IMG/VR virus record: IMGVR_UViG_3300031801_001562 | Reading direction: 5' to 3' (one strand) | DNA length: 64,000 nucleotides | Source of the DNA: a virus | Taxonomy: Duplodnaviria; Caudoviricetes | In this document: in pieces, positions 1-64,000 of the stretch | How the letters are laid out: every line of letters begins with the position of its first letter | Position numbering within the stretch: position 1 is the stretch's first letter | Program-made: the position numbers and the translations under genes | The notes under the pieces: generated by a model | What the model was told of the DNA's origin: nothing | Databases searched by the model: none | What the model saw: the letters and a program-made list of their open reading frames with translations, nothing else

Positions 1-1275
1 TTAAAATTGCTCTTCTTCTGTTGAACCTTTAATTGCACTTAGATCTGTACTGCCAGTACATATTTGACCAACTTGATCAAAATATCCAGCACCGACTTCC
101 CGCTGATGTTTAACAGCTGTGAACCCTCGACTCTGGGCCGCGAATTCTTTTTCTTGAAGTTCGACAAATCCTGTCATTCCATGATCCCTATAATTTTCAG
201 ATAATTCAAACATACTGTAATTCAAAGAATGAAATCCAGCGAGAGTAATGAATTGATATTTTACATTCATTTCTCCAAGTTCATCTTTAAAACTAGATAT
301 TTCTTTATCACTTAATTTTGCTTTCCAATTGAACGATGGAGAACAATTATATGCAAACATTTTGTTTGGATATTCTTTCTGAATTTCTTGAACAAATTCT
401 CTACATTCTCCAATATCAGGTACCGATGTTTCCATCCATATTAAATCACAATAAGGAGCATATGATAGTCCTCTTGAAATTGCCTGATCCATTCCTGCAT
501 TTGTTTTAAAGAAGCCTTCTTCAGTTCGGTCACCTGTAATAAATTCATGATCATGTTCATCACTATCACTCTGTAACAATGCACCAGAAAGTGCATCTGT
601 TCTTGCAATTATGATAGTAGGAACATCCATTATATCTGCTGCCAATCTTGAAGCAATTAATTTATTAACCATTTCTTGAGTAGAAACTAAAACCTTTCCA
701 CCCATGTGACCACATTTTTTAGCAGACGATAATTGATCTTCTAAATGAATTCCAGCTGCGCCAGCTTCAATTAAATGTTTTACTAATTCATGTGTATTGA
801 GAACTCCACCAAATCCGGATTCTGCATCTGCTACAATTGGAAGAAAGTAATCAATTTCTCCTTGTCGATCTTCCATTGTTTGAATTTGATCTGCTCGTTG
901 AAATGTATTATTAATTCGTTTAACTATGGTTGGAACACTGCCAACAGCATATAAAGATTGGTCCGGATACATTTGCAAACTATCATTAGCATCGCCGGCG
1001 ACTTGCCATCCAGAAAGATAAACTGAATCAAGTCCCGCTTTTGCTTGTTGCATTGCTTGGTTGCCCGTCAGTGCACCTAATGCACTAACATATTTTTGAG
1101 AATAAAATTTTTCCCAAAGTTTGGATGCTCCGTTTGATGCCATAGTGTATTCTATTTTAACAGAACCACTTAATCGTTTTACATCTGCCGGAGTATAAGG
1201 TCTTTGAATATGTTTTTGTCGATCGCGATTTTGGTACTTAGTTTCTTTTAAACTAAATTCATTATCTACCATCAT
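1..1275 (-). CDS. aceA: Isocitrate lyase (glyoxylate shunt), phage auxiliary metabolic gene
   Basis: Catalytic signature [12 protein letters not shown]; [51 protein letters not shown]; 424 aa; GGAG SD upstream. Confidence 0.97.
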
Positions 1276-1306
1276 TTTATCTCCACTGTTTAAATTATAC
1301 TATAAA

Positions 1307-1468
1307 TTAAGGACCAGAATGTTTAAAATAAATTTCATTAATCCTTTTTAATTCTGTTTTTACCTCATCTAATTCTTTTTGAACTAACTCATATTGTTTA
1401 CGATAGTAATCTCGTTCTTGCTCAACTTCAATCCATTCCGATAAATGATCTTCTTGTGAGTGAGCCAT
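1307..1468 (-). CDS. Small coiled-coil hypothetical protein (53 aa, MAHSQEDHLSEWIEVEQERDYYRKQYELVQKELDEVKTELKRINEIYFKHSGP), not in ORF track
   Basis: Read by hand: ATG at 1468, TAA at 1307-1309, AGGA SD upstream; fills the gap between lipase and aceA. Confidence 0.7.
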   Translation of the reverse strand: MAHSQEDHLSEWIEVEQERDYYRKQYELVQKELDEVKTELKRINEIYFKHSGP

Positions 1469-1486
1469 TTTTTTCCTAAAAAGTTA

Positions 1487-2257
1487 TTACTTATTATCTT
1501 TTAATGTACTTACATATTTTGCTATGGCATGATCTAATCCATCAGTTTTAGAAATTAATCCATTATCATTGTCGGGTCCCCAATCCAAATCCTGACTATC
1601 TATAAAAAGTCCTGTGTGATAGTAAGGCCAAGGAGGAGTAAAAGGAATAGGATCACTAGTGCGAACCACCCTCCAATGAGTGGGTTGTCCACCAGACAAA
1701 ACTTGATTAGAAATTTTTGGTGATCCGTAAGAGAAAATTTGAACATTTTTACCTCTCTTGTGAAGCCACATTCCTATTATTTGTGCAACGGCTCCACCTA
1801 AACTGTGGCCTGTAACGTGTACCGTCTGTTCAAGGGGATATGTAAGTGTCTGTCCTTGAACAATAGTTTTGGATGATTTCATTGAAGTATCTATAATTTG
1901 CATTACAGTTACAGCGGCATCTCTAAATCCTTTATGAAGTTTGATTCCTGTACGTGTATCACTTACTAATCTTACATCAATATCAGATAATACATTTGCC
2001 TCATTAGCAGTACCTCTAATAACAATTATTGACATTCCATTTTTTTGTTTTACTTCAAAGGCAACTTCATCTTTTTGACTACCACCAGCATCATAAATTT
2101 CTTTACAATATTCTGCATATTCAATAAGAGAATCTAATGAAATTGGTAAATTTGACTTATCACCATTACCCAAATCATTATTTTTGTCTGCTACGTTCTT
2201 TGCACATCCACTAAGGAATAGAGCTACCACCATTACGATTATGAACTTCCACTTCAT
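1487..2257 (-). CDS. Class 3 lipase / alpha-beta hydrolase with lipoprotein signal peptide
   Basis: Nucleophile elbow GHSLGG, IVIRGT and LHKGF motifs, YGSPK, DPIP; start moved to MKWKFIIVMVVALFLSGC (lipobox LSGC). Confidence 0.88.
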   Translation of the reverse strand: MKWKFIIVMVVALFLSGCAKNVADKNNDLGNGDKSNLPISLDSLIEYAEYCKEIYDAGGSQKDEVAFEVKQKNGMSIIVIRGTANEANVLSDIDVRLVSDTRTGIKLHKGFRDAAVTVMQIIDTSMKSSKTIVQGQTLTYPLEQTVHVTGHSLGGAVAQIIGMWLHKRGKNVQIFSYGSPKISNQVLSGGQPTHWRVVRTSDPIPFTPPWPYYHTGLFIDSQDLDWGPDNDNGLISKTDGLDHAIAKYVSTLKDNK

Positions 2258-2495
2258 CTTTTTTTCTCCATGCTGTTGCACCTAATATAGCTCCAAATGA
2301 TAAATGAAACATTGCTCCAGCCTGTAATGTAAGAGGAGCCCATCTACTAGTGTTCATTTTTATTTCATCACTCTCCATAACCATGCCTATGTTCCACATC
2401 AAAGGAGCAATGAAAAAATCAATCAGGCAAATAAATAAATATACTAATGCAGCCCAATCCCTCCAATGTCTATTAATTGTTTTGTTTATACCCAT
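2211..2495 (-). CDS. Small membrane protein (2 predicted TM segments)
   Basis: Hydrophobic AALVYLFICLIDFFIAPL and LTLQAGAMFHLSFGAILGATAW; in-operon position. Confidence 0.65.
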   Translation of the reverse strand: MGINKTINRHWRDWAALVYLFICLIDFFIAPLMWNIGMVMESDEIKMNTSRWAPLTLQAGAMFHLSFGAILGATAWRKKDEVEVHNRNGGSSIP

Positions 2496-2505
2496 AAGTT
2501 ATTAT

Positions 2506-2808
2506 TTAATTATCACGATCTGGATAGTATGGCCGGTTAGTTGGATGGCCTGGTGATCCCAGTTCAGCAAAACTAATTCTCAAATCTGTTATTTGTTTTT
2601 CTAATTCTTCTATTTTTTTATAACCATTTGCAAGATCAGCATTAATTTGCGGTATTTCCGAATCTTCTATTCGATGTTGTACTTTGTCTAAATCCATGAC
2701 AGTCACAAATAACCATGTAACAGTTCCAATCAATGCGGCGGCAACGATTGGTAGGGCGGCTTTAAAAAGTTGGTGTTCTGCAACTGCTTGCATTGATTGT
2801 ACTGGCAT
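2506..2808 (-). CDS. Single-TM protein followed by coiled coil
   Basis: TM AALPIVAAALIGTVTWLFVTVM, then heptad KKIEELEKQITDLRISF; GGAG SD. Confidence 0.65.
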   Translation of the reverse strand: MPVQSMQAVAEHQLFKAALPIVAAALIGTVTWLFVTVMDLDKVQHRIEDSEIPQINADLANGYKKIEELEKQITDLRISFAELGSPGHPTNRPYYPDRDN

Positions 2809-2809
2809 A

Positions 2810-3148
2810 TCAATCTCCTTTTTTGTCTTTGTCTTCTTCGGCTCCCCCTATCACTTTGTCGAGTCTTTTAAATACTTGAGTCTCTAAATGAGGTAATAGT
2901 CTAATACCACTATATCCAATAAAAAACGCTATTGCAAGTGCTGTATATACTCCAAATTCAAATAGTTCCATTAGTGCTGGAATAAAAAATTCAGCCGCGA
3001 CCCATCCTACAATAGCTGCTATTGCAAGGTTCTTTGCTTCCTTTATCCACCCAACCCATGTGTGAACTAATCCATTAGTCAATCCTCCCATAGTAGATGC
3101 AAATACACAACACCACTTTGCACCAAATAATGCTAGTAAAGTCTCCAT
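2810..3148 (-). CDS. Holin-like multi-TM membrane protein
   Basis: 112 aa, about 3 hydrophobic helices, charged C-terminal tail (AEEDKDKKGD); start overlaps gp16 stop. Confidence 0.55.
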   Translation of the reverse strand: METLLALFGAKWCCVFASTMGGLTNGLVHTWVGWIKEAKNLAIAAIVGWVAAEFFIPALMELFEFGVYTALAIAFFIGYSGIRLLPHLETQVFKRLDKVIGGAEEDKDKKGD

Positions 3149-3609
3149 TAATCTTCCTTATCTTTAATTGTTTTCTTGTTCTTGTTTAACATTTTTTGAA
3201 GATCTGCGGTACTCCCAACGAACAAAGCATTTGTTACATTTTGAGGAGACCTTATTATATCTTCTTTCATAGATTGCATTGTTTTATGTAAGCCAATGAG
3301 CTCCTTATTTGCATTGGTTAACTTATCTATTAATTGGCCCACTACTTCATATGCTCTAGGGTGTTCTGTTTCCTTAGCAATTTCAAGTAGACCATCCATG
3401 GCATCAGAACCTCTCTCTATAATATTGTAAAGATTCTCTCGCGAATATTGAAAATCTGTATCTGAATCATCTTCTTTTATTTTTTGAGGCATAACTTTGG
3501 CAACCGGTAATTTTTCTACCGTTGGAGTTATTTCAAAAACCTCATTTAATTTGTCATCAACGTCTTTTGTTGATAATGGCTTATCAATTGGTTCACGATC
3601 TTTCATCAT
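3148..3609 (-). CDS. gp16: Terminase small subunit (T4 gp16-like)
   Basis: DFQYSRENLYNIIERG, HPRAYEVVGQL, NALFVGSTADLQKML motifs; follows gp15. Confidence 0.9.
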   Translation of the reverse strand: MMKDREPIDKPLSTKDVDDKLNEVFEITPTVEKLPVAKVMPQKIKEDDSDTDFQYSRENLYNIIERGSDAMDGLLEIAKETEHPRAYEVVGQLIDKLTNANKELIGLHKTMQSMKEDIIRSPQNVTNALFVGSTADLQKMLNKNKKTIKDKED

Positions 3610-3615
3610 CTACCT

Positions 3616-4611
3616 TCATAAATTTTTATTACCGAGCGCTTGTATATCTAAACTTGGAGCGCGCGTATCTAATCCCGTGGCGGGATCAAATTCTATTCCT
3701 TCTGCAAAAAAGTCTCTTGTTTCTGTTATATCATATCCACCTTCAGATGGGTCCACATCTCCCACTGTTTGCATTATTCGAGATTTTACTAGTGCTCTGT
3801 TTCTATCTCCTCTTGTTGCTTCCGAAAGAAATTTAGTTCCATCTTCATTTATAAGATAATCTCTCTGTGCATCAAAAACATTATCAGATTCTAATACAAT
3901 ATATTCTTGTACCGCCGCCACTTCAACTGTTGTATGTGGTATTACATGAAAATTTATAATAGATGTTCGAATAAGTTTAGTTGATACACTATCACTTCCG
4001 TCACCAAATCCTTTTCCTTTAATATTTGGATACAGATATCCTTTAACAGTAAAATCTAATGTCCATATTAAAGCTCTTCGAGATAAAAAATCGCCTTCGT
4101 ATGAATCTTCAACATTAACTCCTCCTAAAACAATTGGTAAATCTATTTTTATACCCATTGTTGGAAGAGCATTAATTGTTACGGTAAAATCAGGTTGAAA
4201 AAATGGTAAAATTTGCTCTATAATTTGTGTTCCATCATCAGCATTTTTTACATAGACATTTAAAGCAAATGCGAAATCATACGGAACTGGGCTTTTAACT
4301 ACTCCAGTTTCCCCTTTATATTTCTGTGTTCTATTATGAAGAGGATGTAACATTCTCTCGGGACTATATGACATCGAAGTCAAATCGAAACCCATCCTAG
4401 GCAACTGCATCCCCACCTTTTTATCTAGCCGCTCGTCCCCGGAAATTCTTGTCAAAAATTTCTGTTTGGGGCCATAAGCTAAAGGTACTTTTATTGTCTC
4501 TGTTACATTACCGGAACTATTTCTTCTTTGAATAGAAATATCATTAAAGATTGTTCCAAACACAGCTACATATTTTCTTACTAAGCCATGATACCAATAT
4601 TGTCCTAACAT
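3616..4611 (-). CDS. gp15: Tail sheath stabiliser / tail terminator (gp15)
   Basis: YHGLVRKYVAVFGTIFNDI, KVPLAYGPKQKF, QIIEQILPFFQP, DSYEGDF motifs. Confidence 0.93.
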   Translation of the reverse strand: MLGQYWYHGLVRKYVAVFGTIFNDISIQRRNSSGNVTETIKVPLAYGPKQKFLTRISGDERLDKKVGMQLPRMGFDLTSMSYSPERMLHPLHNRTQKYKGETGVVKSPVPYDFAFALNVYVKNADDGTQIIEQILPFFQPDFTVTINALPTMGIKIDLPIVLGGVNVEDSYEGDFLSRRALIWTLDFTVKGYLYPNIKGKGFGDGSDSVSTKLIRTSIINFHVIPHTTVEVAAVQEYIVLESDNVFDAQRDYLINEDGTKFLSEATRGDRNRALVKSRIMQTVGDVDPSEGGYDITETRDFFAEGIEFDPATGLDTRAPSLDIQALGNKNL

Positions 4612-5453
4612 TAAAATGTTCCTTCACTAAATGGATTTCCTTCAGTAAAATCAATAATTCCTTCTGCAGTTGATTCAATTTCTACATTTTTAGCTTGTGG
4701 ATCCTCTGCAAATTCTTTTGTTACCGTGCTTATCTGTGCAGTTTCATTTGATGTTTGACCCATTATATTTTCGCCTGGTGTAAACGATCCTACTATATTT
4801 GTAACTCTCACAAATAGACCTAATCCAGGTACATCGCGTAATTTTAATACTTTAGCAGAAGCTCCGGACAAACCACCAATTATAGTTTCATTAGTAGAAA
4901 ATACACCTGAATTAGCAGAGTACCCGTATTCGACAGAATAAGCACTATCTGCTTCCACAGCATCTATTTTTGCTATTCCAGTATCAATATCTTCACTACT
5001 ATATTCAAAGAATTCACAAGATAAATCATAAATGGGTAATCTACCTAATTGATAAAAAATTGCTTGATGTTCAACAAACATTATTTCAAACATTTTCTGG
5101 GCCGTATCAAACCAAATTAAATCTCCTTCAAGGGGTCTTGTTGTAAGACCCAATCCTTTCCAAGTACGTTGTGACATAGAAAAGGTAACTTGTTCTCTAA
5201 TTTCTAATCCAAATCTACCAACAAAAGCACCTTCACCTTCAAAACCATCTGTGGTTTTAATATACACTTCTACTGGATAAGCTGATTCAAAAGATGATGC
5301 AGTGGCTTCTCCGAAAATATTATCTAAATTATTTTGAGTTCTTGGTAGATAAGAAACTTCATGTCCGAAGACTTGAATGGACTCTTGTACCAAATCTTCT
5401 AGAAGATTTGCTTCATTATTACTATATTTTTCGAAATAATTATTTAGTGCCAT
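4611..5453 (-). CDS. gp14: Neck protein (gp14)
   Basis: LLEDLVQESIQVFGHEVSYLPR, GFEGEG, RFGLEIRE, RPLEGDLIWF, FYQLG, C-terminal DFTEGNPF. Confidence 0.93.
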   Translation of the reverse strand: MALNNYFEKYSNNEANLLEDLVQESIQVFGHEVSYLPRTQNNLDNIFGEATASSFESAYPVEVYIKTTDGFEGEGAFVGRFGLEIREQVTFSMSQRTWKGLGLTTRPLEGDLIWFDTAQKMFEIMFVEHQAIFYQLGRLPIYDLSCEFFEYSSEDIDTGIAKIDAVEADSAYSVEYGYSANSGVFSTNETIIGGLSGASAKVLKLRDVPGLGLFVRVTNIVGSFTPGENIMGQTSNETAQISTVTKEFAEDPQAKNVEIESTAEGIIDFTEGNPFSEGTF

Positions 5454-5643
5454 TTTCCTCTTTTTCGCCCGTTATTCTAACTCTTAAAATAGGTCTACCA
5501 TTAATAGTAATATCACCTTTTTCATTTTCCCCAATATCTTTTACTACTATTCTTTTATTTTTAAATTTACCACCGAGAACTATATCACCTACTTCTATAG
5601 GCAATTTAATTTCTTCATCTATAAATTCTCGAAAAGATTTCAT
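5440..5643 (-). CDS. Small protein with T4 internal-protein-like capsid targeting N-terminus (MKSFREFIDE)
   Basis: Start re-assigned to ATG at 5643, just after the gp13 stop; N-terminus parallels T4 IP MKTYQEFIAE. Confidence 0.7.
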   Translation of the reverse strand: MKSFREFIDEEIKLPIEVGDIVLGGKFKNKRIVVKDIGENEKGDITINGRPILRVRITGEKEENGTK

Positions 5644-5644
5644 A

Positions 5645-6388
5645 TTATCCCACCATAAAATCATCAGGTAATTGATACTTTGTAAAAATTTCATCATCTA
5701 ACATTTGCAATTCTGTTGTTGCATCATCAAAAATTTGTCTGCCATTTAAAGTAGTTCCGCCGGGTAATTGTAAGCCTTCAAATTTTAATAAATTAGAACC
5801 CCATTGTCTTTTAAATAAAGATGTTGTATATTTTTTTAACCATAAATCATTATAAGCATCTGTATAAGATTCTGGATCTAATCTTCTATAAGTTTCAAAT
5901 AACAAAAATTTTCCAACTTTCATTTCAAACGACCAATCGATATCAAGATATAATCTATTTGTATGTCTATTAAATCTGAATGAAGGAGCTTGATTAAAAA
6001 GATTTTCTATCAAACTCAAGTGTTGCATTGCCATAGTATATCCTGCAAGCTGTTGCTTACTTAAATCAAACATATCATTTAATCTTAATTGATATCTTAC
6101 ATCGAACATACTAATGCTGCCGGCAGTTGTATCTATGGGGAATGCTCTAATAACACTAATTGTTTCATCACCTACGGAAAGATATTCATTAGTAATATCT
6201 TCTGCTGTAATTACGTGTTTTAAATATATCTTTTCGGAGCCATCGTAATGATAATCATTATAGAGTTGAATAGACTCATCAATTCTATCTTCTAATTGAT
6301 CATCATCTACATTGATTTCAATGACTGGAGCGCCTAATTGTCTAAGACAATATTCTTTGAGTTGTTGTCGTGTTTGAGGTTTTGCCAT
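5645..6388 (-). CDS. gp13: Neck protein (gp13)
   Basis: TRQQLKEYCLRQLGAPVIEINVDDDQLEDRI, WLKKYTTSLFKRQWGSNLLKF, LPGGTTLNG. Confidence 0.95.
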   Translation of the reverse strand: MAKPQTRQQLKEYCLRQLGAPVIEINVDDDQLEDRIDESIQLYNDYHYDGSEKIYLKHVITAEDITNEYLSVGDETISVIRAFPIDTTAGSISMFDVRYQLRLNDMFDLSKQQLAGYTMAMQHLSLIENLFNQAPSFRFNRHTNRLYLDIDWSFEMKVGKFLLFETYRRLDPESYTDAYNDLWLKKYTTSLFKRQWGSNLLKFEGLQLPGGTTLNGRQIFDDATTELQMLDDEIFTKYQLPDDFMVG

Positions 6389-6423
6389 GATAAGATTCCT
6401 ACATATAGATTACTTACATATAA

Positions 6424-6432
6424 TGTATTTAT
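6424..6432 (-). promoter_or_regulatory. T4-type late promoter (ATAAATACA) upstream of gp13
   Basis: TATAAATA-like -10 box; the same ATAAATACA occurs at 9335-9343 and 52706-52714. Confidence 0.7.
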
Positions 6433-7043
6433 CTCCATGGAGGTCCTGACACCCAGGATACTAAAGAAAGTCGAATTCCTTTAGAAATTGGAGTAATTTG
6501 GTGTTGTGTGAAGCTGGGAAATACTAATATGTCTCCAAAGTCTAAACACATTTCTCGTGGTTCTGTTTGATTATTTAAAACTATTTGTAAATTTCCTCCT
6601 TCATATGATCCTATATTTAATGCCACGGTTATACTTAATTTCCTTACATTTTGATGGTTTTTATGTGTTGCATTAAAATCATCATCAGTATGCCACGTAT
6701 AAAAATCTCCTTTTTGATATTTTGTATATTGGACATTAATAGATGAATAATCTAAATCAAATTTATATTTTTTATTTTCTTCTATAAAAATTTCTTTTAA
6801 TTTATAAATTATTACTTTTTGTAAATCTATTAAATCTAGTTTCCAAATATCCCATAAAAATACTTCAGATTTTCTAGCATTCGGATTATTATTTACTGTC
6901 GTACCAGGAATTGTTTTTTTATCTAGCTTATTAATAATATCATCAGCATTTTCTTTAAACCATCTTGATGATATTCTAACATAAGCCGGCGCACGAACAA
7001 TTGGGGAATTAGTGGGGTTTAAATGCTTTGACACCAGGGCCAC
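6429..7043 (-). CDS. 2OG-Fe(II) oxygenase (PKHD/prolyl-hydroxylase-like)
   Basis: YTWHTD (HxD), RKLSITVALN, YEGGNL, VFPSFTQHQITPISKGIRLSLVSW; GTG start overlaps upstream TAG. Confidence 0.92.
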   Translation of the reverse strand: MALVSKHLNPTNSPIVRAPAYVRISSRWFKENADDIINKLDKKTIPGTTVNNNPNARKSEVFLWDIWKLDLIDLQKVIIYKLKEIFIEENKKYKFDLDYSSINVQYTKYQKGDFYTWHTDDDFNATHKNHQNVRKLSITVALNIGSYEGGNLQIVLNNQTEPREMCLDFGDILVFPSFTQHQITPISKGIRLSLVSWVSGPPWR

Positions 7044-7873
7044 TACCGCCTAGCCCTCGAAAGCTGTTTCGCTAGAAACAGTCTTCCGTCAAAAGTAGGT
7101 CCTAATGCAATATTTTTTTTAATTTCTGATCTTAATTTCATTGTTGTAATTTCTTCTTCGTTTTCTTTCCACCATTCAGATTTATTTTGAGTGTCATTTT
7201 CACTTATAAAACATCCATCACTCCAAGAATGAAGATTAAAATCTTCTTCTAAGAGCATATTTGACATCTGATTACTTTGAATCACAAATGCAAGAGTTGA
7301 TCTGAGACCTTCAGTTCCTGCGGAATGCCAAGAATATCCAGTACGTTCTACTTCACCGTGTCCGAACCAATCAAATGATTTTACATTCCAACCAACTTGA
7401 TCCGGAATATCATAATTTAAAGATGTGTTTCCTGGAATATTTCTTTTGTATCTAAAAATTCCTCTGCCCGTTTTAGACCAAGTAAAAATTAAATTTCTTC
7501 CGGGAACATCAGCATTGTGATGCCATCCTATATATCCTCCAGGTGGATATATTGTACTTAAAGCTTGTTGTCGTGCTCCTATTCTTTTACCTAAATCCGC
7601 ACATAATTTAACAACTTTCATATGTCTATTTCTTGTTCTTAAATCTAATAATAAATCATGCATGCCTTGATGCCAAGGTGGTCCTGGTCTAACCAACTTT
7701 TTATATTCCATTAAATATTCATCACAAACGGCTTCTTTCCAAGTGATTATTCTTCTGCTTTCCATTCTTATTTTATCTTCATCTAAATCATAAAGATATT
7801 CCCCCAACTTTTGAAGAATATCTAATACTTCATTATCATTACAATATTTTGAAATATGTTCTGTATGATTCAT
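7043..7873 (-). CDS. Cupin/double-stranded beta-helix dioxygenase-like protein
   Basis: YPPGGYIGWHHNAD (HxN/D) and distal WHSAG; start moved to ATG 7873 (ATGA overlap). Confidence 0.6.
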   Translation of the reverse strand: MNHTEHISKYCNDNEVLDILQKLGEYLYDLDEDKIRMESRRIITWKEAVCDEYLMEYKKLVRPGPPWHQGMHDLLLDLRTRNRHMKVVKLCADLGKRIGARQQALSTIYPPGGYIGWHHNADVPGRNLIFTWSKTGRGIFRYKRNIPGNTSLNYDIPDQVGWNVKSFDWFGHGEVERTGYSWHSAGTEGLRSTLAFVIQSNQMSNMLLEEDFNLHSWSDGCFISENDTQNKSEWWKENEEEITTMKLRSEIKKNIALGPTFDGRLFLAKQLSRARR

Positions 7874-8667
7874 ATTCTTCCGTTTTGATATTGTTGTTTG
7901 AATAATAAGCAAGAATAATCATGAAATACTATTTCATCTCTATCTACACCTTCTCTTTCTGGGTCATATCCGATTATCCAATTCCATTTTGCATCTTCAC
8001 TGGCATTCCAATCATCAGTTTCCGGAGTACAAGGAGGATCTCCTCCAAATACCCAATGCCATTTAATATCTGGACGATACCATGGATCATCCTGTCTTAT
8101 AACTCCTAACATTAGGTGTAAGGGAAATTGATCCCATCCTCTAGTTTCCCAATAAGGATATTTACCGTCCCATCTTGAATCCCAGTCATGTCGTCTTTTC
8201 CATAACCAATTTTCCCACCATTGTTGCATAAAAGAAATCATTTTTTCAGATTTTCTATACAAACACATTCCACCATGAGGAACTTTTAAAATAGGTTTAT
8301 TCCACCACGTTGCGGCTGCAGCATATGTTCTGATTTTAGTCCATGCCATATCATATCCATCTTTTATTCCATTAAATATTTCCGGAGCTTTAGGATTGAT
8401 ACATACCATATCAGAATCAAGATAGCATGTAATATCAAAAGGAGAATGTTGTAAGGCTAATAATTTGGCTCTATTGGAGGGGGGCATGCCACCGTGAACT
8501 TCATCGAATATATGATTACCAGAATCAGATACCCATTTATCTTCAGTATATAAAATTACTGGATGGTCTGGAGCAAATTCTTTTAAACTATCTGCTAATT
8601 GTTGAGCGGCGGTGAGATATGGTTTAAAATTAGTAGCACATAATAAAAATCCCTGGTCAAGTCTCAT
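7870..8667 (-). CDS. Glycosyltransferase-like protein (GT-A fold)
   Basis: RAKLLALQHSPFDITCYLDSD (DxD), NGG-like HGGMCLY, WDQFPL. Confidence 0.75.
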   Translation of the reverse strand: MRLDQGFLLCATNFKPYLTAAQQLADSLKEFAPDHPVILYTEDKWVSDSGNHIFDEVHGGMPPSNRAKLLALQHSPFDITCYLDSDMVCINPKAPEIFNGIKDGYDMAWTKIRTYAAAATWWNKPILKVPHGGMCLYRKSEKMISFMQQWWENWLWKRRHDWDSRWDGKYPYWETRGWDQFPLHLMLGVIRQDDPWYRPDIKWHWVFGGDPPCTPETDDWNASEDAKWNWIIGYDPEREGVDRDEIVFHDYSCLLFKQQYQNGRI

Positions 8668-8676
8668 CTAATTTTT

Positions 8677-9306
8677 TTAATTTTCTTCATCCGGTCCTGG
8701 GCCGTGTTCTTCTGTCCTTATCCATTTTTCATCTCCGATTTCTTTATCAGCCACTGCTTCAATTGTTGATGTATTAGCTGCTGGTTCATCTGCAGATCTT
8801 TCATCCAAAAGATCTTCCGCAGATAAAGTTATTCTAATTATAGATAAAGTTATAAAAGACGCGACTAGTGCGGAAATTTCGGTTAACGATTTAGATTTTC
8901 TAATTCGGGATCTTAATTCCCTATTTTCACTATCTCTAACTTCTGGAATTTCAAAAGCTTCTAATTTAGCTCGGAATAAAGTTTCTAAATCATCTGCAGC
9001 TCTTTTTCTTTCAAATCGTTGTTTTTCATCCCTTTGTTTAATATTTGATCTAGGGCCTCTGTCTTTATTTTGAATTTCGCGTTGCTGTTTATTAGTTTCA
9101 GAAAATTCATCAATTTGTTCAGATGTAAATTTGTGAAAAAAATCTTTCCATTCTCGTGAATCTTCTAAAGCTTGGCCGGAGTATCTAGATTTGTCTTGTC
9201 TTTCATAAAGAATAGAAATTTCTTTTTTTTCATCTGTGCGCCACAGTCCTTCAATCATTGTATCATGTGTCCACTCTTCTTGTTCAGCCACTTCTTGTTC
9301 AGCCAT
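8677..9306 (-). CDS. Hypothetical protein, conserved next to fibre genes in T4-like phages
   Basis: 209 aa ORF, LFRAKLEAFEIPEVRDSENRELRSRIRK block; late promoter upstream. Confidence 0.6.
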   Translation of the reverse strand: MAEQEVAEQEEWTHDTMIEGLWRTDEKKEISILYERQDKSRYSGQALEDSREWKDFFHKFTSEQIDEFSETNKQQREIQNKDRGPRSNIKQRDEKQRFERKRAADDLETLFRAKLEAFEIPEVRDSENRELRSRIRKSKSLTEISALVASFITLSIIRITLSAEDLLDERSADEPAANTSTIEAVADKEIGDEKWIRTEEHGPGPDEEN

Positions 9307-9334
9307 TTTTTCCTTTCATAATATTAATATTATA

Positions 9335-9343
9335 TGTATTTAT
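9335..9343 (-). promoter_or_regulatory. T4-type late promoter (ATAAATACA)
   Basis: CATAAATACA overlapping the stop of the upstream gene, about 30 nt before the ATG at 9306. Confidence 0.65.
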
Positions 9344-11079
9344 GCTACTCTTTTCCAGAAAGAATAATCATCTTGTTCCAGGACAGTAAAAACTGTTACG
9401 CCAGTATATTGATTAGAATAAAATCCAGAATATTGACCTGAATATGATGCTGTAAAGCCAGAAGAATATATTCCTGAATATATTCCTGTAAAGCCAGAAG
9501 AATAAACTCCAGAATATGTTGGACCCTCTGAAGAAGCTTGAGGATTAGGAGATTCTCCTCCAGACCCATATGTAAAAGTATATCCACCTTGAAAACCGGA
9601 AGAATAAATTCCTTCATATGGCCCTTGAAACCCAGCAGAATAGATACCTTCATATGCTGCAGAATAGATACCTTCATATCCTTGAGAATAAATTACATCT
9701 CCAATGGTTGTTAATCTATCCGAGCATGTTCCTACGGCTTGCCATGTACCGGATCCAGGCGCGGAACCGCCGGCAACAAATGCATAAGTACCTATTGTTT
9801 TTGAAAGAACATTTCTTAATAAACGTTTATGCCAATATAAATGCATTCCTGCATCATTAGCAGTATCTGTTAAAGTTGCAGAAATACCAGCGGTATGAGG
9901 CCATGCTTTTAGATTAGGAGTATCTTGATATAAAGGTTTATAAATTACTTCATCTGTTGCAGCACGTGGATAATTTCCAGCGGCAATATAATCAGTATTA
10001 GTTCCACCAAAATAATAAACGGAATTTGCAGCTCTTGAAGTTGTATTAGCATTTGATAATAATCTAGTACCGCTCCATCCTCTTGTTATACCAGATTCTT
10101 TTCTATAGAGATTATAAGTAGTATTTGCAGCACCGGATGAAGTTATAACATTATCTTCAAAAAATGTTTCACTATGCCAAGAACTAGTATCTCCATCTCC
10201 AGGTGATGTTCCAATATGATAAGAACCTACTGTATTAGCTGCACTAATATAATATTGAACACATCTTTCGATTACAGTATCTGAACTATCTTCCATTTCT
10301 GATTCAGTCATAACTTTGACATTACTGCCGTCGACCTTAATAAATGGAGGAACACTATCTGTATCATCAACATGAGTTTCATTAAAACTGGTTCCATTAT
10401 ATGGATCGCTTCCAGAATTATATTCTAATAATACATTAGTTATAGTTACATTATTCGCAACTGGGTGATCTCCTACAACGTCCGGACTTCTATATCTTTC
10501 ACCTATATATCCAGCGCTAGTAAAGCCAGCTGTAGCACTGGTGCCAGAAATCGGTCGAACATGACCCTTCCAAAAATCATTGCCTGCCGTTCCTTTTGTA
10601 TAACTTCCCCATCTTTCAAAAATGGGAATAACACATGACTCATCGATTTGGTCTACAGTCATTTCCTGTACGCCCCAACTTTCTACTTTTTCAAAAATAA
10701 CTTCAACATCAGTTTGACCAGTATAATTTCCTCCGGACGCATTTAAATAACTATAAATGTCGGGAGCTGCACCATCTTCCAATGTTAATACTGCTGCGCC
10801 AAAAGTACCGGTAACATTTGTAACTTTAATGAACTGCCCAACGCCGAGCATTCCATATTCTTGATATCTAATTACTAAGTAGTCTCCTGCATCAATATCG
10901 TTCTTATATGTATCTTGACCACTGGCACCCTGATGCTCATTTATTCCCCATATTTTTCCAACATTCGCTGAAGCACCGGAACCCGTTTCTGTTAATTTTC
11001 CTATAAACAAATTGCCTGTTTCACTAGAGCCAAGTCCAGTGTTTGCTCCAAATGGCAATATTCGACAAGGTTTACTCAT
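9340..11079 (-). CDS. Putative virion structural protein with Tyr/Gly tetrapeptide repeats (paralog A)
   Basis: Paralogous to 11079..12482 (P..VYNSGS..Q.MT, PGTW, C-terminal FWKR); start moved to MSKP at 11079 (TAATG overlap). Confidence 0.7.
   Translation of the reverse strand: MSKPCRILPFGANTGLGSSETGNLFIGKLTETGSGASANVGKIWGINEHQGASGQDTYKNDIDAGDYLVIRYQEYGMLGVGQFIKVTNVTGTFGAAVLTLEDGAAPDIYSYLNASGGNYTGQTDVEVIFEKVESWGVQEMTVDQIDESCVIPIFERWGSYTKGTAGNDFWKGHVRPISGTSATAGFTSAGYIGERYRSPDVVGDHPVANNVTITNVLLEYNSGSDPYNGTSFNETHVDDTDSVPPFIKVDGSNVKVMTESEMEDSSDTVIERCVQYYISAANTVGSYHIGTSPGDGDTSSWHSETFFEDNVITSSGAANTTYNLYRKESGITRGWSGTRLLSNANTTSRAANSVYYFGGTNTDYIAAGNYPRAATDEVIYKPLYQDTPNLKAWPHTAGISATLTDTANDAGMHLYWHKRLLRNVLSKTIGTYAFVAGGSAPGSGTWQAVGTCSDRLTTIGDVIYSQGYEGIYSAAYEGIYSAGFQGPYEGIYSSGFQGGYTFTYGSGGESPNPQASSEGPTYSGVYSSGFTGIYSGIYSSGFTASYSGQYSGFYSNQYTGVTVFTVLEQDDYSFWKRVA
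9397..9690 (-). repeat. Aromatic tetrapeptide repeat: 11 units + 14-aa turn + 10 units
   Basis: YSQG YEGI YSAA ... YGSG / GESPNPQASSEGPT / YSGV ... YTGV, counted by hand. Confidence 0.9.
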
Positions 11080-12482
11080 TAATTTATCCTCTTCCAAAAA
11101 GTATACGGTTGGTTATCTAAAGAAGCTAACACAGTTCTCCCCGTATATTGATTACTATAAAATCCAGCATATTGTCCTGAATACATTCCTACATACATTT
11201 GAGAATAATACCCTTCAAATCCGGATGAATAAATTCCTTCGAAACCTTGTGAATATATTCCTTGAAACCCCCGTGAATAAATTCCCTCATATTGATTAGA
11301 ATAAAATCCAGCAAATTGATTAGAATATTGTCCAGAATATGTTCCTGAATAAACGCCAGAATAAACGCCAGAATATGTATGAGAATAGGAGGGCCCGGAG
11401 CTTTGTGCCTGTGGATTAGGAGCTTCGCTTCCAGACCCGTATGTTAAAGTATATGCAGTTGTATACCCTCCCTGATAAGGTCCTTGATATCCTCCTGCAT
11501 ATCCGCCGGAATATCCTTGCGAATAGAAACCTTCAAAACCGCGTGAATAAAGTCCAGTAAACTGCCCTGAATATATTCCAGTATACTGCCCCGAATATAT
11601 TCCAGTAAATTGTCCAGAATACAGTCCCAAATATTGTCCCGAATATATTCCTTCATACATTTGAGAATATATTCCTTCATATCCTTGAGAATAAATTACA
11701 TCAGCAGTATCTGTTAAATAATCTGTATATGCTCCGGTTTGAACCCATGTTCCGGGAGTCGGGGTTGAAGTGCCAACTACTAATTTATAATAACCAATAT
11801 CTTCTCCGACACTGCTATTCATCAAATAATTTCGCCACTCCGCTACTAATGATCTAATATCAGCATCAGTCATTTCCTGAACACCATCATTACCTGGCCT
11901 ATTATAAACAGGTCGATCACCAGAAGTTGTATTGGGAGCGGTTTTTCGCCATAACCTATAAACAATTTCACTATCAGGTCCAGCTTGTCTATAAGTTTCT
12001 GTTAAAGCATCACCAGCATAAATCCATGTATCTGCGTCGGGCGCAGCAGTCCCAAAATAATAACCTCCTACAGGATATAAATTAGTTCTCCAATTATTAG
12101 AAACTCTAGCTAGAATAGTAGCTGTTAAATCAGCAAAGGACATTTGCTGAAGTTTATTACCTGAAGAAATAAATTTTGTTGGATAGATTACGTTAGCTGT
12201 ACTAACAGCGTTGGATTGTTCTTGATATAAAGACCACGTGGTAGTGGTAAAATTTCCTGCGGAAATAGGATGATCACCTACATCATCGCCTCTATATCTA
12301 TTATCAAAAGAACCGATGTTACCATCATTATTAGCATATGCAGTACAATTTCCTCTTACACTATATACTTGATTAGATGCGAACTCTTGTAGAACAAGAG
12401 GTACTATCATACTGTCGATTTCTGCATCGGTCATCACTTGAACAGCCGATCCAGAATTGTAAACTTTTAATGGTGATGCCAT
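11079..12482 (-). CDS. Putative virion structural protein with Tyr/Gly tetrapeptide repeats (paralog B)
   Basis: MASPLKVYNSGSAVQVMT N-terminus, GDDVGDHP shared with paralog A (PDVVGDHP), long Y/F-x-G-x repeat. Confidence 0.72.
   Translation of the reverse strand: MASPLKVYNSGSAVQVMTDAEIDSMIVPLVLQEFASNQVYSVRGNCTAYANNDGNIGSFDNRYRGDDVGDHPISAGNFTTTTWSLYQEQSNAVSTANVIYPTKFISSGNKLQQMSFADLTATILARVSNNWRTNLYPVGGYYFGTAAPDADTWIYAGDALTETYRQAGPDSEIVYRLWRKTAPNTTSGDRPVYNRPGNDGVQEMTDADIRSLVAEWRNYLMNSSVGEDIGYYKLVVGTSTPTPGTWVQTGAYTDYLTDTADVIYSQGYEGIYSQMYEGIYSGQYLGLYSGQFTGIYSGQYTGIYSGQFTGLYSRGFEGFYSQGYSGGYAGGYQGPYQGGYTTAYTLTYGSGSEAPNPQAQSSGPSYSHTYSGVYSGVYSGTYSGQYSNQFAGFYSNQYEGIYSRGFQGIYSQGFEGIYSSGFEGYYSQMYVGMYSGQYAGFYSNQYTGRTVLASLDNQPYTFWKRIN
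11136..11693 (-). repeat. Aromatic tetrapeptide repeat: 22 units + 14-aa turn + 21 units
   Basis: YSQG YEGI YSQM ... YGSG / SEAPNPQAQSSGPS / YSHT ... YTGR, counted by hand. Confidence 0.9.
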
Positions 12483-12501
12483 TTGTTTTCATCGTTTTTA
12501 A

Positions 12502-14037
12502 TTAGGGTCCGAGTCTTGTACCGGAAGAGTCATAAATTCCAAATGCTACCCAAGAACTTGTTCCAGCAGCATCCGCACTTTTCAAAAAATAATTTGCTGC
12601 GGCGGTAGTACCTGCAGTAGTTTTGAATGTCCCAGCATGGGTAAAAATTCCATCATGAACAACTGCAGCATCAATATCTAAATCTCCATCAAAATCTGAT
12701 GTACCGGTTACTTGGAAAGCTCCATTGACTTTTCCACCATCTGATACTAACCATGCACCGAGAGAACTTTCATATGTAAATGAATGTTTAGTTGTAGCAG
12801 GTATAACTAGACCTCCGCCGCTAGCTTGTGCATCTGTATGACATTTAGCCCAATCAAACGTTCCGGTGCCAGAATAACCTGTTAATGTAAATGTTGTAAC
12901 TGTTGGTACTGTTGCAACTATATAAATTCCTTCATCAGTTAAACCAGAAGTACCGGCAACCACAATAAAAACTTTATCTGAAACTGATAATCCGTGATTT
13001 TCAGTAGCATTATTTCTTTGCGAAGTAATAGTACCAGAAGAGGCATCACTATCACTATAAACGTTTCCAGCTAAACCAATTACAAAAGTTTTATCTTCAG
13101 TAACTGTAACTGCTGTATCATTATAAGTTCTAGTACCTTGAACAACTAAATTACCAGTAATAATAACGTTTTCGGAATCGATGGTAGTATCTGGAGAGTG
13201 TATATGAAACCAAGCAGAAGGTGCAACATTACACCACTCGGCTGAATCATAAAGATAAGTATTTCCTCTTAAATTAACCCTATTTCCAAAATTCGTAGTT
13301 CCACCAACGTTTACAGTGCCGCTAACTTTAAGTTGTGCATCGCCAGTTGTAGATCCCATACCGATAGCGAGGTTACCTGACGTCCCCAGATTCATTCGTT
13401 CGGTTGATTCTGTTATAGAGTTACCAGTAAAAAATCTAATTATATCTTCATCACTGCCATTATCTGTGGTAATTTTTGTATCCGCATCTTGATCTTCTGG
13501 TTGAGCTAAAGGATAAAAAGAACTACCAGTATTTCCTTCAAATCTAGTTAATGTTGTATTCCATCTAATCGAACCAGTTCCTCCGGCTCTTTCTGCACTA
13601 GATCCCTTTGGTATATGTAATGAAGCGGAAGAATTTGATCCTGCAATACCTCCTACATGAACTGTTCCCCATCTCCAAGTACTATTACCAAAATTTCTAG
13701 CCTCATCGGTATATGGAATTACATCGGCATCTATTCTCGCACTAATTGTTAATGTATCAGCAGAAGTATCACCGATATCAGTATTTCCTGTTATTACTAC
13801 ATCTTTATCTACAGTTAAATTTGTGTTTATGGTAACACTACCGCCAACAACAGCCGATTCCAAAATTCCAATACCACCGTTTGAAGTTATCGCACCCGTC
13901 GTAGTTGATGTTGCATTAGTAGTATTAGAAACATGTACTACATCTTTTCCACCCTGAGTTTGGGTGTACATTAATAGTTGATTAGTACGCGTTCTCCATA
14001 AGTCAAACGTATCTGATAAAGCTACGTTAGCTGCCAT
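12502..14037 (-). CDS. Tail fibre-like virion protein
   Basis: LSDTFDLWRTRTN N-terminus, IRWNTTLTRFEG and DQDADTKIT..DEDIIRFF modules typical of T4-like phage fibres; Gly/Thr-rich beta repeats. Confidence 0.7.
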   Translation of the reverse strand: MAANVALSDTFDLWRTRTNQLLMYTQTQGGKDVVHVSNTTNATSTTTGAITSNGGIGILESAVVGGSVTINTNLTVDKDVVITGNTDIGDTSADTLTISARIDADVIPYTDEARNFGNSTWRWGTVHVGGIAGSNSSASLHIPKGSSAERAGGTGSIRWNTTLTRFEGNTGSSFYPLAQPEDQDADTKITTDNGSDEDIIRFFTGNSITESTERMNLGTSGNLAIGMGSTTGDAQLKVSGTVNVGGTTNFGNRVNLRGNTYLYDSAEWCNVAPSAWFHIHSPDTTIDSENVIITGNLVVQGTRTYNDTAVTVTEDKTFVIGLAGNVYSDSDASSGTITSQRNNATENHGLSVSDKVFIVVAGTSGLTDEGIYIVATVPTVTTFTLTGYSGTGTFDWAKCHTDAQASGGGLVIPATTKHSFTYESSLGAWLVSDGGKVNGAFQVTGTSDFDGDLDIDAAVVHDGIFTHAGTFKTTAGTTAAANYFLKSADAAGTSSWVAFGIYDSSGTRLGP

Positions 14038-14284
14038 TGTTATCCTTTTCTAAAACTTTATATATTAATTTTTCAATTTTATCCACAGTAGATTTTAATT
14101 GTTGGAGTTGTTCGTGATGATCAGCCATCTGTTCTCGACTTTCATCGTGAGCTTTTTGTTTTTTAGCTGCCGCCATACGTTCCAATCTATGTCTATTTAG
14201 AGCATCTTTATCTGTATTTAATAAAGCTTTAGAATGTACGTCTCTAACAAATCTTGGATCTTCTGTTTGGATATTTTTATTCAT
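14027..14284 (-). CDS. Small coiled-coil protein conserved downstream of VrlC in T4-like phages
   Basis: FVRDVHSKALLNTD motif plus C-terminal coiled coil. Confidence 0.65.
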   Translation of the reverse strand: MNKNIQTEDPRFVRDVHSKALLNTDKDALNRHRLERMAAAKKQKAHDESREQMADHHEQLQQLKSTVDKIEKLIYKVLEKDNNGS

Positions 14285-17200
14285 CTAATGCTATAGCTCT
14301 TAAATCTTTCACCCTTGGTACATCTAATGTATTAGTTGAAAGCAAACATAATTTAATTGCGAAGGTTTTAAACTTCTTATAATTCGTTCCATTATCATCT
14401 GTATAATCAATTGAATCGCCGGCTGACCTATATAAAAATTCTTTAAAATCATCTTCATTTAATGAATTAACAGAATTTGCAGTTTCTTGTTCTAATTGAA
14501 TATATCCTCTGTCATCAAATGATTCTGTGTCATCCGGACTCAATACTTTTGCATATACATGTATTTTTGCAGATTCTGGTTTATAGGCATTAACTATAAC
14601 TTTTAAATCTTCCGCTTCAAAACCATCTTCAAGATTAACTTTTCTTGTTATATATTTAGTATTGATCGGTCCGCCTTGACTATCTAATTCACTACTTATA
14701 ACTATATTACAAAGGTTGTCTCCCGTATGTCCAGGATCTGCTACAGTTACCGTTGGTGACCCTGTATAATTAGAGCCTCCGGCCAATACAGTTGCTGCTG
14801 TAATCTCACCTGATGTAATTGTTAAGTCTATCGTCGCGCCCGTTCCATTTCCTCCGTCTACTGTTGCAACTGCTGAAGATGTATAATTAGATCCTGCGTT
14901 AATTATGTATACTTGAGAATCTGCAATTGCTGCATTATCTATATCATTTTCAAGAGCTATTAAACTAAATCTTGAAATATCAATAATAGGGGAAACATAT
15001 TTTGATGTTGATCTAATTCCAACATGACAGCTAAATGAATTAGCCGTATTAGCTTGCATCATCATACGTTCTGTGGGATAAACATTTTTATCTCTTTCGC
15101 CTTGAACATAATCAGTTGAGGTGTAACTGCCGGCTGTATTCGAAGTTTTATAAGAAAAACTAAGTGTTGAACTATCAAATTGCATTATTGATGTATTAAG
15201 TTTATATACATCAGCAAATACATTAGATGTGGCGGCGGACTGACTTGAAGAATTGGACATCAAAATTATATTGCCTTGATTTATTGTTGTAAAATGACAT
15301 CTCTTGATTCTCATCATTAAAGCTTCGCCTGGAGATTTATTTACAACGCCTGCATTAGTAGGCAAATATAAATCTTCTACGTTCGGTTGTTTCGGTATTC
15401 TAAAATTGGGACTAATAGCTGCCGTACTTAAAGGATTTAGACCCTGTATTCCTGTCCATAATTGATATTCACTACTATTAGAAATGATTACTAATGCATA
15501 TTCATCACCGGTTAAATAAACAGGTGCAGGAAATACAAATGTAGTAACATGAGATGTATTTGCAGCTTCCGGTGCCGCAGTAGTAACTTGAATTGATTCT
15601 GGCTTTAAAGATGCTTCAGCAAATGGTAGAATTGTTCCGCAACTTGGTAACCCATTAATTAGAGGTCTAATTTGAACAGTAACGGGTAATTGAGGTGTAG
15701 AGCTATTAGCGGTTGCTTTTTGTCTAAAAAATAAATCAACCTCTTTAACAAATACACCTTCTACATAATTACTCTTATTAACAATAAATGTTTGAGTCAG
15801 TGGATCCATCCAACCTTGAGATCCTTCAACTCTACTAGTAGCACTTGTTATAACATTTTCATTAGTAACATCTTCTCTTCGTGAAATAGATGGTCTTGTT
15901 GAAATTGAAGTTGCTTCCCTGCCATCCAATAAACCTCTTACATAAAAAGTACATTCTGCAGCCATGGTAGAATTTGCAACATTATCATTTGCTTCATCGG
16001 TAACTCTTAATAATCTTTCACCGGCTTTATGTGCTGTGCTAGGTAAACTAAGAACTCCAGCAAAAGCTCCAGCTAAATTAGTAGCCATATAAGCGGCTTG
16101 TCCTTTTGTGGGAACAGTTCTATTAGAAACTACGCCTGAAATTCCACTATTGGAAGATAAAATAGTTGTTGTACTTGGACTAAATGATTGATCTATATCA
16201 GCATTATCGCCATTTTGATCATGAGCTTTAATTACTTTAATATAACCAGTTGCTGTTCCACCCGAAGTAGTTTTTTCTGGCATAATTACTTGACAAACAT
16301 TAGCTCCTTCAGAAAGAACTTCTCCCTGAATTAAATGCTTATCAGTATCCACATTATTAAGAACAAGAAAAGGCATTGGATATACATTAGCTGTAACATT
16401 CGTACCGTCAAAAAATATTGCTACATTTGTTGATGGTTTCATTCCTTTAGCAACGAAATAAATTCTTTCATCATCTGGGGCAAATTGTGATTTAAGTAAA
16501 TGAGGTTTCATCCAAAAAGTCATAGAAATATCTGCGACTTTATTACCTAAACTTCTTTTAATAGAATCTGGAATATTCTTTGAAGTAATACCTCTTCTAG
16601 TTTGACCTTGAGAAATCAGGGTTGCTTTTCTTATTCCTCCGGAAGTTGCACCAGCATCTTTTATACTTATTTCTGGTTCTGGGTTAATTTGCTCACCAGT
16701 CCAAATTTTTGTCCAATCATCCCATTGAGATCCGTGTCCCCCATTTACAGCCCCGAATTGCCAATTATCATTAACTCCTTCTAAATTGACTAACACTTCT
16801 GGTCTTATAGAAGTATCATACCATACATCAGAATCCGGAAATGTTTTTATCCCTCCGGAAAATTGAGCTAAGGCATAAGGATTAATTGCTTTATAAGAAC
16901 TAGCCAATGGTTGATTAACTAAATTAGCTGTTGTAAATGGTAAAGTAGCTAACTCCGGACCTGGTAAATGATATTGAATATTATTACTAGATCCTTTTGA
17001 TAATTGAAAACCATAAGCATCTGATTTAAACGGAGGTCTTAATTCATTTTTTTCTATGTCTATGGAACATAGATAATCTGTGTTTATTACGTCACCTATA
17101 GAATGTCCTTTAAATCCATCTACAAGAATACCATTCTTAAATCTATCTCCAGCAGGATTGAAAAGAGAATCTTTTGTTGATCCACCCGATATTGATGTTG

Positions 17201-20200
17201 CAGCTGCTTCTTTTTCGAGCATTGATAATGCTGTATAATATTCAAGATTTTCAATTCTTTTTTCTAACTTACCAATATCTCTCATTGTATATCGTCTATT
17301 ATCAATATACTTGGTTTTAATATCTCCAGTATTAAAAGTATAAGGAGGAATAGTTAGAGTATATAATGTTATAGAATCATCATCGTCTGGAGGAGTAATG
17401 GGTTCCCGCGAAGGAACTCCTTTAATAACCCTAAAGACTCTATCTTTAGATAAAATCAGTTTATCTTTTCGACCCAAATAATATTGAGTATTAAATTGCA
17501 ATGCATATTCAGGATCTGGAGTACCTCCAGCAGCGCCTAATTGAGATGATGGAAAAGCAGCATTATTAGTAGTAAGATCATTTGTTGTATTAGAACCTTT
17601 ATCATTATTTGCAGAATATCGCGACGGTCTAAAATCTATACTATCTCTTAATTGAATTTCTTCACCTGTTGTAGGACTTGTAAATGATGGAATTTTTTCA
17701 AAATTAAGGCCTAATCTCTTAACTCCGTTTAAACCATAATGATAACCAGTATTAGCACCTACATCTGCATATGATTGGACCGAAAAGTATCCTGCTAGTG
17801 CATCTTGAATAGGTGGATCTAGAGCAGGATTGCTAAAATGATCAACAATTACTAACATTTGACCTTTTGGCGCCGGAGCTCCAGGTTTTAAAATAATAGA
17901 CGCATGATCATAAAAGTTATCTCTTTGACCATTATCTAATTCATAATTTGATGTAATATTTACTGCTGTTGTCGAATTTAAATCTCTAAGAGCTGCTAAA
18001 TGTGCTGCAGAAACTGCTTCGGATTTATCTCCAGAATCAATAACATATACTAAATTAAATACATCTGAAATCATTAAGTTATCTTTTTTACCGGCCTGTT
18101 TATTAGGTAATATAAAATGAACTTGTCCTTTTGATATATCAGAATTAGATGACAAGTTTGTAGTATTTCCAATTGTTAAAGTTTTTGATCTCGGAGTAGC
18201 ATTTGCTGTTCTAATAGTTGAAAGAATTTCAACTTGATACGCACCATTTTTTGAATTTAAATTTAATGTAGTTTGAGATGCACTATCAATAGTTGCTGTT
18301 CTTCCAGTTGCTGAAGAAAATTCTAATATTTGACCCGCGGTCAATTCTTCTCCTGTAACATTATCTATAGGAGGATTTGAAGGGTTATCAATTGTTTTAA
18401 TAACTACAGAATATAATTCTTTTGCTGTAGAAGATGGTAAATTTCCTGTTCCTATAAAAGATCCTGTCGCAGTTGAAACAGTTGTTGTTCCAGCAATAGG
18501 AACAGCTACAGATTGAAATGTTTTATAGGTATAAGTTATCCCATCCGGAATAGTAGCTAAAGGTGAAAATGGTAACTGAAAAATTAAATTATTTTTACTT
18601 GTACCGGCCAATAAAGCTGTGCCTTCGGGGTCGTTATTAAATCTTGATAATTTATCTATATCGGCTTGAGTTGTCTTAACTACATGTGAACTATTAGCTT
18701 CATTTAATTGATTTACAGATGCGTGCTTAACAACCAAAGATCCTAAATCCTGAAATTTAAAAGAAATTGAAAAAGTTGAATTAGATTGAACTTTTTGTGA
18801 TAATGCGGTGTTACATATTGCTTTATGTTGAGAACCAATAGCTATATATTCCGCAATAGTAACAACATCACTAGTAGAAGTTCCAGCAAATGTAGTATTA
18901 ACTGTAAGAGTTGCTCCTTTATATGCTCCGTTAGCAAAGGAAGTTCCTGCGGCCGGCATTCCAACTGTTATAAGATCATCACCTTCTCCGGAAACTTGTG
19001 TATTAATAGTTTTATTTAAACGTATATCATATATTCGAGATGAATAAACTGAATGATAATGAGTAGTATTAGCTGTGGATAGATCCGCTTGTTCCCAATC
19101 AAACGATCTTATTCTTGCCGTACCCATTTTTGTTTGATTGTACTTTGTCAGAGCACTTGAATCGCTTGTTGCTGAGTTAACAGATGCAGCAGCACAACAA
19201 TGAAGATCCACAAGTTCATGTTTAGAAATATCAAACGTTCCTAAAACTTTGTTGAGATATAAAGAATTTCCATAATCAGCTGCAACTATATAATCCGAAA
19301 TATTTGCAGTATCTCTTCCTTTTTCGACATCAATATATCGTGTAGCGATACTTTCATATTCATATCCCTTTACATATGCTTTACCAGCTTCTAATCCGGC
19401 AGAAATTAAAGAATTATTACCGGTTATATGATCTTTTAATTGAATTCCAAATGGTCGAACAGTATAACTTCCACTTTCATCGAAGGTTCTGCGCGCCATT
19501 GTCTTTTCAATTTCTGCATATAGTGGATATCTCGTTTCTGTTGTTTTAACACCTAATTCAACTCTAGTTAATTCTATAAATTTTTCACCAGCAAATTCTG
19601 AAATAGTGTCACTAGTGACAGTCGTTGTTCCATCAGCTCCGACTGTTTCTGTCACTATATCTAGAGCCGCTAATGTTAAATTTATAGCAAATCTATCTGC
19701 ACCGGGAGCGGCATAGTTGGCAGTCCCTTGAGCATTATCCAAAATAGATGGATCATCATCTGTCTGAACGATTTCTTCAGTAGCGAGTAATCCAATTCTC
19801 TTAGTAGGACTATTACTATATTTGTCTAATGAAATAGTTTGATCTTGAACAACTACAAAAAATCCACTAATATAAAAAGCGCCTTCCGAAATACTTGCAA
19901 TAGATGCAGTATTTTGAGATTCAGCTATACCGGCTACACCACTTAAACTAACCGTGTTAGCTTGCCATGGCACGCCTTCTAAAGTAGCAATTGTTTCGCC
20001 GTCTACAAAATCTCCACCACCTAATTTTGAAAAAAGTAATGTTGGTTGATCTGAAACAGTTCCGGCCTCAGCTTTAATAACTAAACCTTTAGCTCCTGAT
20101 GTTCCACCAGTGACGGTTTTCCCGGCAAAATTAGTTACAGCAATATCTGCATTATCAAATGCCGATTCTAATTTTAAAGAATTAACTTGATTATTAAGGG

Positions 20201-20408
20201 TAACATCCCCACCAAAAACTTTACTACCTTCTTTGAAGATATTATCACCAAACCTAGTTACCTGTTCTTGTAAGATTGTTTGTAATTGAGTTAACTCTCT
20301 TGCTTGAACTGCAAAACCAGGTCTGAATAAAATTCTATGAAAGTTTTTATTTTTATCATAGTCATCATAGTATGGTGCAATGTTAAAATTTGTTTTTACT
20401 CCAGACAC
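14277..20408 (-). CDS. Large virion structural protein, VrlC/DUF4815 family
   Basis: TNFNIAPYYDDYD, ILFRPGFAVQARELTQLQTILQ, ARRTFDESGSY, RYTMRDIGKLEKRIENLEYYT, RFKNGILVDGF; 2043 aa. Confidence 0.9.
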   Translation of the reverse strand: MSGVKTNFNIAPYYDDYDKNKNFHRILFRPGFAVQARELTQLQTILQEQVTRFGDNIFKEGSKVFGGDVTLNNQVNSLKLESAFDNADIAVTNFAGKTVTGGTSGAKGLVIKAEAGTVSDQPTLLFSKLGGGDFVDGETIATLEGVPWQANTVSLSGVAGIAESQNTASIASISEGAFYISGFFVVVQDQTISLDKYSNSPTKRIGLLATEEIVQTDDDPSILDNAQGTANYAAPGADRFAINLTLAALDIVTETVGADGTTTVTSDTISEFAGEKFIELTRVELGVKTTETRYPLYAEIEKTMARRTFDESGSYTVRPFGIQLKDHITGNNSLISAGLEAGKAYVKGYEYESIATRYIDVEKGRDTANISDYIVAADYGNSLYLNKVLGTFDISKHELVDLHCCAAASVNSATSDSSALTKYNQTKMGTARIRSFDWEQADLSTANTTHYHSVYSSRIYDIRLNKTINTQVSGEGDDLITVGMPAAGTSFANGAYKGATLTVNTTFAGTSTSDVVTIAEYIAIGSQHKAICNTALSQKVQSNSTFSISFKFQDLGSLVVKHASVNQLNEANSSHVVKTTQADIDKLSRFNNDPEGTALLAGTSKNNLIFQLPFSPLATIPDGITYTYKTFQSVAVPIAGTTTVSTATGSFIGTGNLPSSTAKELYSVVIKTIDNPSNPPIDNVTGEELTAGQILEFSSATGRTATIDSASQTTLNLNSKNGAYQVEILSTIRTANATPRSKTLTIGNTTNLSSNSDISKGQVHFILPNKQAGKKDNLMISDVFNLVYVIDSGDKSEAVSAAHLAALRDLNSTTAVNITSNYELDNGQRDNFYDHASIILKPGAPAPKGQMLVIVDHFSNPALDPPIQDALAGYFSVQSYADVGANTGYHYGLNGVKRLGLNFEKIPSFTSPTTGEEIQLRDSIDFRPSRYSANNDKGSNTTNDLTTNNAAFPSSQLGAAGGTPDPEYALQFNTQYYLGRKDKLILSKDRVFRVIKGVPSREPITPPDDDDSITLYTLTIPPYTFNTGDIKTKYIDNRRYTMRDIGKLEKRIENLEYYTALSMLEKEAAATSISGGSTKDSLFNPAGDRFKNGILVDGFKGHSIGDVINTDYLCSIDIEKNELRPPFKSDAYGFQLSKGSSNNIQYHLPGPELATLPFTTANLVNQPLASSYKAINPYALAQFSGGIKTFPDSDVWYDTSIRPEVLVNLEGVNDNWQFGAVNGGHGSQWDDWTKIWTGEQINPEPEISIKDAGATSGGIRKATLISQGQTRRGITSKNIPDSIKRSLGNKVADISMTFWMKPHLLKSQFAPDDERIYFVAKGMKPSTNVAIFFDGTNVTANVYPMPFLVLNNVDTDKHLIQGEVLSEGANVCQVIMPEKTTSGGTATGYIKVIKAHDQNGDNADIDQSFSPSTTTILSSNSGISGVVSNRTVPTKGQAAYMATNLAGAFAGVLSLPSTAHKAGERLLRVTDEANDNVANSTMAAECTFYVRGLLDGREATSISTRPSISRREDVTNENVITSATSRVEGSQGWMDPLTQTFIVNKSNYVEGVFVKEVDLFFRQKATANSSTPQLPVTVQIRPLINGLPSCGTILPFAEASLKPESIQVTTAAPEAANTSHVTTFVFPAPVYLTGDEYALVIISNSSEYQLWTGIQGLNPLSTAAISPNFRIPKQPNVEDLYLPTNAGVVNKSPGEALMMRIKRCHFTTINQGNIILMSNSSSQSAATSNVFADVYKLNTSIMQFDSSTLSFSYKTSNTAGSYTSTDYVQGERDKNVYPTERMMMQANTANSFSCHVGIRSTSKYVSPIIDISRFSLIALENDIDNAAIADSQVYIINAGSNYTSSAVATVDGGNGTGATIDLTITSGEITAATVLAGGSNYTGSPTVTVADPGHTGDNLCNIVISSELDSQGGPINTKYITRKVNLEDGFEAEDLKVIVNAYKPESAKIHVYAKVLSPDDTESFDDRGYIQLEQETANSVNSLNEDDFKEFLYRSAGDSIDYTDDNGTNYKKFKTFAIKLCLLSTNTLDVPRVKDLRAIALDE

Positions 20409-20431
20409 TTATATCTCTTTATCTAAAAATT

Positions 20432-22159
20432 TTAGAAATTAATTATTAATTTCACATCTTCAATTTGGTCACTAGCTCTTGAGATAGGTGATCTATTTTC
20501 AACATACAGAATATCACCAGTATATTGTTTCAAATCAGGTCCTTCAATGACACTTGTGTTAGCCGTAGTTCCGGCACCAGTTATTGTTAGAGCTTCGTTA
20601 GTTTGAAAAGATCCAGGAGTTGTATCCCAACCAACGGTTGAATTGGCTCCTTTTGTAACTTGTGTTATTCTCAACTTACTTGTACCGGAAGCCCAGTCAA
20701 CAACCCTTCCTGTGGCTCCTGATTCTGCTCCTGTTACTACATCATCTGCTATATAAGCTGCTCCAGAAAATGATTGAAGTACACATCTAAGAGCTTGATC
20801 TCCTAAAGAAATTACCGCCGGAGTTCCAAGATCTGTTCCATCTGTAGTATTAGCAGCATTTGGATGAGAAATTAATCCAATCTTTCTGAAATCATTTGCA
20901 ACTGTAAATTCGCCAGATTCATCATTTTCAAGCCTAACATTAACCATTATATTAAATCCACCTAATTCTTCAACAGAATCAAATCCATGACCACCTTTAG
21001 GTTCAATTGCGGCTACTACAGTGGCATCATCTAGATTCCAAGAAGTATTAGCTAAAACATTAACTACTGCATTTGTATATCCGGAACCAGCTGCGATAGT
21101 TATAATATCGGTTAAGCCAGAAGCATTAGTTCCATTAGATCTACAATTTGCTCCCGAACCATCACCTAAAATTTGTAATCTAGGGGCAATTTGGAAATTA
21201 TCTCCTTGAGTGGGAGCGGTTGCAAGAGCCGGATCAAAAGTTACAACTTTAGTGGTTGAATCATAATCTGTAATAGTTCCACCTGAACCCTCAGCATCTC
21301 CCGAGGTAAAGAAAATATCTGAACCAACATAAACGTCATCCGTAGCAGCAGCTGTGCTGTGAATTCTAACAGAAGTCGTAGTAGTACTATATCCTCCACC
21401 AAAACCATTATCTAATGTGTTGGTTTCAAAAATTAAATATTCTAATCCTCCAACGGTGCCATTAGCTGTTTTTCTGTAGATATTAATAGCTCCATCAACA
21501 GCCCCGTTCTCAACATCTCTTTGCAAAGTATTTTCTTGAGTGGCAGAAGCCATAACAACGTTTGAAAATCTAACTTGTTGTACTGGAATATAATTTGTTG
21601 TTACAAACTTTAAGGCTGATGCTGCGGAAATCGTATACATATATTTCCACTTATAACCATCAGATCCAGGTGTAACAAGCGCTGTTGTCTGTCCAGTAGG
21701 TTTGGCTAAACTATTACCAGATGTATTATTGTTTGCTAAGCACTTATAAATGTTAAATTCATCTGTCATAACATAAAATGATTGTGCTAGCATTCCTGGT
21801 TCTGTATTATCATAAGCATAATAAGGCGTATTATTAGCCCAATTATACCTAGGAATACAATGTGTCACGTCGGTAGATACAACCTTTTTGGCTGCAATCA
21901 TATCCTTCCAGTGACTATAATAAGTGTTTGATACATCATCGGTAGGTGAAGGAGGTGTTGTGTCTGAATCTGCTGCCGCGGCTCCTGCTACATTAGCCCA
22001 GTTCTGGACACCACCGATGAAAAGATACATATTAGATTCTAAGTATGTATCGCCCGCGACTGTATTCGCGAATGTCGTCATTCCGTAATCTTCGTCAAAA
22101 GACTCCCGAAATTGTCTTGCATTGAACATTCTAAATTTATTTGTTACTAAGGCCGGCAT
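20432..22159 (-). CDS. gp8: Baseplate wedge subunit (gp8-like)
   Basis: MPALVTNKFRMFNARQF, YVMTDEFNIYKCL, DGYKWKYMYTI, YTGDILYVENRSPISRASDQIEDVKLIINF. Confidence 0.9.
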   Translation of the reverse strand: MPALVTNKFRMFNARQFRESFDEDYGMTTFANTVAGDTYLESNMYLFIGGVQNWANVAGAAAADSDTTPPSPTDDVSNTYYSHWKDMIAAKKVVSTDVTHCIPRYNWANNTPYYAYDNTEPGMLAQSFYVMTDEFNIYKCLANNNTSGNSLAKPTGQTTALVTPGSDGYKWKYMYTISAASALKFVTTNYIPVQQVRFSNVVMASATQENTLQRDVENGAVDGAINIYRKTANGTVGGLEYLIFETNTLDNGFGGGYSTTTTSVRIHSTAAATDDVYVGSDIFFTSGDAEGSGGTITDYDSTTKVVTFDPALATAPTQGDNFQIAPRLQILGDGSGANCRSNGTNASGLTDIITIAAGSGYTNAVVNVLANTSWNLDDATVVAAIEPKGGHGFDSVEELGGFNIMVNVRLENDESGEFTVANDFRKIGLISHPNAANTTDGTDLGTPAVISLGDQALRCVLQSFSGAAYIADDVVTGAESGATGRVVDWASGTSKLRITQVTKGANSTVGWDTTPGSFQTNEALTITGAGTTANTSVIEGPDLKQYTGDILYVENRSPISRASDQIEDVKLIINF

Positions 22160-22191
22160 TTCGATTACTCCAATCTTTTATTTTTAATTAA

Positions 22192-25100
22192 TTACTCTAA
22201 AACTGTATGTTGAGCAACGGCATCTAATACTCCTTCTGGAAAATATTTATTACCGCGATTATGAATGTTAAAAGTCGTTGTGGTCAAATCGCCCACGATA
22301 TATTTAGCGTCATGACGACTATAAATATTCATTTTTCTATTCGGTTCTTGACCTATTCCTATATTTATGAGATCTTCATATAGTAAAAATTCAGATTCAA
22401 ATATTAGCTTACCAATCGAAGAAGTAGCAGCATTTGTGCCATCTTCTGCTAATAAGTCACTTACTCCATCTTCTAATAAGAAGCCATCGGATTCTTCTAA
22501 TATTATATTTATATCATCAAAGTAAACAGTTGTACCCTGTTCCAAATTTCTAACTGGTGTCACATTTGTGTGGACTAAACTGTTAATTATTTGACCATCA
22601 TATTGTTCAGCAGCATCTATAGAGTCATGCGCTAGAAAATATTCATCAGGATTAGGGGAAGTCCTAACCGGACAATATGTTGGATATGGATATTCTATAG
22701 TTGTCAAATCCCATTGTGGTGAATATGTTTGATGTATTGGTAACTTAGCAGTTATTTTAATTATATCGTTTTGTAAAGCGACACCGATAATATTATCGGG
22801 ATGATTACTATAAGTTCCAAATTCTTTTATTGTTGCATCTCTATAGTCAACATAATAATTTGTACCTTTTGTTAATCCTGTTCCTGGGAGTGGATTATAA
22901 GTACCAGTTGGAAAAGCAGCCATTTGTAGAGATTTATCTATTGTAACAACTTCGCCCCAATCTCCCTCTGCTATATCTGTTTTTGCTAATCCTAATAATG
23001 AATGTACACCATCTAATTGAGGTTTAGCATCACCATTTGCTTCGCAAAATACTCGTTGTATTTTTCCATTAGACATTAAACCAACTACTTTCCCTTTACT
23101 AATATCTTCATGAGCCTGATATTCATACATTTTCCATTGAGGAAAAGATAAATCTAATTGATCTTTAGTTACTGCTTTTCCTAATTTAATTCTATCTAAA
23201 CTATCAGCAGAAGTTATTGTAGGCGGTACGGTAGTGAGCCAACATTCGTGGTCACTACCTTTTTCCCAAACTATTTGACTATAATTAGGATAATATTCTG
23301 CTCCCGGTATTAAATCCCAAACACGTTCTTCTATAGAATCTGTATCTCTTATTGTTACAACTTCTCCTACTTCGGCATCTTCATTAACTATTCCTAATAA
23401 TGAATGAACATAATTAATACGTGGAAACAATACGTTTCCTACTTCATATACTCTTTCTACTTTTCCATCAGGTCTTAATCCCACTGCCATTCCACCATAT
23501 ACTTTTGCTCCCGCAACTATAAATGTATCTCGATTTTTTAATCTTTTATCTTTTGGTCTTGCGTACGATTGACCAGATAAGGTTGCTTGAGTTCCTGTAT
23601 TAATAGCAGTTAATTGTGGTTCAGCGACCGCTGCAACTGGAGTGTGTGGAGTCACTTCTATAGTTGAAGAAAGAACTGATTTATTTTCAGTCATTATTGG
23701 GCCACCAAAGTCAGAATGATTATGACAAAATGCAAATAATGCGCGATAAAAATCAGGTTGCCAATCAACTAGTTCATCCGGAGGTAACCAAGTTTTATAA
23801 GTATGATCTGGGATTTTAAAGTCGACATAAGCACCGCCATTGCCAGCAGTACCCACAACAGTGGAAGGAAATTCCATACTTGATACATAACTTCCATTAT
23901 GATGACCATCGAGTATACTAGCAAATTTTAATGGATGGGTTGCATTAGAACTATCTTCTTGATTGAAACGATATGTAACCCCTTTAATAAGTTTTCTTGA
24001 CCAAGCACTATCATTAATGTTTACACCATCAAAATGAAAATCAGTACTTGCAACTGTTACCATTATTTCTTGTGATGCAGGATTTGGATATTCTGTTATG
24101 GGCCAGCCAAACGCAGCTTCTGGAAAAGTAGGTTCTATAACAGAGTCTGCCATGCTAACATAAGTAGACACGCCTGATAAAGTTGGAAGATCAAGTTGTA
24201 TCCGTTGTAAGCCCCAACGATCAAAAATTTCGAGGTGAGATTTAACTTCGAGATAATGATTAGCTTTCCACAAGTTCGCAAGTAATTCAATTTCTTCTTG
24301 TCCGTAAGTCCAATAAGTAGTAATTGTTGGCATTACATGTGTGCCGTCCGGGGAACGATACTTACCTAATATACCTATCTCTGGCCAATATTCAATTCCA
24401 CCTTTACGTACTGTATCCGGATCTCCATCTCCGCCTAGGCCCCAAAAGGTATCAGCAGGTCTTTGTGCTCCTGCGTATGCACCCCATGCATTTATTGTAT
24501 GTATTGGACCCCATCTATTTTCTGTATTATAGTGAGTTGACTTGCCCCATAATGAAACTCCGCCAAAGGCACTGTGGCCCGTACATTCATTTCCTTCGAA
24601 GTGGCCTGGAATGACTAATTCTGGAAATACATTTGGATACCAAGGAGCAATTTTTTCAGTAGAATTAAGACGCGCTTTATCATGCTGCGAAAAATGATGA
24701 GGTATTTCTACTCTCCCTGTGCGATTTGAATCATATCCATCGTTCCACGGATCAAATTGTCCAGCCAAACCTCGGCTGTATGGTTCATAATCCCATCCGC
24801 GTCCAACTAACCAATCTACTCGTCCGGCATGAAATGCAAAATGTTTATCATCTGTTGTAATTCCAAATCCTATTGTTCGCGGATCCAAAAATTCAATATG
24901 CATTTTATGAACTTCTCCAGTCCACATATCAATTTGCCCGAAAATACTAGTATAAGGGCCCATGGTAGTACTATTATAAATTGTATCACTACCTCTCATA
25001 CTAGCCGTGAGTGGACCATATGTAGGAATAAATGCTGGTGTTCTATCAACAAATAATTCAAGCTTTTTAATAGTATCTGATTCAGCATTTACGTCTACAT

Positions 25101-28100
25101 TTAACAAAAGTAATATTCCAATCTCTCCAAAAACATTCCAACCTGCAGGATGAACAAAAGATCTAACTAAATCTCTAAATTCATTAATTTGAATGTCCGA
25201 TCTTAAAACGTACGAAAAATCTTGATAATAGTAAGAATCTTGAATCCTGATAATATCACTAATGAATCCCATTTGATCTTGAAACTTACCGGGATAATTT
25301 GTTATAGCTGTTCGTATAGCTAAAAATGTTGCATTATTATCTCCATCAGGAGCAGTTACACTAGGCAATATATTATAATTAATACCTGCTGTAGTAATTG
25401 AAAGGGATTTGATAGCTCCTGTTTTTAAAGCTCCAGCTTTTAAAATAGCATTGTTACCATAACCAGAATTTATTTCCAGATAAGAAGAATTTGAAGATGC
25501 TAAAGTTGCTGTTCTAGCACCTTGGGAAGAAATAATTATTTCGCCAGGAATAAAATCTGCGGGTTCTAACATCATAAATGATTCTATATCATCAGCAGTA
25601 TTAAATCCTTCATATTGAATTTTTCCGCGAGATGATATATCAGCGATTGATATATTATCTATATGTAAATCATATGATGTAGAAGTTTGAGTATTTGCAA
25701 ATAAATAAACAGCGTGATAACGATCTGAACTTGCTACAAATTTTCCTTCGAAAGTATAAACTTGATCCACATTAGTTGTTTCTGGAAGCGTATAAACAAC
25801 TGTTTGAGTTAATCCTATTTCGGAACCTACCGGTTCATAATCTACATCAGTATCTGAATGACCATATCTTAATTCAGTATATCTGAGACTTTTGCTGGCT
25901 CTAAAAGAAATTTTAGCATTATATTGATTTCCGGGAATAATAGTATTCGCATATGCTTCACCTTCTTCACTATCTATTGAACGTAAACCAATATAAGTAT
26001 CTAACTGATCATTAACCGCTATCTTACCACTATATGAACCGGAAATAGTATTAGATGTTTCTAATGAAAGTGTGTGGCTGCCGGTATCTACGGCTGTTCT
26101 TTTTGAAGAAAAAGCCGAAAGTCCTGAAATACTTCCATCCTCAAAGTCCCCAACATTATTTTGAAGAACATTTTCATCTTCAAGAGAAAAAGTTGTTTCT
26201 TCATCTTGAACCTTCATGGTACTAAAAGTAGAATTTGATGTAGAATTAACAGAAGGTAATATTACTTTTGCTTTCTTACCAGATGTTACCCCTATAACAG
26301 ATTCACCAAATCTATATTTTCCATAAACATTTTCAGCTAAATTTATATATGTTAATCGACCAGTATTTTTTCCTGTTATAGGATCTTCAAATCTCCATTG
26401 TTCTAGACCTAAAGTAGATTCATTTTTTGCTGCATATCTAGGAGCTCTTATATAATCAAGTCCTGTAGTTATTACTCGAGTTTCAGAAATGGACCCGAAA
26501 CCGGTATAGGTATAAGCAGTTCCTCCATAATAATCTGAAACTGATTTTGAACCATCTCCGAATTGATTTTCATATTCTCCTTCTTCATTTGTAATTTCAT
26601 AATAACCGGTGGGTTGAATCGTGCTAATGGTAAACATATTAGATTTACCAGGAACTGCAGTTCCATTTGCACTGTAATAAAGAGAACCGTATGAACCTTC
26701 AACAAAATTAGGAGCTGATGGGCTTTCTAATGCATATACAAAAGCTGAATTATTTACTGAAGGGCCTGCAACTGTTCCCTTGGCCCCTGTTTTAGAATCA
26801 TAAACATAATAACCTGGTTGTATATCATCTTCAAAAGCTTCAGTGTGGAAAAGAATATTATCTCCAGCATCAGCGGTTCCATCTGTACTATTAATAAGAA
26901 TTAAACCATCTCCTTCTTCTAATAATATATTTGCTCCGCCATCTGTGGTATCTTGATTTGCTACTTCCGCAACAAACGTAATTGTATTACTTGAGCTAAA
27001 GTGTGTATTAATATTTTCTGGATATTTAACATCTTCTTCTTCAATTGAAAAAGAAGCCGAATTTAATAATATAGCTGATGGAGAGGTTCCACCTTCAGCA
27101 ACTGATATAGCTGCGCTAACCTTTGTATTAGAACTTCTAAACACTCCTGTGGGAAGCACTTTGGAAATTACACCAGTGTGGCCTCTTCCTCCGGTTCCGG
27201 AATTATTAATTTCTAAACGTTCACCTCCATAATAACCATTACCTCCATCATCAATGATAATTTCATCAATAGCACCATTAGCAGTGGTAGCCACGCGAGC
27301 TACAGCCCCTTTTCCGGCACCACCTGTAATTATAAGTTCATCGTTAATGGCATATCCTGTTCCATTACTTATAATATCAATTTCACCAATAACCGCAATA
27401 CATGTTCCTCTAGAAGAACCTGTGGGGAAATTCATTGCTTTAACCACGTCTTCCGAATTATCACTTCCCATTAATTCTGCGTCAACATATGTTTCAATTG
27501 TTGCTATTGTTTCGTCTGCTTGAAAATCAGAATAAGCATCAAAACGAACATCATATCCTTTAGTATAATCGGTTAAAAATAATTCTGTGACACCAGTTGT
27601 TCCTTCAAAATATGAAATTGAATTATCAACAGTAGCTGTTGCTTGAGATTGTTCACCTTTAATAATTTTACTATTAAAATCATCTGGATATAAAGCTGTT
27701 CCAGTAAAAATTTTAATAGATTTTAGTGATTTCCAAGTTCCATCAGATGGTCTTAACAATCTTTCTTTTGGATATATAAAGGAAAGTTGTTCCGATCCAT
27801 AAACAGTTCTCCATAACCATAAAAATGAATCCTCTGTTCCTCTTGACCTATAAATTTCTTTGGCGGTTTTTATTGCTTGTCTTAAATCTCCAACGGAACC
27901 GATAGGAATATTTGTTAGAAAATCATCCCGAAACCGTGCCAGGTACATATTATCGGTTTCATCTATATCATTAACCAAATCTAAATCAGTTGCCCCCCGA
28001 AGAGGATTTCTTTTAATATCTTTATCGGTTTGACCAACTACTGCTTTTGCTCTGGATCTTTTTCCAATTATTGTTTCTCCATGAAGAAATGCTTTAGAAT

Positions 28101-28836
28101 TTATAGGTCGCGCAAATAATACATGAGGCTCGGTTTTATATTTTTCACTGGTAGTATCTGTAGATTGATATTTGCCCGCCGGAAAAACACCGTGATTTTG
28201 AACACCTGTAATTATTGCTTCAATTCCAGAAACAGAACCAACAATTAATTCACCTAATGAAAATGTTGCAGTAGTTGGATCTCTATCTGATTCTACCAAT
28301 AATTCATCAATTTCACTAACACTCGGATTATCGTCTGGAGTGCTTTCTAATAGAAATTTTGTCCCAGAAGTTGAATATTGAATTAATGTTGTTGTGGGCG
28401 GATCATCTTCAAATAATCCAAAGTTGATTCCATTTTCTCCACCTTTTTGAGGCATATAAAATGTGCGGCCGGCGAATTCTTCTAAATGTAATTCATAAAC
28501 TATTCCTGGATCATTAGAAGCTGCTATGGCGGCTGGTTTATTACCATATATTGGAAAATAATGTCCTGTTTGTAATCCAGGATCATATTCAATACCTTCA
28601 TCAGATTCAGTATATATTAATCCTTCATCTAGAGCTGTACCGTAAATATAATAAGCTTCATTATCATCTTCGAGAACCATATTATATTCGTCTAAAATTA
28701 AATCAGTATATTCTACTTGATAAGATTCTAGGAATTCAAAATACTTAGTAAGAAAAAGAGGGAGATTGGAACCCTCCTCCATAAAAAAGGAAGGTAATTG
28801 ATTTTGAATAATTTCAGAAATTCTATTATCAGCCAT
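22192..28836 (-). CDS. gp7: Baseplate wedge initiator (gp7-like) with accessory domains
   Basis: QNQLPSFF..FLTKYFEFLES, IYRSRGTEDSF, YPKERLLRPSDGTW, IQDSYYYQDFSYVLRS..VHPAGWNVFGE; 2214 aa. Confidence 0.85.
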   Translation of the reverse strand: MADNRISEIIQNQLPSFFMEEGSNLPLFLTKYFEFLESYQVEYTDLILDEYNMVLEDDNEAYYIYGTALDEGLIYTESDEGIEYDPGLQTGHYFPIYGNKPAAIAASNDPGIVYELHLEEFAGRTFYMPQKGGENGINFGLFEDDPPTTTLIQYSTSGTKFLLESTPDDNPSVSEIDELLVESDRDPTTATFSLGELIVGSVSGIEAIITGVQNHGVFPAGKYQSTDTTSEKYKTEPHVLFARPINSKAFLHGETIIGKRSRAKAVVGQTDKDIKRNPLRGATDLDLVNDIDETDNMYLARFRDDFLTNIPIGSVGDLRQAIKTAKEIYRSRGTEDSFLWLWRTVYGSEQLSFIYPKERLLRPSDGTWKSLKSIKIFTGTALYPDDFNSKIIKGEQSQATATVDNSISYFEGTTGVTELFLTDYTKGYDVRFDAYSDFQADETIATIETYVDAELMGSDNSEDVVKAMNFPTGSSRGTCIAVIGEIDIISNGTGYAINDELIITGGAGKGAVARVATTANGAIDEIIIDDGGNGYYGGERLEINNSGTGGRGHTGVISKVLPTGVFRSSNTKVSAAISVAEGGTSPSAILLNSASFSIEEEDVKYPENINTHFSSSNTITFVAEVANQDTTDGGANILLEEGDGLILINSTDGTADAGDNILFHTEAFEDDIQPGYYVYDSKTGAKGTVAGPSVNNSAFVYALESPSAPNFVEGSYGSLYYSANGTAVPGKSNMFTISTIQPTGYYEITNEEGEYENQFGDGSKSVSDYYGGTAYTYTGFGSISETRVITTGLDYIRAPRYAAKNESTLGLEQWRFEDPITGKNTGRLTYINLAENVYGKYRFGESVIGVTSGKKAKVILPSVNSTSNSTFSTMKVQDEETTFSLEDENVLQNNVGDFEDGSISGLSAFSSKRTAVDTGSHTLSLETSNTISGSYSGKIAVNDQLDTYIGLRSIDSEEGEAYANTIIPGNQYNAKISFRASKSLRYTELRYGHSDTDVDYEPVGSEIGLTQTVVYTLPETTNVDQVYTFEGKFVASSDRYHAVYLFANTQTSTSYDLHIDNISIADISSRGKIQYEGFNTADDIESFMMLEPADFIPGEIIISSQGARTATLASSNSSYLEINSGYGNNAILKAGALKTGAIKSLSITTAGINYNILPSVTAPDGDNNATFLAIRTAITNYPGKFQDQMGFISDIIRIQDSYYYQDFSYVLRSDIQINEFRDLVRSFVHPAGWNVFGEIGILLLLNVDVNAESDTIKKLELFVDRTPAFIPTYGPLTASMRGSDTIYNSTTMGPYTSIFGQIDMWTGEVHKMHIEFLDPRTIGFGITTDDKHFAFHAGRVDWLVGRGWDYEPYSRGLAGQFDPWNDGYDSNRTGRVEIPHHFSQHDKARLNSTEKIAPWYPNVFPELVIPGHFEGNECTGHSAFGGVSLWGKSTHYNTENRWGPIHTINAWGAYAGAQRPADTFWGLGGDGDPDTVRKGGIEYWPEIGILGKYRSPDGTHVMPTITTYWTYGQEEIELLANLWKANHYLEVKSHLEIFDRWGLQRIQLDLPTLSGVSTYVSMADSVIEPTFPEAAFGWPITEYPNPASQEIMVTVASTDFHFDGVNINDSAWSRKLIKGVTYRFNQEDSSNATHPLKFASILDGHHNGSYVSSMEFPSTVVGTAGNGGAYVDFKIPDHTYKTWLPPDELVDWQPDFYRALFAFCHNHSDFGGPIMTENKSVLSSTIEVTPHTPVAAVAEPQLTAINTGTQATLSGQSYARPKDKRLKNRDTFIVAGAKVYGGMAVGLRPDGKVERVYEVGNVLFPRINYVHSLLGIVNEDAEVGEVVTIRDTDSIEERVWDLIPGAEYYPNYSQIVWEKGSDHECWLTTVPPTITSADSLDRIKLGKAVTKDQLDLSFPQWKMYEYQAHEDISKGKVVGLMSNGKIQRVFCEANGDAKPQLDGVHSLLGLAKTDIAEGDWGEVVTIDKSLQMAAFPTGTYNPLPGTGLTKGTNYYVDYRDATIKEFGTYSNHPDNIIGVALQNDIIKITAKLPIHQTYSPQWDLTTIEYPYPTYCPVRTSPNPDEYFLAHDSIDAAEQYDGQIINSLVHTNVTPVRNLEQGTTVYFDDINIILEESDGFLLEDGVSDLLAEDGTNAATSSIGKLIFESEFLLYEDLINIGIGQEPNRKMNIYSRHDAKYIVGDLTTTTFNIHNRGNKYFPEGVLDAVAQHTVLE

Positions 28837-30722
28837 TATGCAGTATTAGCTCCATATACTACCAAAGCTGGCGTTTCATTAATTGTTGCCTGAGCAAAAT
28901 CACCGGTTGATAGAGCGGTATCTACTATCATATTAACTGTTACGTCTTTTCTATTAATTATTATAACTTGTTCTCTAATGGGTGTAACATCTTGAACATT
29001 GGTTTCAACATATATTTCAATAGTATTATTATTTACTACCTTCTCGACAGAATTAGGTATAAATCCTACCAACGTCATTTTACCAGTTTCATAATCTATT
29101 GTTCCTACATTAGAATTAACAATTGCTACTGCACCTGCTTCTTCTTTTACAACTTGAATAATTCCGTCTGCATCATTTAATAATGTATTTTGTTCTAATA
29201 CATTAGTATTTTCATTGATATATTCAAATTTTGAAGATCTTAATGCTCCTTTATATCCCTTATAAGGAAATTTTATCTGATTAGAAAAATTTTGAGAATA
29301 GTTAAATGCCTGGCCGAGTTCAACTACTAATCGTTTAAATAATAAAACTGTTGTTTGGTTGTTCAGAACAGCCGGATCAGAATTATCAATTAAAGTGGTC
29401 ATTCGAGAATATCTAAATCTTAAATCAAATTTACCTAATTCCTGAGTGTTATAATCTATACAAGTTGAAACAATTCTTTCACCTATTTCTTGGGGGGATT
29501 GTACAGTTTTATTTGGATCAAATCGAACGTTAGCGAGAATTGCAATGTATAAATAATCTGGCGCCACTATTTCTGGTGTAACAGATACCATATTCTTTGT
29601 TGCTAAAATTTCTTTTTTAATAACTTCTTTATCTTTTGTTGTTAGAAATAATCCACTTTTAGGTTTCACAGCAATATAAGCTTTTCCATATCTTGGAGGA
29701 TCATTTTGTTCTCCGCCCCAGCATGTTACAGATTCAGCATTAACCCATTCTTTTTCCACAATTCTTTTATAATCATTTAATGTTACACATCTATTTTGGG
29801 TTTCATATAATTTTGGTGCATTATACTTAATTTCAGCAATAGATTCTCTACCTGCTCCTCCATATCCAGCTGTTGTGGTAGATATAGAAACATTAGAATA
29901 TCCACCTATTGGATCTACTGCTCTAAATACTGCAGCTTTATTAGTAGCCGATCCATCAGATATATTTGCAGCCAAAATAACTTGACTTCCATCTGCCGGT
30001 CTGTATCCAACTTTATTATCTCCAAATTGAACTTCAAATTTATTTTCAAAACTTTCATAGATAAAATATACATTGGATGTAGGTGTAACCTTAACTGTAT
30101 CTGATATTAGTTGATAAGAATGTGTTTCAGTTGAAGACGAAGCAGATTTTACAACAACAGAAAGAGTTGTTATATCAGTATTAGTGTTTGGTAATATAAA
30201 TTGTTGTTCTTTATTATTATAATCAACTTTATATTTGTGTGTTATTCTGACACCTTGATTTAATTGAACATCATTTATCGTAAATTTTCCAGTTGCATCC
30301 AATATTCCGGCATAAGAATCTGCTGTTGTAAATATATATTTTTGATCATTAATAGTTGTTGAGAATCTTTTATCTTTTTCAACAATCATAGTTGTTGAGG
30401 AATCATTCGGAACTATATCTAATTTAACAATTGCTTTAGTTCCTTGAACAGATCGTGGCGTATAACCTATTTGTTTGGCTTTTTGTACAACAGAATTTCT
30501 AAGTTCTGCTGTATCTAGAAACATTTCATTGGCTAACATATTCAAATAAAAAGAATTGTAATATGTATTATATGAAAGCAAATCCATTATAACATCTAAA
30601 CCAGATCCCGCAAAATCAAAATTTGAAAATTCACTTTGACTTTTTAAAAATGCTATTAAGTTTGATTTAATAGAACTAAAATCTAATTCAGATACTTGTA
30701 ATTTAGCTGATTGTTCTGCCAC
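28836..30722 (-). CDS. gp6: Baseplate wedge subunit (gp6)
   Basis: ELDFSSIKSNL, DFAGSGLDVIMDLLSYNTYYN, NEMFLDTAELRNSVV, QNRCVTLNDY, WGGEQNDPPRYGK. Confidence 0.95.
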   Translation of the reverse strand: MAEQSAKLQVSELDFSSIKSNLIAFLKSQSEFSNFDFAGSGLDVIMDLLSYNTYYNSFYLNMLANEMFLDTAELRNSVVQKAKQIGYTPRSVQGTKAIVKLDIVPNDSSTTMIVEKDKRFSTTINDQKYIFTTADSYAGILDATGKFTINDVQLNQGVRITHKYKVDYNNKEQQFILPNTNTDITTLSVVVKSASSSTETHSYQLISDTVKVTPTSNVYFIYESFENKFEVQFGDNKVGYRPADGSQVILAANISDGSATNKAAVFRAVDPIGGYSNVSISTTTAGYGGAGRESIAEIKYNAPKLYETQNRCVTLNDYKRIVEKEWVNAESVTCWGGEQNDPPRYGKAYIAVKPKSGLFLTTKDKEVIKKEILATKNMVSVTPEIVAPDYLYIAILANVRFDPNKTVQSPQEIGERIVSTCIDYNTQELGKFDLRFRYSRMTTLIDNSDPAVLNNQTTVLLFKRLVVELGQAFNYSQNFSNQIKFPYKGYKGALRSSKFEYINENTNVLEQNTLLNDADGIIQVVKEEAGAVAIVNSNVGTIDYETGKMTLVGFIPNSVEKVVNNNTIEIYVETNVQDVTPIREQVIIINRKDVTVNMIVDTALSTGDFAQATINETPALVVYGANTA

Positions 30723-30730
30723 AGTAATTC

Positions 30731-31153
30731 CTATCTATATAAAAATTGTTCGAAGGTTTCCGAGGATTGTTGCCCCATCATAGTAAAAATTATTTTTACT
30801 CTATATCTATTTAAATCCTCTTCAGATGAAACCTGAATATCTTTTATTATGGCACGTGGTTCTAGGGATTGCATAGTTGTTTCAATACTTATTTTTAATC
30901 GGGTTTCTGTTATTGGGCTCATGGGATCAAATAACAAAGTTTGTAAATTTGATCCAATTTCAGGATGTCCAATTCTTTCAAATTCTCTAGTTTGTAAAAC
31001 ATTACGCATAGACTGTTTTATAACGGTAGCGTCCTTTGTTTTGAGAAGGTCTCCTGTGACAGGATGAACTTTGAACGACAAATCTACATCAGAATATATT
31101 GTTCCTCCGGTTTCAGGATCATATGTTACTTCTGTAAATTTTGCATCTGCCAT
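30731..31153 (-). CDS. gp25: Baseplate wedge subunit (gp25)
   Basis: YSDVDLSF..HPVTGDL, IKQSMRNVLQT, ER..P.IGS, EPRA. Confidence 0.92.
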   Translation of the reverse strand: MADAKFTEVTYDPETGGTIYSDVDLSFKVHPVTGDLLKTKDATVIKQSMRNVLQTREFERIGHPEIGSNLQTLLFDPMSPITETRLKISIETTMQSLEPRAIIKDIQVSSEEDLNRYRVKIIFTMMGQQSSETFEQFLYR

Positions 31154-31174
31154 TTATAATTTCTCCAATTACTT

Positions 31175-31182
31175 TATTTATA
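31175..31182 (-). promoter_or_regulatory. T4 late promoter TATAAATA upstream of gp25
   Basis: Exact consensus on minus strand, followed by GGAG SD. Confidence 0.8.
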
Positions 31183-31207
31183 CCTACCGGCCTTCAAATG
31201 ATTGTCT

Positions 31208-34200
31208 TCAATCAGTAGTACCGGTACTACTTTCACTAGTATTAGCTGTAACCGGCCATGCTTTAGCTTCCAAAATAGTGAGATAGTCATAAACAATATC
31301 CGCCTGGTCATTAATTTCTTTTAAATAATCTGCGTACTTATTTCTGCTACTTTGTATCTTTGCTGTTTTAGCAGCTTCAGCCGCTGATGCGTCCGATATT
31401 GCAAAAGACCAATCTTCATGATATAAAAATATTTCTGGTGATCCAGTTCCGATGGTGAAAGCCCCTTCAACCTTAATATATTCTTCTCCAATTGTTGAAT
31501 CCACTGCTTTCTCAACCAGTCCGCCAGTGCCGGCTCCAAAATCAATAGTAATTTTATCGTCTTCAGAAACACCTAAGGCCATCCATGTAGAGGCGACATC
31601 TTGCTCTTCCTCTGCGCGCACAACCGCAAGTCCAGTAACGTCTGAGATATAAGTTTCAGAAACCGGAACAGTTCCGTTAATTTTTACCACAGTACCTTCT
31701 GGATAATGTGCGGTAGTACGAACATCGCCTTGCGGGCCGGCCTGGCCAGCTTCCCAAACTGGAAGCTGTGGATATTCTCCTGCGCTATTTGGAATAGCTA
31801 TTGAAACAGTATTAGCTTTAGCTTTATATTCTCTTAATCTATAACCTGGGTGATAGTAAGTGTTAGTATTGGGGATTTTATTCTCATCCTTATGCTTGTA
31901 AACTGATTCAACAGTATTATTTAAAATTATATTATAAGGCAATGCTTCATCCAGATCAACAGGAAATTCTTCTTCAAGAACAGCTATGGTTGTATTAGAT
32001 AAACTTTCAACAGATCTTGTTGCTCCAGAAGAATCTAAAAGAGGATGAAGTATAGTAACTGTAGTATTTGGTTTGACTTGGCGGTGACCAAAATCTTCAA
32101 AGGAAGTTTCATTTCCCTTCATTTCATCTACAAATTCACCTTTTATTATCATCAATGTCTTACCTATAGATCTTAAACTTCCTTTAGCGGTAGTTGTATC
32201 TGGATTGGCTTTGAGCGACTCTTGAATCAAGTTTATTTCAATTGCTTGTATTAATTCTGTAATTCTTTGGGTTAATAATTCCAATTCTCGTAAATCATTT
32301 TCTCTCAATTGAGTTAATTCTTCATAAATATTTCTATCTGGACCGTTGAAGACACCGGTTGATATATCAATAGAACCAAAACGATTAACATCCATTATTA
32401 GTTCCGTCAAATTTTTTCCGGAAGGTGGCGAGCCCTCCAAATAGTCCAAAATTACGGCTAATGCTATTTTAGCCTCCTTCAACCAAGTAATTTTATCTTT
32501 TGCCATCTGGACCGCGTCTCTTGAGTCTCCAAGTTCAACTTCTGTGTCGTCTCCAGTGGTCGCTTCCGCTAAACCCCAATAAGTAGAATTTCGCCTGATC
32601 TTACCGCTCCATTCGTCTATCATTAACGGTCCTTCCCCTAGGGGAGCGTTCGTGATACATACATAATTTGTTTGTTTATAAGATACTTTCTCACCCGTCA
32701 AATATGCAAATCCATCTGCATCATTGGGTTTGTCTGGATCATAACCCGGAATAGCTATAGCTTCCATTTCTGCGGCAATTTCCACTTCAGCAACAGTTTT
32801 TTGTCTTAAACCTAATAACAAAGATAACATATCTAAAGATCTTAAAAGTGGATTCCCGGTCGGGCCTCCTCCTAAAAAACACACGCCGGCACAAAATTTT
32901 AAAGATTCCGGTGGTTTGCGATCACCTCCTGCAGCCATCATTCTTTCTCTAAATTTAGTTACTCCACCAGGTCTTGGTTCTAAATATAAAGAATACATAC
33001 CAGTAGCTGGAACACCATCAGCAAATAATTCTAATATTTCTTCGATATCTTTTGCAAAAGCCTGCACGTCCGCCATTTTACCATCGAGCCAAGCTATAAT
33101 AGGATCTAAAGTTTTTTTAGCAGATTCAACACTTGCTTTTATCCCTTTTACTTCTGCTTCACATTTATTAAGCAGTGGGCCCAAAGCTGGAAATAGTTGT
33201 TCTAAACTTTTGCCGGACCAGTTAGGAGATTCTGGCAAAGCATTATCATCATAAGCATCTACTACTATACCCACTGTACATGTGCCTTCTTTAACTTGAT
33301 GGTATATATCGCTCCGTTGATCGTCTGGATTAACTCTATTTCCCTCGCTTTTCTTCGCCTTATCCTTTTGTTCACCCGAGGCCTCCTTGGGCGCTGGCCG
33401 GGCTTCAAATATTATATCACCTGCTTGAAATTCTTGGCCTCCACTTTCAAAATATTCAATTTCTAATGTTTGATTCATATATGGCAAAGAGTTGCGGTTT
33501 ACTTTTGTGCCTATATGTAGCTGTCTTATTCTACTTTCTGTCAACGGAAGATCCGTTGAATCCATGGATTTTGCTGCATTCATTTCTATTTTTTCATTGA
33601 GCCATGGTACAGATTCTATAACTCTTTTTACTCGAGCATAAACATGTTTTGTATTTGATAATATTCTATTAGTTTCATCTGGATCCTGTGCTTCAAACAT
33701 TCCGGAATTTTCTTCTTGCATAACATAGTATGTGGATGTAAGTCCTTCCGTCCCCGAGATGTTTAAGCTAGCATCTCCACTCGCCGCGGTGTCTCCGCCT
33801 ACATTGGTTTGAGCATGCCCGATGGAATCGGCTGTTTGTACCTTCCCCTCGCCTATCGCCCCACTACCCTCTTTACCTTCAGCAACGGTTAACTTCGCTA
33901 CTTTAGATAATAATAATTTATGAGTAACTGCTTTAGGTGCCCATATTTTATCAATTTCTTCTAATAATGTTACAAATCCTTTAATTTCTATAAGCTTATT
34001 AAACTTTTGCAAAATTGTTTTAAATTTGTCAAATTCCGGCATGCCTATTATAAAAATAATGCCTCCAACTGTAGCTGAATCAGACATAATTGGTCTGCCT
34101 GATTTATAATAACTTGGATCTATTAAATCTTTAAATGCTGTTATATCAACATTAGGAACATAATCTCCGAGTCCTAGGTCTGTACCTCCGATTGAATGCA

Positions 34201-34975
34201 GTCTTTTAAAATGCTTCGGCACATCACCTAAATCATCAAAAGATTTATCTATAGTTTGTAAAATCCCTCCGGGAGTTAATGACATCAAACCTGTATAATT
34301 ATTCATTTTTATATAAGCTTGGTCAATGAGGCCTTCCTTGGTAGCACCGGCTTCCCCTCCCCACCATTTCAGCGGCGTTTCATCGTACTCCGGAGATTCA
34401 ACATAATTTATTTCACCTGAAATAGGATCTACCTCTATTGGATCAAGTTTTCCTGCGGCGGACAAATGAGAGGGTGTGACTGAACCGTCTGCTTTTACTA
34501 CTGCCGGAACTCGTGTTGCTGGAACATAAACGTTTTTACCAAAAAATAAAGAACCTGTCACAGGATTTCGTTCTACATTTGGTTCAACCGCTCCAGCATG
34601 AACCGGGAGCATGAAAAAGCCAAGGCCTCGTAAATCTGCTAATAATTTTAAAATTTCATCTAGAACCGCTTGAATTGCCGCAAATATAGGATCTATAGTA
34701 GCAAACATTAGAGCTTTATTTAATTCATATATATCTTTAATAAATGCCGCGTTTGCCTTATGAAGTTCCAAGCCCTTTTTAGCAGCTGCAAAAAAAGGTT
34801 TTAAGAAACTTATATCACCTAATGTTTGAGATTTCCAAAGATCCGGATCTTCTTCTACTTCAACTGCTTCAGTTCCAAAAATCGCTCCGGTTGCTGGAGT
34901 ACCATCTGGATTAGTAGTTTTACCCAGCAAGTCCCTATCAACTGTAACCCCTTTAGCGAATGCTTGTGTGGCCAT
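31208..34975 (-). CDS. Large hypothetical baseplate-region protein (1255 aa)
   Basis: Long ORF between gp5 and gp25; amphipathic helical blocks, PNWSGKSLEQLFP motif, small CBM5/12-like module. Confidence 0.6.
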   Translation of the reverse strand: MATQAFAKGVTVDRDLLGKTTNPDGTPATGAIFGTEAVEVEEDPDLWKSQTLGDISFLKPFFAAAKKGLELHKANAAFIKDIYELNKALMFATIDPIFAAIQAVLDEILKLLADLRGLGFFMLPVHAGAVEPNVERNPVTGSLFFGKNVYVPATRVPAVVKADGSVTPSHLSAAGKLDPIEVDPISGEINYVESPEYDETPLKWWGGEAGATKEGLIDQAYIKMNNYTGLMSLTPGGILQTIDKSFDDLGDVPKHFKRLHSIGGTDLGLGDYVPNVDITAFKDLIDPSYYKSGRPIMSDSATVGGIIFIIGMPEFDKFKTILQKFNKLIEIKGFVTLLEEIDKIWAPKAVTHKLLLSKVAKLTVAEGKEGSGAIGEGKVQTADSIGHAQTNVGGDTAASGDASLNISGTEGLTSTYYVMQEENSGMFEAQDPDETNRILSNTKHVYARVKRVIESVPWLNEKIEMNAAKSMDSTDLPLTESRIRQLHIGTKVNRNSLPYMNQTLEIEYFESGGQEFQAGDIIFEARPAPKEASGEQKDKAKKSEGNRVNPDDQRSDIYHQVKEGTCTVGIVVDAYDDNALPESPNWSGKSLEQLFPALGPLLNKCEAEVKGIKASVESAKKTLDPIIAWLDGKMADVQAFAKDIEEILELFADGVPATGMYSLYLEPRPGGVTKFRERMMAAGGDRKPPESLKFCAGVCFLGGGPTGNPLLRSLDMLSLLLGLRQKTVAEVEIAAEMEAIAIPGYDPDKPNDADGFAYLTGEKVSYKQTNYVCITNAPLGEGPLMIDEWSGKIRRNSTYWGLAEATTGDDTEVELGDSRDAVQMAKDKITWLKEAKIALAVILDYLEGSPPSGKNLTELIMDVNRFGSIDISTGVFNGPDRNIYEELTQLRENDLRELELLTQRITELIQAIEINLIQESLKANPDTTTAKGSLRSIGKTLMIIKGEFVDEMKGNETSFEDFGHRQVKPNTTVTILHPLLDSSGATRSVESLSNTTIAVLEEEFPVDLDEALPYNIILNNTVESVYKHKDENKIPNTNTYYHPGYRLREYKAKANTVSIAIPNSAGEYPQLPVWEAGQAGPQGDVRTTAHYPEGTVVKINGTVPVSETYISDVTGLAVVRAEEEQDVASTWMALGVSEDDKITIDFGAGTGGLVEKAVDSTIGEEYIKVEGAFTIGTGSPEIFLYHEDWSFAISDASAAEAAKTAKIQSSRNKYADYLKEINDQADIVYDYLTILEAKAWPVTANTSESSTGTTD

Positions 34976-35145
34976 TATACATTCCTTCTTTTCTTTTCAT
35001 TTTCATTAAATTTTTCTATATCTGATTTAACAGTTTCCAATAATATATTTTCTAATTCTATTAATTTTTTAGTTTTTTCAGCCAATTTAACCAATGTAGG
35101 ATGAACTCCTATTACATCTGGTTGTTCCCATTCGTCTTTTGCCAT
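34975..35145 (-). CDS. Small coiled-coil protein (56 aa, MAKDEWEQPDVIGVHPTLVKLAEKTKKLIELENILLETVKSDIEKFNENEKKRRNV), not in ORF track
   Basis: Read by hand; ATG 35145 follows gp5 stop; its TAA overlaps the next ATG. Confidence 0.7.
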   Translation of the reverse strand: MAKDEWEQPDVIGVHPTLVKLAEKTKKLIELENILLETVKSDIEKFNENEKKRRNV

Positions 35146-35150
35146 ATTAC

Positions 35151-37214
35151 CTACGATAATAATGAATTTAAATTTGTTTGCGACTCTACAGTTTTTGGCA
35201 TTACAGCCACCAGCTGAGGAAGTGCTTTGCCTCCAACAATTGGGCCCGGAGCAGCAGGTACGCTGCCTACTAAGTCATGTCCGTGCGATTGATATTCTGT
35301 AAAAAAATCATCTAGAATTTTTCTTAAAGAAGCTACATCATTTTTAATTGTTATTAAGCCAGCACCATCAATTGCTAGTACACCTTTTGCTTTGTTCGAT
35401 ATATTTATTTCTCCTGCTGCTCCGCTGCTTTGAATTTTTATTTCTCCTGAGGGAGAGTCGCCAAGAGAAATTTCTCCAACTTTATTTTTCATTGTTATAG
35501 CGCCAAGTGGAGTAGCCATTGTTATTTGAGCTGTTGCCGGATTTTTAGGAGTAATAGCAATATACCCGGATGAAGAAGCTTTTGCACCTTTTTCAGAAGT
35601 AGAAGGAAGTCTATTTAATTGAAATAATAGGCCACCGGTAGACTCTGTTGCAGCAGATCTTAAATTAATAATTCCATTATTACATATAATAGATTTGCCT
35701 GCACCACTACCCGCATTTATTACATTCATTCCTTGAATAATTTCTTCACTATTATGCGAATAAGTTTCCGTTCCACTTTGAGCAGATAAACCGTACGCTC
35801 CCATGGTACTTTGTGTTATTTGTGAAGCAGTTGTAATTTTTGCGCCACCAATATTTTCTGAGAAAGGACCTTTTCTTGTAATATATGTTCCGGTGTTGTC
35901 AGCAAGCGGAAGCATGGGGCCCCCATGAAGAGTTGGTAAATCAAGGGCTCGTTCCCCTTCTAAGTACAAAGGCGTATTGAATGCAATAGATTCTTTAGCG
36001 TTAAATTCAATTTTAGCCGCAGTGATAAAAGCAATTCCATCTTTACAATACACTTCAACATTGCCTTGTTCTGCTTCTAGATGTACGTCACCAGATCCTT
36101 TAACTCGCAACCAATAATCTTCTTGTCCGCCTGCAGTATTCACACATAATTCATATCCATACTTTATGGATGAATATTTAACGCCACCAACTGATTCATA
36201 AGCATTTTTTAAAACACAAGAATAATAATCTCGATTAGATTTATCAACCATAGTTCCTAGTGGACCTATTTCTCTATAGGTTCCGGAACGATGATACCAA
36301 TGTAATCTTTCTCTAGTTGGAGTATCATCAATTTCAATAACATGACCACTTTCTGATACATGTACATGATTATACGGATACGCGGCATCATAAGGAGGAA
36401 TTGGTTCTTGAAAAGTAGTTTTTCCTGTACCTTTGGCCATAGGATAAGGAAGCATTCTTAAATCCGTTTTTGTTTGAACAATAGAGGTGCCCTGCTGTGC
36501 AATTATCGACTCACCTTGGGCATTGGATGTTAGGACTGTATCAATTTTTGTACTGTTATCTTCGCGCCCTCTAGCTAATCTTGGAGTCGTTGGTTCGCCC
36601 AAAAATCTAAAAAGAGGATAATTATAAGAAAATTCATAATCTGGAACTTGTGCTTCCTGTGATTCTGTTTCTTTAACTAAAGTTTCCTCTAAAACTTGGC
36701 CCTTAACAAAAGTAGCTCTATCACTTCTTTCAATTATTTCAATTCCTCTTTGTTTATTGAATTTTATACTTAGAGGATGTTGTGGAACATCTTTAAACTC
36801 GGGAGGATTACCTTTGATTTCGCCAGTTTTAGCATCTACTTGATAAAAGCGTGGAGTAAAATCTCTCGGATCATTAAAACCTTCATCGGGATTACAAGGT
36901 TTATCAGGTCTGCCAGGTAATGTGCCTATCATAACAGGATCATTAGCGGCGTCTCCATCTCTAAAAAATCCCATAACCCATGTGCCTTCAACAGGACCAG
37001 TTGGACTTGTTCCTACTCCTGTTTGAGAAGCAGAGGTAATGGGCAGTAACGGATGAGCCCATGGCAAAAGTTTTGTGGGTAGGTCCATCTTATCTTTTGT
37101 ATGCCAACCAAGCCATCTTACTCTACATCTTCCCAAATATAGAGGATCAAATCTATTTTCTACAACACCAACAGCCCAAACAAAGCCTTCTTTTCCCATA
37201 AAATCGGGTTCCAT
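35151..37214 (-). CDS. gp5: Baseplate hub/central spike (gp5-like, no lysozyme domain seen)
   Basis: FVWAVGVVENRFDPLYLGRCRVRWLGWHT OB-fold, LPWAHPL, GTWVMGFFRDG, YPYNHVHVSESGHVIEIDDTP..ERLHWYHRSGT. Confidence 0.92.
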   Translation of the reverse strand: MEPDFMGKEGFVWAVGVVENRFDPLYLGRCRVRWLGWHTKDKMDLPTKLLPWAHPLLPITSASQTGVGTSPTGPVEGTWVMGFFRDGDAANDPVMIGTLPGRPDKPCNPDEGFNDPRDFTPRFYQVDAKTGEIKGNPPEFKDVPQHPLSIKFNKQRGIEIIERSDRATFVKGQVLEETLVKETESQEAQVPDYEFSYNYPLFRFLGEPTTPRLARGREDNSTKIDTVLTSNAQGESIIAQQGTSIVQTKTDLRMLPYPMAKGTGKTTFQEPIPPYDAAYPYNHVHVSESGHVIEIDDTPTRERLHWYHRSGTYREIGPLGTMVDKSNRDYYSCVLKNAYESVGGVKYSSIKYGYELCVNTAGGQEDYWLRVKGSGDVHLEAEQGNVEVYCKDGIAFITAAKIEFNAKESIAFNTPLYLEGERALDLPTLHGGPMLPLADNTGTYITRKGPFSENIGGAKITTASQITQSTMGAYGLSAQSGTETYSHNSEEIIQGMNVINAGSGAGKSIICNNGIINLRSAATESTGGLLFQLNRLPSTSEKGAKASSSGYIAITPKNPATAQITMATPLGAITMKNKVGEISLGDSPSGEIKIQSSGAAGEINISNKAKGVLAIDGAGLITIKNDVASLRKILDDFFTEYQSHGHDLVGSVPAAPGPIVGGKALPQLVAVMPKTVESQTNLNSLLS

Positions 37215-37229
37215 TTTATCCTTTCTTAA

Positions 37230-39449
37230 TCATAATTTTACCATAGGAAATCCTAGTTTGGAGTAATCCACTTTGTAGAATCCTTCTGCGTCCACTGAAA
37301 CGGCATCAGAGTGCCTGGTGCCGATTAGTTCTTGTGCCATTACACCTCTCCACTTGATATCCTTATCCCACTTGAAACTGAAGGAGTAGATATTTGGATT
37401 GCCATCCTTTCCTTCTTCTATAAGTTGAATGTTTTCTTTTAATCTAATATCAGAAGACCCTTGGCTCTCTGCTAGCGATTGTTTATCATAGATTCGTGTC
37501 GGTGTACCGTGCCTTGATAAGCCCATTCTGCCTTTGTTCGGCTTTAGCTTCGGCCTCGGTTGTGCCTGGCTGCTGCTTTGCGACGGCGGGCTGTAGCTTT
37601 GTGTAACGCTATCACCGGCATCCTTCAATTCAGTTGGGTCGACTCTGTCTTCATTAGACAGCCCGGTGTTCTCGGCCCTAACCGCGGCTTCCAAAGATTT
37701 GAGGCGCAGCTGTGCTTCTTCGTGTGCTGATGCCCCTCCAGCCCAAGCTGAAATTACAGCTTCATCTAAACTAGGTGGTACATTTTCTAAACAATCTTTT
37801 CTAATTTGAATTTCTTGATAATATCTTTCATTCGTAAATACGTGATTTATTTTTGTCATAATATATTTACCACTCAAAAAGGGATCCTCTCCGGATCCGG
37901 AACTCTCGGTCAGATACGCGTGAGATGGCATATGCCACCAAATAATATCTCCAACTCTTAAAGATGAATCTCCGGCTAATTTAAGAGTTATTTTTATATT
38001 ATCAAGTTGCTGAAATTGTGAATCTCTTTTTTGTGATCGATACTCAAGGTTAGTTTCGTTAATGCCAGGTTCTGCGCCTCCTCCCCCCGAACTGCCTCCC
38101 CCCATGTCTTTTCTATTTTCTTTTAGAAAAAACGCATGATTAAAATTTGTTCCCATTAATTTTACGCGTGCGCCTTCGCCGCCGTCTTCATCAATCAAAC
38201 AATCATGATTATATGAACAAAGTTTACCGTTTCCAAGCGAAATGGTAAAATCTGCTAGTTTCTTGTCGGATTTTTCTGCGGTGCTGTCTCCTATCTGAAC
38301 CTCAGTCGACGAGTTCTCGGCAGCCAGTTCTATTACTCTGTCATCTTTTTTCTCAATATATCTATATCCTATAATTTCATATCTCATTCGAATCATATCA
38401 TGCGTTATTAATCTAGCAGCATACATTCCTTCTCTCATATTATCAATAATATCAAAAAGACTATCAACACTATATTCTTCTACATTATTAAATGCTATTC
38501 CCGGCCAGCCTCCTCCGGCCCACGTGTCCTTTGGATCTACTGAAGAATCTACTTTTGCCACAAAATTTCGTTTAGGTTCTCTTTTAAAACTTGTTTCCAA
38601 ACTTTCAAATTTAAATTGAGTTAAAGTTTCATAAAACATATATAAAGCACCATCTGCTGGCGCGATTTCCTCTTGACTATCGTCATCTTCTATTGGTTCA
38701 TTTGCAGATGTCGCTTTTTCAGCCAAATCATTCATAATATCAAATGGAGATTTAAAAGGAAAACAAAAAGTATGTTTATCGGCTGTTGGTTCAACTATAA
38801 GCTTTTTGGGTTCAGTTGTAAACTTATATGATGAATAGTAAGTTGACATTGGCTTTGCGATATAATTTTCGTAAATATCCTTAACGACGGATTCAATTTT
38901 TACATCATGATATCCTTTACTCATTTTCTTTTTTTCACTAATAATAGCTTCTATTGAAATACAATGGAGCACATATAATTTTAATCTTTCAGTGGAATTA
39001 ACTATAGGAGAAACAGTATATACTCTAAATGTTTTTTTAATAATATTATCGAGAGGATTATCGGCGTCCACCAATTCAAATCCTCTGGTCTGTGCTTCAA
39101 ATTGAACAAATTCTTCACCTATAATTGGAATAGTTTCTCTAAATCCATAAGAATCTCTTATTGCAATATCACATAATAAATAAGGTTTATTAATATCTTC
39201 ATATACGGTTAATGTATCAATCATTGGTATCATATTAACTGGTTCTAATTGTCCGTCTCCTTCAGATAATGCTACATTTGGAGATATTATATCACATTTT
39301 ACAATATCATACAATCCCGCCATTGGTGCCGCCTCTTCAATTTTTTCCGCATCGGGTGCACCTATGCTAACTGGAGACCGAAGCTGAGGGGGCTTTAGTA
39401 CATTAACTATTTCTTCTGCTCGATTTTCATGAAAATCCGCATCTGCCAT
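37230..39449 (-). CDS. Baseplate hub protein (gp27-like) with C-terminal peptidase S74-type chaperone domain
   Basis: Position between gp53 and gp5; GDSSLRVGDII, DPFLSGKYIMTKINH hub motifs; C-terminal SDIRLKENI...GVMAQEL...YKVDYSKL. Confidence 0.75.
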   Translation of the reverse strand: MADADFHENRAEEIVNVLKPPQLRSPVSIGAPDAEKIEEAAPMAGLYDIVKCDIISPNVALSEGDGQLEPVNMIPMIDTLTVYEDINKPYLLCDIAIRDSYGFRETIPIIGEEFVQFEAQTRGFELVDADNPLDNIIKKTFRVYTVSPIVNSTERLKLYVLHCISIEAIISEKKKMSKGYHDVKIESVVKDIYENYIAKPMSTYYSSYKFTTEPKKLIVEPTADKHTFCFPFKSPFDIMNDLAEKATSANEPIEDDDSQEEIAPADGALYMFYETLTQFKFESLETSFKREPKRNFVAKVDSSVDPKDTWAGGGWPGIAFNNVEEYSVDSLFDIIDNMREGMYAARLITHDMIRMRYEIIGYRYIEKKDDRVIELAAENSSTEVQIGDSTAEKSDKKLADFTISLGNGKLCSYNHDCLIDEDGGEGARVKLMGTNFNHAFFLKENRKDMGGGSSGGGGAEPGINETNLEYRSQKRDSQFQQLDNIKITLKLAGDSSLRVGDIIWWHMPSHAYLTESSGSGEDPFLSGKYIMTKINHVFTNERYYQEIQIRKDCLENVPPSLDEAVISAWAGGASAHEEAQLRLKSLEAAVRAENTGLSNEDRVDPTELKDAGDSVTQSYSPPSQSSSQAQPRPKLKPNKGRMGLSRHGTPTRIYDKQSLAESQGSSDIRLKENIQLIEEGKDGNPNIYSFSFKWDKDIKWRGVMAQELIGTRHSDAVSVDAEGFYKVDYSKLGFPMVKL

Positions 39450-39454
39450 TTTTA

Positions 39455-40012
39455 TTACCTGTATCGTTTAGATTGAGCTTCTTTCATAATATTTTCAACA
39501 TATTGTCTATCAATTATTTTGATATGTCTATTTCTCTCATTTCTTTTAAATTCCATATCATATTTGGTTATTCTTTTTCTCTCTGGATCTGCTAGAAGAT
39601 TATATGCATCTTTATCAACTATAACTTCCATTAATTTAGTTGTATCAGTTTCTTCTTGTGTTATTTGTCTATATTCATGAACTTGTTTTTTAGCTCGTTC
39701 AGTGGTCCCGTATTTTCCTTTTATCATTTTTGTAAAATCTTGAGAACTCAAAGGCCAATCGAAATAGGGATTAAACATTTGATTAGTTAAAAATATTATC
39801 CAATCATATTTGACATCACCATATACGAGAAAAGCTGTTGTATCGGGACGCTCAGTATCTCCTATGATATGTTTATCAAAATTTATAGCTTTATCAAGCA
39901 CATTTTGTTTTATTAAATTTCGAATAAATATATCTTTGGCAGTAGTTGTCTCGGCGTATTTGCTTCCGGTTATATTATATTGAATATTTGGTAAGTATGA
40001 AAAATATGACAT
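39455..40012 (-). CDS. gp53: Baseplate wedge subunit (gp53)
   Basis: MSYFSYLPNIQY, ERPDTTAFLVYGD..YDWIIFLTN..NPYFDWPLS, E.NE..R.IK. Confidence 0.92.
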   Translation of the reverse strand: MSYFSYLPNIQYNITGSKYAETTTAKDIFIRNLIKQNVLDKAINFDKHIIGDTERPDTTAFLVYGDVKYDWIIFLTNQMFNPYFDWPLSSQDFTKMIKGKYGTTERAKKQVHEYRQITQEETDTTKLMEVIVDKDAYNLLADPERKRITKYDMEFKRNERNRHIKIIDRQYVENIMKEAQSKRYR

Positions 40013-40893
40013 TAATATCCCTGCGTAACTAGTTCTTTGGTTATAATAACGACTTCTGTAAAAGAAACAGTTAATTTTATTTCAAATGGAGCATTATCTC
40101 GAAAAAAGAATGGTACTCCCGCTGCGGCATAATTAGCTATAACACTATTACATACACTTCTTGCTATTTTAAATGGAGTTCCATCCGCTCCGCCTGCGTG
40201 ACCAAATCTAATATCCCAAGTACTTGGAAAAGTATAAAAGTTTGATCCGGCACCTTTTTTACGCTCAGATCCGCCAGTCCCAGATTGTGCTGTACCATCT
40301 CCGGCCAAGTTCGATATTGGATCCGCATAGCCGGGTAAAGTTGAGATTCTGAAAGCTTCTATAATCTTCCGAATTGTTTCCGATTCCGTATCATTTTTTG
40401 CTATCATAGGGAATTCAAATACAAATTTTCTAAATTTTCCAGGACCCTGATATAGTAAAGACATTTTAGGATTAATTGCAATATTCGAACCACCCAATGC
40501 TTTTTTTAATAAATCAGATTTTTTTATTGTTGTGGAAAGAGCATGCTCCCCGACGGCCTCTGCCATTTTGCCATAATTAACATTTTTAAAGGCAGCAATA
40601 AAATTTTCATGAGTTCCTTCGGATTGAAAATAATCTTTAATCCCAGAAGAAACTTTTCCGGCTGCTTCTGTAAGAACTGTTCCTAATCCTTCTTGTTCCG
40701 CATATACTGCTTCTGCTGTTGAAATTAATGCTTGCGCACCCATAGGAAGGGCTATACTATATTCAGCACCACTAGGGGCACTTTGCGCAAAAAGTTGAGG
40801 ATAAGAAGTAAACAAGACCCAATGACTCTCATCTCCTTTGTTGGATTTCACTGCTAGATTGTCTGGATAGGTAAGATCCGGTTTGGATGCCAT
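40012..40893 (-). CDS. gp48: Baseplate tail-tube cap (gp48-like)
   Basis: AINPKMSLLYQGP..RKFVFEFPMIAKNDTES..I..II..FR, LTVSFTE..IITK. Confidence 0.8.
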   Translation of the reverse strand: MASKPDLTYPDNLAVKSNKGDESHWVLFTSYPQLFAQSAPSGAEYSIALPMGAQALISTAEAVYAEQEGLGTVLTEAAGKVSSGIKDYFQSEGTHENFIAAFKNVNYGKMAEAVGEHALSTTIKKSDLLKKALGGSNIAINPKMSLLYQGPGKFRKFVFEFPMIAKNDTESETIRKIIEAFRISTLPGYADPISNLAGDGTAQSGTGGSERKKGAGSNFYTFPSTWDIRFGHAGGADGTPFKIARSVCNSVIANYAAAGVPFFFRDNAPFEIKLTVSFTEVVIITKELVTQGY

Positions 40894-40903
40894 TGTTTCT
40901 CCG

Positions 40904-40947
40904 TATAAATAGTTTACACATGTTCAATTATTTATCGATTATTTATT
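40904..40947. promoter_or_regulatory. Divergent late promoters: TATAAATA (+, 40904-40911) and two ATAAATA boxes (-, 40929-40935 and 40940-40946)
   Basis: Boxes read directly in the gp48/gp4 intergenic region, each pointing at one of the divergent virion operons. Confidence 0.75.
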
Positions 40948-41391
40948 ATGGCGTACAAAGGAAAATTTAAACCAAAACATCGCGATAAATATAAAGGGAA
41001 CCCCACTAATATAATTTATAGAAGTTTGTGGGAGAGGCGCTTCATGGTTTATTGTGATTTTAATGATAATGTTGTAAAATGGTCTAGTGAGGAAATAGTT
41101 ATACCATATAGATCACCTTTTGATAAGAGGATTCACAAATATTATCCTGATTTTTGGGTTAAAATAAAAAAACATGATGGTACCTTTGAAACATCAGTTA
41201 TTGAAGTTAAACCCAAATCACAAACTATTCCACCTAAGCCTCGTTTGAATAAAAGGAAGAGTGGTAGGTATTTATTAGAAATGAAAAGATATGGCGTAAA
41301 TGAAGCTAAATGGAAAGCTGCTACCACATTTTGTGAGTATAAAAATTGGAAATTTAAAATTATAACAGAAGATCAATTGCTCTCTAAATAA
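40948..41391 (+). CDS. gp4: Head completion nuclease (gp4)
   Basis: MAYKGKFKP...KYKGNPTNIIYRSLWERRFM.YCD, WSSEE..IPY, YYPDF, EVKP, NEAKWKAA. Confidence 0.93.
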   Translation: MAYKGKFKPKHRDKYKGNPTNIIYRSLWERRFMVYCDFNDNVVKWSSEEIVIPYRSPFDKRIHKYYPDFWVKIKKHDGTFETSVIEVKPKSQTIPPKPRLNKRKSGRYLLEMKRYGVNEAKWKAATTFCEYKNWKFKIITEDQLLSK

Positions 41392-41394
41392 TAC

Positions 41395-42012
41395 ATGGCA
41401 CTACGAAAACTTTCACATATAGAAGATGATGCAGTTGAATGGCTTAGGGAAAAGTATGAAAAGCTCCGGCACTCATTAATAGTTGCAAGAGTTGGATCAA
41501 TTAAAAATCCCTATAATATTATAAGTGAAGGTAATAGAGAAAAAGAGTTGAAATTAGGGAGAATGTATTTTTTTCATTATCAGCCCAAAACGAGAATGAA
41601 ATTACCTTATTATGATACATTTCCGCTAGTTATTCCAATAAAACCTTATCCCAAAGGTATGCTGGGAATGAATTTTCATTATCTCCCTTATAGATTAAGA
41701 GAAAAATTAATGAAAAAATTGATTGGGTTTTTAAATGAAGAAGATTTGCAAGCTTATTTACATGTTACATATAATGATATTAAAGGATTTACTCGATATA
41801 AAGAAGCTAAGCCTACCCTTCATAAATATGATTTAACAGGCTCATATGTTCGTTCACAATTTATTCATATAGAACCCGGTGAATGGACCACCGCATTACA
41901 TTTGCCCGTAGAGGAATTTAGATCTCGCGGAGGCGGTATGGGGGTTACAAAAGCTAAAGTTTGGGGTGATAGTAAAGATATAATCGATCATCACGCTAGA
42001 AAATTTATATAA
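41395..42012 (+). CDS. gp2: DNA end protector (gp2)
   Basis: GRMYFFHYQPKT..KLPYYDTFPLVIP, GMNFHYLPY, EW..A..LPVE.F. Confidence 0.92.
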   Translation: MALRKLSHIEDDAVEWLREKYEKLRHSLIVARVGSIKNPYNIISEGNREKELKLGRMYFFHYQPKTRMKLPYYDTFPLVIPIKPYPKGMLGMNFHYLPYRLREKLMKKLIGFLNEEDLQAYLHVTYNDIKGFTRYKEAKPTLHKYDLTGSYVRSQFIHIEPGEWTTALHLPVEEFRSRGGGMGVTKAKVWGDSKDIIDHHARKFI

Positions 42013-42028
42013 AATATTACGGAGATTT

Positions 42029-42592
42029 ATGAATACAGATATCTTTTTATCGAAAATTGACGGTGAAAAAGGTTTAGCTCCTTTAAATAGATTTGTAGCA
42101 AGGTTTAAGATGCCGAGCATGGTCGCGGTCGGTGAAACTGAAATATTATCTTATCTGTGTGATTCCGCCCCGATGCCAGGAAGAACAATAGCGACTTCAG
42201 AATTAAGACATTATGGTCCGACTCGAAAACTAGCAAGAGAAGCAACTTATCCGGAACTCCAATTAGGATTTATATTAACAAACGCTATGTCGGCAAGAAA
42301 AACGTTTTTAAATTGGATGGATTATATAATTGATCCAGAATCAGCAAATATTCAATATCAGGATGAATATAAAGGGCAAGTTGATATATTAATGTTTGAT
42401 CAATACTCGGAATCTGCTACGCAAGATGCAATTGCTGTTGCTCAATATTTAGAGGCCTTCCCAACCAATGTTGATCCTATTAGTTTGGGTTGGGATCAAA
42501 TGAATCAAGTAGGAAAATTTAGTGTGAATTTTCAATATAAAAGATGGATAGACGGAAGACAGAAAGCGACGGATGATAGTCCATCTCACTGA
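42029..42592 (+). CDS. Tail tube initiator (gp54/gp19 family)
   Basis: NRF...F, LCDSAPMPGR, F.NWMDYI, YQDEY, AFPTNV..I.LGW, F.V.FQY. Confidence 0.75.
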   Translation: MNTDIFLSKIDGEKGLAPLNRFVARFKMPSMVAVGETEILSYLCDSAPMPGRTIATSELRHYGPTRKLAREATYPELQLGFILTNAMSARKTFLNWMDYIIDPESANIQYQDEYKGQVDILMFDQYSESATQDAIAVAQYLEAFPTNVDPISLGWDQMNQVGKFSVNFQYKRWIDGRQKATDDSPSH

Positions 42593-42619
42593 TTAATTAA
42601 TTTTTAATATGGAGATATT

Positions 42620-43330
42620 ATGGCTTTACCAAGTGTGGGTAATCCTACCTATGAACTTAAATTACATAGTGTAGATCACAAAATAAAATATAGACCTTTT
42701 CTAGTTAAAGAAGAAAAGATTTTACTAACGGCTCTTGAAGGCGGTGAAACAGCGGACATCGTGAGAGCCACAAAAGAAATTATCAGTAATTGTTGTCTTG
42801 ATGATAGTATTGATATTCAAAAACTTCCTGCTTTTGATATTGAATTATTTTTTCTAAATTTAAGAGCTCGTTCAGTTGGAGAAACTGTTGAAATCAGCAT
42901 GAGTTGTCAAACCAAAGATTGTGACGAATCTACTCCAATTAAAGTTAATCTTGAGAAAATTGGTTTGGAGATCAGCAAAGATCATACGGATGTAATAAGA
43001 CTTACTAATAAAATAAAAGTTAAATTAAAATATCCTGATATTGATAGAATGACAAGACCGCCTGAAGAATCACAAATGGATTCTATTTTTGAAATCACCA
43101 AAGCATGTATAGAATCTATTTGGGACGGTGACGAAATACATGATATAAGAGATTATACAGAACAAGAATTAGAAGATTTTATAATGTCTTTAAATCAACA
43201 ACAATTCGGGAAACTAATTGGTTATTTTAATACCATGCCCAAGTTAAAACATAAGGTAGAATTTACTTGTCCAAAATGTGGCAGTAAACAAGAGTCAGTC
43301 CTGGAGGGGCTGCAAAGTTTTTTCGGTTAG
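42620..43330 (+). CDS. gp26: Baseplate hub assembly protein (gp26)
   Basis: MALPSV..PTYEL, IKYRPFLVKEEKILL, FDIELFFLNLRARSVGE, KLKYP, C-terminal CPKC..LEGLQSFF. Confidence 0.93.
   Translation: MALPSVGNPTYELKLHSVDHKIKYRPFLVKEEKILLTALEGGETADIVRATKEIISNCCLDDSIDIQKLPAFDIELFFLNLRARSVGETVEISMSCQTKDCDESTPIKVNLEKIGLEISKDHTDVIRLTNKIKVKLKYPDIDRMTRPPEESQMDSIFEITKACIESIWDGDEIHDIRDYTEQELEDFIMSLNQQQFGKLIGYFNTMPKLKHKVEFTCPKCGSKQESVLEGLQSFFG
43303..43324 (+). other. Candidate programmed -1 ribosomal frameshift site: internal SD GGAGG (43303-43307) plus slippery T-TTT-TTC (43318-43324)
   Basis: X-XXY-YYZ heptamer in the gp26 frame; SD ends 10 nt before it; the -1 frame is the gp51 ORF, which has no start codon. 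Confidence 0.75.
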
Positions 43331-43524
43331 CGCTCGGCCATAATAATTTACATAATTATTATAAAACTCTATTCGCGGTTGTACAAGGTCATAAGTGGAG
43401 TTTAACCGAGCTAGAAAATTTAATTTGTTATGAAAGAGAAATATATCTCACATTATTAATAGAACATATTGAAGAAGAAAATGAAAGAATGGAAAAGGAA
43501 GCCAATAAAATGAGAAATAGTTAA
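43318..43524 (+). CDS. gp51: Baseplate hub assembly catalyst gp51-like reading frame, probably expressed as a gp26-gp51 frameshift fusion; not in ORF track
   Basis: Translates LGHNNLHNYYKTLFAVVQGHKWSLTELENLICYEREIYLTLLIEHIEEENER..., matching the gp51 pattern; no ATG/GTG/TTG between the upstream in-frame TAA (43285) and the conserved region. Confidence 0.85.
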   Translation, partial: FFRLALGHNNLHNYYKTLFAVVQGHKWSLTELENLICYEREIYLTLLIEHIEEENERMEKEANKMRNS

Positions 43525-43535
43525 AAGGAAATTAA

Positions 43536-45836
43536 ATGGCTGAAGAAAAAGTAACTGTAAAAGGAACCACTAAAACCGATCCGGCAGAAATGTCTGCCCG
43601 ACAAAAATGGCAAGCTAACATGTCTGCTCAGCTGGGCGAACAGACTGCGGGCCAAACGCAGTTTGCAGATACTATGAAAAACATGATGGGGGGTTTTAAG
43701 ACCGATGAAGCGCTAGCGCAGCAGACTAAAATGTCCGGTTTGCTTACGAGTGTTAAAACTGCATCGTTTAAGACAGCAAATTTATTAGAAGGTTATATTG
43801 ACTTCATGAAAGATGCTGAACGCAAACGATTAGAAGCCGCAATGGAAGCCGCGCGTCTAAAAGATAAAGATAAAGACAAAGGTGGTCCAGCAATTGAAAA
43901 AGCCAAAGAATCGGAATTTGGTTTAGGTGGACTTGCTGCTGGATTAGCAGCCGCCTTAGGTGCAGGAATACTTGCATTTAAAGAAAAATGGGGAAACATG
44001 TTCTCTCTTTTTGGAAATGACCTTGATGAATTTGGTAAGCCAAAAGCGAGTTTCTTTTCGAAGATAAAAAAATTCCTTGGTTTTGGTGATGATGCTGCAG
44101 ATATTAAAAATCTTGGTAAGGCGAAAGTAGGCTTTTTTGCTAAACTAGGATCATGGCTTGGCTTTAAAACATCACTTCCAAAAGATCTCGCAAAGAGCAA
44201 AACTAGCTTTGTTGATGATATAGCAAAATTTTTTAGATTTGATAAAGATGTCCCCGGAAACCTGCTGAAGAACCAAAAGAAATTCATGGCCTCTCACGCG
44301 GCTATGTTAAATTGGGCAAAAGGCACTGAAAAAATGTCTGATGTGGGCAAATCAAAGTTCTTTAAAACTCAAGCAAATATGTTAAAGTGGCTAGATAAAG
44401 CTGAAGGTTTAAGCGACGCGAAAAAAGCTAGCTTTTTGAAAAAACAATCTAAAATGTTAGAGTGGGTAGCAAAAAATACTAAGGGTATAGATGCGAGCAA
44501 ATTAAAGTTTATAAAAGGCCAATCTAAAATGTTAGAATGGGCTGCCGAAAATATGGACGCATCCAAAAGTCAAAAACTAAAATTCCTCAAAAAGCATGCC
44601 AATATATTAGATATTGGTGATGACATTATGGATAAGTCAAAAATTGCTAAAGGTTCATTTTTTGAAAAACAATTGAAAATGTTGGGTTTATCGCCGGATG
44701 ATGTTGATGGCGTCCGATTGAAAAAAGAAGGTATGTTTTCTAAATTGAAAACTAAAATTTTTCATGTAGGCGATGATATTGTAAAAGGTGTTTCCAACTT
44801 GAAAAATAGTTTCTCTACAAAAATGACCAAATTTTTAACCTTCCCGGCAATAGATGAAGGTAGTAAATTAGGAAAATTTAAAGCTGGATTCTTTACTTCG
44901 ATGGATAATATGTTAGGAACTTTGCTAAAAATTACAAAAGGATTTTTTAAATTAGTAAACGTACTTAGCTTTAATTCTATGGGATTTTTAAACGCGGAAG
45001 CTCTCAAGCACCCAATAGAAACTTTTAAAAAGTTTAAAAATTCGATTGGTGCTGCATTTGGCAAGGAAGGCGCTTTCGGTAAAATTGCTAATACATTTAA
45101 AGCTATAATGGCTCCTTTCGAGACTTGGATGAAACCTATAAAAGGTATTTTAAAAGCAGTGAAGGTAATCGGAAAACTCATAGGTAGGATTTTTATTCCT
45201 ATTGGTTTCTTATTCGCCGCATTTGATGTTATATCAAATGTTATGAAGGGTTATGAAGAAGGAGGTATTACAGGCGCAATAGGAGCCGGTATAGAGTCTA
45301 TATTCGATGATGTATTATTCATTATCCCAAATCTTTTAGGTGAGGCAGTTGCATGGTTATTAAAGAAATTTGGTTTTAAGAATGCTGTAAAATTTATTGA
45401 TGAAAATTTAAGAGATTCAGATGGGAATTTTTCTTTATTTACTGGAATAAAAAATTTATTTAGTTCATTAATGGATGCTGTCAATGAGATATGGACCAAA
45501 GTAATGAAATTTATGAGTATTGATAATATTTTGACAATGATTGGAGCAAAACTTTACAAAAGTAATATGCCAGGTTCTGATGCCATGGCAAATGCGTTAT
45601 TAAGTGAAAAATTTGAGAAGAGAGCTAAACTACGTGCGAAAAGCGAAGAAGATTATCAAAAACTAGTTGAAAGTGAAACTAGACAATCGGATCTGGCAGA
45701 TGCAAGGCGAAAACCATCAAGCGGTAATATACAGGCCAACGATAACAGCGCAACCAGTGTAACAAACAATATCACAAGCTATCAAGCACCATCAACAGAA
45801 GTTAAAAAAGATTCATACTCCAAGAAGAAATCCTAG
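43536..45836 (+). CDS. Tape-measure-like / gp29-position baseplate hub protein
   Basis: 766 aa helical, Lys/Ala/Gly-rich; about 22-aa repeats with regularly spaced W/F (MLNW, MLKW, MLEW, MLEW); follows gp26-gp51. Confidence 0.65.
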   Translation: MAEEKVTVKGTTKTDPAEMSARQKWQANMSAQLGEQTAGQTQFADTMKNMMGGFKTDEALAQQTKMSGLLTSVKTASFKTANLLEGYIDFMKDAERKRLEAAMEAARLKDKDKDKGGPAIEKAKESEFGLGGLAAGLAAALGAGILAFKEKWGNMFSLFGNDLDEFGKPKASFFSKIKKFLGFGDDAADIKNLGKAKVGFFAKLGSWLGFKTSLPKDLAKSKTSFVDDIAKFFRFDKDVPGNLLKNQKKFMASHAAMLNWAKGTEKMSDVGKSKFFKTQANMLKWLDKAEGLSDAKKASFLKKQSKMLEWVAKNTKGIDASKLKFIKGQSKMLEWAAENMDASKSQKLKFLKKHANILDIGDDIMDKSKIAKGSFFEKQLKMLGLSPDDVDGVRLKKEGMFSKLKTKIFHVGDDIVKGVSNLKNSFSTKMTKFLTFPAIDEGSKLGKFKAGFFTSMDNMLGTLLKITKGFFKLVNVLSFNSMGFLNAEALKHPIETFKKFKNSIGAAFGKEGAFGKIANTFKAIMAPFETWMKPIKGILKAVKVIGKLIGRIFIPIGFLFAAFDVISNVMKGYEEGGITGAIGAGIESIFDDVLFIIPNLLGEAVAWLLKKFGFKNAVKFIDENLRDSDGNFSLFTGIKNLFSSLMDAVNEIWTKVMKFMSIDNILTMIGAKLYKSNMPGSDAMANALLSEKFEKRAKLRAKSEEDYQKLVESETRQSDLADARRKPSSGNIQANDNSATSVTNNITSYQAPSTEVKKDSYSKKKS

Positions 45837-45853
45837 TACCAGACTAGGATTTC
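45827..45853. terminator. Perfect 11-bp inverted repeat between convergent genes (candidate bidirectional terminator)
   Basis: GAAATCCTAGT-ACCAG-ACTAGGATTTC at the junction of the + late operon and the - gp32 operon. Confidence 0.7.
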
Positions 45854-45876
45854 CTATGGTAGAAATTAAAGAATAA

Positions 45877-46815
45877 TTATTCTTCGTCAGCTAATTTTGC
45901 GAAATAAGAAAGACTATTGGAATCTTCCCCTTCTTTAGATGAACTCTCGTCCAAGCTAGCACGTGCCATCGGTGCGGCCGCTGGTCTACTAACTGCTTCA
46001 GTTGGAGTATAACTAGTTCCTCCATCAAAAGGCATTGTATCAACTGGACCAATTGCAGTTTCTCTTTGCATGCTAGGATCTACTCCACCACCAAGAACCT
46101 TATTAAGTCTTGCTTTAAGATCCTCATAAGATTTAAAATTATCTGGCTTGAGGAAGTCTTGAAGAGAATATTGCTGTTTCCATGTAGTTTCTAGTTTTTC
46201 ATCATCTTTAAATAATGGTGAAGGCGAAGCAAATTCAGCTTTATCGTAATTAGTAAAACCTTCTACTTTACGAATTTTTAATTTAAAATTTGCGCCTTCC
46301 CAAAAATCAAAAGGATTAACAGAAGTCTCATCTTCGAATTGAGGATTCATTTGATCATTGATCTTATCAAATATTTTCTTTCCGAACTTAAACAAAAATG
46401 TTTTACCCTCATTCTCGGGACGCTTTGAATCTTCTATAACCATAATATTTGTATAATAAGTTAAGCGCCTTTTTTGTTTGCGAACAATATCTCTATTAGC
46501 TTCGAGACCGGTATCCCAAAGTTTAGAATTATATTCAGAAACTGGATCTTTATTACCATTAGTAGTAAGACTATTTTCAATATACCAGCCACCTGGTCCT
46601 TGAAAACCGTGATTGAATACACGTACCCATGGAATATCTTCTCCTTCAATTGAGGGAAGAAATCTAATAACAGCATAACCGTTACCAGCTTTATCTAGAT
46701 CTGCTTTCCAGAATCTATCATCTACTCCAATTTGGGGACTGTTAATTTTATTAAGCTCTTCGGAGAGGCGGCTTAATGAGGAACCTCTTTTCTTTTTCAT
46801 ATCTGCAAACGACAT
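45877..46815 (-). CDS. gp32: Single-stranded DNA-binding protein (gp32)
   Basis: DDRFWK..LDKAGNGYAVIRFLP, HGFQGPGGWYIENSLTT, FKFGKKIFDKI, NPFDFWEGANFKLKIRKVEG..NYDK, acidic tail YFAKLADEE. Confidence 0.97.
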   Translation of the reverse strand: MSFADMKKKRGSSLSRLSEELNKINSPQIGVDDRFWKADLDKAGNGYAVIRFLPSIEGEDIPWVRVFNHGFQGPGGWYIENSLTTNGNKDPVSEYNSKLWDTGLEANRDIVRKQKRRLTYYTNIMVIEDSKRPENEGKTFLFKFGKKIFDKINDQMNPQFEDETSVNPFDFWEGANFKLKIRKVEGFTNYDKAEFASPSPLFKDDEKLETTWKQQYSLQDFLKPDNFKSYEDLKARLNKVLGGGVDPSMQRETAIGPVDTMPFDGGTSYTPTEAVSRPAAAPMARASLDESSSKEGEDSNSLSYFAKLADEE

Positions 46816-46881
46816 ATTTTTCCTTGTATCTGCTTTGTTTCGATTTTTTCGTTATATCCACGCTGTCATAATATAACTATT

Positions 46882-46910
46882 ATTATAACCTAAATCTTAC
46901 TGAATTTCAA
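46882..46910 (-). promoter_or_regulatory. Sigma70-type promoter for gp32 (TTGAAA-N17-TATAAT)
   Basis: -35 at 46905-46910, -10 at 46882-46887, 17-nt spacer. Confidence 0.7.
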
Positions 46911-47493
46911 GTACTTTTTTCAAAGTATCTTTACTGTTATTAAGATTATGGTTAAAGAAAGGTTTATATTTCATACACATTTTGAAGTAGTCCGGCCACA
47001 CTATTGTATCCTGCAACTCTTCATTAAATCTTGGTATGAAATTCAAGATATCATCCAATATAATAAATGTTTCAATATTTATTTTTTTCGCTAAAACATA
47101 ACGAAATATTGGAGGATGTTGACCGTCAACTATTTCAAATAAACTGTCGAAATTCTTAGGGTCATCATCCATGATACTTGTACAATCGGAACGGAAGTTG
47201 TATTGTAAACTTTCAATACGTTTTTTCCATTCTCGATAAGTTGATACACACCTTTCACCAAATGCATCACCTATCCACATATTTATATTACTTGAAAAAT
47301 TAGATACTAAAAAATCTACTAATTCTTCACTATTATATTCTCGAGATAATTTTTTAAAAAAAAATTTCTCTCTTCTTTTATTAAAAGATGATACAGTTAC
47401 ATTACACTTTCCATTGTATTTAAAATAATCATAATCTGATGTAAAATGTAATTTTAAAGCCGTGTAAGTACTATAACATTCAAATTCATTCAT
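46897..47493 (-). CDS. gp59: Helicase loader (gp59)
   Basis: Y..Y.ALKLHFTSDYDYFKYNGK, FFFKKLSR, GQHPPI, INIETFIILD. Confidence 0.93.
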   Translation of the reverse strand: MNEFECYSTYTALKLHFTSDYDYFKYNGKCNVTVSSFNKRREKFFFKKLSREYNSEELVDFLVSNFSSNINMWIGDAFGERCVSTYREWKKRIESLQYNFRSDCTSIMDDDPKNFDSLFEIVDGQHPPIFRYVLAKKINIETFIILDDILNFIPRFNEELQDTIVWPDYFKMCMKYKPFFNHNLNNSKDTLKKVLEIQ

Positions 47494-47675
47494 AATATAA
47501 TTGCAATATAAAGTAAGATTACATTGGTTATAGCTAATTCAACCGCAAGGACTGTATGATACCATACCCATTTTATTTCATATTCCTTATCTCTCTCTAT
47601 ATCGACTTTAGTTTTGCCATCTTGTAATTTAGGTAACCAAATTTTTTCCCAACTTTTTTTAATGCTTTGGAACAT
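47490..47675 (-). CDS. Small protein with C-terminal TM segment
   Basis: 61 aa; WYHTVLAVELAITNVILLYIAIIL; ATGA overlap with gp59. Confidence 0.6.
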   Translation of the reverse strand: MFQSIKKSWEKIWLPKLQDGKTKVDIERDKEYEIKWVWYHTVLAVELAITNVILLYIAIIL

Positions 47676-47685
47676 TTGTTGTCTC

Positions 47686-47934
47686 TCATATTGGTAATTT
47701 AGAAGTTGTTTGAATAAAATTTAAATCTTCTGCTTCCTTTCTCAGCAATCTTTTAAGATCTGTTGAAATTAAAGAAGCAGCTGTTTCATACTCTAATTTA
47801 TTTTGTTCACAATAATGTAATATAGCATCCATTATAGGCATTTTATCTGCTAGATTTTTGACATCTATATTAAATGTTTCAGGTGATAACATCTTAATCA
47901 AATTTTTCTTATCAATATCAATCTTTTTCGCCAT
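47686..47934 (-). CDS. gp33: Late transcription co-activator (gp33)
   Basis: MDAILHYCEQNKLEYETAASLIS..LK..L..EA..LNF..TTSKLPI. Confidence 0.9.
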   Translation of the reverse strand: MAKKIDIDKKNLIKMLSPETFNIDVKNLADKMPIMDAILHYCEQNKLEYETAASLISTDLKRLLRKEAEDLNFIQTTSKLPI

Positions 47935-48388
47935 AATCCCCATCATATTTGTGAAGTGTTTCTGCCTTAGCTATAACTAAATGAGCAAACCGAGTATTAG
48001 GTTTCACTGTAGTTTCACCACCAATATTATACAAAGTCGCTCCTGCATAATCTTTAAATCCTGAATCATATATTGAACTAATAATTAAAACTCCGTTCCT
48101 ATTAAAAGTACTCCTACCGAGAAGAATTGCAATTTCACCTTCTGCTATATCTACATGTTGATTAGACTGAATTTCATAACATGCACCATGATCTAAAACA
48201 TAATTACCATCTTCATCAACCTTTTGTTCTATTGATTTTCTAGGTTCTTTTTTATCTTCATCCATATGCATCGGCCCGGCACCAATCCGATAAACCTTAT
48301 CGATTCGTAAATCAATAGTATTAGGTTGAATCATTTTTTTATCAATATTAGTTACTTCAGTAGAAGCATTCACAGGATGTATAAACAT
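47918..48388 (-). CDS. Trimeric dUTPase / dCTP deaminase family protein
   Basis: IQPNTIDLRI, GRSTFNRNG, IYDSGF, TRFAHL motifs. Confidence 0.8.
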   Translation of the reverse strand: MFIHPVNASTEVTNIDKKMIQPNTIDLRIDKVYRIGAGPMHMDEDKKEPRKSIEQKVDEDGNYVLDHGACYEIQSNQHVDIAEGEIAILLGRSTFNRNGVLIISSIYDSGFKDYAGATLYNIGGETTVKPNTRFAHLVIAKAETLHKYDGDYGEKD

Positions 48389-48999
48389 TATTCTCCGAAA
48401 TAATAAGGGTTTTCTTTTGTTTTAAATATAAACCCTTGTTCTAGAACATCTGAATTATAATCTAATTTCCAATAAACATTAGGATCTACAGCAGATGCTT
48501 CAGGAAATATAGTTGAAGAAAAAGTAGAATCAGATTTAAATAAAGGACTAATTTCATTACGAAAAACATATATTTGATTTTCATGATATAGCATGCAAGC
48601 AAAAGTTCCATCTACTTCATTTAGATCTTCATTTAATGCTTGATCAAATAACCATTCCGTATCCCAATCACCTTCAAATTTTCCTTCTTTAATAATACCA
48701 TTATGCCACAAAAATGATTTATCTTTTTTAGCTGGATGGATAAATCTACCTGTTGCCAAATCAGTATTATTAACTTCTTTTGATGTTGGTGCTTGTTGAT
48801 GTACTACACAATAATCCCAATTTCCATCTAATAAATCTAAATCTAAAGGCCCGTAAGATTTTGTTTGAGATTTAAGGTCTAGACCATCATCAGTATACAA
48901 AAACTGAGAAACTGAATGAGATTCTTCTCCCCGATATCTATTTAGGTCAACTAATTTTAGTAATTGCTTTTTATCTTTACTTGCAGAAATACTACACAT
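48388..48999 (-). CDS. Class II (Ntn) glutamine amidotransferase, Gat partner of QueC
   Basis: N-terminal Cys (MCS), VHQQAPT, HP, LWHNGII, DTE, GTFAC, RNEISPL. Confidence 0.85.
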   Translation of the reverse strand: MCSISASKDKKQLLKLVDLNRYRGEESHSVSQFLYTDDGLDLKSQTKSYGPLDLDLLDGNWDYCVVHQQAPTSKEVNNTDLATGRFIHPAKKDKSFLWHNGIIKEGKFEGDWDTEWLFDQALNEDLNEVDGTFACMLYHENQIYVFRNEISPLFKSDSTFSSTIFPEASAVDPNVYWKLDYNSDVLEQGFIFKTKENPYYFGE

Positions 49000-49738
49000 T
49001 CCAGTTTATCTCCTTTTGATATTGTATAGGATCCGGTACTCCTATATTCATAAATGCTTTAATTCGTTCACTACATGAAGGACATGTGCCACAGCTTTTT
49101 CCTTCTACATCGGGATCATAACAAGTTAAAGTATGTTTTAATAAATCAAAATTCCCTAATTCTTTACAAATCTTAAGTTCTTCTGTTTTACTTAATTGAG
49201 AAAAAGGTGCCACAATTTTGGTTTTAAATGTTCTATTTAAGGCTGCCACATTATTAAGAGCATCTACAAAAGCTTGACTAGTATCCCAATAACCATACTC
49301 ATCATGAACCTGTAATCCACAAAAAATAAATTCTGCTTTTACTACCTCTGCAAAAGCACAGGCATTACTTAATAACATCATATTTCTAAATGGAACATAT
49401 GTTACGGGTTGAGGATCTCCTAACACTTCTTTAATGTCAGGCATATCAATATCAGTACCAGATATATTTGCACTAATAGGTTGAACTAGTTCTCCAAAAT
49501 AACCAATATCTAATTGTTTATGTGCTACGCCTAATTCTTGACATAATTCTTTAGCTTTATTACATTCTTCAGCTTGTTTTTGTCCATAATTAAAAGTTAA
49601 TGCAAATACTTTTTCTGGACCATATTGATTAACAAGCATCATTGTAACAATGGAACTATCCATTCCTCCAGATAAAATTACTGCAACATTATCAAAATAA
49701 AATGGAAGTTTTTTTCTCGCTTCTTCTAAATCTGACAT
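48992..49738 (-). CDS. queC: 7-cyano-7-deazaguanine (preQ0) synthase
   Basis: ILSGGMDS PP-loop, FNYGQKQ, TYVPFRN, YWDT, Zn site TCY...CGTCPSC.ER; start moved to MSDLEE at 49738. Confidence 0.95.
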   Translation of the reverse strand: MSDLEEARKKLPFYFDNVAVILSGGMDSSIVTMMLVNQYGPEKVFALTFNYGQKQAEECNKAKELCQELGVAHKQLDIGYFGELVQPISANISGTDIDMPDIKEVLGDPQPVTYVPFRNMMLLSNACAFAEVVKAEFIFCGLQVHDEYGYWDTSQAFVDALNNVAALNRTFKTKIVAPFSQLSKTEELKICKELGNFDLLKHTLTCYDPDVEGKSCGTCPSCSERIKAFMNIGVPDPIQYQKEINWNV

Positions 49739-49971
49739 TAACTTTTCTCTACAACTTCTATCAATCGCGATAGATACCATTTAGCTTTATTTAAATCTTC
49801 AAGCTGTTTTTCTTTATTTTCATAACCCTTTTCCGTTTTCCTACCAGCTCGTAATATATACTTAACAATATTACCACGATGAAAATTTAAATCAAACGCT
49901 TCTATAACATCAATTGCTTCTAAGTTAGTATTACTTTGATAATGTTCGGGGTCTATTTTATTGGTAACCAT
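49738..49971 (-). CDS. DUF3310 (SaV-like) protein
   Basis: IDPEHY, EAIDVIE, F..GN.VKY..RAG.K, EDL.KA.WYL. Confidence 0.85.
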   Translation of the reverse strand: MVTNKIDPEHYQSNTNLEAIDVIEAFDLNFHRGNIVKYILRAGRKTEKGYENKEKQLEDLNKAKWYLSRLIEVVEKS

Positions 49972-50818
49972 ATTTATTCCTATCTATCCAATCAGGATAT
50001 TTCCGTTCCGGCCATTCTCCTGTTACTATTTCCCTAAATTTATCTACATTTTTATATAATAAATTAAAATCTATTTCTTCAGGTTGTAAATTATAAACAG
50101 AATCAAAAGAAGATTTTGGTTTATTTAATCTACCCATATTTCCATATATATCCCCATCTAATGCTGCCATAACTGGATTAGATGTATCCACACTATAAAT
50201 CCAATTATAATCTCTATAATGAGAAAATTCTCTTGCCTGCCAAGTTCCTAATAAATGATGCTTGAGATTTAGATCTATAATCTCTTCTTCAACCATCCTT
50301 TTAAGCAATTTAATTCTTTCATTCGCTTGTGTTGTCGGTTCTTTATCTGCCCAAGAATATACAAAAGGAATTCCGATAATATCAAAATGTTTTACCTGCC
50401 CCCCAAACTCTAAACCAAAATCTCTGAATTGTTTATAACAATCTATGAGCTCATCTTGTGTTGCACCTTGAGCAACAGGCATACCTTGACTAATAGTATC
50501 TGGATAACTATTTACAAATTCCATAGTTCTTTGTAAAGTTGTTTCTTTATTTCCTAGAACATCTGGCAATATAACATATTCCGGTTCTATTCGTTGATAC
50601 CATTCATATAACAATTCATTATCTAATGATTCCCCCAATTCAAAACAACTATTATCCAAATATATTATTTCCCCATGATCGGAAAATTCTAATGCTAGGT
50701 TTGCATATTCTTTATCTTCTAAAATTTTATGCAACAAAACGAACATATAATCACTTATAAAATCTTGATGTTCGTCTATTATAGAGAAAGGAATTTCGTG
50801 AGAAATTTTTACATTCAT
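49958..50818 (-). CDS. TGT-fold DNA base-exchange enzyme candidate (DpdA-like)
   Basis: YLDNSCFE, LPDVLG, MPVAQG, IGIP, HHLLG, SVDTSNP pattern; lies between folE and queC. Confidence 0.65.
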   Translation of the reverse strand: MNVKISHEIPFSIIDEHQDFISDYMFVLLHKILEDKEYANLALEFSDHGEIIYLDNSCFELGESLDNELLYEWYQRIEPEYVILPDVLGNKETTLQRTMEFVNSYPDTISQGMPVAQGATQDELIDCYKQFRDFGLEFGGQVKHFDIIGIPFVYSWADKEPTTQANERIKLLKRMVEEEIIDLNLKHHLLGTWQAREFSHYRDYNWIYSVDTSNPVMAALDGDIYGNMGRLNKPKSSFDSVYNLQPEEIDFNLLYKNVDKFREIVTGEWPERKYPDWIDRNKYGYQ

Positions 50819-50824
50819 ATAAGT

Positions 50825-51508
50825 TTAACTCATTAAAGATCTACACCCAGCTAAAAACTCTCTACGACATTCACCGTCTTCGAATTGTCCCGATGCTGAA
50901 AGTGTGGCTGTTGAAGATCGAAGATCTTGTATGCCTCGAGATTTAACACAAAAATGTAGTCCATCAATTTGAACAGCTACGTCTTCTGTTTTAGCAACAA
51001 ATGCAATTGTTGCGCGCACTTGTTCTGTTAATCTTTCTTGAACTTGAGGTCTTTTGGAAAAGAATTGAACTATTCGATTTAATTTTGAAAGTCCTAAAAC
51101 ATAATCATTAGGAATATATGCTACAGATGCTACTCCATCAATAACAATAAAATGATGTTCACAATATGATTGAACATTTATATTTCTTTCAAGAACAAAA
51201 GAACCCCTATAATTCATTGAATTTTTAATTTGTGTACATTTTGGAAATCTGTCATAATCTAAACCCCAAAAAATTTCATTAACATACATTTGAGCAACTC
51301 TTTCTGGAGTATCTCGTAAAGAATCATCTTTAAGATCTAAACCTAATTCAAACATAATATTTTTAACATTGTTTTGAATCTTTTCAATAGCTTCTTCAGA
51401 ATTAAATTCATCTCGAACTCGTGACATGGGTGTTTCTAATCCTAAAGAAAGTAAATGCTCATTCACTTTTCGACCCAACTCTGGATCGCATTTTCTACGT
51501 ACTTCCAT
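50825..51508 (-). CDS. folE: GTP cyclohydrolase I
   Basis: DDSLRDTPERVAQMY, SYCEHHF, GLSKLNRIV.FFSKRPQVQERLT, HFCVKSRG. Confidence 0.97.
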   Translation of the reverse strand: MEVRRKCDPELGRKVNEHLLSLGLETPMSRVRDEFNSEEAIEKIQNNVKNIMFELGLDLKDDSLRDTPERVAQMYVNEIFWGLDYDRFPKCTQIKNSMNYRGSFVLERNINVQSYCEHHFIVIDGVASVAYIPNDYVLGLSKLNRIVQFFSKRPQVQERLTEQVRATIAFVAKTEDVAVQIDGLHFCVKSRGIQDLRSSTATLSASGQFEDGECRREFLAGCRSLMS

Positions 51509-51535
51509 TTTCTCCTTTGTTTAATTTATTATTAT

Positions 51536-51564
51536 ATTATATAACATTATAGGCACAATGTCAA
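51536..51564 (-). promoter_or_regulatory. Consensus sigma70 promoter for the folE-queC operon (TTGACA-N17-TATAAT)
   Basis: -35 at 51559-51564, -10 at 51536-51541, exact consensus; AGGAG SD before folE. Confidence 0.88.
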
Positions 51565-51623
51565 GAATTTTTTAACATTTGTTTATTGTGGGGGGTATTA
51601 TGATGGGTATGATTTTATTATTT

Positions 51624-51818
51624 TTAGTGTTCGTCGAATGATATAATGTTACCGCGGGTATCAAGTTTAATATTCTTGATTCCAAATCGCGATTCCATAC
51701 TTTTCTTTTTTCGATCATCAGAAGCTATATGATCAAGATCTTTCCAATAGTGATTCATCTGTGTGACTGCTTGTTTTGAAGTCATCAAACGTTCTAAAAA
51801 TACTTTAAAAGATTTCAT
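51624..51818 (-). CDS. Small basic protein with internal-protein-like N-terminus (MKSFKVFLE)
   Basis: 64 aa; TAATG overlap with upstream nuclease gene. Confidence 0.6.
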   Translation of the reverse strand: MKSFKVFLERLMTSKQAVTQMNHYWKDLDHIASDDRKKKSMESRFGIKNIKLDTRGNIISFDEH

Positions 51819-52330
51819 TAACTGTGCTCCAGATATTTAACGCCGTCTCGTTCTTCGAGAAGTTTTCTATTTTTCATATGTTCTGCTTCAATTTCTTCTT
51901 TACTTCCGCCAAAATAGCCAACGGCATAACCATTTTCGCACATCCATTTGTTTACATTGGTCCAACCATTCCATTCATCGCCGGTGGCAGTGCAGTTGAT
52001 CCAGAGTTCTCCAAGAATTCTTCCGAATTTACCTCTACTGTCTTTCTCTGGACATCGACATTGGATTTCAATATCATCCCTGTCCGACACAATTGCCCAA
52101 TGTACCCACGATTTAAGGGCGGCCGAGGAGAGTTTTCCGTAAAACTTTTCTGCCAAATCACGAGTTCTTGATTCTGGTGTATCGATTCCCAACAAACGGA
52201 TTCGTCCACAATACCTAACATCGAACCCCAAATCAATAACTGCATCAATAGTATCTCCATCTACAACCTTCTCTACTGCAGTTATGTGGTAAATGAACTC
52301 GCAGGGGTTATCATTTTTATATTCGGCCAT
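51818..52330 (-). CDS. Thermonuclease (SNase-like) family nuclease
   Basis: KVVDGDTIDAVIDLGF, RIRLLGIDTPESRT, GKFGRILG, N..M...GYA..Y.G. Confidence 0.9.
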   Translation of the reverse strand: MAEYKNDNPCEFIYHITAVEKVVDGDTIDAVIDLGFDVRYCGRIRLLGIDTPESRTRDLAEKFYGKLSSAALKSWVHWAIVSDRDDIEIQCRCPEKDSRGKFGRILGELWINCTATGDEWNGWTNVNKWMCENGYAVGYFGGSKEEIEAEHMKNRKLLEERDGVKYLEHS

Positions 52331-52348
52331 AATTTTCCTTCTTCAAAT

Positions 52349-52537
52349 TTTGTGGCTGACCGTGCTTCTGTTCCCAAGTGACGGCCACAACTCGGCTATA
52401 GTCTACGCAGCGAGTGCGTAAGAGTATGCAGTATAATCGTCATTGTTTGCGATTAGTTTGATGGACCGTTACGGTGGTGCCTCTACCGAATACCTCTATA
52501 TCTACCTTCACAATCAATCGAAATCTATTTCAGCCCC
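52349..52537 (-). ncRNA. ssrA: Two-piece tmRNA, coding piece (5' acceptor strand plus tag reading frame)
   Basis: Starts GGGGCTGAAATAGATTTCGA at 52537; tag frame 52450-52403 = ANNDDYTAYSYALAA-stop; 3' TTGTGGC/GCCACAA pairing; 3' boundary approximate. Confidence 0.92.
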
Positions 52538-52538
52538 A

Positions 52539-52631
52539 TCAACGAAAGTCATATCCAATAAAAAGTGTGGCATAAGTTAAACCCAATGCAAGTATTATAA
52601 TTATTGCTAACCACATTAATTTCTTTTCCAT
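52539..52631 (-). CDS. 30-aa transmembrane peptide inside the tmRNA intervening sequence (MEKKLMWLAIIIILALGLTYATLFIGYDFR)
   Basis: ATG 52631, TGA 52539-52541, one base before tmRNA G1; purine-rich AAGAAAG upstream; clear TM profile. Confidence 0.6.
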   Translation of the reverse strand: MEKKLMWLAIIIILALGLTYATLFIGYDFR

Positions 52632-52640
52632 AACTTTCTT

Positions 52641-52700
52641 TGGTGGAGCTGATCGGAATCGCACCGATGTCTTAACTGTTATCTAGATATGTCAACAGTA
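52641..52700 (-). ncRNA. ssrA: Two-piece tmRNA, acceptor piece (T-arm and CCA end)
   Basis: ATCGG-TGCGATT-CCGAT T-arm, then CAGCTCC-A-CCA ending at 52641; pairs with GGGGCTG including G3.U; ATATCTA/TAGATAT and ACAGTTAA/TTGATTGT P2 pairing; 5' boundary approximate. Confidence 0.92.
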
Positions 52701-53351
52701 TCATCTGTATTTATTAACCCATGGAACTCTCACAGAAATATCCCTTTTTTCAGATATTCCGGTTGATTGGCCCTTATTAAAAAGAACTATAGGATAATCC
52801 AATTCTTCGTAATTAGAAAAATGTGCTGAATAATAAAAATTATCTGGTATACGAATAGGGTCTAATCTTTTCATCCAAAGATAAGTATCAAAGCCACCAT
52901 ATTTTTCTATATCTTCAAATTCAAATCTTTCCCAAATTTTTAAACTCGTATCTGGTCTCCATCCTAATATTGAAGAATTATATGGAGTACATAATATATC
53001 CCTATTTCTTTGATCTTCGAAATCATCCATATGTTCTCTCCAACGAGCCCATGGCGCACATAAATAATCTTGTTTTTCTACCCAATCAAATAAACTATCT
53101 ATATTACCTTTTATTACAACATCTAAATCAAATGCTAAAACAACATCTTCTGTAAACTGTTCTATTATTGGTGAATGATATAAAACTTTGGTCCACCATT
53201 TAGGAAGAATCGGTTCATCAAATACACGAAAATTTATATTATAAGTAGTATTTTTAAATACCATTTTTTCTAAACGTTGTATATCTTTTATAGTGTATTT
53301 GTCTCCTACACATATGCAGGCAACAGCTCTTCGCATAAAATTCATCGCCAT
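52701..53351 (-). CDS. Glycosyltransferase-like protein (GT-A, DxD)
   Basis: VGDKY...RL..MV, WWTKV, LAFDLDVVIKGNID, NSSILGW. Confidence 0.7.
   Translation of the reverse strand: MAMNFMRRAVACICVGDKYTIKDIQRLEKMVFKNTTYNINFRVFDEPILPKWWTKVLYHSPIIEQFTEDVVLAFDLDVVIKGNIDSLFDWVEKQDYLCAPWARWREHMDDFEDQRNRDILCTPYNSSILGWRPDTSLKIWERFEFEDIEKYGGFDTYLWMKRLDPIRIPDNFYYSAHFSNYEELDYPIVLFNKGQSTGISEKRDISVRVPWVNKYR
52706..52714 (-). promoter_or_regulatory. T4-type late promoter (ATAAATACA) just upstream of tmRNA
   Basis: Same 9-mer as at 6424 and 9335. Confidence 0.65.
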
Positions 53352-54034
53352 TGGCCTATAACCATAAATCGTTTATAATTACCAAAATCTTTTTCTCCTT
53401 TATACCATATATTTTTTATTTGATTTTTTTCAGTTAATTCTTCAACATCCTTTACACAATTTATATGATCCGTTAAATCAATATAATCATTAGATTGTAA
53501 ACAAACAAAAGGATTTCCTTTAAAAGAAAATTGATTTGTAAAATCTTGCATGTGCTCACAAGATGTACAGATAATTAAATGTCTTCTTCTAAGTTCTTTT
53601 CTTTCGAAATAATCATCATGTTGAATTACTTTATATTTTGGATTAAAAATATTTTTATATTGAGCCATTACTTTTTGACAAACTTCGTCTGGATCATATA
53701 AATCAATTTGAGTTATTCTTCCTTTAGTGAACCTGTCAATTAATTCTATCAGGGGCCAACCAAACCAAGATCCAATTATTTCTATTAGAAGAGGATAATC
53801 CCAATCCGGATTACCATCAGGAAATCTAATACTTTCAGAAGAATCTTTTGAATATTTTTTAATATTATCAGGAGTAGTTATTCTTAAATCATTTAAAATA
53901 TCACACATCCATTTTTTAGATTCATATTGATCATCAGATATAGAATCATCAAAACTTTTTTCATATTCAGAATGATTATTTTTTATAAATTTCTGAACAG
54001 TATAATATGGTGAATTTCTAAAATTTTCTACCAT
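53342..54034 (-). CDS. SAM-dependent methyltransferase-like protein (paralog 1)
   Basis: QYESK.W, IEIIGSWFG, IDLYDPD, IICTSCEHM, LQSNDY, RFMVIG; Rossmann-like pattern. Confidence 0.6.
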   Translation of the reverse strand: MVENFRNSPYYTVQKFIKNNHSEYEKSFDDSISDDQYESKKWMCDILNDLRITTPDNIKKYSKDSSESIRFPDGNPDWDYPLLIEIIGSWFGWPLIELIDRFTKGRITQIDLYDPDEVCQKVMAQYKNIFNPKYKVIQHDDYFERKELRRRHLIICTSCEHMQDFTNQFSFKGNPFVCLQSNDYIDLTDHINCVKDVEELTEKNQIKNIWYKGEKDFGNYKRFMVIGQWR

Positions 54035-54888
54035 CTACCTACCACCATAAAACGCTTATAATAACCAAAGTCTTTTTCTCCTTTATACATAATATCTGAG
54101 ATTCCATTTTTCTCTGCTAATTCATTTGCACTCTCAACACAATTTTCATGTTCTGGTAAATCTATATAATCATTACTTTGTAAAACATAAATTGGTTTGG
54201 GAGTATCTTTATAATATTCTTTCATCTCGCCAATATCAGGCATATGTTCACATGAAGTACAAATTATCATGTGTCTGATTCTTTTATCATTTCTTTCAAA
54301 GTAATCACCAAATTGATTTATATTATAAGACGGTTCAAAATGATACTTATATTTTTGAACTACTTCTTGACATACTTCATCTGGGTCGTATAAATCAATT
54401 TGTTCAATCTGGACAATAGTATCTTCTAACATTTCTATTAATGGCCATCCAAACCATGCTCCAACAATTTCAATTTTAAAAGAATCCTTGCTCCCGAAAA
54501 GTTCAGGTTTTAAAATTTGACACATCCATCTTTTAGATTCATATTGCCCATCAGTAATAGAATCTAAAAGGTTTGAAGCATATTCTGGATAAGATTCATC
54601 TAAGAATCTTTTAACTTTCATATATGGAGACCATTCCATAGTATTATTATAATTTACTTCATCTTTTTCAAATTGCCCCAAAGTTCTTTCCCATTCACCT
54701 TTAGTTCTTTCCCATTCAATCGCATTCCGGCGTTTTTCGGTTGCACGTCTTGCATCTTCCTTGTCCCATTGTCCTGAAGTTTTTTCCCATAAACCTTCAC
54801 AACGTTGCCATTCAATATTAGCTGCGCGTCTATCTCTTTGGAGAATTTTTAAATCAATTTCCGCTTTTTTAAAATCTTTTATGAACAT
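54028..54888 (-). CDS. SAM-dependent methyltransferase-like protein (paralog 2) with N-terminal Trp-heptad extension
   Basis: Same blocks as 53342..54034 (QYESKRWMC, IEIVGAWFGWPLIE, IDLYDPDEVCQ, ICTSCEHM, LQSNDYIDL). Confidence 0.6.
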   Translation of the reverse strand: MFIKDFKKAEIDLKILQRDRRAANIEWQRCEGLWEKTSGQWDKEDARRATEKRRNAIEWERTKGEWERTLGQFEKDEVNYNNTMEWSPYMKVKRFLDESYPEYASNLLDSITDGQYESKRWMCQILKPELFGSKDSFKIEIVGAWFGWPLIEMLEDTIVQIEQIDLYDPDEVCQEVVQKYKYHFEPSYNINQFGDYFERNDKRIRHMIICTSCEHMPDIGEMKEYYKDTPKPIYVLQSNDYIDLPEHENCVESANELAEKNGISDIMYKGEKDFGYYKRFMVVGRW

Positions 54889-55493
54889 CCTACCACTATT
54901 GAATATTTAACTTTTTGAAAATCATATTCTTCTTCAAATAAAACATCATTCAAATTATTCTGCTCTATTAATTGTTGGGTTGACATCACGGGATTGCATG
55001 AATATAAACGTTGTCTATTATTCCCGGCTAAAATGAATTTTCCCTTATGTACTTTACCGATAGGATATGTATCTTCACAAAATTTGTGAATAATGGGCCC
55101 CTTAAATTTTATATCATCGAATATAACATCTGTGCAATAAATGTTATCACTTATGAGTTCACAATCTTCACATACATAAGGATCTGAATCATAATATGAT
55201 ATATTATAACCTAATTTTTCTATTTTATCAACATGATAATTCATATACCAAGAACAGACGATATTCAAATCATCTTCATCAAAAAATTGAGTAATTAAAG
55301 AATGAATCTTATCATTTAAAACAATATTATATCGATTATTGGCTGAACCTAAATTATGTCGTCTATTTTCCAGTGTACTATACCACAAAGTATCGTATGC
55401 ATTTTCCGTTCCATATTTTGAAATAGAAGCAGCGAACTTTTCAAATTCTATCATAACTGCTCCACATGTCAAGAGCCCAACCTTTTGCTTCAT
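54879..55493 (-). CDS. Divergent member of the same methyltransferase-like family
   Basis: IVCSWY, ISYYDSDP, C-terminal N.V.....L...N....V.F...........VVG parallels the two paralogs. Confidence 0.45.
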   Translation of the reverse strand: MKQKVGLLTCGAVMIEFEKFAASISKYGTENAYDTLWYSTLENRRHNLGSANNRYNIVLNDKIHSLITQFFDEDDLNIVCSWYMNYHVDKIEKLGYNISYYDSDPYVCEDCELISDNIYCTDVIFDDIKFKGPIIHKFCEDTYPIGKVHKGKFILAGNNRQRLYSCNPVMSTQQLIEQNNLNDVLFEEEYDFQKVKYSIVVGCS

Positions 55494-56196
55494 GCAACTC
55501 TACATGAGTTTCATTAGGTTTCGCCCATTTTTTATGAGAAGTATTAAAAAGACATATCTTATAATCAGATCTATATTCTGTTGGATTTAAATCATCTGAA
55601 TATTTACAACCTATATTATAATTATATACATTTCCTGGTAACCAAAAATCTAAATTATTTTTTCTATGTTCCTGATAAAACAAATATTTGTCATATGAGG
55701 GATATGTAAAGAAAGCCTTTTCCTTATTTCTAACTAGCCTCTCATACATATCAAATCCAACATCGTCCTGCCAGGAAACAAAAGAAGAATTAATCGGAGT
55801 CGTCATATATCCATAATTAATTTTTGCCGCTTCATTGTTTCTCCAATAATTCCAAATATAAGTTACCTTATTCTTTTTTCTGTCTACTAGATCGGTTATA
55901 TTATTTTGAATTAAGATATCTAAATCAAACCAAGCCTTAGATCCGGAGACATGTTTATATCTATCGAAATAACACATCTTTTCGGATGTAAATATTTGTG
56001 TTCTTGGAAATTCGGAAAAATCATCTGGTATACTTTCTATTTTTATATCTGGATCTATACCAGTTGAATTATCAGTAAGACATGTAAAATTAAAAGGATT
56101 ATTATAATGTTTTTTAAGACTCTTGAAAAGCCTATTAACATATAATCTATTATACTTGGTTCCCCATTTCAAACAATAAAAATTTGTCATTTCCAT
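55441..56196 (-). CDS. Glycosyltransferase-like protein (GT-A, DxD)
   Basis: CLKWGTKY...YVNRL, FTCLTD, WFDLDILIQNNI, NSSFVSW. Confidence 0.72.
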   Translation of the reverse strand: MEMTNFYCLKWGTKYNRLYVNRLFKSLKKHYNNPFNFTCLTDNSTGIDPDIKIESIPDDFSEFPRTQIFTSEKMCYFDRYKHVSGSKAWFDLDILIQNNITDLVDRKKNKVTYIWNYWRNNEAAKINYGYMTTPINSSFVSWQDDVGFDMYERLVRNKEKAFFTYPSYDKYLFYQEHRKNNLDFWLPGNVYNYNIGCKYSDDLNPTEYRSDYKICLFNTSHKKWAKPNETHVELHEAKGWALDMWSSYDRI

Positions 56197-57227
56197 TGAT
56201 CTCTAAAAGCATCAAAACCTGATCCACACTTCTCAGCACATACTGTAGATTTACCATCTGCGCAAGAAGATATATTCCAACTTTTTTGTAATTTTTTAAA
56301 GAATCCACCTTCAATAATATTTCGAAGAGGTGTATGAAGTGCATTAATATCTTTTAAATCATCGAAATATGACCATATCTGATTTTCACCTATTTCTTGA
56401 TAAGCTTTATAAAATCTACCTGCTGTCCAACAACAGGGAGTTACTAAACCTTCAGCACTTATATATATTTCATTATTATCTAATGACTTACATGTGATTT
56501 TTGTTTGATCTAAATACTTTTGAAAGGAACCATGACTCTTAATCAATTTATCATAGCTGTTAACGCTCTTATTCTGATTTTCTGGATTAGTTGGTGGCTT
56601 AATCTCATTCCCCTTAGTGGTTATCTTTTTATCAACTTTCTTACCTTTATAGCTTTGTACCCACCTACCAGTTTTTTTTCTTACAAATTCGAGTCCGAAT
56701 AATTTAGCCATTCTTTCCGCTTCTTCGACTTGATGTTCATTATGTTCAAAAATTAAATATACCCAAATACCCTTACCGCCGGCTTGAGTAAATACATCCA
56801 TGGCATGTTCTACCTTTTTCCAATTTACATTAACTCGATATAAATGATTTGTATCTTCTAAGCCATCTACACTAAAAGTAACCTTTCCTCTAGATCCTAA
56901 TATTAAAACTAATTCTTTCCACCAATCATCATCTCTAGCTCCAGCATTTGTAGTCATATGAAGATACATTTTAGGATTATTAACTCTAAGATATCTAAAA
57001 ATGGAAAGCGTATCATTAGACACAAGTGGATCTCCATGATTACCACACATCAATAAAGAATTTAATTGATGAACAAAATCTATATCAACCATGCTCATGA
57101 AATTATTCAAAGATAATTCAGCATTTTTCATATGTCGATTATTTGTCCTGTCACACATCGGGCATTGTGCTTGACATCTTTGTGTTGGTTCTAAATGAAT
57201 ATGTTTTATTTGATCCGAAATATACAT
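56187..57227 (-). CDS. Radical SAM protein with C-terminal SPASM/twitch-like domain
   Basis: CQAQCPMC, MCGNHGDP, TNAG, FSVDGLEDTN..YR, C-terminal C..YISAEG.VTPCCW...C...CG. Confidence 0.92.
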   Translation of the reverse strand: MYISDQIKHIHLEPTQRCQAQCPMCDRTNNRHMKNAELSLNNFMSMVDIDFVHQLNSLLMCGNHGDPLVSNDTLSIFRYLRVNNPKMYLHMTTNAGARDDDWWKELVLILGSRGKVTFSVDGLEDTNHLYRVNVNWKKVEHAMDVFTQAGGKGIWVYLIFEHNEHQVEEAERMAKLFGLEFVRKKTGRWVQSYKGKKVDKKITTKGNEIKPPTNPENQNKSVNSYDKLIKSHGSFQKYLDQTKITCKSLDNNEIYISAEGLVTPCCWTAGRFYKAYQEIGENQIWSYFDDLKDINALHTPLRNIIEGGFFKKLQKSWNISSCADGKSTVCAEKCGSGFDAFRDQWK

Positions 57228-58346
57228 TTAATAAAAACTTTCAAACTCTGGCCACTCATTAAGTAAATTAGTTTTATTTCTTTTATCACATAATTTAAGA
57301 AAATTCATTCCTTCTATAAAAATATTATTATCAACCGGAATATTTAATTTTAATAAATTTTTTATATCATCAGAAATATATCTTTGATTTTTGCCTTGAT
57401 ATAATTTTTTCACTCCGTTTGGCAAACAATCTATTGTAAAATAACCGGGAACAACTAATAAATTTGATAATGGTGATAATATATTAAAATTCTCTTTTAA
57501 ATAAATTTGTATCTCATCTAAGTAACCAACATTTAATGTTTGAACCGTAACTTCAAATCCTATAGGATATGTTGATTGTAATTTTTTAATATTCTCGATC
57601 TTTTTTTTCCAAACAGTTCCGGTTCTAATATATTCTTCTTTTTTATCAATCCCATCTATAGAAATATTAAAATATAATTTTTTAAATGCTTTTTTATATT
57701 GAAATAAATGTCCGGGAATTTTTGTGGCGTTAGTAAGAGTAGATATTTTTATTTTTTTTGAAAATCCATGACCGATAAGCCACTCTAAAAAATCATAATA
57801 TCCATCAGTCATTAACGGTTCGCCGCCCGAAATAATTATTCTTGTTACAGAAGGTAAAATCTCTTTTAAATCTTCATAAGTTTTTTTATTAAAAGTATTT
57901 TCATATATTGGCCATTCTCCTTCATTATATTTCTCCTTATGTTGCGACCAGGCGGACGAAGATTGTGGACCGCACATCAAACATTTGAGATTACATAAAT
58001 TTCCAAATTTAATTTTAAAGGTTGGGTTATTGGGAATTAATTTTTTGCCTTGTTTAAATTTTTCTACTTGTCCCGCATAATCATTCTTTAAACTTTCTTT
58101 TCTTCTGGAATTCAATCCGAGATCTTCTCGTTTCCAACAGGATTGACAAATATCTAATCTTTTATTTTCTAAAAAAGCTTTTCTTTTATCGTTGATATAA
58201 TCAGAATTAAAATATTCTAAAATAGAATACTTATCACTGAACATTTTAGATTCACCTAGATTATCACAGCATAATTGATATTCATTGAATGAAGAAACAG
58301 TAAATTGTGTAAAAGGGAGAGCGCAGAAATTTTTTAATTTTTCCAT
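57228..58346 (-). CDS. Radical SAM protein with N-terminal twitch-like domain
   Basis: FCALPF..CCD..CQSCW N-terminus; GNLCNLKCLMC; SGGEPL; TNAT; SIDG. Confidence 0.92.
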   Translation of the reverse strand: MEKLKNFCALPFTQFTVSSFNEYQLCCDNLGESKMFSDKYSILEYFNSDYINDKRKAFLENKRLDICQSCWKREDLGLNSRRKESLKNDYAGQVEKFKQGKKLIPNNPTFKIKFGNLCNLKCLMCGPQSSSAWSQHKEKYNEGEWPIYENTFNKKTYEDLKEILPSVTRIIISGGEPLMTDGYYDFLEWLIGHGFSKKIKISTLTNATKIPGHLFQYKKAFKKLYFNISIDGIDKKEEYIRTGTVWKKKIENIKKLQSTYPIGFEVTVQTLNVGYLDEIQIYLKENFNILSPLSNLLVVPGYFTIDCLPNGVKKLYQGKNQRYISDDIKNLLKLNIPVDNNIFIEGMNFLKLCDKRNKTNLLNEWPEFESFY

Positions 58347-59374
58347 AGAGGAAATTTATTTTCAGGTTTTCTTTTTGGAATTTTACTATCTGCAGAACTT
58401 ACACAATTATCAGTTATACAAGGCATGAGCTTATCAAATAATTTAAATCCGGTTTCAATATTTCCTAGAGGTACATCTGAGCAAGAATATGACCGCTTAA
58501 TGCTCCCACAAGGCTCGCGTATAATAATACTACGATACCCCGACGAACAGATCCAGCCTTTGAATTCATTAAAATTAAACGCATTAAATCTCTCAGCTTG
58601 ATCCACTTCATATATATTTCCTTTTGAATCTACTAAATCTATTTCACGTTCTGTTGGTCTGGAATCATTATGTAAAATATCTAACTGTCCTTGTGTATAT
58701 CCATCTACAACTTTTGTAGCTGTCGGATTTGATTGTGGTTTTAGTGTTGTGTGTATACCACGATCTTTAAAATATAAAACATGTTCTGTTAGTTCCCAAA
58801 ATCTTTCTGGAATCATCACCATATTAATTGTTATTCTAATTCCATTATCTTGAAGAAAAACTAACTTATCAGCAAAATCTGCTATCTTATCTTGTGTATT
58901 TAAAGCTTCAAAATGTGCGGAAGCAGTAATAGAAGCCTTATCAAATTTATTCGCGTATTTAATATATGTTTCAAACCATTTTATTTTACGAGAACAATTT
59001 GAAGTCATATGTATGCGCTGACGATTACAATTATCTTCATCATCTGCTAGGTGTTGTAGTATATCCAAATAGCCGGGATGAAAGGTCGGCTCTCCTCCGG
59101 ATAAAGACCAATTGAAAGAATTAAATCCTTGTTTTCTTGCTTGTTTTTTTATGCTATCAATTGTCTTAATACAAAGTTCAGTTGGTCTATGATCTTTTTT
59201 ATCTGATCTAGCATACGGCCAACAATAGGAACATTTGTAATTACAAAATCTACCTAACAACCAAGATATTGTAAACGTATCTCGATACAACATTGTTTTA
59301 GTACCGAGAGCTTCAATATCCTTCCATGGTATTTTTGTAAAATCTTCTTCATTGCGTCGCATGAACAAAATCAA
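58334..59374 (-). CDS. Radical SAM protein with C-terminal Cys-rich auxiliary domain
   Basis: WLLGRFCNYKCSYC, SGGEPTFHP, TSN; C-terminal FKGWIC...SC...PC...C..SAD..IPK. Confidence 0.92.
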   Translation of the reverse strand: MILFMRRNEEDFTKIPWKDIEALGTKTMLYRDTFTISWLLGRFCNYKCSYCWPYARSDKKDHRPTELCIKTIDSIKKQARKQGFNSFNWSLSGGEPTFHPGYLDILQHLADDEDNCNRQRIHMTSNCSRKIKWFETYIKYANKFDKASITASAHFEALNTQDKIADFADKLVFLQDNGIRITINMVMIPERFWELTEHVLYFKDRGIHTTLKPQSNPTATKVVDGYTQGQLDILHNDSRPTEREIDLVDSKGNIYEVDQAERFNAFNFNEFKGWICSSGYRSIIIREPCGSIKRSYSCSDVPLGNIETGFKLFDKLMPCITDNCVSSADSKIPKRKPENKFPLWKN

Positions 59375-60260
59375 ATTGTTTAGGTGTATAATTCATTAAA
59401 TTCATTTCATTATCCATATCCCATAAAGGGGCTGTCAATGTGTGAACATTTTCAAATTTTCCTTTAAATCTTGCATACACCTTTGTTATTAATTCTTCAT
59501 ACTTTGGCAAATACATAATTTTAATTTTACAAGGTAAATTTACTTCTTCACAAAATCGTTCTAATTTATTAATATACCTATCATTAATAAATTCTGGATG
59601 TATTGAAAAATTTATTAATGAAAGTTTATTTAATTCTTTTAAATAGGATACTTGCTTGGTGCCGTTAGTTAAAGTCCAAATTGTCGCTTCGGGTACTTTT
59701 TCTTTTAACCATTTTACAAAATCTATATAATGAGGAATAAGAGTTGGTTCTCCTCCTGAAATAGTTATTTTTTTAACATTTAAGGGATTAACTTTGGTCC
59801 AGGCTTCTTGCATTCTCTCCAAGGAAGTCCAGGAGCCTTTATAATCATGGCTACGAGGGTCACAATAAGTGCAGCTGAAATTACACCTACGATCAGTATA
59901 ATAATCAACGGCAACACCAACATCACTCGTAACAGCGTAAATTTTATCATGGGGTTCCAACTTTCCTTTTAGTCTCATATTGTCTATCATTAATAAATGA
60001 TCTTCAGTCCGACCTTTTGGCATCGCTATATCAGTACCACAAAAACAATTTTCATTAGGACATACTATTGTTTTAGGTTCTGTATATTCATCTATTGAAA
60101 CTGGATAAGGTGTCCTACATACCGCAGTGCCTACCTCCCACCATGCAGCATCAATAATATAATTCGTTTGTTTACAATGCCATCCTTTAAAATTAGTTCT
60201 ATTTTTAATAGTTTGATCATCACAAGATTTTAAACCATGGTCGGTTAAAACTTTAAGCAT
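59349..60260 (-). CDS. Radical SAM protein with N-terminal Cys-rich auxiliary domain
   Basis: N-terminal FKGWHC...VC...VCP..NCFCGTD..MPK; RRCNFSCTYC; SGGEPTL; LTNGT. Confidence 0.92.
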   Translation of the reverse strand: MLKVLTDHGLKSCDDQTIKNRTNFKGWHCKQTNYIIDAAWWEVGTAVCRTPYPVSIDEYTEPKTIVCPNENCFCGTDIAMPKGRTEDHLLMIDNMRLKGKLEPHDKIYAVTSDVGVAVDYYTDRRCNFSCTYCDPRSHDYKGSWTSLERMQEAWTKVNPLNVKKITISGGEPTLIPHYIDFVKWLKEKVPEATIWTLTNGTKQVSYLKELNKLSLINFSIHPEFINDRYINKLERFCEEVNLPCKIKIMYLPKYEELITKVYARFKGKFENVHTLTAPLWDMDNEMNLMNYTPKQFDFVHATQ

Positions 60261-61267
60261 TTAGAGACCTCGTAATATATTTCTTCACATTTATTTGGAA
60301 GATAATCCCTTTTATTCATCCAGTTAATTAATTTAATGCAATAATTTTTATCGAATACATTTGTCTTTAAGAAATTTATTATTTCTTTCTGTAAAAAATT
60401 ATTATTATTATTTATTATAATATCTTTTACGCTAGAAGGTAAATAAGATGCGTTTAACCATTCTGGTGCATCTAAAAAATCATATGATATAGTATTATTG
60501 GTTATCCCTTTTGATTCTATCCACTTAATCGTATCAGTTAAGTCTGTGCTATTAAGGGTATGAAAGACGTAATGAGGTATTACGAAAAAATACTTTAATT
60601 GTTTATCAAAATTTCTTTCAAATCGAGACCATTTAGTTCCATATCTAACGAATTCCGCTACATCACCAATTCCGTCAATACTAACATTATAATTCAAACT
60701 CTTGAATCTGGTAAGATATTCTCTCCATTTTTCATTTGGGAAAATAGAATTATTTGTAACAATCATTAAATTAATATTTTCAATTTTAAGAGTATTAAAC
60801 AATTCTAAATACAGTGGATCCATAAATGGCTCACCACCAAGAATTTTTAAATCTTCTAACTCACTTAAATCTAAATCTGGTAATGAATTTTTATGTAATT
60901 TTCCACCAATTGCCGAACTGAATTTGGAATTACAACCCATGCATTTAAAATTACATAAATTGGAAGCGGAAAATTCTAATTCCTTTATTTTTGGATTTTG
61001 AATATATTTTTTATCATATTTGCTATTGAAATTTTTGCGATAACTAGGTTTGCCTATTTCGTCATCTCTGTAACATTTTTCGCAACCCTCAATCCATTCA
61101 TCTTTAAGCATTTTTGATCTAAGGTCTATATTTTCAGGACCATTAAATGCCTGAAATAGACTATCATATTTTGGATAAATTCTTTTATCAAAAATGCAAC
61201 ATGGATTTATTTCTCCAGACGGATTCAATTGTATATGAGTAAAGGGCGCCATGCAAAAATGTTTCAT
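60245..61267 (-). CDS. Radical SAM protein with N-terminal twitch-like domain
   Basis: FCMAPF..GEINPCC..GCEKCY; SNLCNFKCMGC; LGGEPF; VTNNS; SIDG. Confidence 0.92.
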   Translation of the reverse strand: MKHFCMAPFTHIQLNPSGEINPCCIFDKRIYPKYDSLFQAFNGPENIDLRSKMLKDEWIEGCEKCYRDDEIGKPSYRKNFNSKYDKKYIQNPKIKELEFSASNLCNFKCMGCNSKFSSAIGGKLHKNSLPDLDLSELEDLKILGGEPFMDPLYLELFNTLKIENINLMIVTNNSIFPNEKWREYLTRFKSLNYNVSIDGIGDVAEFVRYGTKWSRFERNFDKQLKYFFVIPHYVFHTLNSTDLTDTIKWIESKGITNNTISYDFLDAPEWLNASYLPSSVKDIIINNNNNFLQKEIINFLKTNVFDKNYCIKLINWMNKRDYLPNKCEEIYYEVSKCLKF

Positions 61268-62667
61268 TTTACGCGGACCAATTCATTATGTTCATCTATT
61301 TGATAATTTTGAAAATAGTCATTGAAATTTTGATTCCATATCATATCGGATTTTTTTCTATAAATTAAAAATCTATTATATTCATGGTATCGGGGTTTAA
61401 AGCTTTTAATATATTTAACTATGCGATGTAGTTTTTCCAGAGTCTGTTCATGCTTTACCCAATACATGTGTCCGGTTTTTTCGGAAACTCTGTCTATAGG
61501 TTTATCAAAATATGATTTAATTAGTTCCTCTGTTTTTTCTATATCTTTCATTGTTTCTTTTTCAAAATCTAATAATATCAATGAAGGGTCTAAATATTTT
61601 GGGGACTGCACTATGGATATATTCACAGATGCTTGCAAACTTATAAAAGATTCAAATACATCATAAATGTCCAGCATTTGATATATTGATGTTGTACATG
61701 TAATATCCAACCAGGTATAATCATTATATTCTCTAAATTTTTTAATATTTTTTTCTAATTGATCCCATGTTCCACCATTCCTAAAATAAGAATAAAATGT
61801 CCTGCCGGCATCAACCGATATTGTAATGGTAGAGGTATTAAATGGTAATAATAATTCAGATAATTTAACAACATCAAAATCAGAATTAAAATTAGAATGG
61901 AAACTAAGATGTATATTAGAAGCATTAGGGTGATCAGCTAACTTTTTTAATACTGGAAGAAATTGTTTTTGATATAAAAGTTCTCCACCTGCAAAATTAA
62001 TATGTTCCAGATAAGGAAAATTTTCATTCAAATCATCGACTATTTGCAAAGCTTGCTGGACAGTCAGAGACATTTCATAATCATCATTATCATCATGCCT
62101 ATGCTCGGTTCCTAATAGTTGTTTTAAATCGTATAGGTGTGTTTCTTCATCTGGTATAAAATTTTGAAGCTTCTTTGACCACCCGGAAGAAAATACTTTA
62201 GAACAATGTATACAAGCGAAATTGCAAGCATTACTAAATCTAAGTTCTATATGCCTTAACCCTTCATTTCTCACATAATGAGTTTTTGGATCATAACATT
62301 TTATTAAAAGATGTTCATCCGGACAATGTTCTTTATGAAATTTTTCATAAAATTGAACAGTATATATGTTAGCGTCTTTGGGAGGTTTTCCCTGATCCTT
62401 ATAAAAACTGCCATTCTTTTCTAAAGTAAAATCCTGTCTCATAGAAGGGACACCAACCGCTTCCATTGATTCGCAAGTATCACACCCTTTAGGCCATTCA
62501 TCATTGTGAAGTTTTCTTCTCAACTCTTTAAAATTTTCATGATTATAAATTTCCGAAGGTAAAAAAGTATCTTTTTGGAAAACTAATTGATCTGCCTGCC
62601 TTGGACAACAAGAAACAGTTCCGTTTTTATAATTTATTCCACCCATTGCATAAAAACATTGTTTCAT
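61264..62667 (-). CDS. Radical SAM protein with N-terminal twitch-like domain
   Basis: QCFY..SCCP..GCDTC; SNACNFACIHC; AGGE; SVDAG. Confidence 0.9.
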   Translation of the reverse strand: MKQCFYAMGGINYKNGTVSCCPRQADQLVFQKDTFLPSEIYNHENFKELRRKLHNDEWPKGCDTCESMEAVGVPSMRQDFTLEKNGSFYKDQGKPPKDANIYTVQFYEKFHKEHCPDEHLLIKCYDPKTHYVRNEGLRHIELRFSNACNFACIHCSKVFSSGWSKKLQNFIPDEETHLYDLKQLLGTEHRHDDNDDYEMSLTVQQALQIVDDLNENFPYLEHINFAGGELLYQKQFLPVLKKLADHPNASNIHLSFHSNFNSDFDVVKLSELLLPFNTSTITISVDAGRTFYSYFRNGGTWDQLEKNIKKFREYNDYTWLDITCTTSIYQMLDIYDVFESFISLQASVNISIVQSPKYLDPSLILLDFEKETMKDIEKTEELIKSYFDKPIDRVSEKTGHMYWVKHEQTLEKLHRIVKYIKSFKPRYHEYNRFLIYRKKSDMIWNQNFNDYFQNYQIDEHNELVRVK

Positions 62668-62668
62668 A

Positions 62669-63595
62669 TCATATCTCCTTATCTATAAAAATATCTCTTT
62701 TTTTAACTTTACAAGTATCCCAACATTTTTCTACTGGTGAGGGCCACGACCAAGATTTTTGTATAAGATCAAACATTTCACCATCAATAACTTCTGATAT
62801 AGTATTATATTTTAAATTGTTTGCTAAAATTCCTCCGGAGCCAGTCCAAATTTTTCCAAATTTAGTTTTTCCTTTTCTGGTAGCGGCTATTTCCAAAGCC
62901 TCGGAATTTAAATAACAACAAGGTAGCAATGCTCCGGTATGATTTATAAATAATCTTTTTTGATTACCATATTTACATTGAATTTCTTTTTCTTCTTCCA
63001 CTTCTTTTTTTACCTCTCCACTTCCTCCTCTATGAGAAAATATTGCTCTGAATCTTTTAAACCCTTCCTCTTCCGACATTCTTTCTGCATCATCAAATAA
63101 GTGCTCGTTATGGTCAAACACAATAAACTGCCAAGTTGCATTGCCTCCTGCTCCTATAAAGGCTCTCCAATTTTCTTGCACTTTTTTAAAATTAGAACCG
63201 ATTCGATATTTTACTAATGATTCCTGATCTGTTCCATCTAATCCAAAAAATACTGAGGTCCCTAGTTCACCCAACTCCTTCCAAAATTCTTTTGTTTTGG
63301 TAGACCCATTAGATGCAATATTAACATCTGTAAAAGATTTAAAATGTCTTACAATTTTTAATATATCTGGATGAAGGGTGGGCTCATCTACGGAACCACA
63401 AAAATTTAATAATTTAAGATTAGGAAATTCTTTAGAGGTAATCCATCTTTTAAGATCTTCAAAATCAATAATATTTTTATTTAAAATAGATTCAACTTGC
63501 TCTTTCTTTTCTTGCCTAAGACAACCGGGGCATGCTATATTACAAAAGCTAGTTAATTCTACATCAATCCATTCAATTGTTTTATTATTCCACAT
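62669..63595 (-). CDS. Radical SAM protein with C-terminal SPASM/twitch-like domain
   Basis: ELTSFCNIACPGC, FCGSVDEP, SNG, FGLDGTD..YRIG, C-terminal C..LFINHTG.LLPCCY..C..TC. Confidence 0.92.
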   Translation of the reverse strand: MWNNKTIEWIDVELTSFCNIACPGCLRQEKKEQVESILNKNIIDFEDLKRWITSKEFPNLKLLNFCGSVDEPTLHPDILKIVRHFKSFTDVNIASNGSTKTKEFWKELGELGTSVFFGLDGTDQESLVKYRIGSNFKKVQENWRAFIGAGGNATWQFIVFDHNEHLFDDAERMSEEEGFKRFRAIFSHRGGSGEVKKEVEEEKEIQCKYGNQKRLFINHTGALLPCCYLNSEALEIAATRKGKTKFGKIWTGSGGILANNLKYNTISEVIDGEMFDLIQKSWSWPSPVEKCWDTCKVKKRDIFIDKEI

Positions 63596-63998
63596 TTTTT
63601 ATAACCGCTCGCTTTCCATCATCACCGCAAGTAAGATAACATCTGGGGATATGAAGAGGGTGCATATTATTCCAACTTTCTTTTAATGTTGTTTTATACC
63701 ATTCGCTTTCTAAAATTTCTTCTATAGAATGTTTTTTTAAATTATTAAAATTATGACCTATATTAGTAAATAAATTTTCTATATCTTTAGTTTTATTAGC
63801 AACTTGCTCATCATACAAATGACAACACGGCCATAATCTTCTATTTACTCCAATAAATATTTCACCTTTTATTTTATGACGACAAGCGATTCTGGCTTCT
63901 TCATAATTTTTTTCTCTAGCTCTTTTTTCAACATCCTCATATGTTTCAGAATCTATTTCCTTTGCCACTCTCGATTTTATTTTAGCAAATTTAGAATT
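63585..63998 (-). CDS. C-terminal SPASM/twitch-like part of a further radical SAM gene, truncated by the window edge
   Basis: Frame stays open from 63968 to the window end (NSKFAKIKSRVAKE...); C..K.EIFI....LWPCCH...RC..TCG as in 56187 and 62669. Confidence 0.75.
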   Translation of the reverse strand, partial: NSKFAKIKSRVAKEIDSETYEDVEKRAREKNYEEARIACRHKIKGEIFIGVNRRLWPCCHLYDEQVANKTKDIENLFTNIGHNFNNLKKHSIEEILESEWYKTTLKESWNNMHPLHIPRCYLTCGDDGKRAVIKNVE

Positions 63999-64000
63999 AT

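What the first reader, a model, noticed from the sequence alone, without database searches (positions are those of the whole stretch)
9397..11693. Two paralogous virion proteins with symmetric Tyr-tetrapeptide arms (11/10 and 22/21) around the same turn
Seen: in both proteins an aromatic residue occurs every 4th position with no register break on either side of a homologous 14-aa turn (GESPNPQASSEGPT / SEAPNPQAQSSGPS). Arm lengths are n+1/n in both, and the first arm of paralog B is exactly twice that of paralog A. Inference: both arms changed length together, which suggests an out-and-back antiparallel hairpin or needle of tunable length with tyrosine ladders, presented in short and long forms. 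I do not recognise this as a named fold.
Basis: partly seen in the sequence, partly recalled or inferred. Interest (0 to 1): 0.75.

Follow-up and report, generated by a model that had tools for sequence, protein, structure and literature searches.

The report
Length-tunable tyrosine-ladder hairpin stalk in phage fibres
Two neighbouring tail-region proteins of an uncultured marine T4-like phage end in a thin stalk made of two matched runs of a four-residue tyrosine/glycine repeat that run out to a tip and back, an undescribed fibre design whose length changes only when both runs change together.

Summary
Protein A (window 9340-11097, minus strand) has 11 and 10 aromatic residues at exact 4-residue spacing on either side of a conserved tip loop. 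Protein B (11079-12482, minus strand) has 22 and 21.

- In the simple two-run homologues the repeat counts of the two arms correlate at r = 0.95.
- Thirteen different n+1/n states occur, from 5/4 to 25/24.
- Arms of 13 to 208 residues stay matched around tips of 4 to 637 residues.
- On a tree built from the N-terminal domain alone, 49 contrasts change in the same direction and 8 in the opposite direction.
- Register breaks sit at mirror-image heights, with equal sizes, in both arms.
- AlphaFold2 places B's C-terminal 20 residues back on the N-terminal domain at pLDDT of about 95.

I read this as an out-and-back stalk. "B is exactly twice A" is a coincidence, because relatives pair 22 with 9, 10 or 17.

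The genes lie between gp8/DUF4815 and the neck genes, where T4 has gp9-gp12 and wac. The family has no Pfam, PHROG, NCBIfam or PDB relative. Only one deposited phage, C48C1, carries it.

The stalk's atomic fold, its oligomeric state and its presence in virions remain inferred. The closest analogue is the T4 gp37 needle, but this is not a member of that family.

The parts
11079..12482 (-). Gene B, 467 aa: the long-stalk tyrosine-ladder fibre protein
   Evidence: ORF. Orthologues at 70-94% identity. No Pfam, PHROG or NCBIfam hit.
11694..12482 (-). B N-terminal globular domain, residues 1-263. It has two alpha/beta modules and the conserved motifs G57, H71-P72, Y141, W153 and W246.
   Evidence: AF2 pLDDT of about 90 or more. 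Conserved columns. The only fold relatives are unnamed viral or marine proteins.
11439..11693 (-). B arm 1: 22 tetrapeptide units, aromatic residues 264-348
11388..11438 (-). B tip loop, residues 349-365, with a central PNPQ
   Evidence: Nearly invariant among orthologues.
11136..11387 (-). B arm 2: 21 tetrapeptide units, residues 366-449
11082..11135 (-). B C-terminal cap, residues 450-467 (TV ... Y-x-F-W-K-R). It packs back on the N-domain.
   Evidence: AF2 pLDDT 94-95, with long strands 246-272 and 438-465. The cap motif is conserved across the family.
9340..11079 (-). Gene A, the short-stalk paralogue. It is 579 aa from the ATG at 11079; the ORF listing gave a TTG start at 11097 and 585 aa.
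9691..11079 (-). A N-terminal region: an extra domain of about 130 aa, followed by a B-like domain with an insert
   Evidence: phmmer of B residues 1-262 against the A family; alignment A1
9568..9690 (-). A arm 1: 11 units, residues 470-510
9517..9567 (-). A tip loop, residues 511-527, homologous to B's tip
9397..9516 (-). A arm 2: 10 units, residues 528-567
9343..9396 (-). A C-terminal cap, residues 568-585

Best explanation
A and B are two paralogous fibre-like structural proteins of an uncultured marine T4-like myovirus. They are encoded in the part of the baseplate operon where T4 has gp9-gp12 and wac. Each has a globular proximal N-terminal domain. From it the chain runs out as a strictly periodic (aromatic-x-Gly-x)n strand, reverses at a conserved 17-residue tip loop, and runs back antiparallel as a second strand of the same repeat. 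It ends in an 18-residue cap that docks on the N-terminal domain, so both chain ends lie at the base and the loop is the distal tip.

Stalk length is set by the number of tetrapeptide units. It can change only through matched insertions or deletions in both arms. This gives a short form (A, about 41 residues per arm) and a long form (B, about 85 residues per arm). If the strands are fully extended at about 0.33 nm per residue, these would measure roughly 14 and 28 nm.

The n+1/n rule arises because the cap's Thr-Val occupies the slot opposite the first tyrosine of arm 1.

Shown here: the periodicity, the co-variation of the arms, the mirrored register breaks, the return of the cap to the N-domain in the model, and the conserved synteny.

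Inferred: beta-strand conformation with Tyr and Gly alternating on one face, burial of that face by oligomerisation (probably a trimer, as in other phage fibres), location in the virion, and a role as a spacer, whisker or adhesin. In other family members the same stalk displays larger tip inserts.
For: - Periodicity and counts.
- Two-run homologues: repeat counts correlate at r = 0.95. There are 27 distinct (n1, n2) states, and 11 of them are n+1/n, from 5/4 to 25/24. States 17/16 and 18/17 add to these.
- All complete homologues: 83 proteins give r = 0.80-0.82. The median arm difference is 4 residues. Arms span 13-208 residues around tips of 4-637 residues, for example 207/637/208, 125/343/125, 113/98/113 and 89/478/89.
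- Phylogenetic control on an N-domain tree: 49 contrasts of the same sign against 8 opposite (p = 3e-8). The contrast correlation is 0.42, with permutation p = 0.0008.
- Register breaks are mirrored in height and in size: 20 of 53 match, against a null mean of 6.9 and a null maximum of 13. Examples are 51,73 | 51,73; 23,45,67 | 23,45,68; and a 36-residue element at height 70 in both arms.
- The n+1/n rule holds for two unrelated tip types, one of 17 residues and one of 7.
- AF2 of B with 52 sequences gives pLDDT of 90 or more for the N-domain and 94-95 for the cap, with long strands 246-272 and 438-465. ESM Atlas family models superpose over residues 1-467.
- Structural context: gp5, gp6, gp7-like, gp8, DUF4815, then B and A, then gp13/14 and gp15. 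Distant homologues sit in the same slot.
- The B-then-A tandem is conserved on 12 viral contigs, with B always the longer.
Against: - Both AF2 runs give only low confidence for the stalk itself. In B, residues 266-443 have pLDDT of about 29. The model of A was poor throughout. No model therefore shows the arms paired along their length.
- Some close orthologues break parity: 20/21, 24/21, 16/14 and 9/10. Mismatches of up to about 3 units are therefore tolerated, are transient, or are assembly errors.
- Several long homologues are outliers in the automatic arm measurement, for example 142/25 and 145/17.
- The homologues are not all independent, and the contrast correlation (0.42) is weaker than the raw one.
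- No proteomic or imaging evidence places A or B in virions.
- The tip loop is conserved rather than hypervariable, which is unusual for a receptor-binding tip.
Confidence: 0.78

Rival explanations
1. The arms do pair, but between chains rather than within one chain. Arm 1 of one subunit would zip against arm 2 of a neighbour in a domain-swapped dimer or trimer, or the six strands of a trimer would be fully interwoven as in the T4 gp37 needle. In that case 'hairpin' describes the topology but not the contacts.
For: Arm parity and mirrored breaks are equally expected under this reading. Phage fibres are usually trimers, and the gp37 needle is an intertwined trimer with seven iron sites along it (PMC6957217).
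Against: AF2 places the cap of a chain on the N-domain of the same chain in a monomer model. A monomer run cannot exclude swapping, however.
Confidence: 0.12
2. The repeats form a one-way beta-solenoid or triple beta-helix, like the 8-residue repeats of T4 gp5C. The central loop would be only an interruption, and the arms would not touch.
For: Many units fall into 8-residue super-repeats, and the DNA has periods of 24 and 48 bases. Gly-containing short repeats are typical of beta-helices.
Against: A solenoid does not require equal arm lengths, mirrored register breaks, or the return of the C-terminus to the N-domain. There is no profile match to any beta-helix family.
Confidence: 0.05
3. The Tyr/Gly/Ser-rich region is an intrinsically disordered, sticky low-complexity segment, similar to FUS-like [G/S]Y[G/S] regions or to adhesive proteins, and is not a rigid stalk.
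For: The composition fits, and the stalk has very low model confidence. A weak PDB sequence match falls on a Tyr/Gly-rich tail of an exoribonuclease.
Against: Disordered regions do not keep an exact 4-residue register over 22 units, an n+1/n rule across 13 length states, or mirrored breaks.
Confidence: 0.05

Closest known systems
Needle domain of the T4 long tail fibre tip, gp37 (PDB 2XGF; Bartual et al. 2010, cited from my own knowledge; iron sites confirmed in PMC6957217)
   Same: A thin distal part of a T4-type phage fibre in which each chain runs out to a tip and back, so the tip is formed by the middle of the sequence.
   Different: The gp37 needle is held together by His-x-His motifs that bind seven iron ions. 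Here there is one His in B's stalk and none in A's, and the repeat is aromatic-x-Gly-x with period 4. There is no sequence or profile similarity. The genes are not in the long-tail-fibre position. The N- and C-termini join in one globular base.
Tyr-Gly 'aromatic rescue' and mortise-tenon pairs in beta-sheets and outer-membrane beta-barrels (bioRxiv 10.1101/2020.10.22.346965; Merkel and Regan 1998, cited from my own knowledge)
   Same: A tyrosine packs against a glycine on a neighbouring strand and fixes the strand register. With Tyr at position i and Gly at i+2, one face of each strand here alternates Tyr and Gly.
   Different: The known cases are single motifs inside barrels. Here the motif would repeat 10-40 times as the sole building principle of a stalk. 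The Tyr-Gly contact itself is inferred and has not been observed.
T4 gp9, gp10, gp11, gp12 and wac (baseplate periphery, short tail fibres, whiskers)
   Same: The same place in the gene order, between gp8 and the neck genes gp13/14. All are elongated accessory structural proteins.
   Different: No Pfam, PHROG or NCBIfam match. The only structural hint is gp11 at Z 2.8, which is within noise.
Polyglycine-II sandwich of the phage S16 gp38 adhesin, and the snow-flea antifreeze protein (cited from my own knowledge)
   Same: Gly-rich short repeats that form antiparallel out-and-back extended strands.
   Different: Those repeats have period 3 (G-x-x), form flat bundles of many short strands, and have no aromatic ladder.
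The 3347-aa hypothetical protein of phage C48C1 (Kyanoviridae, OQ984149.1)
   Same: A true homologue: the same N-domain (43% identity to family member P0114), tyrosine ladders, and the same C-terminal cap.
   Different: It is a giant form with many ladder segments and inserted regions. It is annotated only as hypothetical.

Membership tests
T4 gp37 needle domain | The chain runs out to a distal tip and back (out-and-back topology) | tested here: met
   Indirect evidence: arm co-variation, mirrored breaks, and the cap docked on the N-domain in the AF2 model.
T4 gp37 needle domain | Repeated His-x-His motifs that coordinate iron along the needle | tested here: not met
   B's stalk contains a single His (YSHT) and A's contains none. 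The motif is described in PMC6957217.
T4 gp37 needle domain | Detectable sequence or profile similarity to gp37 | tested here: not met
   A profile of alignment A2 searched against all PDB sequences found no fibre protein at E up to 1. There is no Pfam hit.
T4 gp37 needle domain | Homotrimer | not testable with these tools
   No experimental or confident computed evidence on the oligomeric state.
T4 gp9-gp12 / wac baseplate-periphery families | Match to the curated family profiles (Pfam, PHROGs, NCBIfam) | tested here: not met
T4 gp9-gp12 / wac baseplate-periphery families | Shared fold with a solved member | tested here: inconclusive
   VIA-align gives gp11 at Z 2.8 over 45 residues, within noise. 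Foldseek against the PDB gives nothing.
T4 gp9-gp12 / wac baseplate-periphery families | Gene position between gp8 and gp13 | tested here: met
   The same position is seen in distant relatives.
Triple beta-helix / beta-solenoid fibre repeats | One-way stacking of repeats, with no requirement for two matched halves | tested here: not met
   Matched halves are under selection.
Polyglycine-II repeat proteins (S16 gp38, snow-flea antifreeze protein) | Period-3 G-x-x repeat | tested here: not met
   The period is 4 residues, and 12, 24 or 48 bases in the DNA.
FUS-like low-complexity [G/S]Y[G/S] regions | Irregular spacing of tyrosines and no fixed register | tested here: not met
   Exact spacing of 4 over 22 and 21 units.

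The most novel reading that the evidence does not exclude
The (aromatic-x-Gly-x)n hairpin is a previously undescribed fibre-building module: a tyrosine/glycine zipper needle, probably six-stranded in a trimer. Its length is set digitally by paired tetrapeptide insertions or deletions. Marine T4-like phages would use it as a portable stalk, placed C-terminally or N-terminally, either bare-tipped as in A and B or displaying tip inserts of up to about 640 residues. It may be modified after translation by the prolyl-hydroxylase-type oxygenase and the glycosyltransferase-like genes that stay linked to it.
Probability: 0.4. Interest if true: 0.8.

Novelty: new variant of a known kind. Interest (0 to 1): 0.66.

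Why it matters
Tail fibres and baseplate appendages decide how phages meet their hosts. For the abundant marine T4-like phages these parts are almost entirely unannotated.

This family has no Pfam, PHROG, NCBIfam or PDB relative, yet it occurs in seawater metagenomes from many studies and in a conserved slot of the baseplate operon. It offers a simple, testable design rule: one tetrapeptide added to each arm adds one step of length.

That rule could explain how phages tune the reach of an appendage. It could also guide the annotation of hundreds of "hypothetical" genes, and it could serve protein engineers as a rigid, length-programmable spacer.

The case also shows that co-variation of repeat numbers can reveal strand pairing where structure predictors fail.

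Tried and rejected
- AF2 of protein A with a 15-sequence alignment gave mean pLDDT 36 and was unusable.
- Complex prediction with three copies of A residues 436-585 gave no verdict: score 0.00, chain pLDDT about 28. It says nothing for or against trimerisation.
- Foldseek of the B model against the PDB and BFVD found nothing at E of 0.001 or below.
- VIA-align against PDB representatives gave a best Z of 6.5 (C-terminal beta-prism of a MACPF protein, and the MABP domain). The tool's own noise level is Z 7-8, so I did not use it.
- AFDB clusters and the ESM Atlas returned only unnamed members of the same family.
- Pfam, PHROGs and NCBIfam gave no hit for A, B or 15 long homologues.
- The centre of the tip insert of P0102 looks lectin-like (LamG-type) by eye, but no profile supports this.
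- The genome search with 'own' failed because no genome is held for this window.
- The T4 late-promoter motif TATAAATA does not occur next to A or B and is not enriched in the window.
- tblastn of the P0133 N-domain against deposited phages found no match.
- Literature searches for tetrapeptide or tyrosine-rich tail-fibre repeats and for DUF4815 found no description of this family.
- Metatranscriptome contigs from two studies cover parts of both genes. DNA carry-over cannot be excluded and contigs cannot show transcription, so I do not count this as evidence of expression.
- Charge pairing across the arms, checked by eye on B, gave no clear register signal.
Full report
**What is there**

The region holds two adjacent genes on the minus strand. 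B lies at 11079-12482 and encodes 467 aa. A lies at 9340-11097 as listed. It more likely starts at the ATG at 11079, as its orthologues do (MSKPCRILPF). That ATG overlaps B's TAA stop by one base and follows an AAGAGGA Shine-Dalgarno-like sequence.

In both proteins the C-terminal part is a strict four-residue repeat with an aromatic residue at every fourth position and a glycine two or three positions later. Typical units are YSGQ, YEGI, FTGI and YSQG.

| Protein | Arm 1 aromatics | Count | Arm 2 aromatics | Count |
|---|---|---|---|---|
| A | 470-510 | 11 | 528-564 | 10 |
| B | 264-348 | 22 | 366-446 | 21 |

There is no register break in any arm. In both proteins 17 residues with a central PNPQ separate the arms. 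No other ORF in the window has such a ladder. The DNA shows diverged tandem repeats with periods of 12, 24, 36 and 48 bases.

**Context**

All neighbouring genes are co-oriented. By profile searches they are, in order:
- a gp5-like hub/lysozyme (35151-37214);
- gp6 (28836-30722);
- a gp7-like giant (22192-28836);
- gp8 (20432-22159);
- a 2043-aa DUF4815 protein (14277-20408);
- an 85-aa virion structural protein;
- a 511-aa protein;
- B, then A;
- a 209-aa charged protein;
- a glycosyltransferase-like gene;
- two oxygenase-like genes, one of them PF13640;
- the neck protein gp13/14 (4611-5453);
- gp15 (3616-4611).

A and B therefore sit where T4 has gp9-gp12 and wac. The phage's gp6 is only 37% identical to those of OM43 phage Melnitz and pelagiphage HTVC008M. 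The stretch occurs in seawater metagenomes from many studies. This is an uncultured marine T4-like myovirus.

**The family**

Neither protein matches Pfam, PHROGs, NCBIfam or any PDB sequence. Two protein searches gave 133 relatives. All share three parts: a conserved N-terminal domain of about 260 residues, a ladder region, and an 18-residue cap of the form G-x-T-V ... Y-x-[FLW]-[WY]-x-R.

A contains the B-type domain plus an extra N-terminal domain of about 130 aa. Among 50,697 deposited phage genomes only phage C48C1 (Kyanoviridae) has a member. It is a 3347-aa "hypothetical protein" with many ladder segments and the same cap.

Distant members lie in the same genomic slot, after gp8, DUF4815, a protein of about 70-85 aa and a protein of about 160 aa. 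They are sometimes present as tandem pairs. The same charged protein, glycosyltransferase-like gene and oxygenase-like gene follow them.

The opposite is found.

- *Simple homologues.* Among proteins with exactly two ladder runs there are 27 distinct pairs of repeat counts, and these correlate at r = 0.95. Eleven of them are n+1/n, from 5/4 to 25/24. Related viral contigs add 17/16 and 18/17.
- *Independence of the tip.* The n+1/n rule holds for two unrelated tips, the 17-residue PNPQ loop and a 7-residue loop.
- *All complete homologues.* Across 83 complete proteins, arm lengths in residues correlate at r = 0.80-0.82. The median difference is 4 residues. The arms range from 13 to 208 residues and the segment between them from 4 to 637 residues. 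Examples are 207/637/208, 159/490/157, 125/343/125, 113/98/113 and 89/478/89.
- *Control for relatedness.* On a tree built only from the N-domain, 49 independent contrasts change both arms in the same direction and 8 in opposite directions (p = 3e-8). The contrast correlation is 0.42, with permutation p = 0.0008.
- *Mirrored register breaks.* Where the ladder is interrupted, the interruptions lie at the same height above the base in both arms and have the same size. Examples are 51 and 73 in both arms of P0027; 23, 45, 67 against 23, 45, 68 in P0036; 19 and 41 in both arms of P0054; a 36-residue element at height 70 in both arms of P0098; and a 17-residue element at height 44 in both arms of P0018. 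Overall 20 of 53 breaks are matched, against 6.9 expected and a maximum of 13 in 500 randomisations. A direct duplication would give repeated segment lengths, not mirrored ones.

*Exceptions.* Close B and A orthologues with 20/21, 24/21, 16/14 and 9/10 units show that small mismatches occur. Some long proteins are outliers of the automatic measurement.

**Structure prediction**

AF2 of B with a 52-sequence alignment models the N-domain (1-265) at pLDDT of about 90 or more. It models the last 20 residues or so at 94-95, with two long strands, 246-272 and 438-465. The stalk between them is at about 29.

The confident part says that the C-terminus returns to the N-terminal domain, which is what the out-and-back model requires. 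The extents of the two strands fit a pairing in which the first tyrosine of arm 1 faces the Thr-Val of the cap. That would explain the n+1/n rule. I could not inspect the coordinates, so this last point is an inference.

Three ESM Atlas clusters of unnamed viral proteins of 328-351 aa superpose on the B model; the best covers residues 1-467 (TM 0.77 normalised by the hit). No solved or named fold matches the N-domain. AF2 of A and a three-copy ESMFold2 run gave nothing usable.

**How it most likely works**

In an extended strand, residues i and i+2 face the same side. One face of each arm therefore alternates Tyr or Phe with Gly. The other face carries Ser or Thr and a variable residue.

Two antiparallel arms with the same period can keep every aromatic in a fixed relation to the other arm. 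The aromatic would lie either opposite another aromatic or over a glycine, as in the known aromatic-rescue and mortise-tenon contacts. A unit added to one arm alone would shift the base out of register. This explains why the arms change together.

The aromatic face is probably buried by oligomerisation. A trimer would give a six-stranded needle like the T4 gp37 tip, although that needle is built on iron-binding His-x-His motifs, which are absent here.

If the strands are fully extended, A would project about 14 nm and B about 28 nm.

B is always the longer of the pair in 12 related contigs, but the ratio varies. B/A first arms are 22/11, 22/10, 22/9, 22/17, 25/16, 25/18 and 21/16. The 2:1 ratio in this window is therefore accidental.

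The tip loop is nearly invariant among relatives at 70-94% identity. This argues for a structural cap or a conserved ligand rather than a fast-evolving receptor site. In other members the stalk carries long inserts at the tip. Some of these are irregular Tyr/Gly repeats and others look globular.

In P0062 and P0071 the module sits at the N-terminus of an otherwise identical fibre-like protein, with two different stalk lengths. The stalk thus behaves as a portable module.

**Verdict**

This is a new, uncharacterised family of phage fibre-like proteins. Its architecture resembles the gp37 needle in topology only.

The remaining gaps are the atomic fold, the oligomeric state, proof that the proteins are in the virion, and the function. 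I rate it a new variant of a known kind (phage fibre with an out-and-back stalk) and of good interest.

Noticed in passing
window 6429-8667: The trio of a glycosyltransferase-like gene (7870-8667), a cupin/oxygenase-like gene (7043-7912) and a PF13640 prolyl-hydroxylase-type 2OG-Fe(II) oxygenase (6429-7043) lies just downstream of A. A glycosyltransferase-like gene follows the ladder proteins in both distant loci, and in L002 a cupin-like oxygenase gene follows it as well (L002 12025-14047; L004 13845-14540). This linkage suggests modification of virion proteins. The conserved prolines of the PNPQ tip are one possible target.
   Followed up: partly
window 8677-9306: A 209-aa highly charged protein lies directly downstream of A. 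Homologues occupy the same position in L002 (11535-12053) and L004 (13400-13855), sharing a conserved motif in the C-terminal half (…AKLE-x-FEIP…). It has no family match. It is a candidate fibre assembly factor or chaperone.
   Followed up: partly
window 12502-14037: The 511-aa protein upstream of B ends in ...IYDSSGTRLGP. The 160-168-aa proteins at the same position in L002 and L004 end in the same motif. The C-terminal module is therefore conserved while the body varies greatly in length.
   Followed up: no
window 11077-11081: B's stop codon and A's probable start codon overlap (TAATG), with AAGAGGA 7-8 bases upstream. This suggests translational coupling of the long and short forms. The TTG start at 11097 listed by the ORF finder is probably wrong.
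   Followed up: yes
window 9670-9690 and 11665-11694: A and B share a 29-base identical stretch at the start of arm 1 (DVIYSQGYEG). Contigs from two runs (X12 DNA, X16 RNA library) join 11694 to 9670 across it. This may be an assembly chimera, a natural recombinant, or gene conversion between the paralogues.
   Followed up: partly
L001 11983-22026 (phage C48C1, OQ984149.1): A 3347-aa family member has at least 13 ladder segments. Its outermost runs are 8 and 9 units, and regions are inserted between the segments. It is the only member found in a named, deposited phage genome and is a good target for experiments.
   Followed up: partly
P0062 and P0071 (homologues from metagenomes): These two proteins have identical C-terminal parts of about 370 aa and an N-terminal tyrosine-ladder module of different length (runs of 13 and 16 units, against about 129 and 112 residues). 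The ladder hairpin is therefore also used at the N-terminus, without the usual N-domain and cap.
   Followed up: partly
P0102 residues about 660-860: The 637-residue tip insert of this 1335-aa homologue (arms of 207 and 208 residues) has a centre that looks like a lectin/LamG-type beta-sandwich by eye. Pfam gives no hit.
   Followed up: partly

Follow-up and report, generated by a model that had tools for sequence, protein, structure and literature searches.

A permuted, two-piece tmRNA gene with an ORF-bearing spacer in the DNA of an uncultured marine T4-like myophage

The stretch of viral DNA analysed here, 64,000 nucleotides long and referred to as the window, very probably carries a functional, phage-encoded tmRNA (ssrA) gene of the alpha type, which is split into two pieces and belongs to an uncultured marine T4-like myophage. 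The anatomy of the gene, its conservation and covariation among relatives, and one RNA 5' end at the first base of its coding piece (G1) are observed. In addition, the spacer between the two pieces contains a short open reading frame (ORF), and on comparison of the spacers of relatives we lean slightly towards a dual-purpose precursor, in which the discarded spacer would be a stem-closed mini-mRNA for a membrane peptide of 30 amino acids, with translation limited by folding, and would act as an exchangeable cargo slot.

The gene is recognized by two covariance models of Rfam. RF04321 (tmRNA_permuted) aligns over its full model positions 1-213 with 52702-52403 (-) at 110.6 bits (gathering 47; E 1.1e-20), and RF01849 (alpha_tmRNA), which is the model kept by clan competition, aligns with 52758-52357 (-) at 61.8 bits (gathering 50); all helices of the tRNA-like domain are present in the match. 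An earlier note, made from the letters of the sequence, had proposed a permuted two-piece tmRNA in a phage, and these scores, together with the T4-type genes of the window, bear this out; the best covariance match to the locus is a tmRNA and not another class of RNA. By the measure of RF01849, the best model of its clan, the gene is alpha-type, a result in favour of its having originated in Alphaproteobacteria; which host the phage has is a separate question. The interval given at first, 52349-52700, covers the same gene, but the true extent is 52702-52357 (-). In the RF01849 alignment, approximately 40 model positions after the tag are absent and leave a gap, the region after the tag being shorter here than in the alpha model.

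On the minus strand the order is permuted, as had been read from the letters: the T-arm, the 3' strand of the acceptor stem and CCA come first, and the 5' end, GGGG..., follows on the far side of the spacer (Table 1). The acceptor stem of 7 bp is formed by GGGGCUG and CAGCUCC, is flanked by discriminator A and includes the G3.U pair that had been noticed before. The pairing of P2 helices across the pieces was likewise found, in the form of four helical segments (5+4+3+3 bp) which tie both pieces together; their 5' strands GAUAC, UAUC, CAG and UAA lie in the acceptor piece, and their 3' strands follow GGGGCUG in the coding piece. The MFE fold of 52486-52702 recovers the P2 helices, the T-arm and the acceptor stem (z -2.7). 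The coding piece also contains the pseudoknot region and the tag frame, upstream of which UAAUC matches the usual U-A at -5/-4. Translation of this frame gives the very peptide that the earlier note had reported, with a hydrophobic C-terminus, ALAA, that ends in AA. The sequence of the T-loop was also read correctly, UGCGAUU in the Rfam alignment, with a G where canonical T-loops carry U, which was counted against a functional tmRNA.

Table 1. Positions of the tmRNA gene parts and neighbouring features in the window
Feature	Position	Strand	Basis
Acceptor piece, the 3' part of the mature tmRNA	52641-52702	(-)	Rfam alignment
T-arm AUCGG/CCGAU, 5 bp, with 7-nt loop UGCGAUU	52668-52652	(-)	Rfam alignment
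Acceptor 3' strand CAGCUCC	52651-52645	(-)	Rfam alignment
Discriminator A	52644	(-)	Rfam alignment
Encoded CCA	52643-52641	(-)	Rfam alignment
Spacer (IVS), 103 nt	52538-52640	(-)	Insert in Rfam alignment
30-codon ORF in spacer, MEKKLMWLAIIIILALGLTYATLFIGYDFR*, predicted membrane peptide	52539-52631	(-)	Reading frame, conservation in relatives
Coding piece, the 5' part of the mature tmRNA	52357-52537	(-)	RF04321 and RF01849 alignments
Acceptor 5' strand GGGGCUG, G1 = 52537	52537-52531	(-)	Rfam alignment
Tag frame, resume codon GCA, peptide ANNDDYTAYSYALAA, stop UAG	52403-52450	(-)	Translation
3' hairpin with conserved loop CUUGGGAACAGAAG	52388-52352	(-)	Alignment of relatives, pairing-keeping changes
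T4-type late-promoter-like motif AATAAATA	52708-52715	(-)	Read from sequence; motif end 5 nt ahead of the gene's first base
SNase-like endonuclease, 170 aa	51818-52330	(-)	PHROG 452 E 1.4e-31, Pfam SNase E 1.9e-10

The gene is conserved well beyond the window. A pattern of the 5' signature of the coding piece matched 112 viral contig stretches in IMG/VR, and more than 100 IMG/VR relatives show covariation; 104 relatives were extracted, and covariation was counted on 75 distinct spliced genes. All 75 of these distinct relatives share an unaltered acceptor stem with its G3.U pair, and pairing of the T-arm and of one P2 segment is kept in 75/75, with double-sided changes. The T-arm variants among relatives are AUCGG/CCGAU, GCCGG/CCGGC, GCGAG/CUCGC and AUGGG/CCCAU. 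Pair counts for the outer P2 helices, PK1 and the 3' hairpin were discarded, as MAFFT had misaligned their columns between subfamilies. Downstream of the tag, only the terminal hairpin (52388-52352) is backed by changes among relatives that preserve pairing (alignment A1), the MAFFT columns elsewhere in that region being unreliable. The tags of the relatives, as called by ARAGORN, vary around ANN[DSN]DY...ALAA.

ARAGORN itself, which had been suggested as a check on the gene, called no tmRNA gene in the window and would have wrongly failed a real one. When run on the 104 relatives, it called 59 and missed 45; the genes missed include 8/8 with GGGGCAG-type T-loops and 33/57 with the T-arm of the window. 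Its silence on the window is a false negative of the program and not evidence against the gene, and censuses of phage tmRNAs that are based on ARAGORN run low.

The carrier is AT-rich (30-38% G+C), with coding almost entirely on the minus strand, which encodes T4-type head-closure/neck, sheath-stabiliser, baseplate-wedge, hub, tube-cap and tail proteins. The nearest isolate phages are HTVC008M and Mosig of SAR11 and Melnitz of OM43, with an amino-acid identity of 21-24% in structural proteins, and a blastn search with the tmRNA gene found no DNA similarity to any isolate among 50,697 phage records. From the T4-type genes, the distant marine isolates and the absence of a DNA match, it follows that the window is DNA of an uncultured marine T4-like myophage, with the pelagimyophages and the OM43 phage Melnitz as distant kin. 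Within this phage DNA the tmRNA gene sits between packed phage genes, and all its relatives are IMG/VR viral contigs. The first gene downstream, which is co-oriented, encodes the SNase-like endonuclease (Table 1), and in 36 of the 92 relatives that could be evaluated, an SNase-like gene follows the tmRNA in the same orientation, no more than 1.5 kb downstream. This gene order suggests that the tmRNA and the nuclease may form a module tying message cleavage to ribosome rescue. Farther along the window, a GTP cyclohydrolase I gene (50825-51508, -) stands two genes downstream of the tmRNA, and a run of radical-SAM genes begins upstream of it (52701-64000, -; scored at 56187-58346 and 61264-63595).

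Although integration into tmRNA genes is common and prophages with ssrA fragments are known (PMC9004378), it is very unlikely that the gene is a mere passenger, in the sense of a decaying host ssrA picked up by chance, for example via an integration site. The gene is complete and tightly packed among phage genes, a promoter-like motif is conserved in front of it, and the ORFs of the window that were scanned yielded no integrase. Moreover, it is conserved with compensatory changes in more than 100 viral contigs, and 401 sampled alphaproteobacterial genomes share only T-arm/acceptor DNA with it, which argues for an old phage lineage.

As the earlier note had observed, SmpB is absent from the window (an HMM of four SmpB sequences gave a best E of 1.2 on six-frame translations); SmpB (PF01668) is also absent in five related viral contigs, including a 134.5-kb record rated 100% complete, and tblastn returned no ClpP homologue in the window. 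Since neither SmpB nor ClpP is present in the window, and SmpB is missing from the complete relative, the phage probably depends on host partners; judging from the gene content of the window, it would have to use the SmpB, AlaRS, RNase P and proteases of its host, whose compatibility is assumed here. Some relatives encode ClpP, and in one tmRNA-bearing contig (L140) a ClpP homologue is located ~2 kb away.

The lack of a phage SmpB and the non-canonical T-loop would also fit an RNA that acts as a decoy or modulator, titrating host SmpB or AlaRS or re-routing tagged proteins and thereby redirecting host trans-translation; a tmRNA-like domain in phage DS6A and a similar tmRNA-inhibiting molecule have been cited (PMC4131195, PMC11915505). 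This we regard as improbable, given that the full tag frame with its resume codon, ALAA end and stop is kept in relatives, unlike in DS6A, which would be unexpected for a pure decoy. A functional tmRNA remains the preferred reading, and its alpha type bears on the origin of the gene. The earlier note had gone further and inferred a likely alphaproteobacterial host. Such a host is plausible, but Melnitz, whose ssrA is alpha-type as well, infects a gammaproteobacterium (PMC9004378), and a DNA search of 401 sampled genomes of Alphaproteobacteria returned no full match but only matches of 26-44 nt, corresponding to T-arm/acceptor or chance pieces. By analogy with the relatives and from base composition a SAR11-like host is plausible as well. 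The 5' signature of the phage-type tmRNA is also carried by five MAG contigs (Pseudomonadales, Hyphomicrobium, Chloroflexota, Bacteroidota and Acidimicrobiaceae; L228-L232). These were rejected as pointers to hosts, as they come from unrelated phyla and are probably mis-binned phage contigs. The Hyphomicrobium MAG also holds its own, different alpha tmRNA.

RNA from the locus is represented in RNA-library contigs of three studies, which together cover 52351-52713; these are assembled metatranscriptome contigs, mostly from relatives, in which DNA carry-over is possible. One contig (depth 8.9), from an oligo-dT SMART-type library, ends at 52537 and continues with CCCGTACTCTGCGTTGATACC, which we take to be the reverse complement of the end of the SMART template-switch oligo, GGTATCAACGCAGAGTACGGG. 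This junction places the 5' end of an RNA at G1, where RNase P is predicted to cut, and as a single contig it is modest evidence; being joined to the template-switch oligo, it excludes DNA carry-over at that one junction only. The RNA contigs give no cover at 52300-52350 and 52725-52800, and since they come from relatives with unlike flanks, the missing flank cover says nothing about the ends of the transcript. A single low-depth joint that skips 52544-52639 in X18 probably stems from a relative with a short spacer.

Upstream of the gene lies the T4-type late-promoter-like motif (Table 1), and TAAATA recurs at the same fixed upstream distance in 31 of 48 distinct relative flanks versus 4 of 984 control windows. 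Neither a sigma-70-type promoter nor an intrinsic terminator was found in 52200-52900. Transcription would be driven by the late T4-type promoter just upstream or by read-through from upstream genes, and the next gene would be co-transcribed.

The spacer that separates the two pieces is itself organized like a small gene. A purine-rich, SD-like AAAGAAAG follows directly after CCA, ahead of the ORF, whose TGA stop lies 1 nt before G1. In relatives, this ORF is represented by 32 distinct DNAs which encode 28 distinct peptides with zero stops or indels; its pN/pS is 0.39, versus 0.71 and 1.72 in the other two frames, and its variable sites by codon position 1/2/3 number 18/15/23. These values argue for purifying selection on the ORF. 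In database searches, tblastn with two spacer peptides found nothing among the 50,697 phage records, and ten spacer peptides were assigned to no family in PHROGs. For the 30-aa peptide, the ESM Atlas offers a YoaK-like small membrane protein (0.84), which is a weak lead below the level at which it would count.

Relatives differ in what this slot contains. Spacers of 13-42 nt have no ORF (28/104 relatives), spacers of 103 nt hold the peptide of the window (51/104), those of 96-114 nt encode other, apparently unrelated single-helix peptides, and those of 176-229 nt encode basic peptides of 50-59 aa with C-terminal NWDxDLWD. Besides empty forms, the slot is seen with one basic family of 50-59 aa and with no fewer than six membrane-peptide families that are unrelated to each other, and the cargo class shifts at least 24 times on the tree of the spliced tmRNA. 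The basic family amounts to 167 protein clusters; it occurs in the spacers of two tmRNA subtypes and also free-standing, behind its own TATAAATA, in other phage contigs, which shows that the spacer cargo consists of real genes. In the contigs L258-L264, the free-standing NWDKDLWD gene is found at 1501-1680 behind TATAAATA, ~300 nt upstream of ClpP (~2002-2589), and Rfam reported no tmRNA in L258 and L264. The K-[DN]-W-D-K-D-L-W-D of the basic peptides (L135:1366-1530) resembles, by eye, the K-R-D-W-x-R-E-K of the SmpB tail, which is a lead only.

The conserved spacer ORF and the other small genes in the slot of relatives could be taken to mean that the locus is mainly a small-protein gene, in which the membrane peptide is selected and the tmRNA provides a structured platform for its expression and processing. 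The MEKK peptide, the family of the window, would fit with this, as it occurs in this collection only within tmRNA spacers, once in a different tmRNA subtype. The chance that this reading is correct is nonetheless very small: the 28 of 104 relatives with ORF-less spacers of 13-42 nt keep the whole tmRNA, and the closest relatives, L116 (6180-6520) and L214, have lost the core of the ORF by a 61-nt deletion, corresponding to window 52554-52614, with a tmRNA that is still 97-98% identical. As ORF-less and ORF-deleted relatives keep the whole tmRNA, the tmRNA is selected on its own. In the same two relatives the nuclease gene is farther from the tmRNA, owing to ~216 nt of additional sequence between them.

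With the tmRNA as the selected product, the spacer is also of structural interest, since its ends pair with each other and extend the acceptor stem. The MFE fold contains a 10-bp helix between GAAAGUUAUG and UAUGACUUUC, and in every class with an ORF the SD/AUG end is complementary to the last 10-14 nt of the spacer. Across 55 distinct long spacers, the energy of the end duplex has a mean z of -2.7 versus shuffles, and 76% lie below -1.64. The paired ends differ by class, with compensatory changes, namely GUUAUG/UAUGAC, UCAUAUG/CAUAUGA, GCAUAUG/CAUAUGC and ACUAUGAG/CUCGUAGU, and in one contig of the window's class (L167) a G-C pair has changed to A-U via the synonymous change of GAC to GAU. 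The last bases of the spacer, UUGAU, are conserved in ORF-less spacers too and therefore belong to the tmRNA leader. The closing helix may be needed for the halves of the acceptor stem to meet across a long insert.

For the processing enzymes, the charging, the tagging, the timing of expression and the translation of the spacer ORF, we infer the following course from these observations. While the precursor is being made, the SD/AUG of the spacer would stay accessible just as long as the complementary 3' end of the spacer has yet to be transcribed, allowing brief translation before folding and maturation. Closure of the helix would then lengthen the acceptor stem and leave the RNA committed to RNase P cleavage and 3' maturation. 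CAGCUCC-A-CCA, with which the acceptor piece ends, would pair with GGGGCUG at the start of the coding piece, with the four P2 segments holding the pieces together; host RNase P would cleave before G1 (52537), and host tRNA 3'-end enzymes would trim to CCA (52641), so that the 103-nt spacer is released and two base-paired RNAs remain. The G3.U pair would let host AlaRS charge the RNA, which together with host SmpB could enter ribosomes stalled on broken messages. After addition of ANNDDYTAYSYALAA, the C-terminal LAA would send the product to ClpXP-type proteases, and the ribosome would be freed. The likely benefit would lie late in infection, when nucleases of both host and phage may be truncating many mRNAs: ribosomes and amino acids, which are scarce, would be kept available.

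Two-piece tmRNAs of phages as such are already known. A two-piece ssrA has been reported in Melnitz, Mosig and HTVC008M, and the two-piece phage tmRNAs counted so far number 53 in isolate genomes and 17 among 47 Melnitz-like contigs (Buchholz et al. 2022, PMC9004378). These three isolates resemble the phage of the window in having a permuted alpha-type tmRNA, in being marine T4-like (Kyanoviridae-like) myophages and in lacking SmpB, and RF04321 matches their genes at 90-113 bits. The Melnitz tag, ANDNYVPVDYALAA, resembles that of the window, and Melnitz has TATAAATA just upstream of ssrA, in the same place as AATAAATA here. In contrast to the loci of the isolate phages, the window gave no glutamine riboswitch that reaches the gathering score in Rfam, and the neighbour of the tmRNA is an SNase-like nuclease rather than the late-transcription coactivator of Melnitz and Mosig. 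The spacers also differ: the window has a clean 30-codon ORF, whereas the spacers of Mosig and HTVC008M are short and that of Melnitz, ~130 nt long, has an unannotated ORF which runs past G1 into the coding piece. In Melnitz-3 (L233:585-1037; MZ577098.1 45984-46436), the spacer is closed by AAACACUU and AAGUGUUU, and GGAG is followed by ATG; the GenBank record of Melnitz lists no CDS in the spacer, and the locus tags _87 and _88 are missing from the feature table at that place.

Among bacteria, the two-piece tmRNA of Alphaproteobacteria (Caulobacter; Keiler, Shapiro and Williams 2000) is alike in its order, its split tRNA-like domain, its G3.U, its encoded CCA and its AA-ended tag. The gene of the window differs from bacterial tmRNAs of Alphaproteobacteria in its carrier, a lytic-type phage, in its long, stem-closed and ORF-bearing spacer and in its shorter post-tag region, and its sequence resembles those of the 401 sampled alphaproteobacterial genomes over ~30 nt only. 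The tmRNAs of mycobacteriophages (Bxz1 group) and of Bacillus phage G are likewise phage-borne and use host SmpB, but are in one piece and not permuted, and the DS6A RNA has a tmRNA-like domain only, with no tag frame, unlike the permuted gene with a complete tag frame described here (PMC4131195). An ORF within an excised stretch of a stable RNA is also known from the intervening sequences of 23S rRNA with S23p ORFs (Coxiella, Leptospira; PMC4990558). There, the stable RNA and the excision enzymes are others, and the Coxiella S23p protein is suggested not to be made in vivo; the ORF described here, in contrast, shows purifying selection, and its slot holds several unrelated small genes. A tmRNA database paper of 2025 mentions intervening sequences that contain a tRNA gene or a repeat element; the term ORF is absent from it (PMC11915505). 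Full-text literature searches returned no paper on protein genes in tmRNA spacers, and relative to the literature searched, the protein-coding, stem-closed spacer proposed here would be new.

The tmRNA gene adds one uncultured lineage to the marine phages that bring their own ribosome-rescue RNA. If the spacer peptide is made, the precursor of a stable RNA would double as a messenger, with its translation limited by its own fold and with a slot that is reused by phages. The annotation of permuted tmRNA genes, in which the spacer is now treated as non-coding, would then have to change, and the locus would offer a simple system for the competition between translation and the folding and processing of RNA.

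Follow-up and report, generated by a model that had tools for sequence, protein, structure and literature searches.

One edge of the window, as we call the whole 64,000-nt stretch of DNA that was analyzed, is occupied by an 11.3-kb array of 13 ORFs that all read along the minus strand (64000-52701). None of the 12 junctions leaves more than 1 nt between neighbors: overlaps of 4-53 nt are accompanied by one abutment and one 1-nt gap, so that there is no intergenic space. The array contains seven complete radical SAM (rSAM) genes, each encoding a single CX3CX2C motif (g62669, g61264, g60245, g59349, g58334, g57228 and g56187), and an eighth of which only the 3′ part is present; downstream of these, three methyltransferase-like (MT-like) genes stand between two glycosyltransferase (GT) genes (Table 1). 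The first-pass annotation had described overlapping same-strand genes over 11 kb, with seven complete CxxxCxxC enzymes and a truncated eighth, and this description is borne out by the junctions, the Cys motifs and matches to Pfam and NF033640. Only the C-terminal twitch/SPASM-type Cys domain of the truncated gene, g63585, remains inside the window; the closest relative carries a full-length ortholog (L001:3764-4762) whose 332-aa product, 98.5% identical over the shared part, matches both Radical_SAM and SPASM. Promoter and terminator signals inside the array did not exceed shuffled expectation, and none of the 13 proteins contains a transmembrane segment.

The array is carried by a marine T4-like phage (myovirus). 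Homologues of gp32 and gp59 are also encoded in the window, the former 53% identical to its cyanomyovirus counterparts, and a permuted tmRNA gene directly follows g52701. An operon of 7-deazaguanine type (folE-dpdA-like-queC-amidotransferase-dcd) is situated 1.2 kb downstream of the cassette in this lineage, with the tmRNA gene and a nuclease gene in between.

Table 1. Genes of the array, from the window edge downstream; genes are named in the text by their lower coordinate.
Feature	Coordinates	Strand	Evidence
rSAM gene 1, 3′ part (window edge cuts gene)	63585..64000	-	PF13186 SPASM 23.6 bits
rSAM gene 2, 308 aa, conserved core	62669..63595	-	PF04055 47.9 bits
rSAM gene 3, 467 aa, conserved core	61264..62667	-	NF033640 209.8 bits
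rSAM gene 4, 340 aa, variable presence	60245..61267	-	NF033640 217.3 bits
rSAM gene 5, 303 aa, lineage-specific	59349..60260	-	PF04055 51.3 bits, PF13353 38.5 bits
rSAM gene 6, 346 aa, conserved core	58334..59374	-	PF04055 54.7 bits
rSAM gene 7, 372 aa, conserved core	57228..58346	-	NF033640 275.8 bits, full length
rSAM gene 8, 346 aa, conserved core	56187..57227	-	PF04055 32.9 bits
Predicted soluble GT8-like retaining GT-A glycosyltransferase, 251 aa	55441..56196	-	Model pLDDT 92, Foldseek
Divergent MT-family homologue, 204 aa, altered SAM-loop motif	54879..55493	-	hhalign
Class I SAM-methyltransferase-like protein, 286 aa	54028..54888	-	49% identity to g53342
Class I SAM-methyltransferase-like protein, 230 aa	53342..54034	-	Model pLDDT 92, Foldseek
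Second predicted GT8-like GT-A glycosyltransferase, 216 aa, last array gene	52701..53351	-	hhalign, DLD motif

Pfam Radical_SAM is matched above cut-off by six of the seven complete rSAMs. The exception, g60245, scores 27.8 bits against a cut-off of 29.5, yet obtains 217 bits on NF033640 (cut-off 170 bits), the NCBIfam 'twitch domain-containing radical SAM protein' of the N_Twi_rSAM subfamily, a family without assigned function. NF033640 is likewise reached by g57228 (276 bits) and g61264 (210 bits), and all three proteins resemble it in placing an N-terminal C...C(C)...CxxC domain before the CX3CX2C core, whereas the other five array rSAMs (25-44 bits) carry their extra domain at the C-terminus or in another form. 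Every rSAM possesses one conserved additional domain of 4-5 Cys, with at least four auxiliary Cys invariant among orthologs down to 37-70% identity. Judged by this conservation, the extra Cys-rich domains noticed earlier are genuine, and their form is that of one-cluster twitch-type domains rather than full SPASM.

The paralogues are only 22-31% identical to each other and differ in domain plan. In g62669 an N-terminal CX3CX2C core precedes a C-terminal one-cluster twitch-type domain (9/9 Cys invariant among 5 orthologs, down to 59% identity); its paralogue g56187 also has a C-terminal twitch-type domain (10/10 Cys invariant) and is 69-70% identical to its counterparts in the phage-like marine contigs L012 and L015. 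The Cys domain of g58334 is C-terminal as well, and the protein shares 64% identity with its L012 and L015 counterparts and 41-62% with homologues in bacterial MAG loci. The twitch domain is N-terminal in g57228 (C8, C26, C67, C70 and the triad invariant among 30 homologues), in g61264 (invariant C4, C21, C62, C65 and triad C148/152/155) and in g60245; L002 lacks the latter and carries a duplicate of the g61264 type. Finally, g59349 combines an N-terminal 6-Cys domain with a short Fer4_12-type core (11/11 Cys invariant among 3 orthologs) and is not present in L012 or L015.

None of the array rSAMs falls into a characterized, single-function family: every equivalog model scores far below cut-off, g59349 obtaining just 22-45 bits on QueE, MoaA and viperin models, and we found neither a close solved structure nor a significant sequence match to any solved rSAM beyond the generic core. 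A Pfam search of the eight rSAMs returned no PqqD/RRE (peptide-recognition) domain and, since intergenic space is also absent, no precursor ORF is evident in the array, as had been claimed.

Both GT-like genes proposed initially are upheld, modelling as GT8-like retaining GT-A folds with an invariant DxD. Foldseek matches of g55441 are GT8/GT6 retaining GT-A enzymes, including the LARGE1 xylosyltransferase domain, LgtC, alpha3GalT, glycogenin, galactinol synthase and RfaJ, and its D91xD93 is invariant among 49 homologues. The second GT, g52701, is a paralogue (hhalign against the g55441 family, probability 100%) that retains a DLD motif. Resemblance to GT8 retaining enzymes (LgtC, RfaJ/WaaJ, glycogenin, galactinol synthase, the LARGE xylosyltransferase domain) comprises the predicted fold and the DxD, with a Foldseek probability of 1.0 and TM of ~0.6 but only 12-17% identity, and there is no match to Pfam Glyco_transf_8. 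As a lead, this GT family is so far almost exclusively viral. The class I fold and homology support the reading of three MT-like genes, the third of them divergent. The g53342 model adopts a class I MTase fold, its top Foldseek matches are all SAM methyltransferases, and some of the 697 representatives of its family (E<=1e-3) match Methyltransf_25 or Spermine_synth; g54028, with a charged N-terminal extension of ~85 aa, is kept in L012 and L015. The third gene, g54879, aligns to the same family (hhalign probability 96%, E 5e-9), but its Gly-rich motif-I loop is replaced (GxWFGxP to CSWYMNY; SCEH to FCED), and it may be catalytically dead; its dN/dS is 0.17-0.20.

Comparison with up to three relatives gives dN/dS values of 0.05-0.26 for all 12 complete genes, and no reading frame is broken in any of nine related loci; the genes are under purifying selection and not decayed, contrary to the concern that many might be. 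The order 62669-61264-58334-57228-56187-GT-MTlike-MT-GT is found again in L012/L013 and L015, at 31-70% identity and with different flanks. This conservation lends partial support to the earlier idea of a multi-step tailoring pathway and, as genomic inference rather than demonstration, fits co-functioning genes better than independent enzymes. The unit, however, extends beyond the window: by sequence comparison, the array is the 3′ end of a ~41-kb island with 16-18 rSAM genes in relatives. In the complete 167-kb relative G002, 18 rSAM matches lie in such a same-strand island. In relatives, the island starts with an NDP-sugar-type epimerase/dehydratase, and FkbM methyltransferases, 2OG oxygenases, an AKR and an aminotransferase are encoded further on. 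It also encodes Trp-halogenase homologues, an AMP-binding fragment and a nitroreductase, which are a better fit for secondary-metabolite chemistry than for a plain glycan. Moreover, G002 has a module of GT1, GHMP kinase, SIS and pyruvyl-transferase genes 4 kb upstream.

We propose, with a probability of roughly 0.45, that these genes form a cytoplasmic, co-operating tailoring cassette yielding a glycosylated, methylated product. Candidate acceptors are soluble metabolites, envelope precursors at the cytoplasmic face and virion proteins. The 11.3-kb stretch would close a single long transcription unit at its downstream end and constitute a self-contained, co-inherited cassette. Its five core rSAMs and lineage-specific extras, which lack a peptide-recognition domain and each have a single auxiliary [4Fe-4S] domain of twitch type, would act in the host cytoplasm on a small or sugar-like compound by radical C-H chemistry (oxidation, epimerization, dehydration or the formation of C-C/C-X bonds). 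Sugars from host NDP-sugars would then be added by the two soluble retaining GTs of GT8-like type, two active SAM methyltransferases would methylate the product, and the third, degenerate MT paralogue might serve as a scaffold, so that a methylated, radical-tailored glycoconjugate would be formed during infection. Gene content, folds, motifs, purifying selection, cross-lineage synteny and environmental distribution are documented directly; from there we infer a single shared pathway, its substrate class and its step order.

This proposal draws on tight coupling, conserved order, purifying selection and invariant catalytic and auxiliary Cys; on the GT-A fold with DxD, the class I MTase fold and the solubility of the proteins; on the failure to find PqqD/RRE or a precursor in the array; on the sugar-type genes of the relatives' island and the G002 module; and on the glycan-related reading that the authors of the pelagimyophage study gave to rSAM cassettes (PMC7029224). 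Sugar-directed radical chemistry is nonetheless an assumption, because no characterized enzyme is close to the array rSAMs. Counting against the cassette are the lack of any nucleotide-sugar synthesis gene within it and of flippase, polymerase or initiating-transferase-type membrane proteins in the whole island, the activity of GT8-like folds on proteins (glycogenin) and cyclitols (galactinol synthase), the homologous N-twitch rSAM arrays of Bdellovibrionota, which lack the GT family, and the upstream secondary-metabolite-type genes.

Peptides are very common substrates of SPASM/twitch rSAMs, and the enzymes might instead act on a phage protein, of the virion or not, whose gene lies elsewhere, cross-linking, epimerizing or altering it in another way before the GTs and MTs decorate it. 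Such a system would be RiPP-like but lack a dedicated small precursor, and the Tyr/Ser tetrapeptide-repeat proteins at 9340-12482 could be its substrate. This genome encodes two paralogues with long repeats of Y/F-x-G-x-Y-S type, and so do the relatives G001 and G002, which have the island. Protein-directed enzymes (glycogenin, UGGT, xyloside xylosyltransferase) share the GT8-like fold, L012-type arrays include a Peptidase_S58 gene, and soluble GT and MT enzymes are compatible with the cytoplasmic virion glycosylation known in mycobacteriophages and chloroviruses. We nevertheless consider protein modification unlikely, given eight rSAMs without RRE/PqqD, no candidate substrate gene in or adjoining the cassette in any of three lineages, repeat-protein genes 42-46 kb distant, and a phage, C48C1, that has a repeat-protein homologue yet a single rSAM gene. 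It is similarly doubtful that the tandem rSAM paralogues work singly, each against a variant of some target in host or prey, or in an arms race, the array being the outcome of duplication and turnover rather than a linear pathway. This is how we would read the Bdellovibrionota arrays, and turnover does mark the phage array: besides the gene absences and duplication described above, other related arrays hold additional rSAM genes, and in one genome pair dS differs several-fold between parts of the array, suggesting recombination of cassette pieces. Across lineages, however, gene order stays constant for five different rSAM types together with the GT/MT quartet, translational coupling is tight, and the low identity among paralogues implies that they are old and functionally distinct.

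Hypermodification of DNA or nucleotides, in which the cassette and the adjacent folE operon would elaborate 7-deazaguanine or another base, or add and tailor a sugar on phage DNA, had been offered as an option and is weakened to the point of being very unlikely. Thymidine hypermodification includes known rSAM enzymes (PMC8989533), phage GT-A enzymes place glycans on 5hmC (bioRxiv 10.1101/2023.12.21.572611), the best functional matches of g59349, though weak, include QueE, and a QueC-like ORF (18.2 bits, below cut-off) lies amid the upstream rSAMs of the closest relative. The neighboring operon, however, has its own perfect sigma70 promoter (12/12 matches) and is separated by intervening genes and, in L004-L009, by ~2.7 kb of additional DNA; the L012 and L015 cassettes have no folE, queC or dpdA-like flank; G002 lacks QueD/PTPS, QueE above cut-off and a ThyA-like hydroxymethylase; and the GTs resemble GT8/GT6 rather than JGT/TarP-like or T4-type DNA glycosyltransferases.

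Among known systems, BtrN (2-deoxy-scyllo-inosamine dehydrogenase) and MoaA are twitch-type rSAMs acting on small molecules, a type reportedly treated by Grell, Goldman and Drennan in 2015, a work cited in PMC5332604. Like the array enzymes, they combine an rSAM core with a single auxiliary [4Fe-4S] domain, lack a peptide-recognition element and occur in biosynthetic clusters; the auxiliary domain is instead N-terminal in three array enzymes, and array rSAMs score 20-45 bits on MoaA models against cut-offs of 231-325. The rSAM/SPASM RiPP maturases (PqqE, CteB, PapB, anSME-type) share the CX3CX2C core, a Cys-rich auxiliary domain and weak SPASM Pfam matches, but their SPASM motif has seven Cys and two clusters compared with just 4-5 conserved auxiliary Cys here, and the array lacks their RRE/PqqD and precursor gene and scores far below their equivalog cut-offs.

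Marine T4-like phages with many rSAM genes are already known, with no function given: EVG TARA_ERS488813_N000010 has 12 (Nishimura 2017, PMC5332604), and in pelagimyophage hypervariable islands, radical SAM cassettes occur next to genes for GT8 and LPS (Zaragoza-Solas 2020, PMC7029224). Compared by description, our phage is likewise a marine T4-like myovirus of low GC with many rSAMs in a variable island and GT8-type GTs nearby, and its alphaproteobacterial-type permuted tmRNA fits a similar host range. The island lies here beside replication genes rather than between VrlC and gp14, and G002 lacks CsgG and the A-type Fe-S carrier reported by Nishimura. Those studies merely counted or mentioned the rSAM genes. 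New beyond them is the occurrence of this rSAM family in tandem arrays in Bdellovibrionota, which account for 53 of the 77 cellular loci found by the N-twitch profile, many with 3-10 tandem paralogues and without the GT family.

Thirteen open reading frames follow one another on the minus strand from 64000 to 52701, with neighbours overlapping by 4-53 nt except at two junctions, one an abutment and the other a 1-nt gap (genes are named here by their lower coordinate). Because seven of them encode proteins in which CX3CX2C occurs exactly once and is invariant among orthologs, the eighth (g63585, cut by the window edge) has a 332-aa ortholog in the closest relative that matches Radical_SAM and SPASM, and profile scores agree, the array of radical SAM (rSAM) enzymes described in the first-pass annotation is borne out in every particular. 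The PF04055 (Radical_SAM) cut-off of 29.5 bits is exceeded by six of the seven complete proteins, and the remaining one, g60245, stays below it (27.8 bits) yet scores 217 bits with NF033640, so that on motif and profile evidence all seven are assigned to the radical SAM superfamily. NF033640 describes an N-terminal-twitch (N-twitch) subfamily with a whole-protein cut-off of 170 bits, which is attained by g57228 (275.8), g60245 (217.3) and g61264 (209.8) and not by g58334 (43.5), g56187 (37.0), g59349 (29.7) or g62669 (24.9). Among 30 homologues of the N-twitch group, neither the four N-terminal Cys nor the catalytic triad varies; g62669, g56187 and g63585 end in a similar C...CC...CxxxC domain, g58334 carries a C-terminal Cys domain of another form, and g59349 combines a six-Cys N-terminal domain with a short Fer4_12-type core. 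The rSAM paralogues share only 22-31% identity within the array, and the duplications are therefore old.

The extra Cys-rich domains claimed for all of these enzymes are present and conserved, and the twitch part of that claim stands, but the full SPASM part does not. A SPASM domain is defined by a seven-Cys motif binding two auxiliary [4Fe-4S] clusters and by a PF13186 score above 21.5 bits; each array rSAM retains four or five auxiliary Cys among orthologs down to 37-70% identity, which suffice for one extra cluster and therefore indicate a twitch-type domain, and PF13186 is passed by g63585 alone (23.6 bits), with g60245 at 21.3 and g62669 at 20.1 bits. No equivalog model came near its cut-off, including those for MoaA, QueE, viperin, NirJ, PqqE, sactipeptide and ranthipeptide maturases, anSME and others. 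As a QueE, the best candidate (g59349) reaches 30.7 bits against a cut-off of 260 for TIGR03963, 26.7 against 206 for TIGR03365 and 22.5 against 300 for TIGR04349; as a viperin-like enzyme the same protein scores at best 42 bits, where NF038283 demands at least 180 or TIGR04278 at least 450. Solved structures match only the generic core, the viperin matches in the PDB spanning only about 90 residues of it, and phmmer against the PDB was uninformative for four rSAM types. NF033640 is itself a named family with no assigned function, and no array rSAM has a known reaction.

A RiPP-maturing system was likewise rejected, given that no PqqD/RRE domain was detected in the array rSAMs (PqqD-type profile search, E<=0.01) and no precursor gene adjoins them. 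The array has neither intergenic space nor a free small ORF, in agreement with the earlier remark that no precursor peptide lies inside it, and the small ORFs of the related phage genome G002 and of the distant phage-like loci L012 and L015 contain no repeat and no Cys-rich core. Small ORFs in related arrays resemble helical proteins, lipoproteins or an isolated twitch domain. Two adjoining examples of 77 and 73 aa, each with a signal peptide and a lipobox-like Cys, sit midway along the G002 enzyme island (69963-70410; L011:9963-10410), with a late-promoter-like TATAAATA immediately upstream in L011, and are absent from the window's part of that island. A further ORF of 119 aa (G002 77706-78065; L011:17706-18065), situated between rSAM genes, consists of a twitch/SPASM-like Cys domain alone and could be a split auxiliary domain.

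Pfam and PHROGs searches of the five non-rSAM genes gave a single weak glycosyltransferase PHROG match, and predicted folds were therefore needed. The model of g55441 (pLDDT 92, built with an alignment of 49 homologues) matches retaining GT-A enzymes of the GT8/GT6 type, among them the LARGE xylosyltransferase domain, LgtC, alpha-1,3-galactosyltransferase, glycogenin, galactinol synthase and RfaJ, and D91xD93 is invariant. The predicted enzyme is thus GT8-like, with a GT-A Rossmann-like fold and the DxD motif for metal and NDP-sugar; it does not match PF01501, and assignment to GT8 proper would demand a Pfam or CAZy profile match. The other glycosyltransferase (GT) gene, g52701, is a paralogue of g55441 (hhalign probability 100%). 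For g53342 the model (pLDDT 92) presents a class I SAM methyltransferase fold, a class characterized by a seven-strand Rossmann-like fold, a Gly-rich motif I and an acidic residue ending strand 2. Residues G88, G92 and D116 are nearly invariant across 60 homologues and are found also in g54028 (49% identity to g53342), so that the fold and motif place the predicted protein among class I SAM-dependent methyltransferases with a putative SAM-binding site; a few of the 697 family representatives at E<=1e-3 match methyltransferase or spermine-synthase Pfams. The third methyltransferase-like gene, g54879, is a distant relative of this family (probability 96%) for which the protein atlas gave no usable match. 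Its dN/dS of 0.17-0.20 indicates purifying selection, yet it may be unable to bind SAM, as CSWYMNY replaces the Gly-rich loop GxWFGxP. No transmembrane-like segment was found in any of the 13 array proteins.

The array is real, conserved and selected, and striking in its number of rSAM genes. Nine IMG/VR loci keep the same order and intact frames, with 64-98% amino-acid identity between syntenic genes, and dN/dS lies between 0.05 and 0.26 in all twelve complete array genes, which speaks against the decay of many enzymes that the first-pass annotation had named as fatal to its reading. Neighbouring array genes vary several-fold in dS within one genome pair, which suggests candidate recombination break-points inside the cassette. 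In comparisons over 52701-63595 with two of the nearer loci, L004 and L002, dS relative to L004 is 0.22 for g62669 against 1.3 for g57228 and g56187. Seawater and marine-plankton metagenomes from four or more studies, not counting the possible source samples, contain near-identical DNA, and an independent sequencing run yielded a 5.5-kb contig with 8 differences. In one study, two marine RNA libraries primed with oligo-dT contain short contigs over g62669 and g56187, with 1-2 differences per ~200 bases; the contigs are strandless and may reflect DNA carry-over, and are at most a hint of transcription, and stretches that they leave uncovered carry no weight either way. Among cultured phages, a megablast of the whole window against 50,697 phage records gave no match, and tblastn of g57228 returned only 22-25% matches to single rSAM genes of KVP40-like vibriophages and RsoM2USA; the array therefore has no cultured close relative.

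The window encodes gp32 and gp59 homologues, the former 53% identical to its cyanomyovirus counterparts, and has a GC content of ~30-33%; its source is a T4-like marine myovirus. Genome-wide context was taken from four related phage genomes (G001-G004); as judged from relatives, the array is the 3' end of a same-strand enzyme island of ~41 kb with 16-18 rSAMs. G001 and the complete G002 (167 kb, CheckV 100%) each have 18 Radical_SAM matches on one strand at ~55-91 kb, and the closest relative, G003, has the same island order directly upstream of the position of the window's edge. A pyruvyl transferase, GT1, GHMP kinase and SIS module stands just upstream of the G002 island, separated from it by rnh and three genes. 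The T4 late-promoter motif TATAAATA is absent from the array's coding strand. In G002 a copy stands ~75 nt ahead of the first island gene, but in this AT-rich DNA the motif is no commoner than chance predicts, and the copy is a lead only. Neither an A-type Fe-S carrier (PF01521) nor a PNP_UDP_1 nucleosidase for by-product salvage was found in G001 or G002. CsgG, a pelagimyophage marker, was not found in G002, which is therefore not assigned to the described pelagimyophage groups.

Features of the window and of the enzyme island in the related phage genome G002
Feature	Position	Strand	Basis
Two paralogous repeat proteins (585 and 467 aa)	9340-12482	minus	terminal four-residue repeats
Operon: folE, dpdA-like, small ORF, queC, Ntn-type amidotransferase, dcd	47918-51564	minus	
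Circularly permuted tmRNA	52357-52758	minus	RF04321, 110.6 bits; RF01849 (alpha_tmRNA), 61.8 bits (cut-off 50)
Gene order downstream of array: tmRNA, staphylococcal-type nuclease, folE, dpdA-like, queC, amidotransferase, dcd			
SDR epimerase/dehydratase at island start	G002, 54.1 kb		
Two Trp-halogenase (flavin halogenase) homologues and an AMP-binding fragment	G002 island		
Two PhyH oxygenases and one TauD oxygenase	G002 island		
B12-binding rSAM and FkbM methyltransferase	G002 island		
AKR, nitroreductase and aminotransferase-like protein	G002 island		
Two small lipoproteins and a free-standing twitch-like domain	G002 island		

The tmRNA gene, which ARAGORN did not call, comes directly after the last array gene; as it is of the alphaproteobacterial type, the host may be an alphaproteobacterium, SAR11 for instance. 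A separate promoter, a perfect sigma70-type TTGACA-17-TATAAT at 51564-51536, serves the folE operon. A Dpd-type 7-deazaguanine DNA modification cluster would call for co-transcription and co-inheritance with folE, queC and dpdA; this promoter, the intervening tmRNA and nuclease genes and the homologous cassettes that lack the operon genes speak against array and operon being one such cluster. G002 encodes no QueD/PTPS, no QueE above cut-off (best TIGR03365, 27.4 bits) and no ThyA-like enzyme, and the host would therefore have to supply the QueD and QueE steps.

Beyond phages, the N-twitch family profile identified 261 confirmed places in prokaryote contigs sampled at one genome per species. 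Bdellovibrionota account for 53 of the 77 cellular loci retained, some of them on complete chromosomes. Many cellular loci (e.g. L074, L070, L043 and L067) are tandem arrays of 3-10 N-twitch paralogues, and some in Bdellovibrionota add rSAMs of the g58334 type (41-62% identity) and the g56187 type (30-46%). These arrays lack the GT family, and their flanks offer no functional clue: those of L074 (Bdellovibrionales) contain GGDEF-FHA, PhoH-PIN and asparagine-synthase-like genes and IS fragments. Two small ORFs before the L074 array were rejected as precursors, as they resemble IS3-type transposase fragments. L041, from a Gammaproteobacteria MAG, combines the methyltransferase family with a 2OG oxygenase and a PNP_UDP_1 nucleosidase; G001 and G002 lack the nucleosidase, which is therefore not a general feature. 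A literature search returned nothing relevant on N-twitch rSAM function or Bdellovibrio rSAM arrays.

The reading we favor, with a probability of roughly 0.45, is that the array is a cytoplasmic cassette whose enzymes co-operate in tailoring a radical-modified, glycosylated and methylated product. Joint action of the genes is argued chiefly from the co-inheritance of a core order (62669-61264-58334-57228-56187-GT-MTlike-MT-GT) at 31-70% identity in the distant phage-like contigs L012/L013 (from Tara and an NCBI marine metagenome) and L015, in which the extra genes and flanks differ from those of the window's array. A set of paralogues acting mostly on their own, the picture to which the Bdellovibrionota arrays would point, is accordingly unlikely. 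A classical envelope-glycan pathway fits poorly with the absence of membrane assembly proteins, the lack of nucleotide-sugar genes in the cassette and the secondary-metabolite flavour of the upstream island.

Modification of the phage's own proteins has about the same low standing as independent paralogues. Its substrates could be the two repeat proteins listed in the table, which end in long four-residue repeats with Tyr or Phe at every fourth position (for example Y-S-G-Q / Y-T-G-I) on both sides of a Gly/Ser/Pro-rich turn, and which have orthologs in G001 and G002 and a distant homologue within a giant protein of Phage C48C1 (Kyanoviridae). DNA hypermodification, for which the neighbouring folE operon might be recruited, we consider very improbable. 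It is weakened because the L012 and L015 cassettes have no folE/queC/dpdA flank, L004-L009 carry ~2.7 kb more between array and nuclease gene, G002 lacks the genes noted before, and the array GTs are unlike described DNA glycosyltransferases; a Tet_JBP search of G002 gave no signal, and is uninformative since control genomes gave none either. A bolder and doubtful extension of the tailoring-cassette reading is that the cassette and the rest of the ~41-kb island form a natural-product-like phage pathway, whose heavily radical-tailored, glycosylated and methylated metabolite would be made while infecting an abundant marine bacterium, with N-twitch, g58334-type and g56187-type chemistry common to predatory Bdellovibrionota. 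If true, this would amount to an undescribed 'predation chemistry' against Gram-negative cells, common to viruses and bacterial predators.

Nishimura et al. (2017) reported 12 rSAM genes in a T4-like environmental viral genome of 183 kb (PMC5332604), and Zaragoza-Solas et al. (2020) mentioned radical SAM cassettes that adjoin GT8 and LPS genes in the hypervariable islands of pelagimyophages, proposing host O-chain modification (PMC7029224). Neither paper analysed the rSAM enzymes or tested their function (PMC5332604, PMC7029224). The existence of such rSAM-rich arrays is already on record in the literature. As catalysts, radical SAM enzymes are costly and sensitive to oxygen, and their maintenance under purifying selection therefore implies a strong selective pay-off: in oxic surface seawater, a relative with a 167-kb genome spends roughly a quarter of it on a single island with 18 radical SAM matches. 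Identification of the product would define new radical chemistry, account for a recurrent, abundant trait of marine T4-like phages recorded in 2017 and again in 2020, and perhaps connect phage infection with Bdellovibrio-type predation through a common enzyme toolkit. The nine-gene conserved core is a defined and tractable target for heterologous reconstitution.

The phage array is also found at 74-96% identity in contigs of MAGs labelled Mycoplasmataceae and Acidimicrobiaceae (JABSQC010000110.1 and PBYV01000081.1), which are most likely mis-binned phage DNA and no evidence of host. The window's array lacks the Peptidase_S58 (DmpA-type) gene that, in L012 (9100-10020) and also in L013 and L014, is inserted among the rSAM genes.
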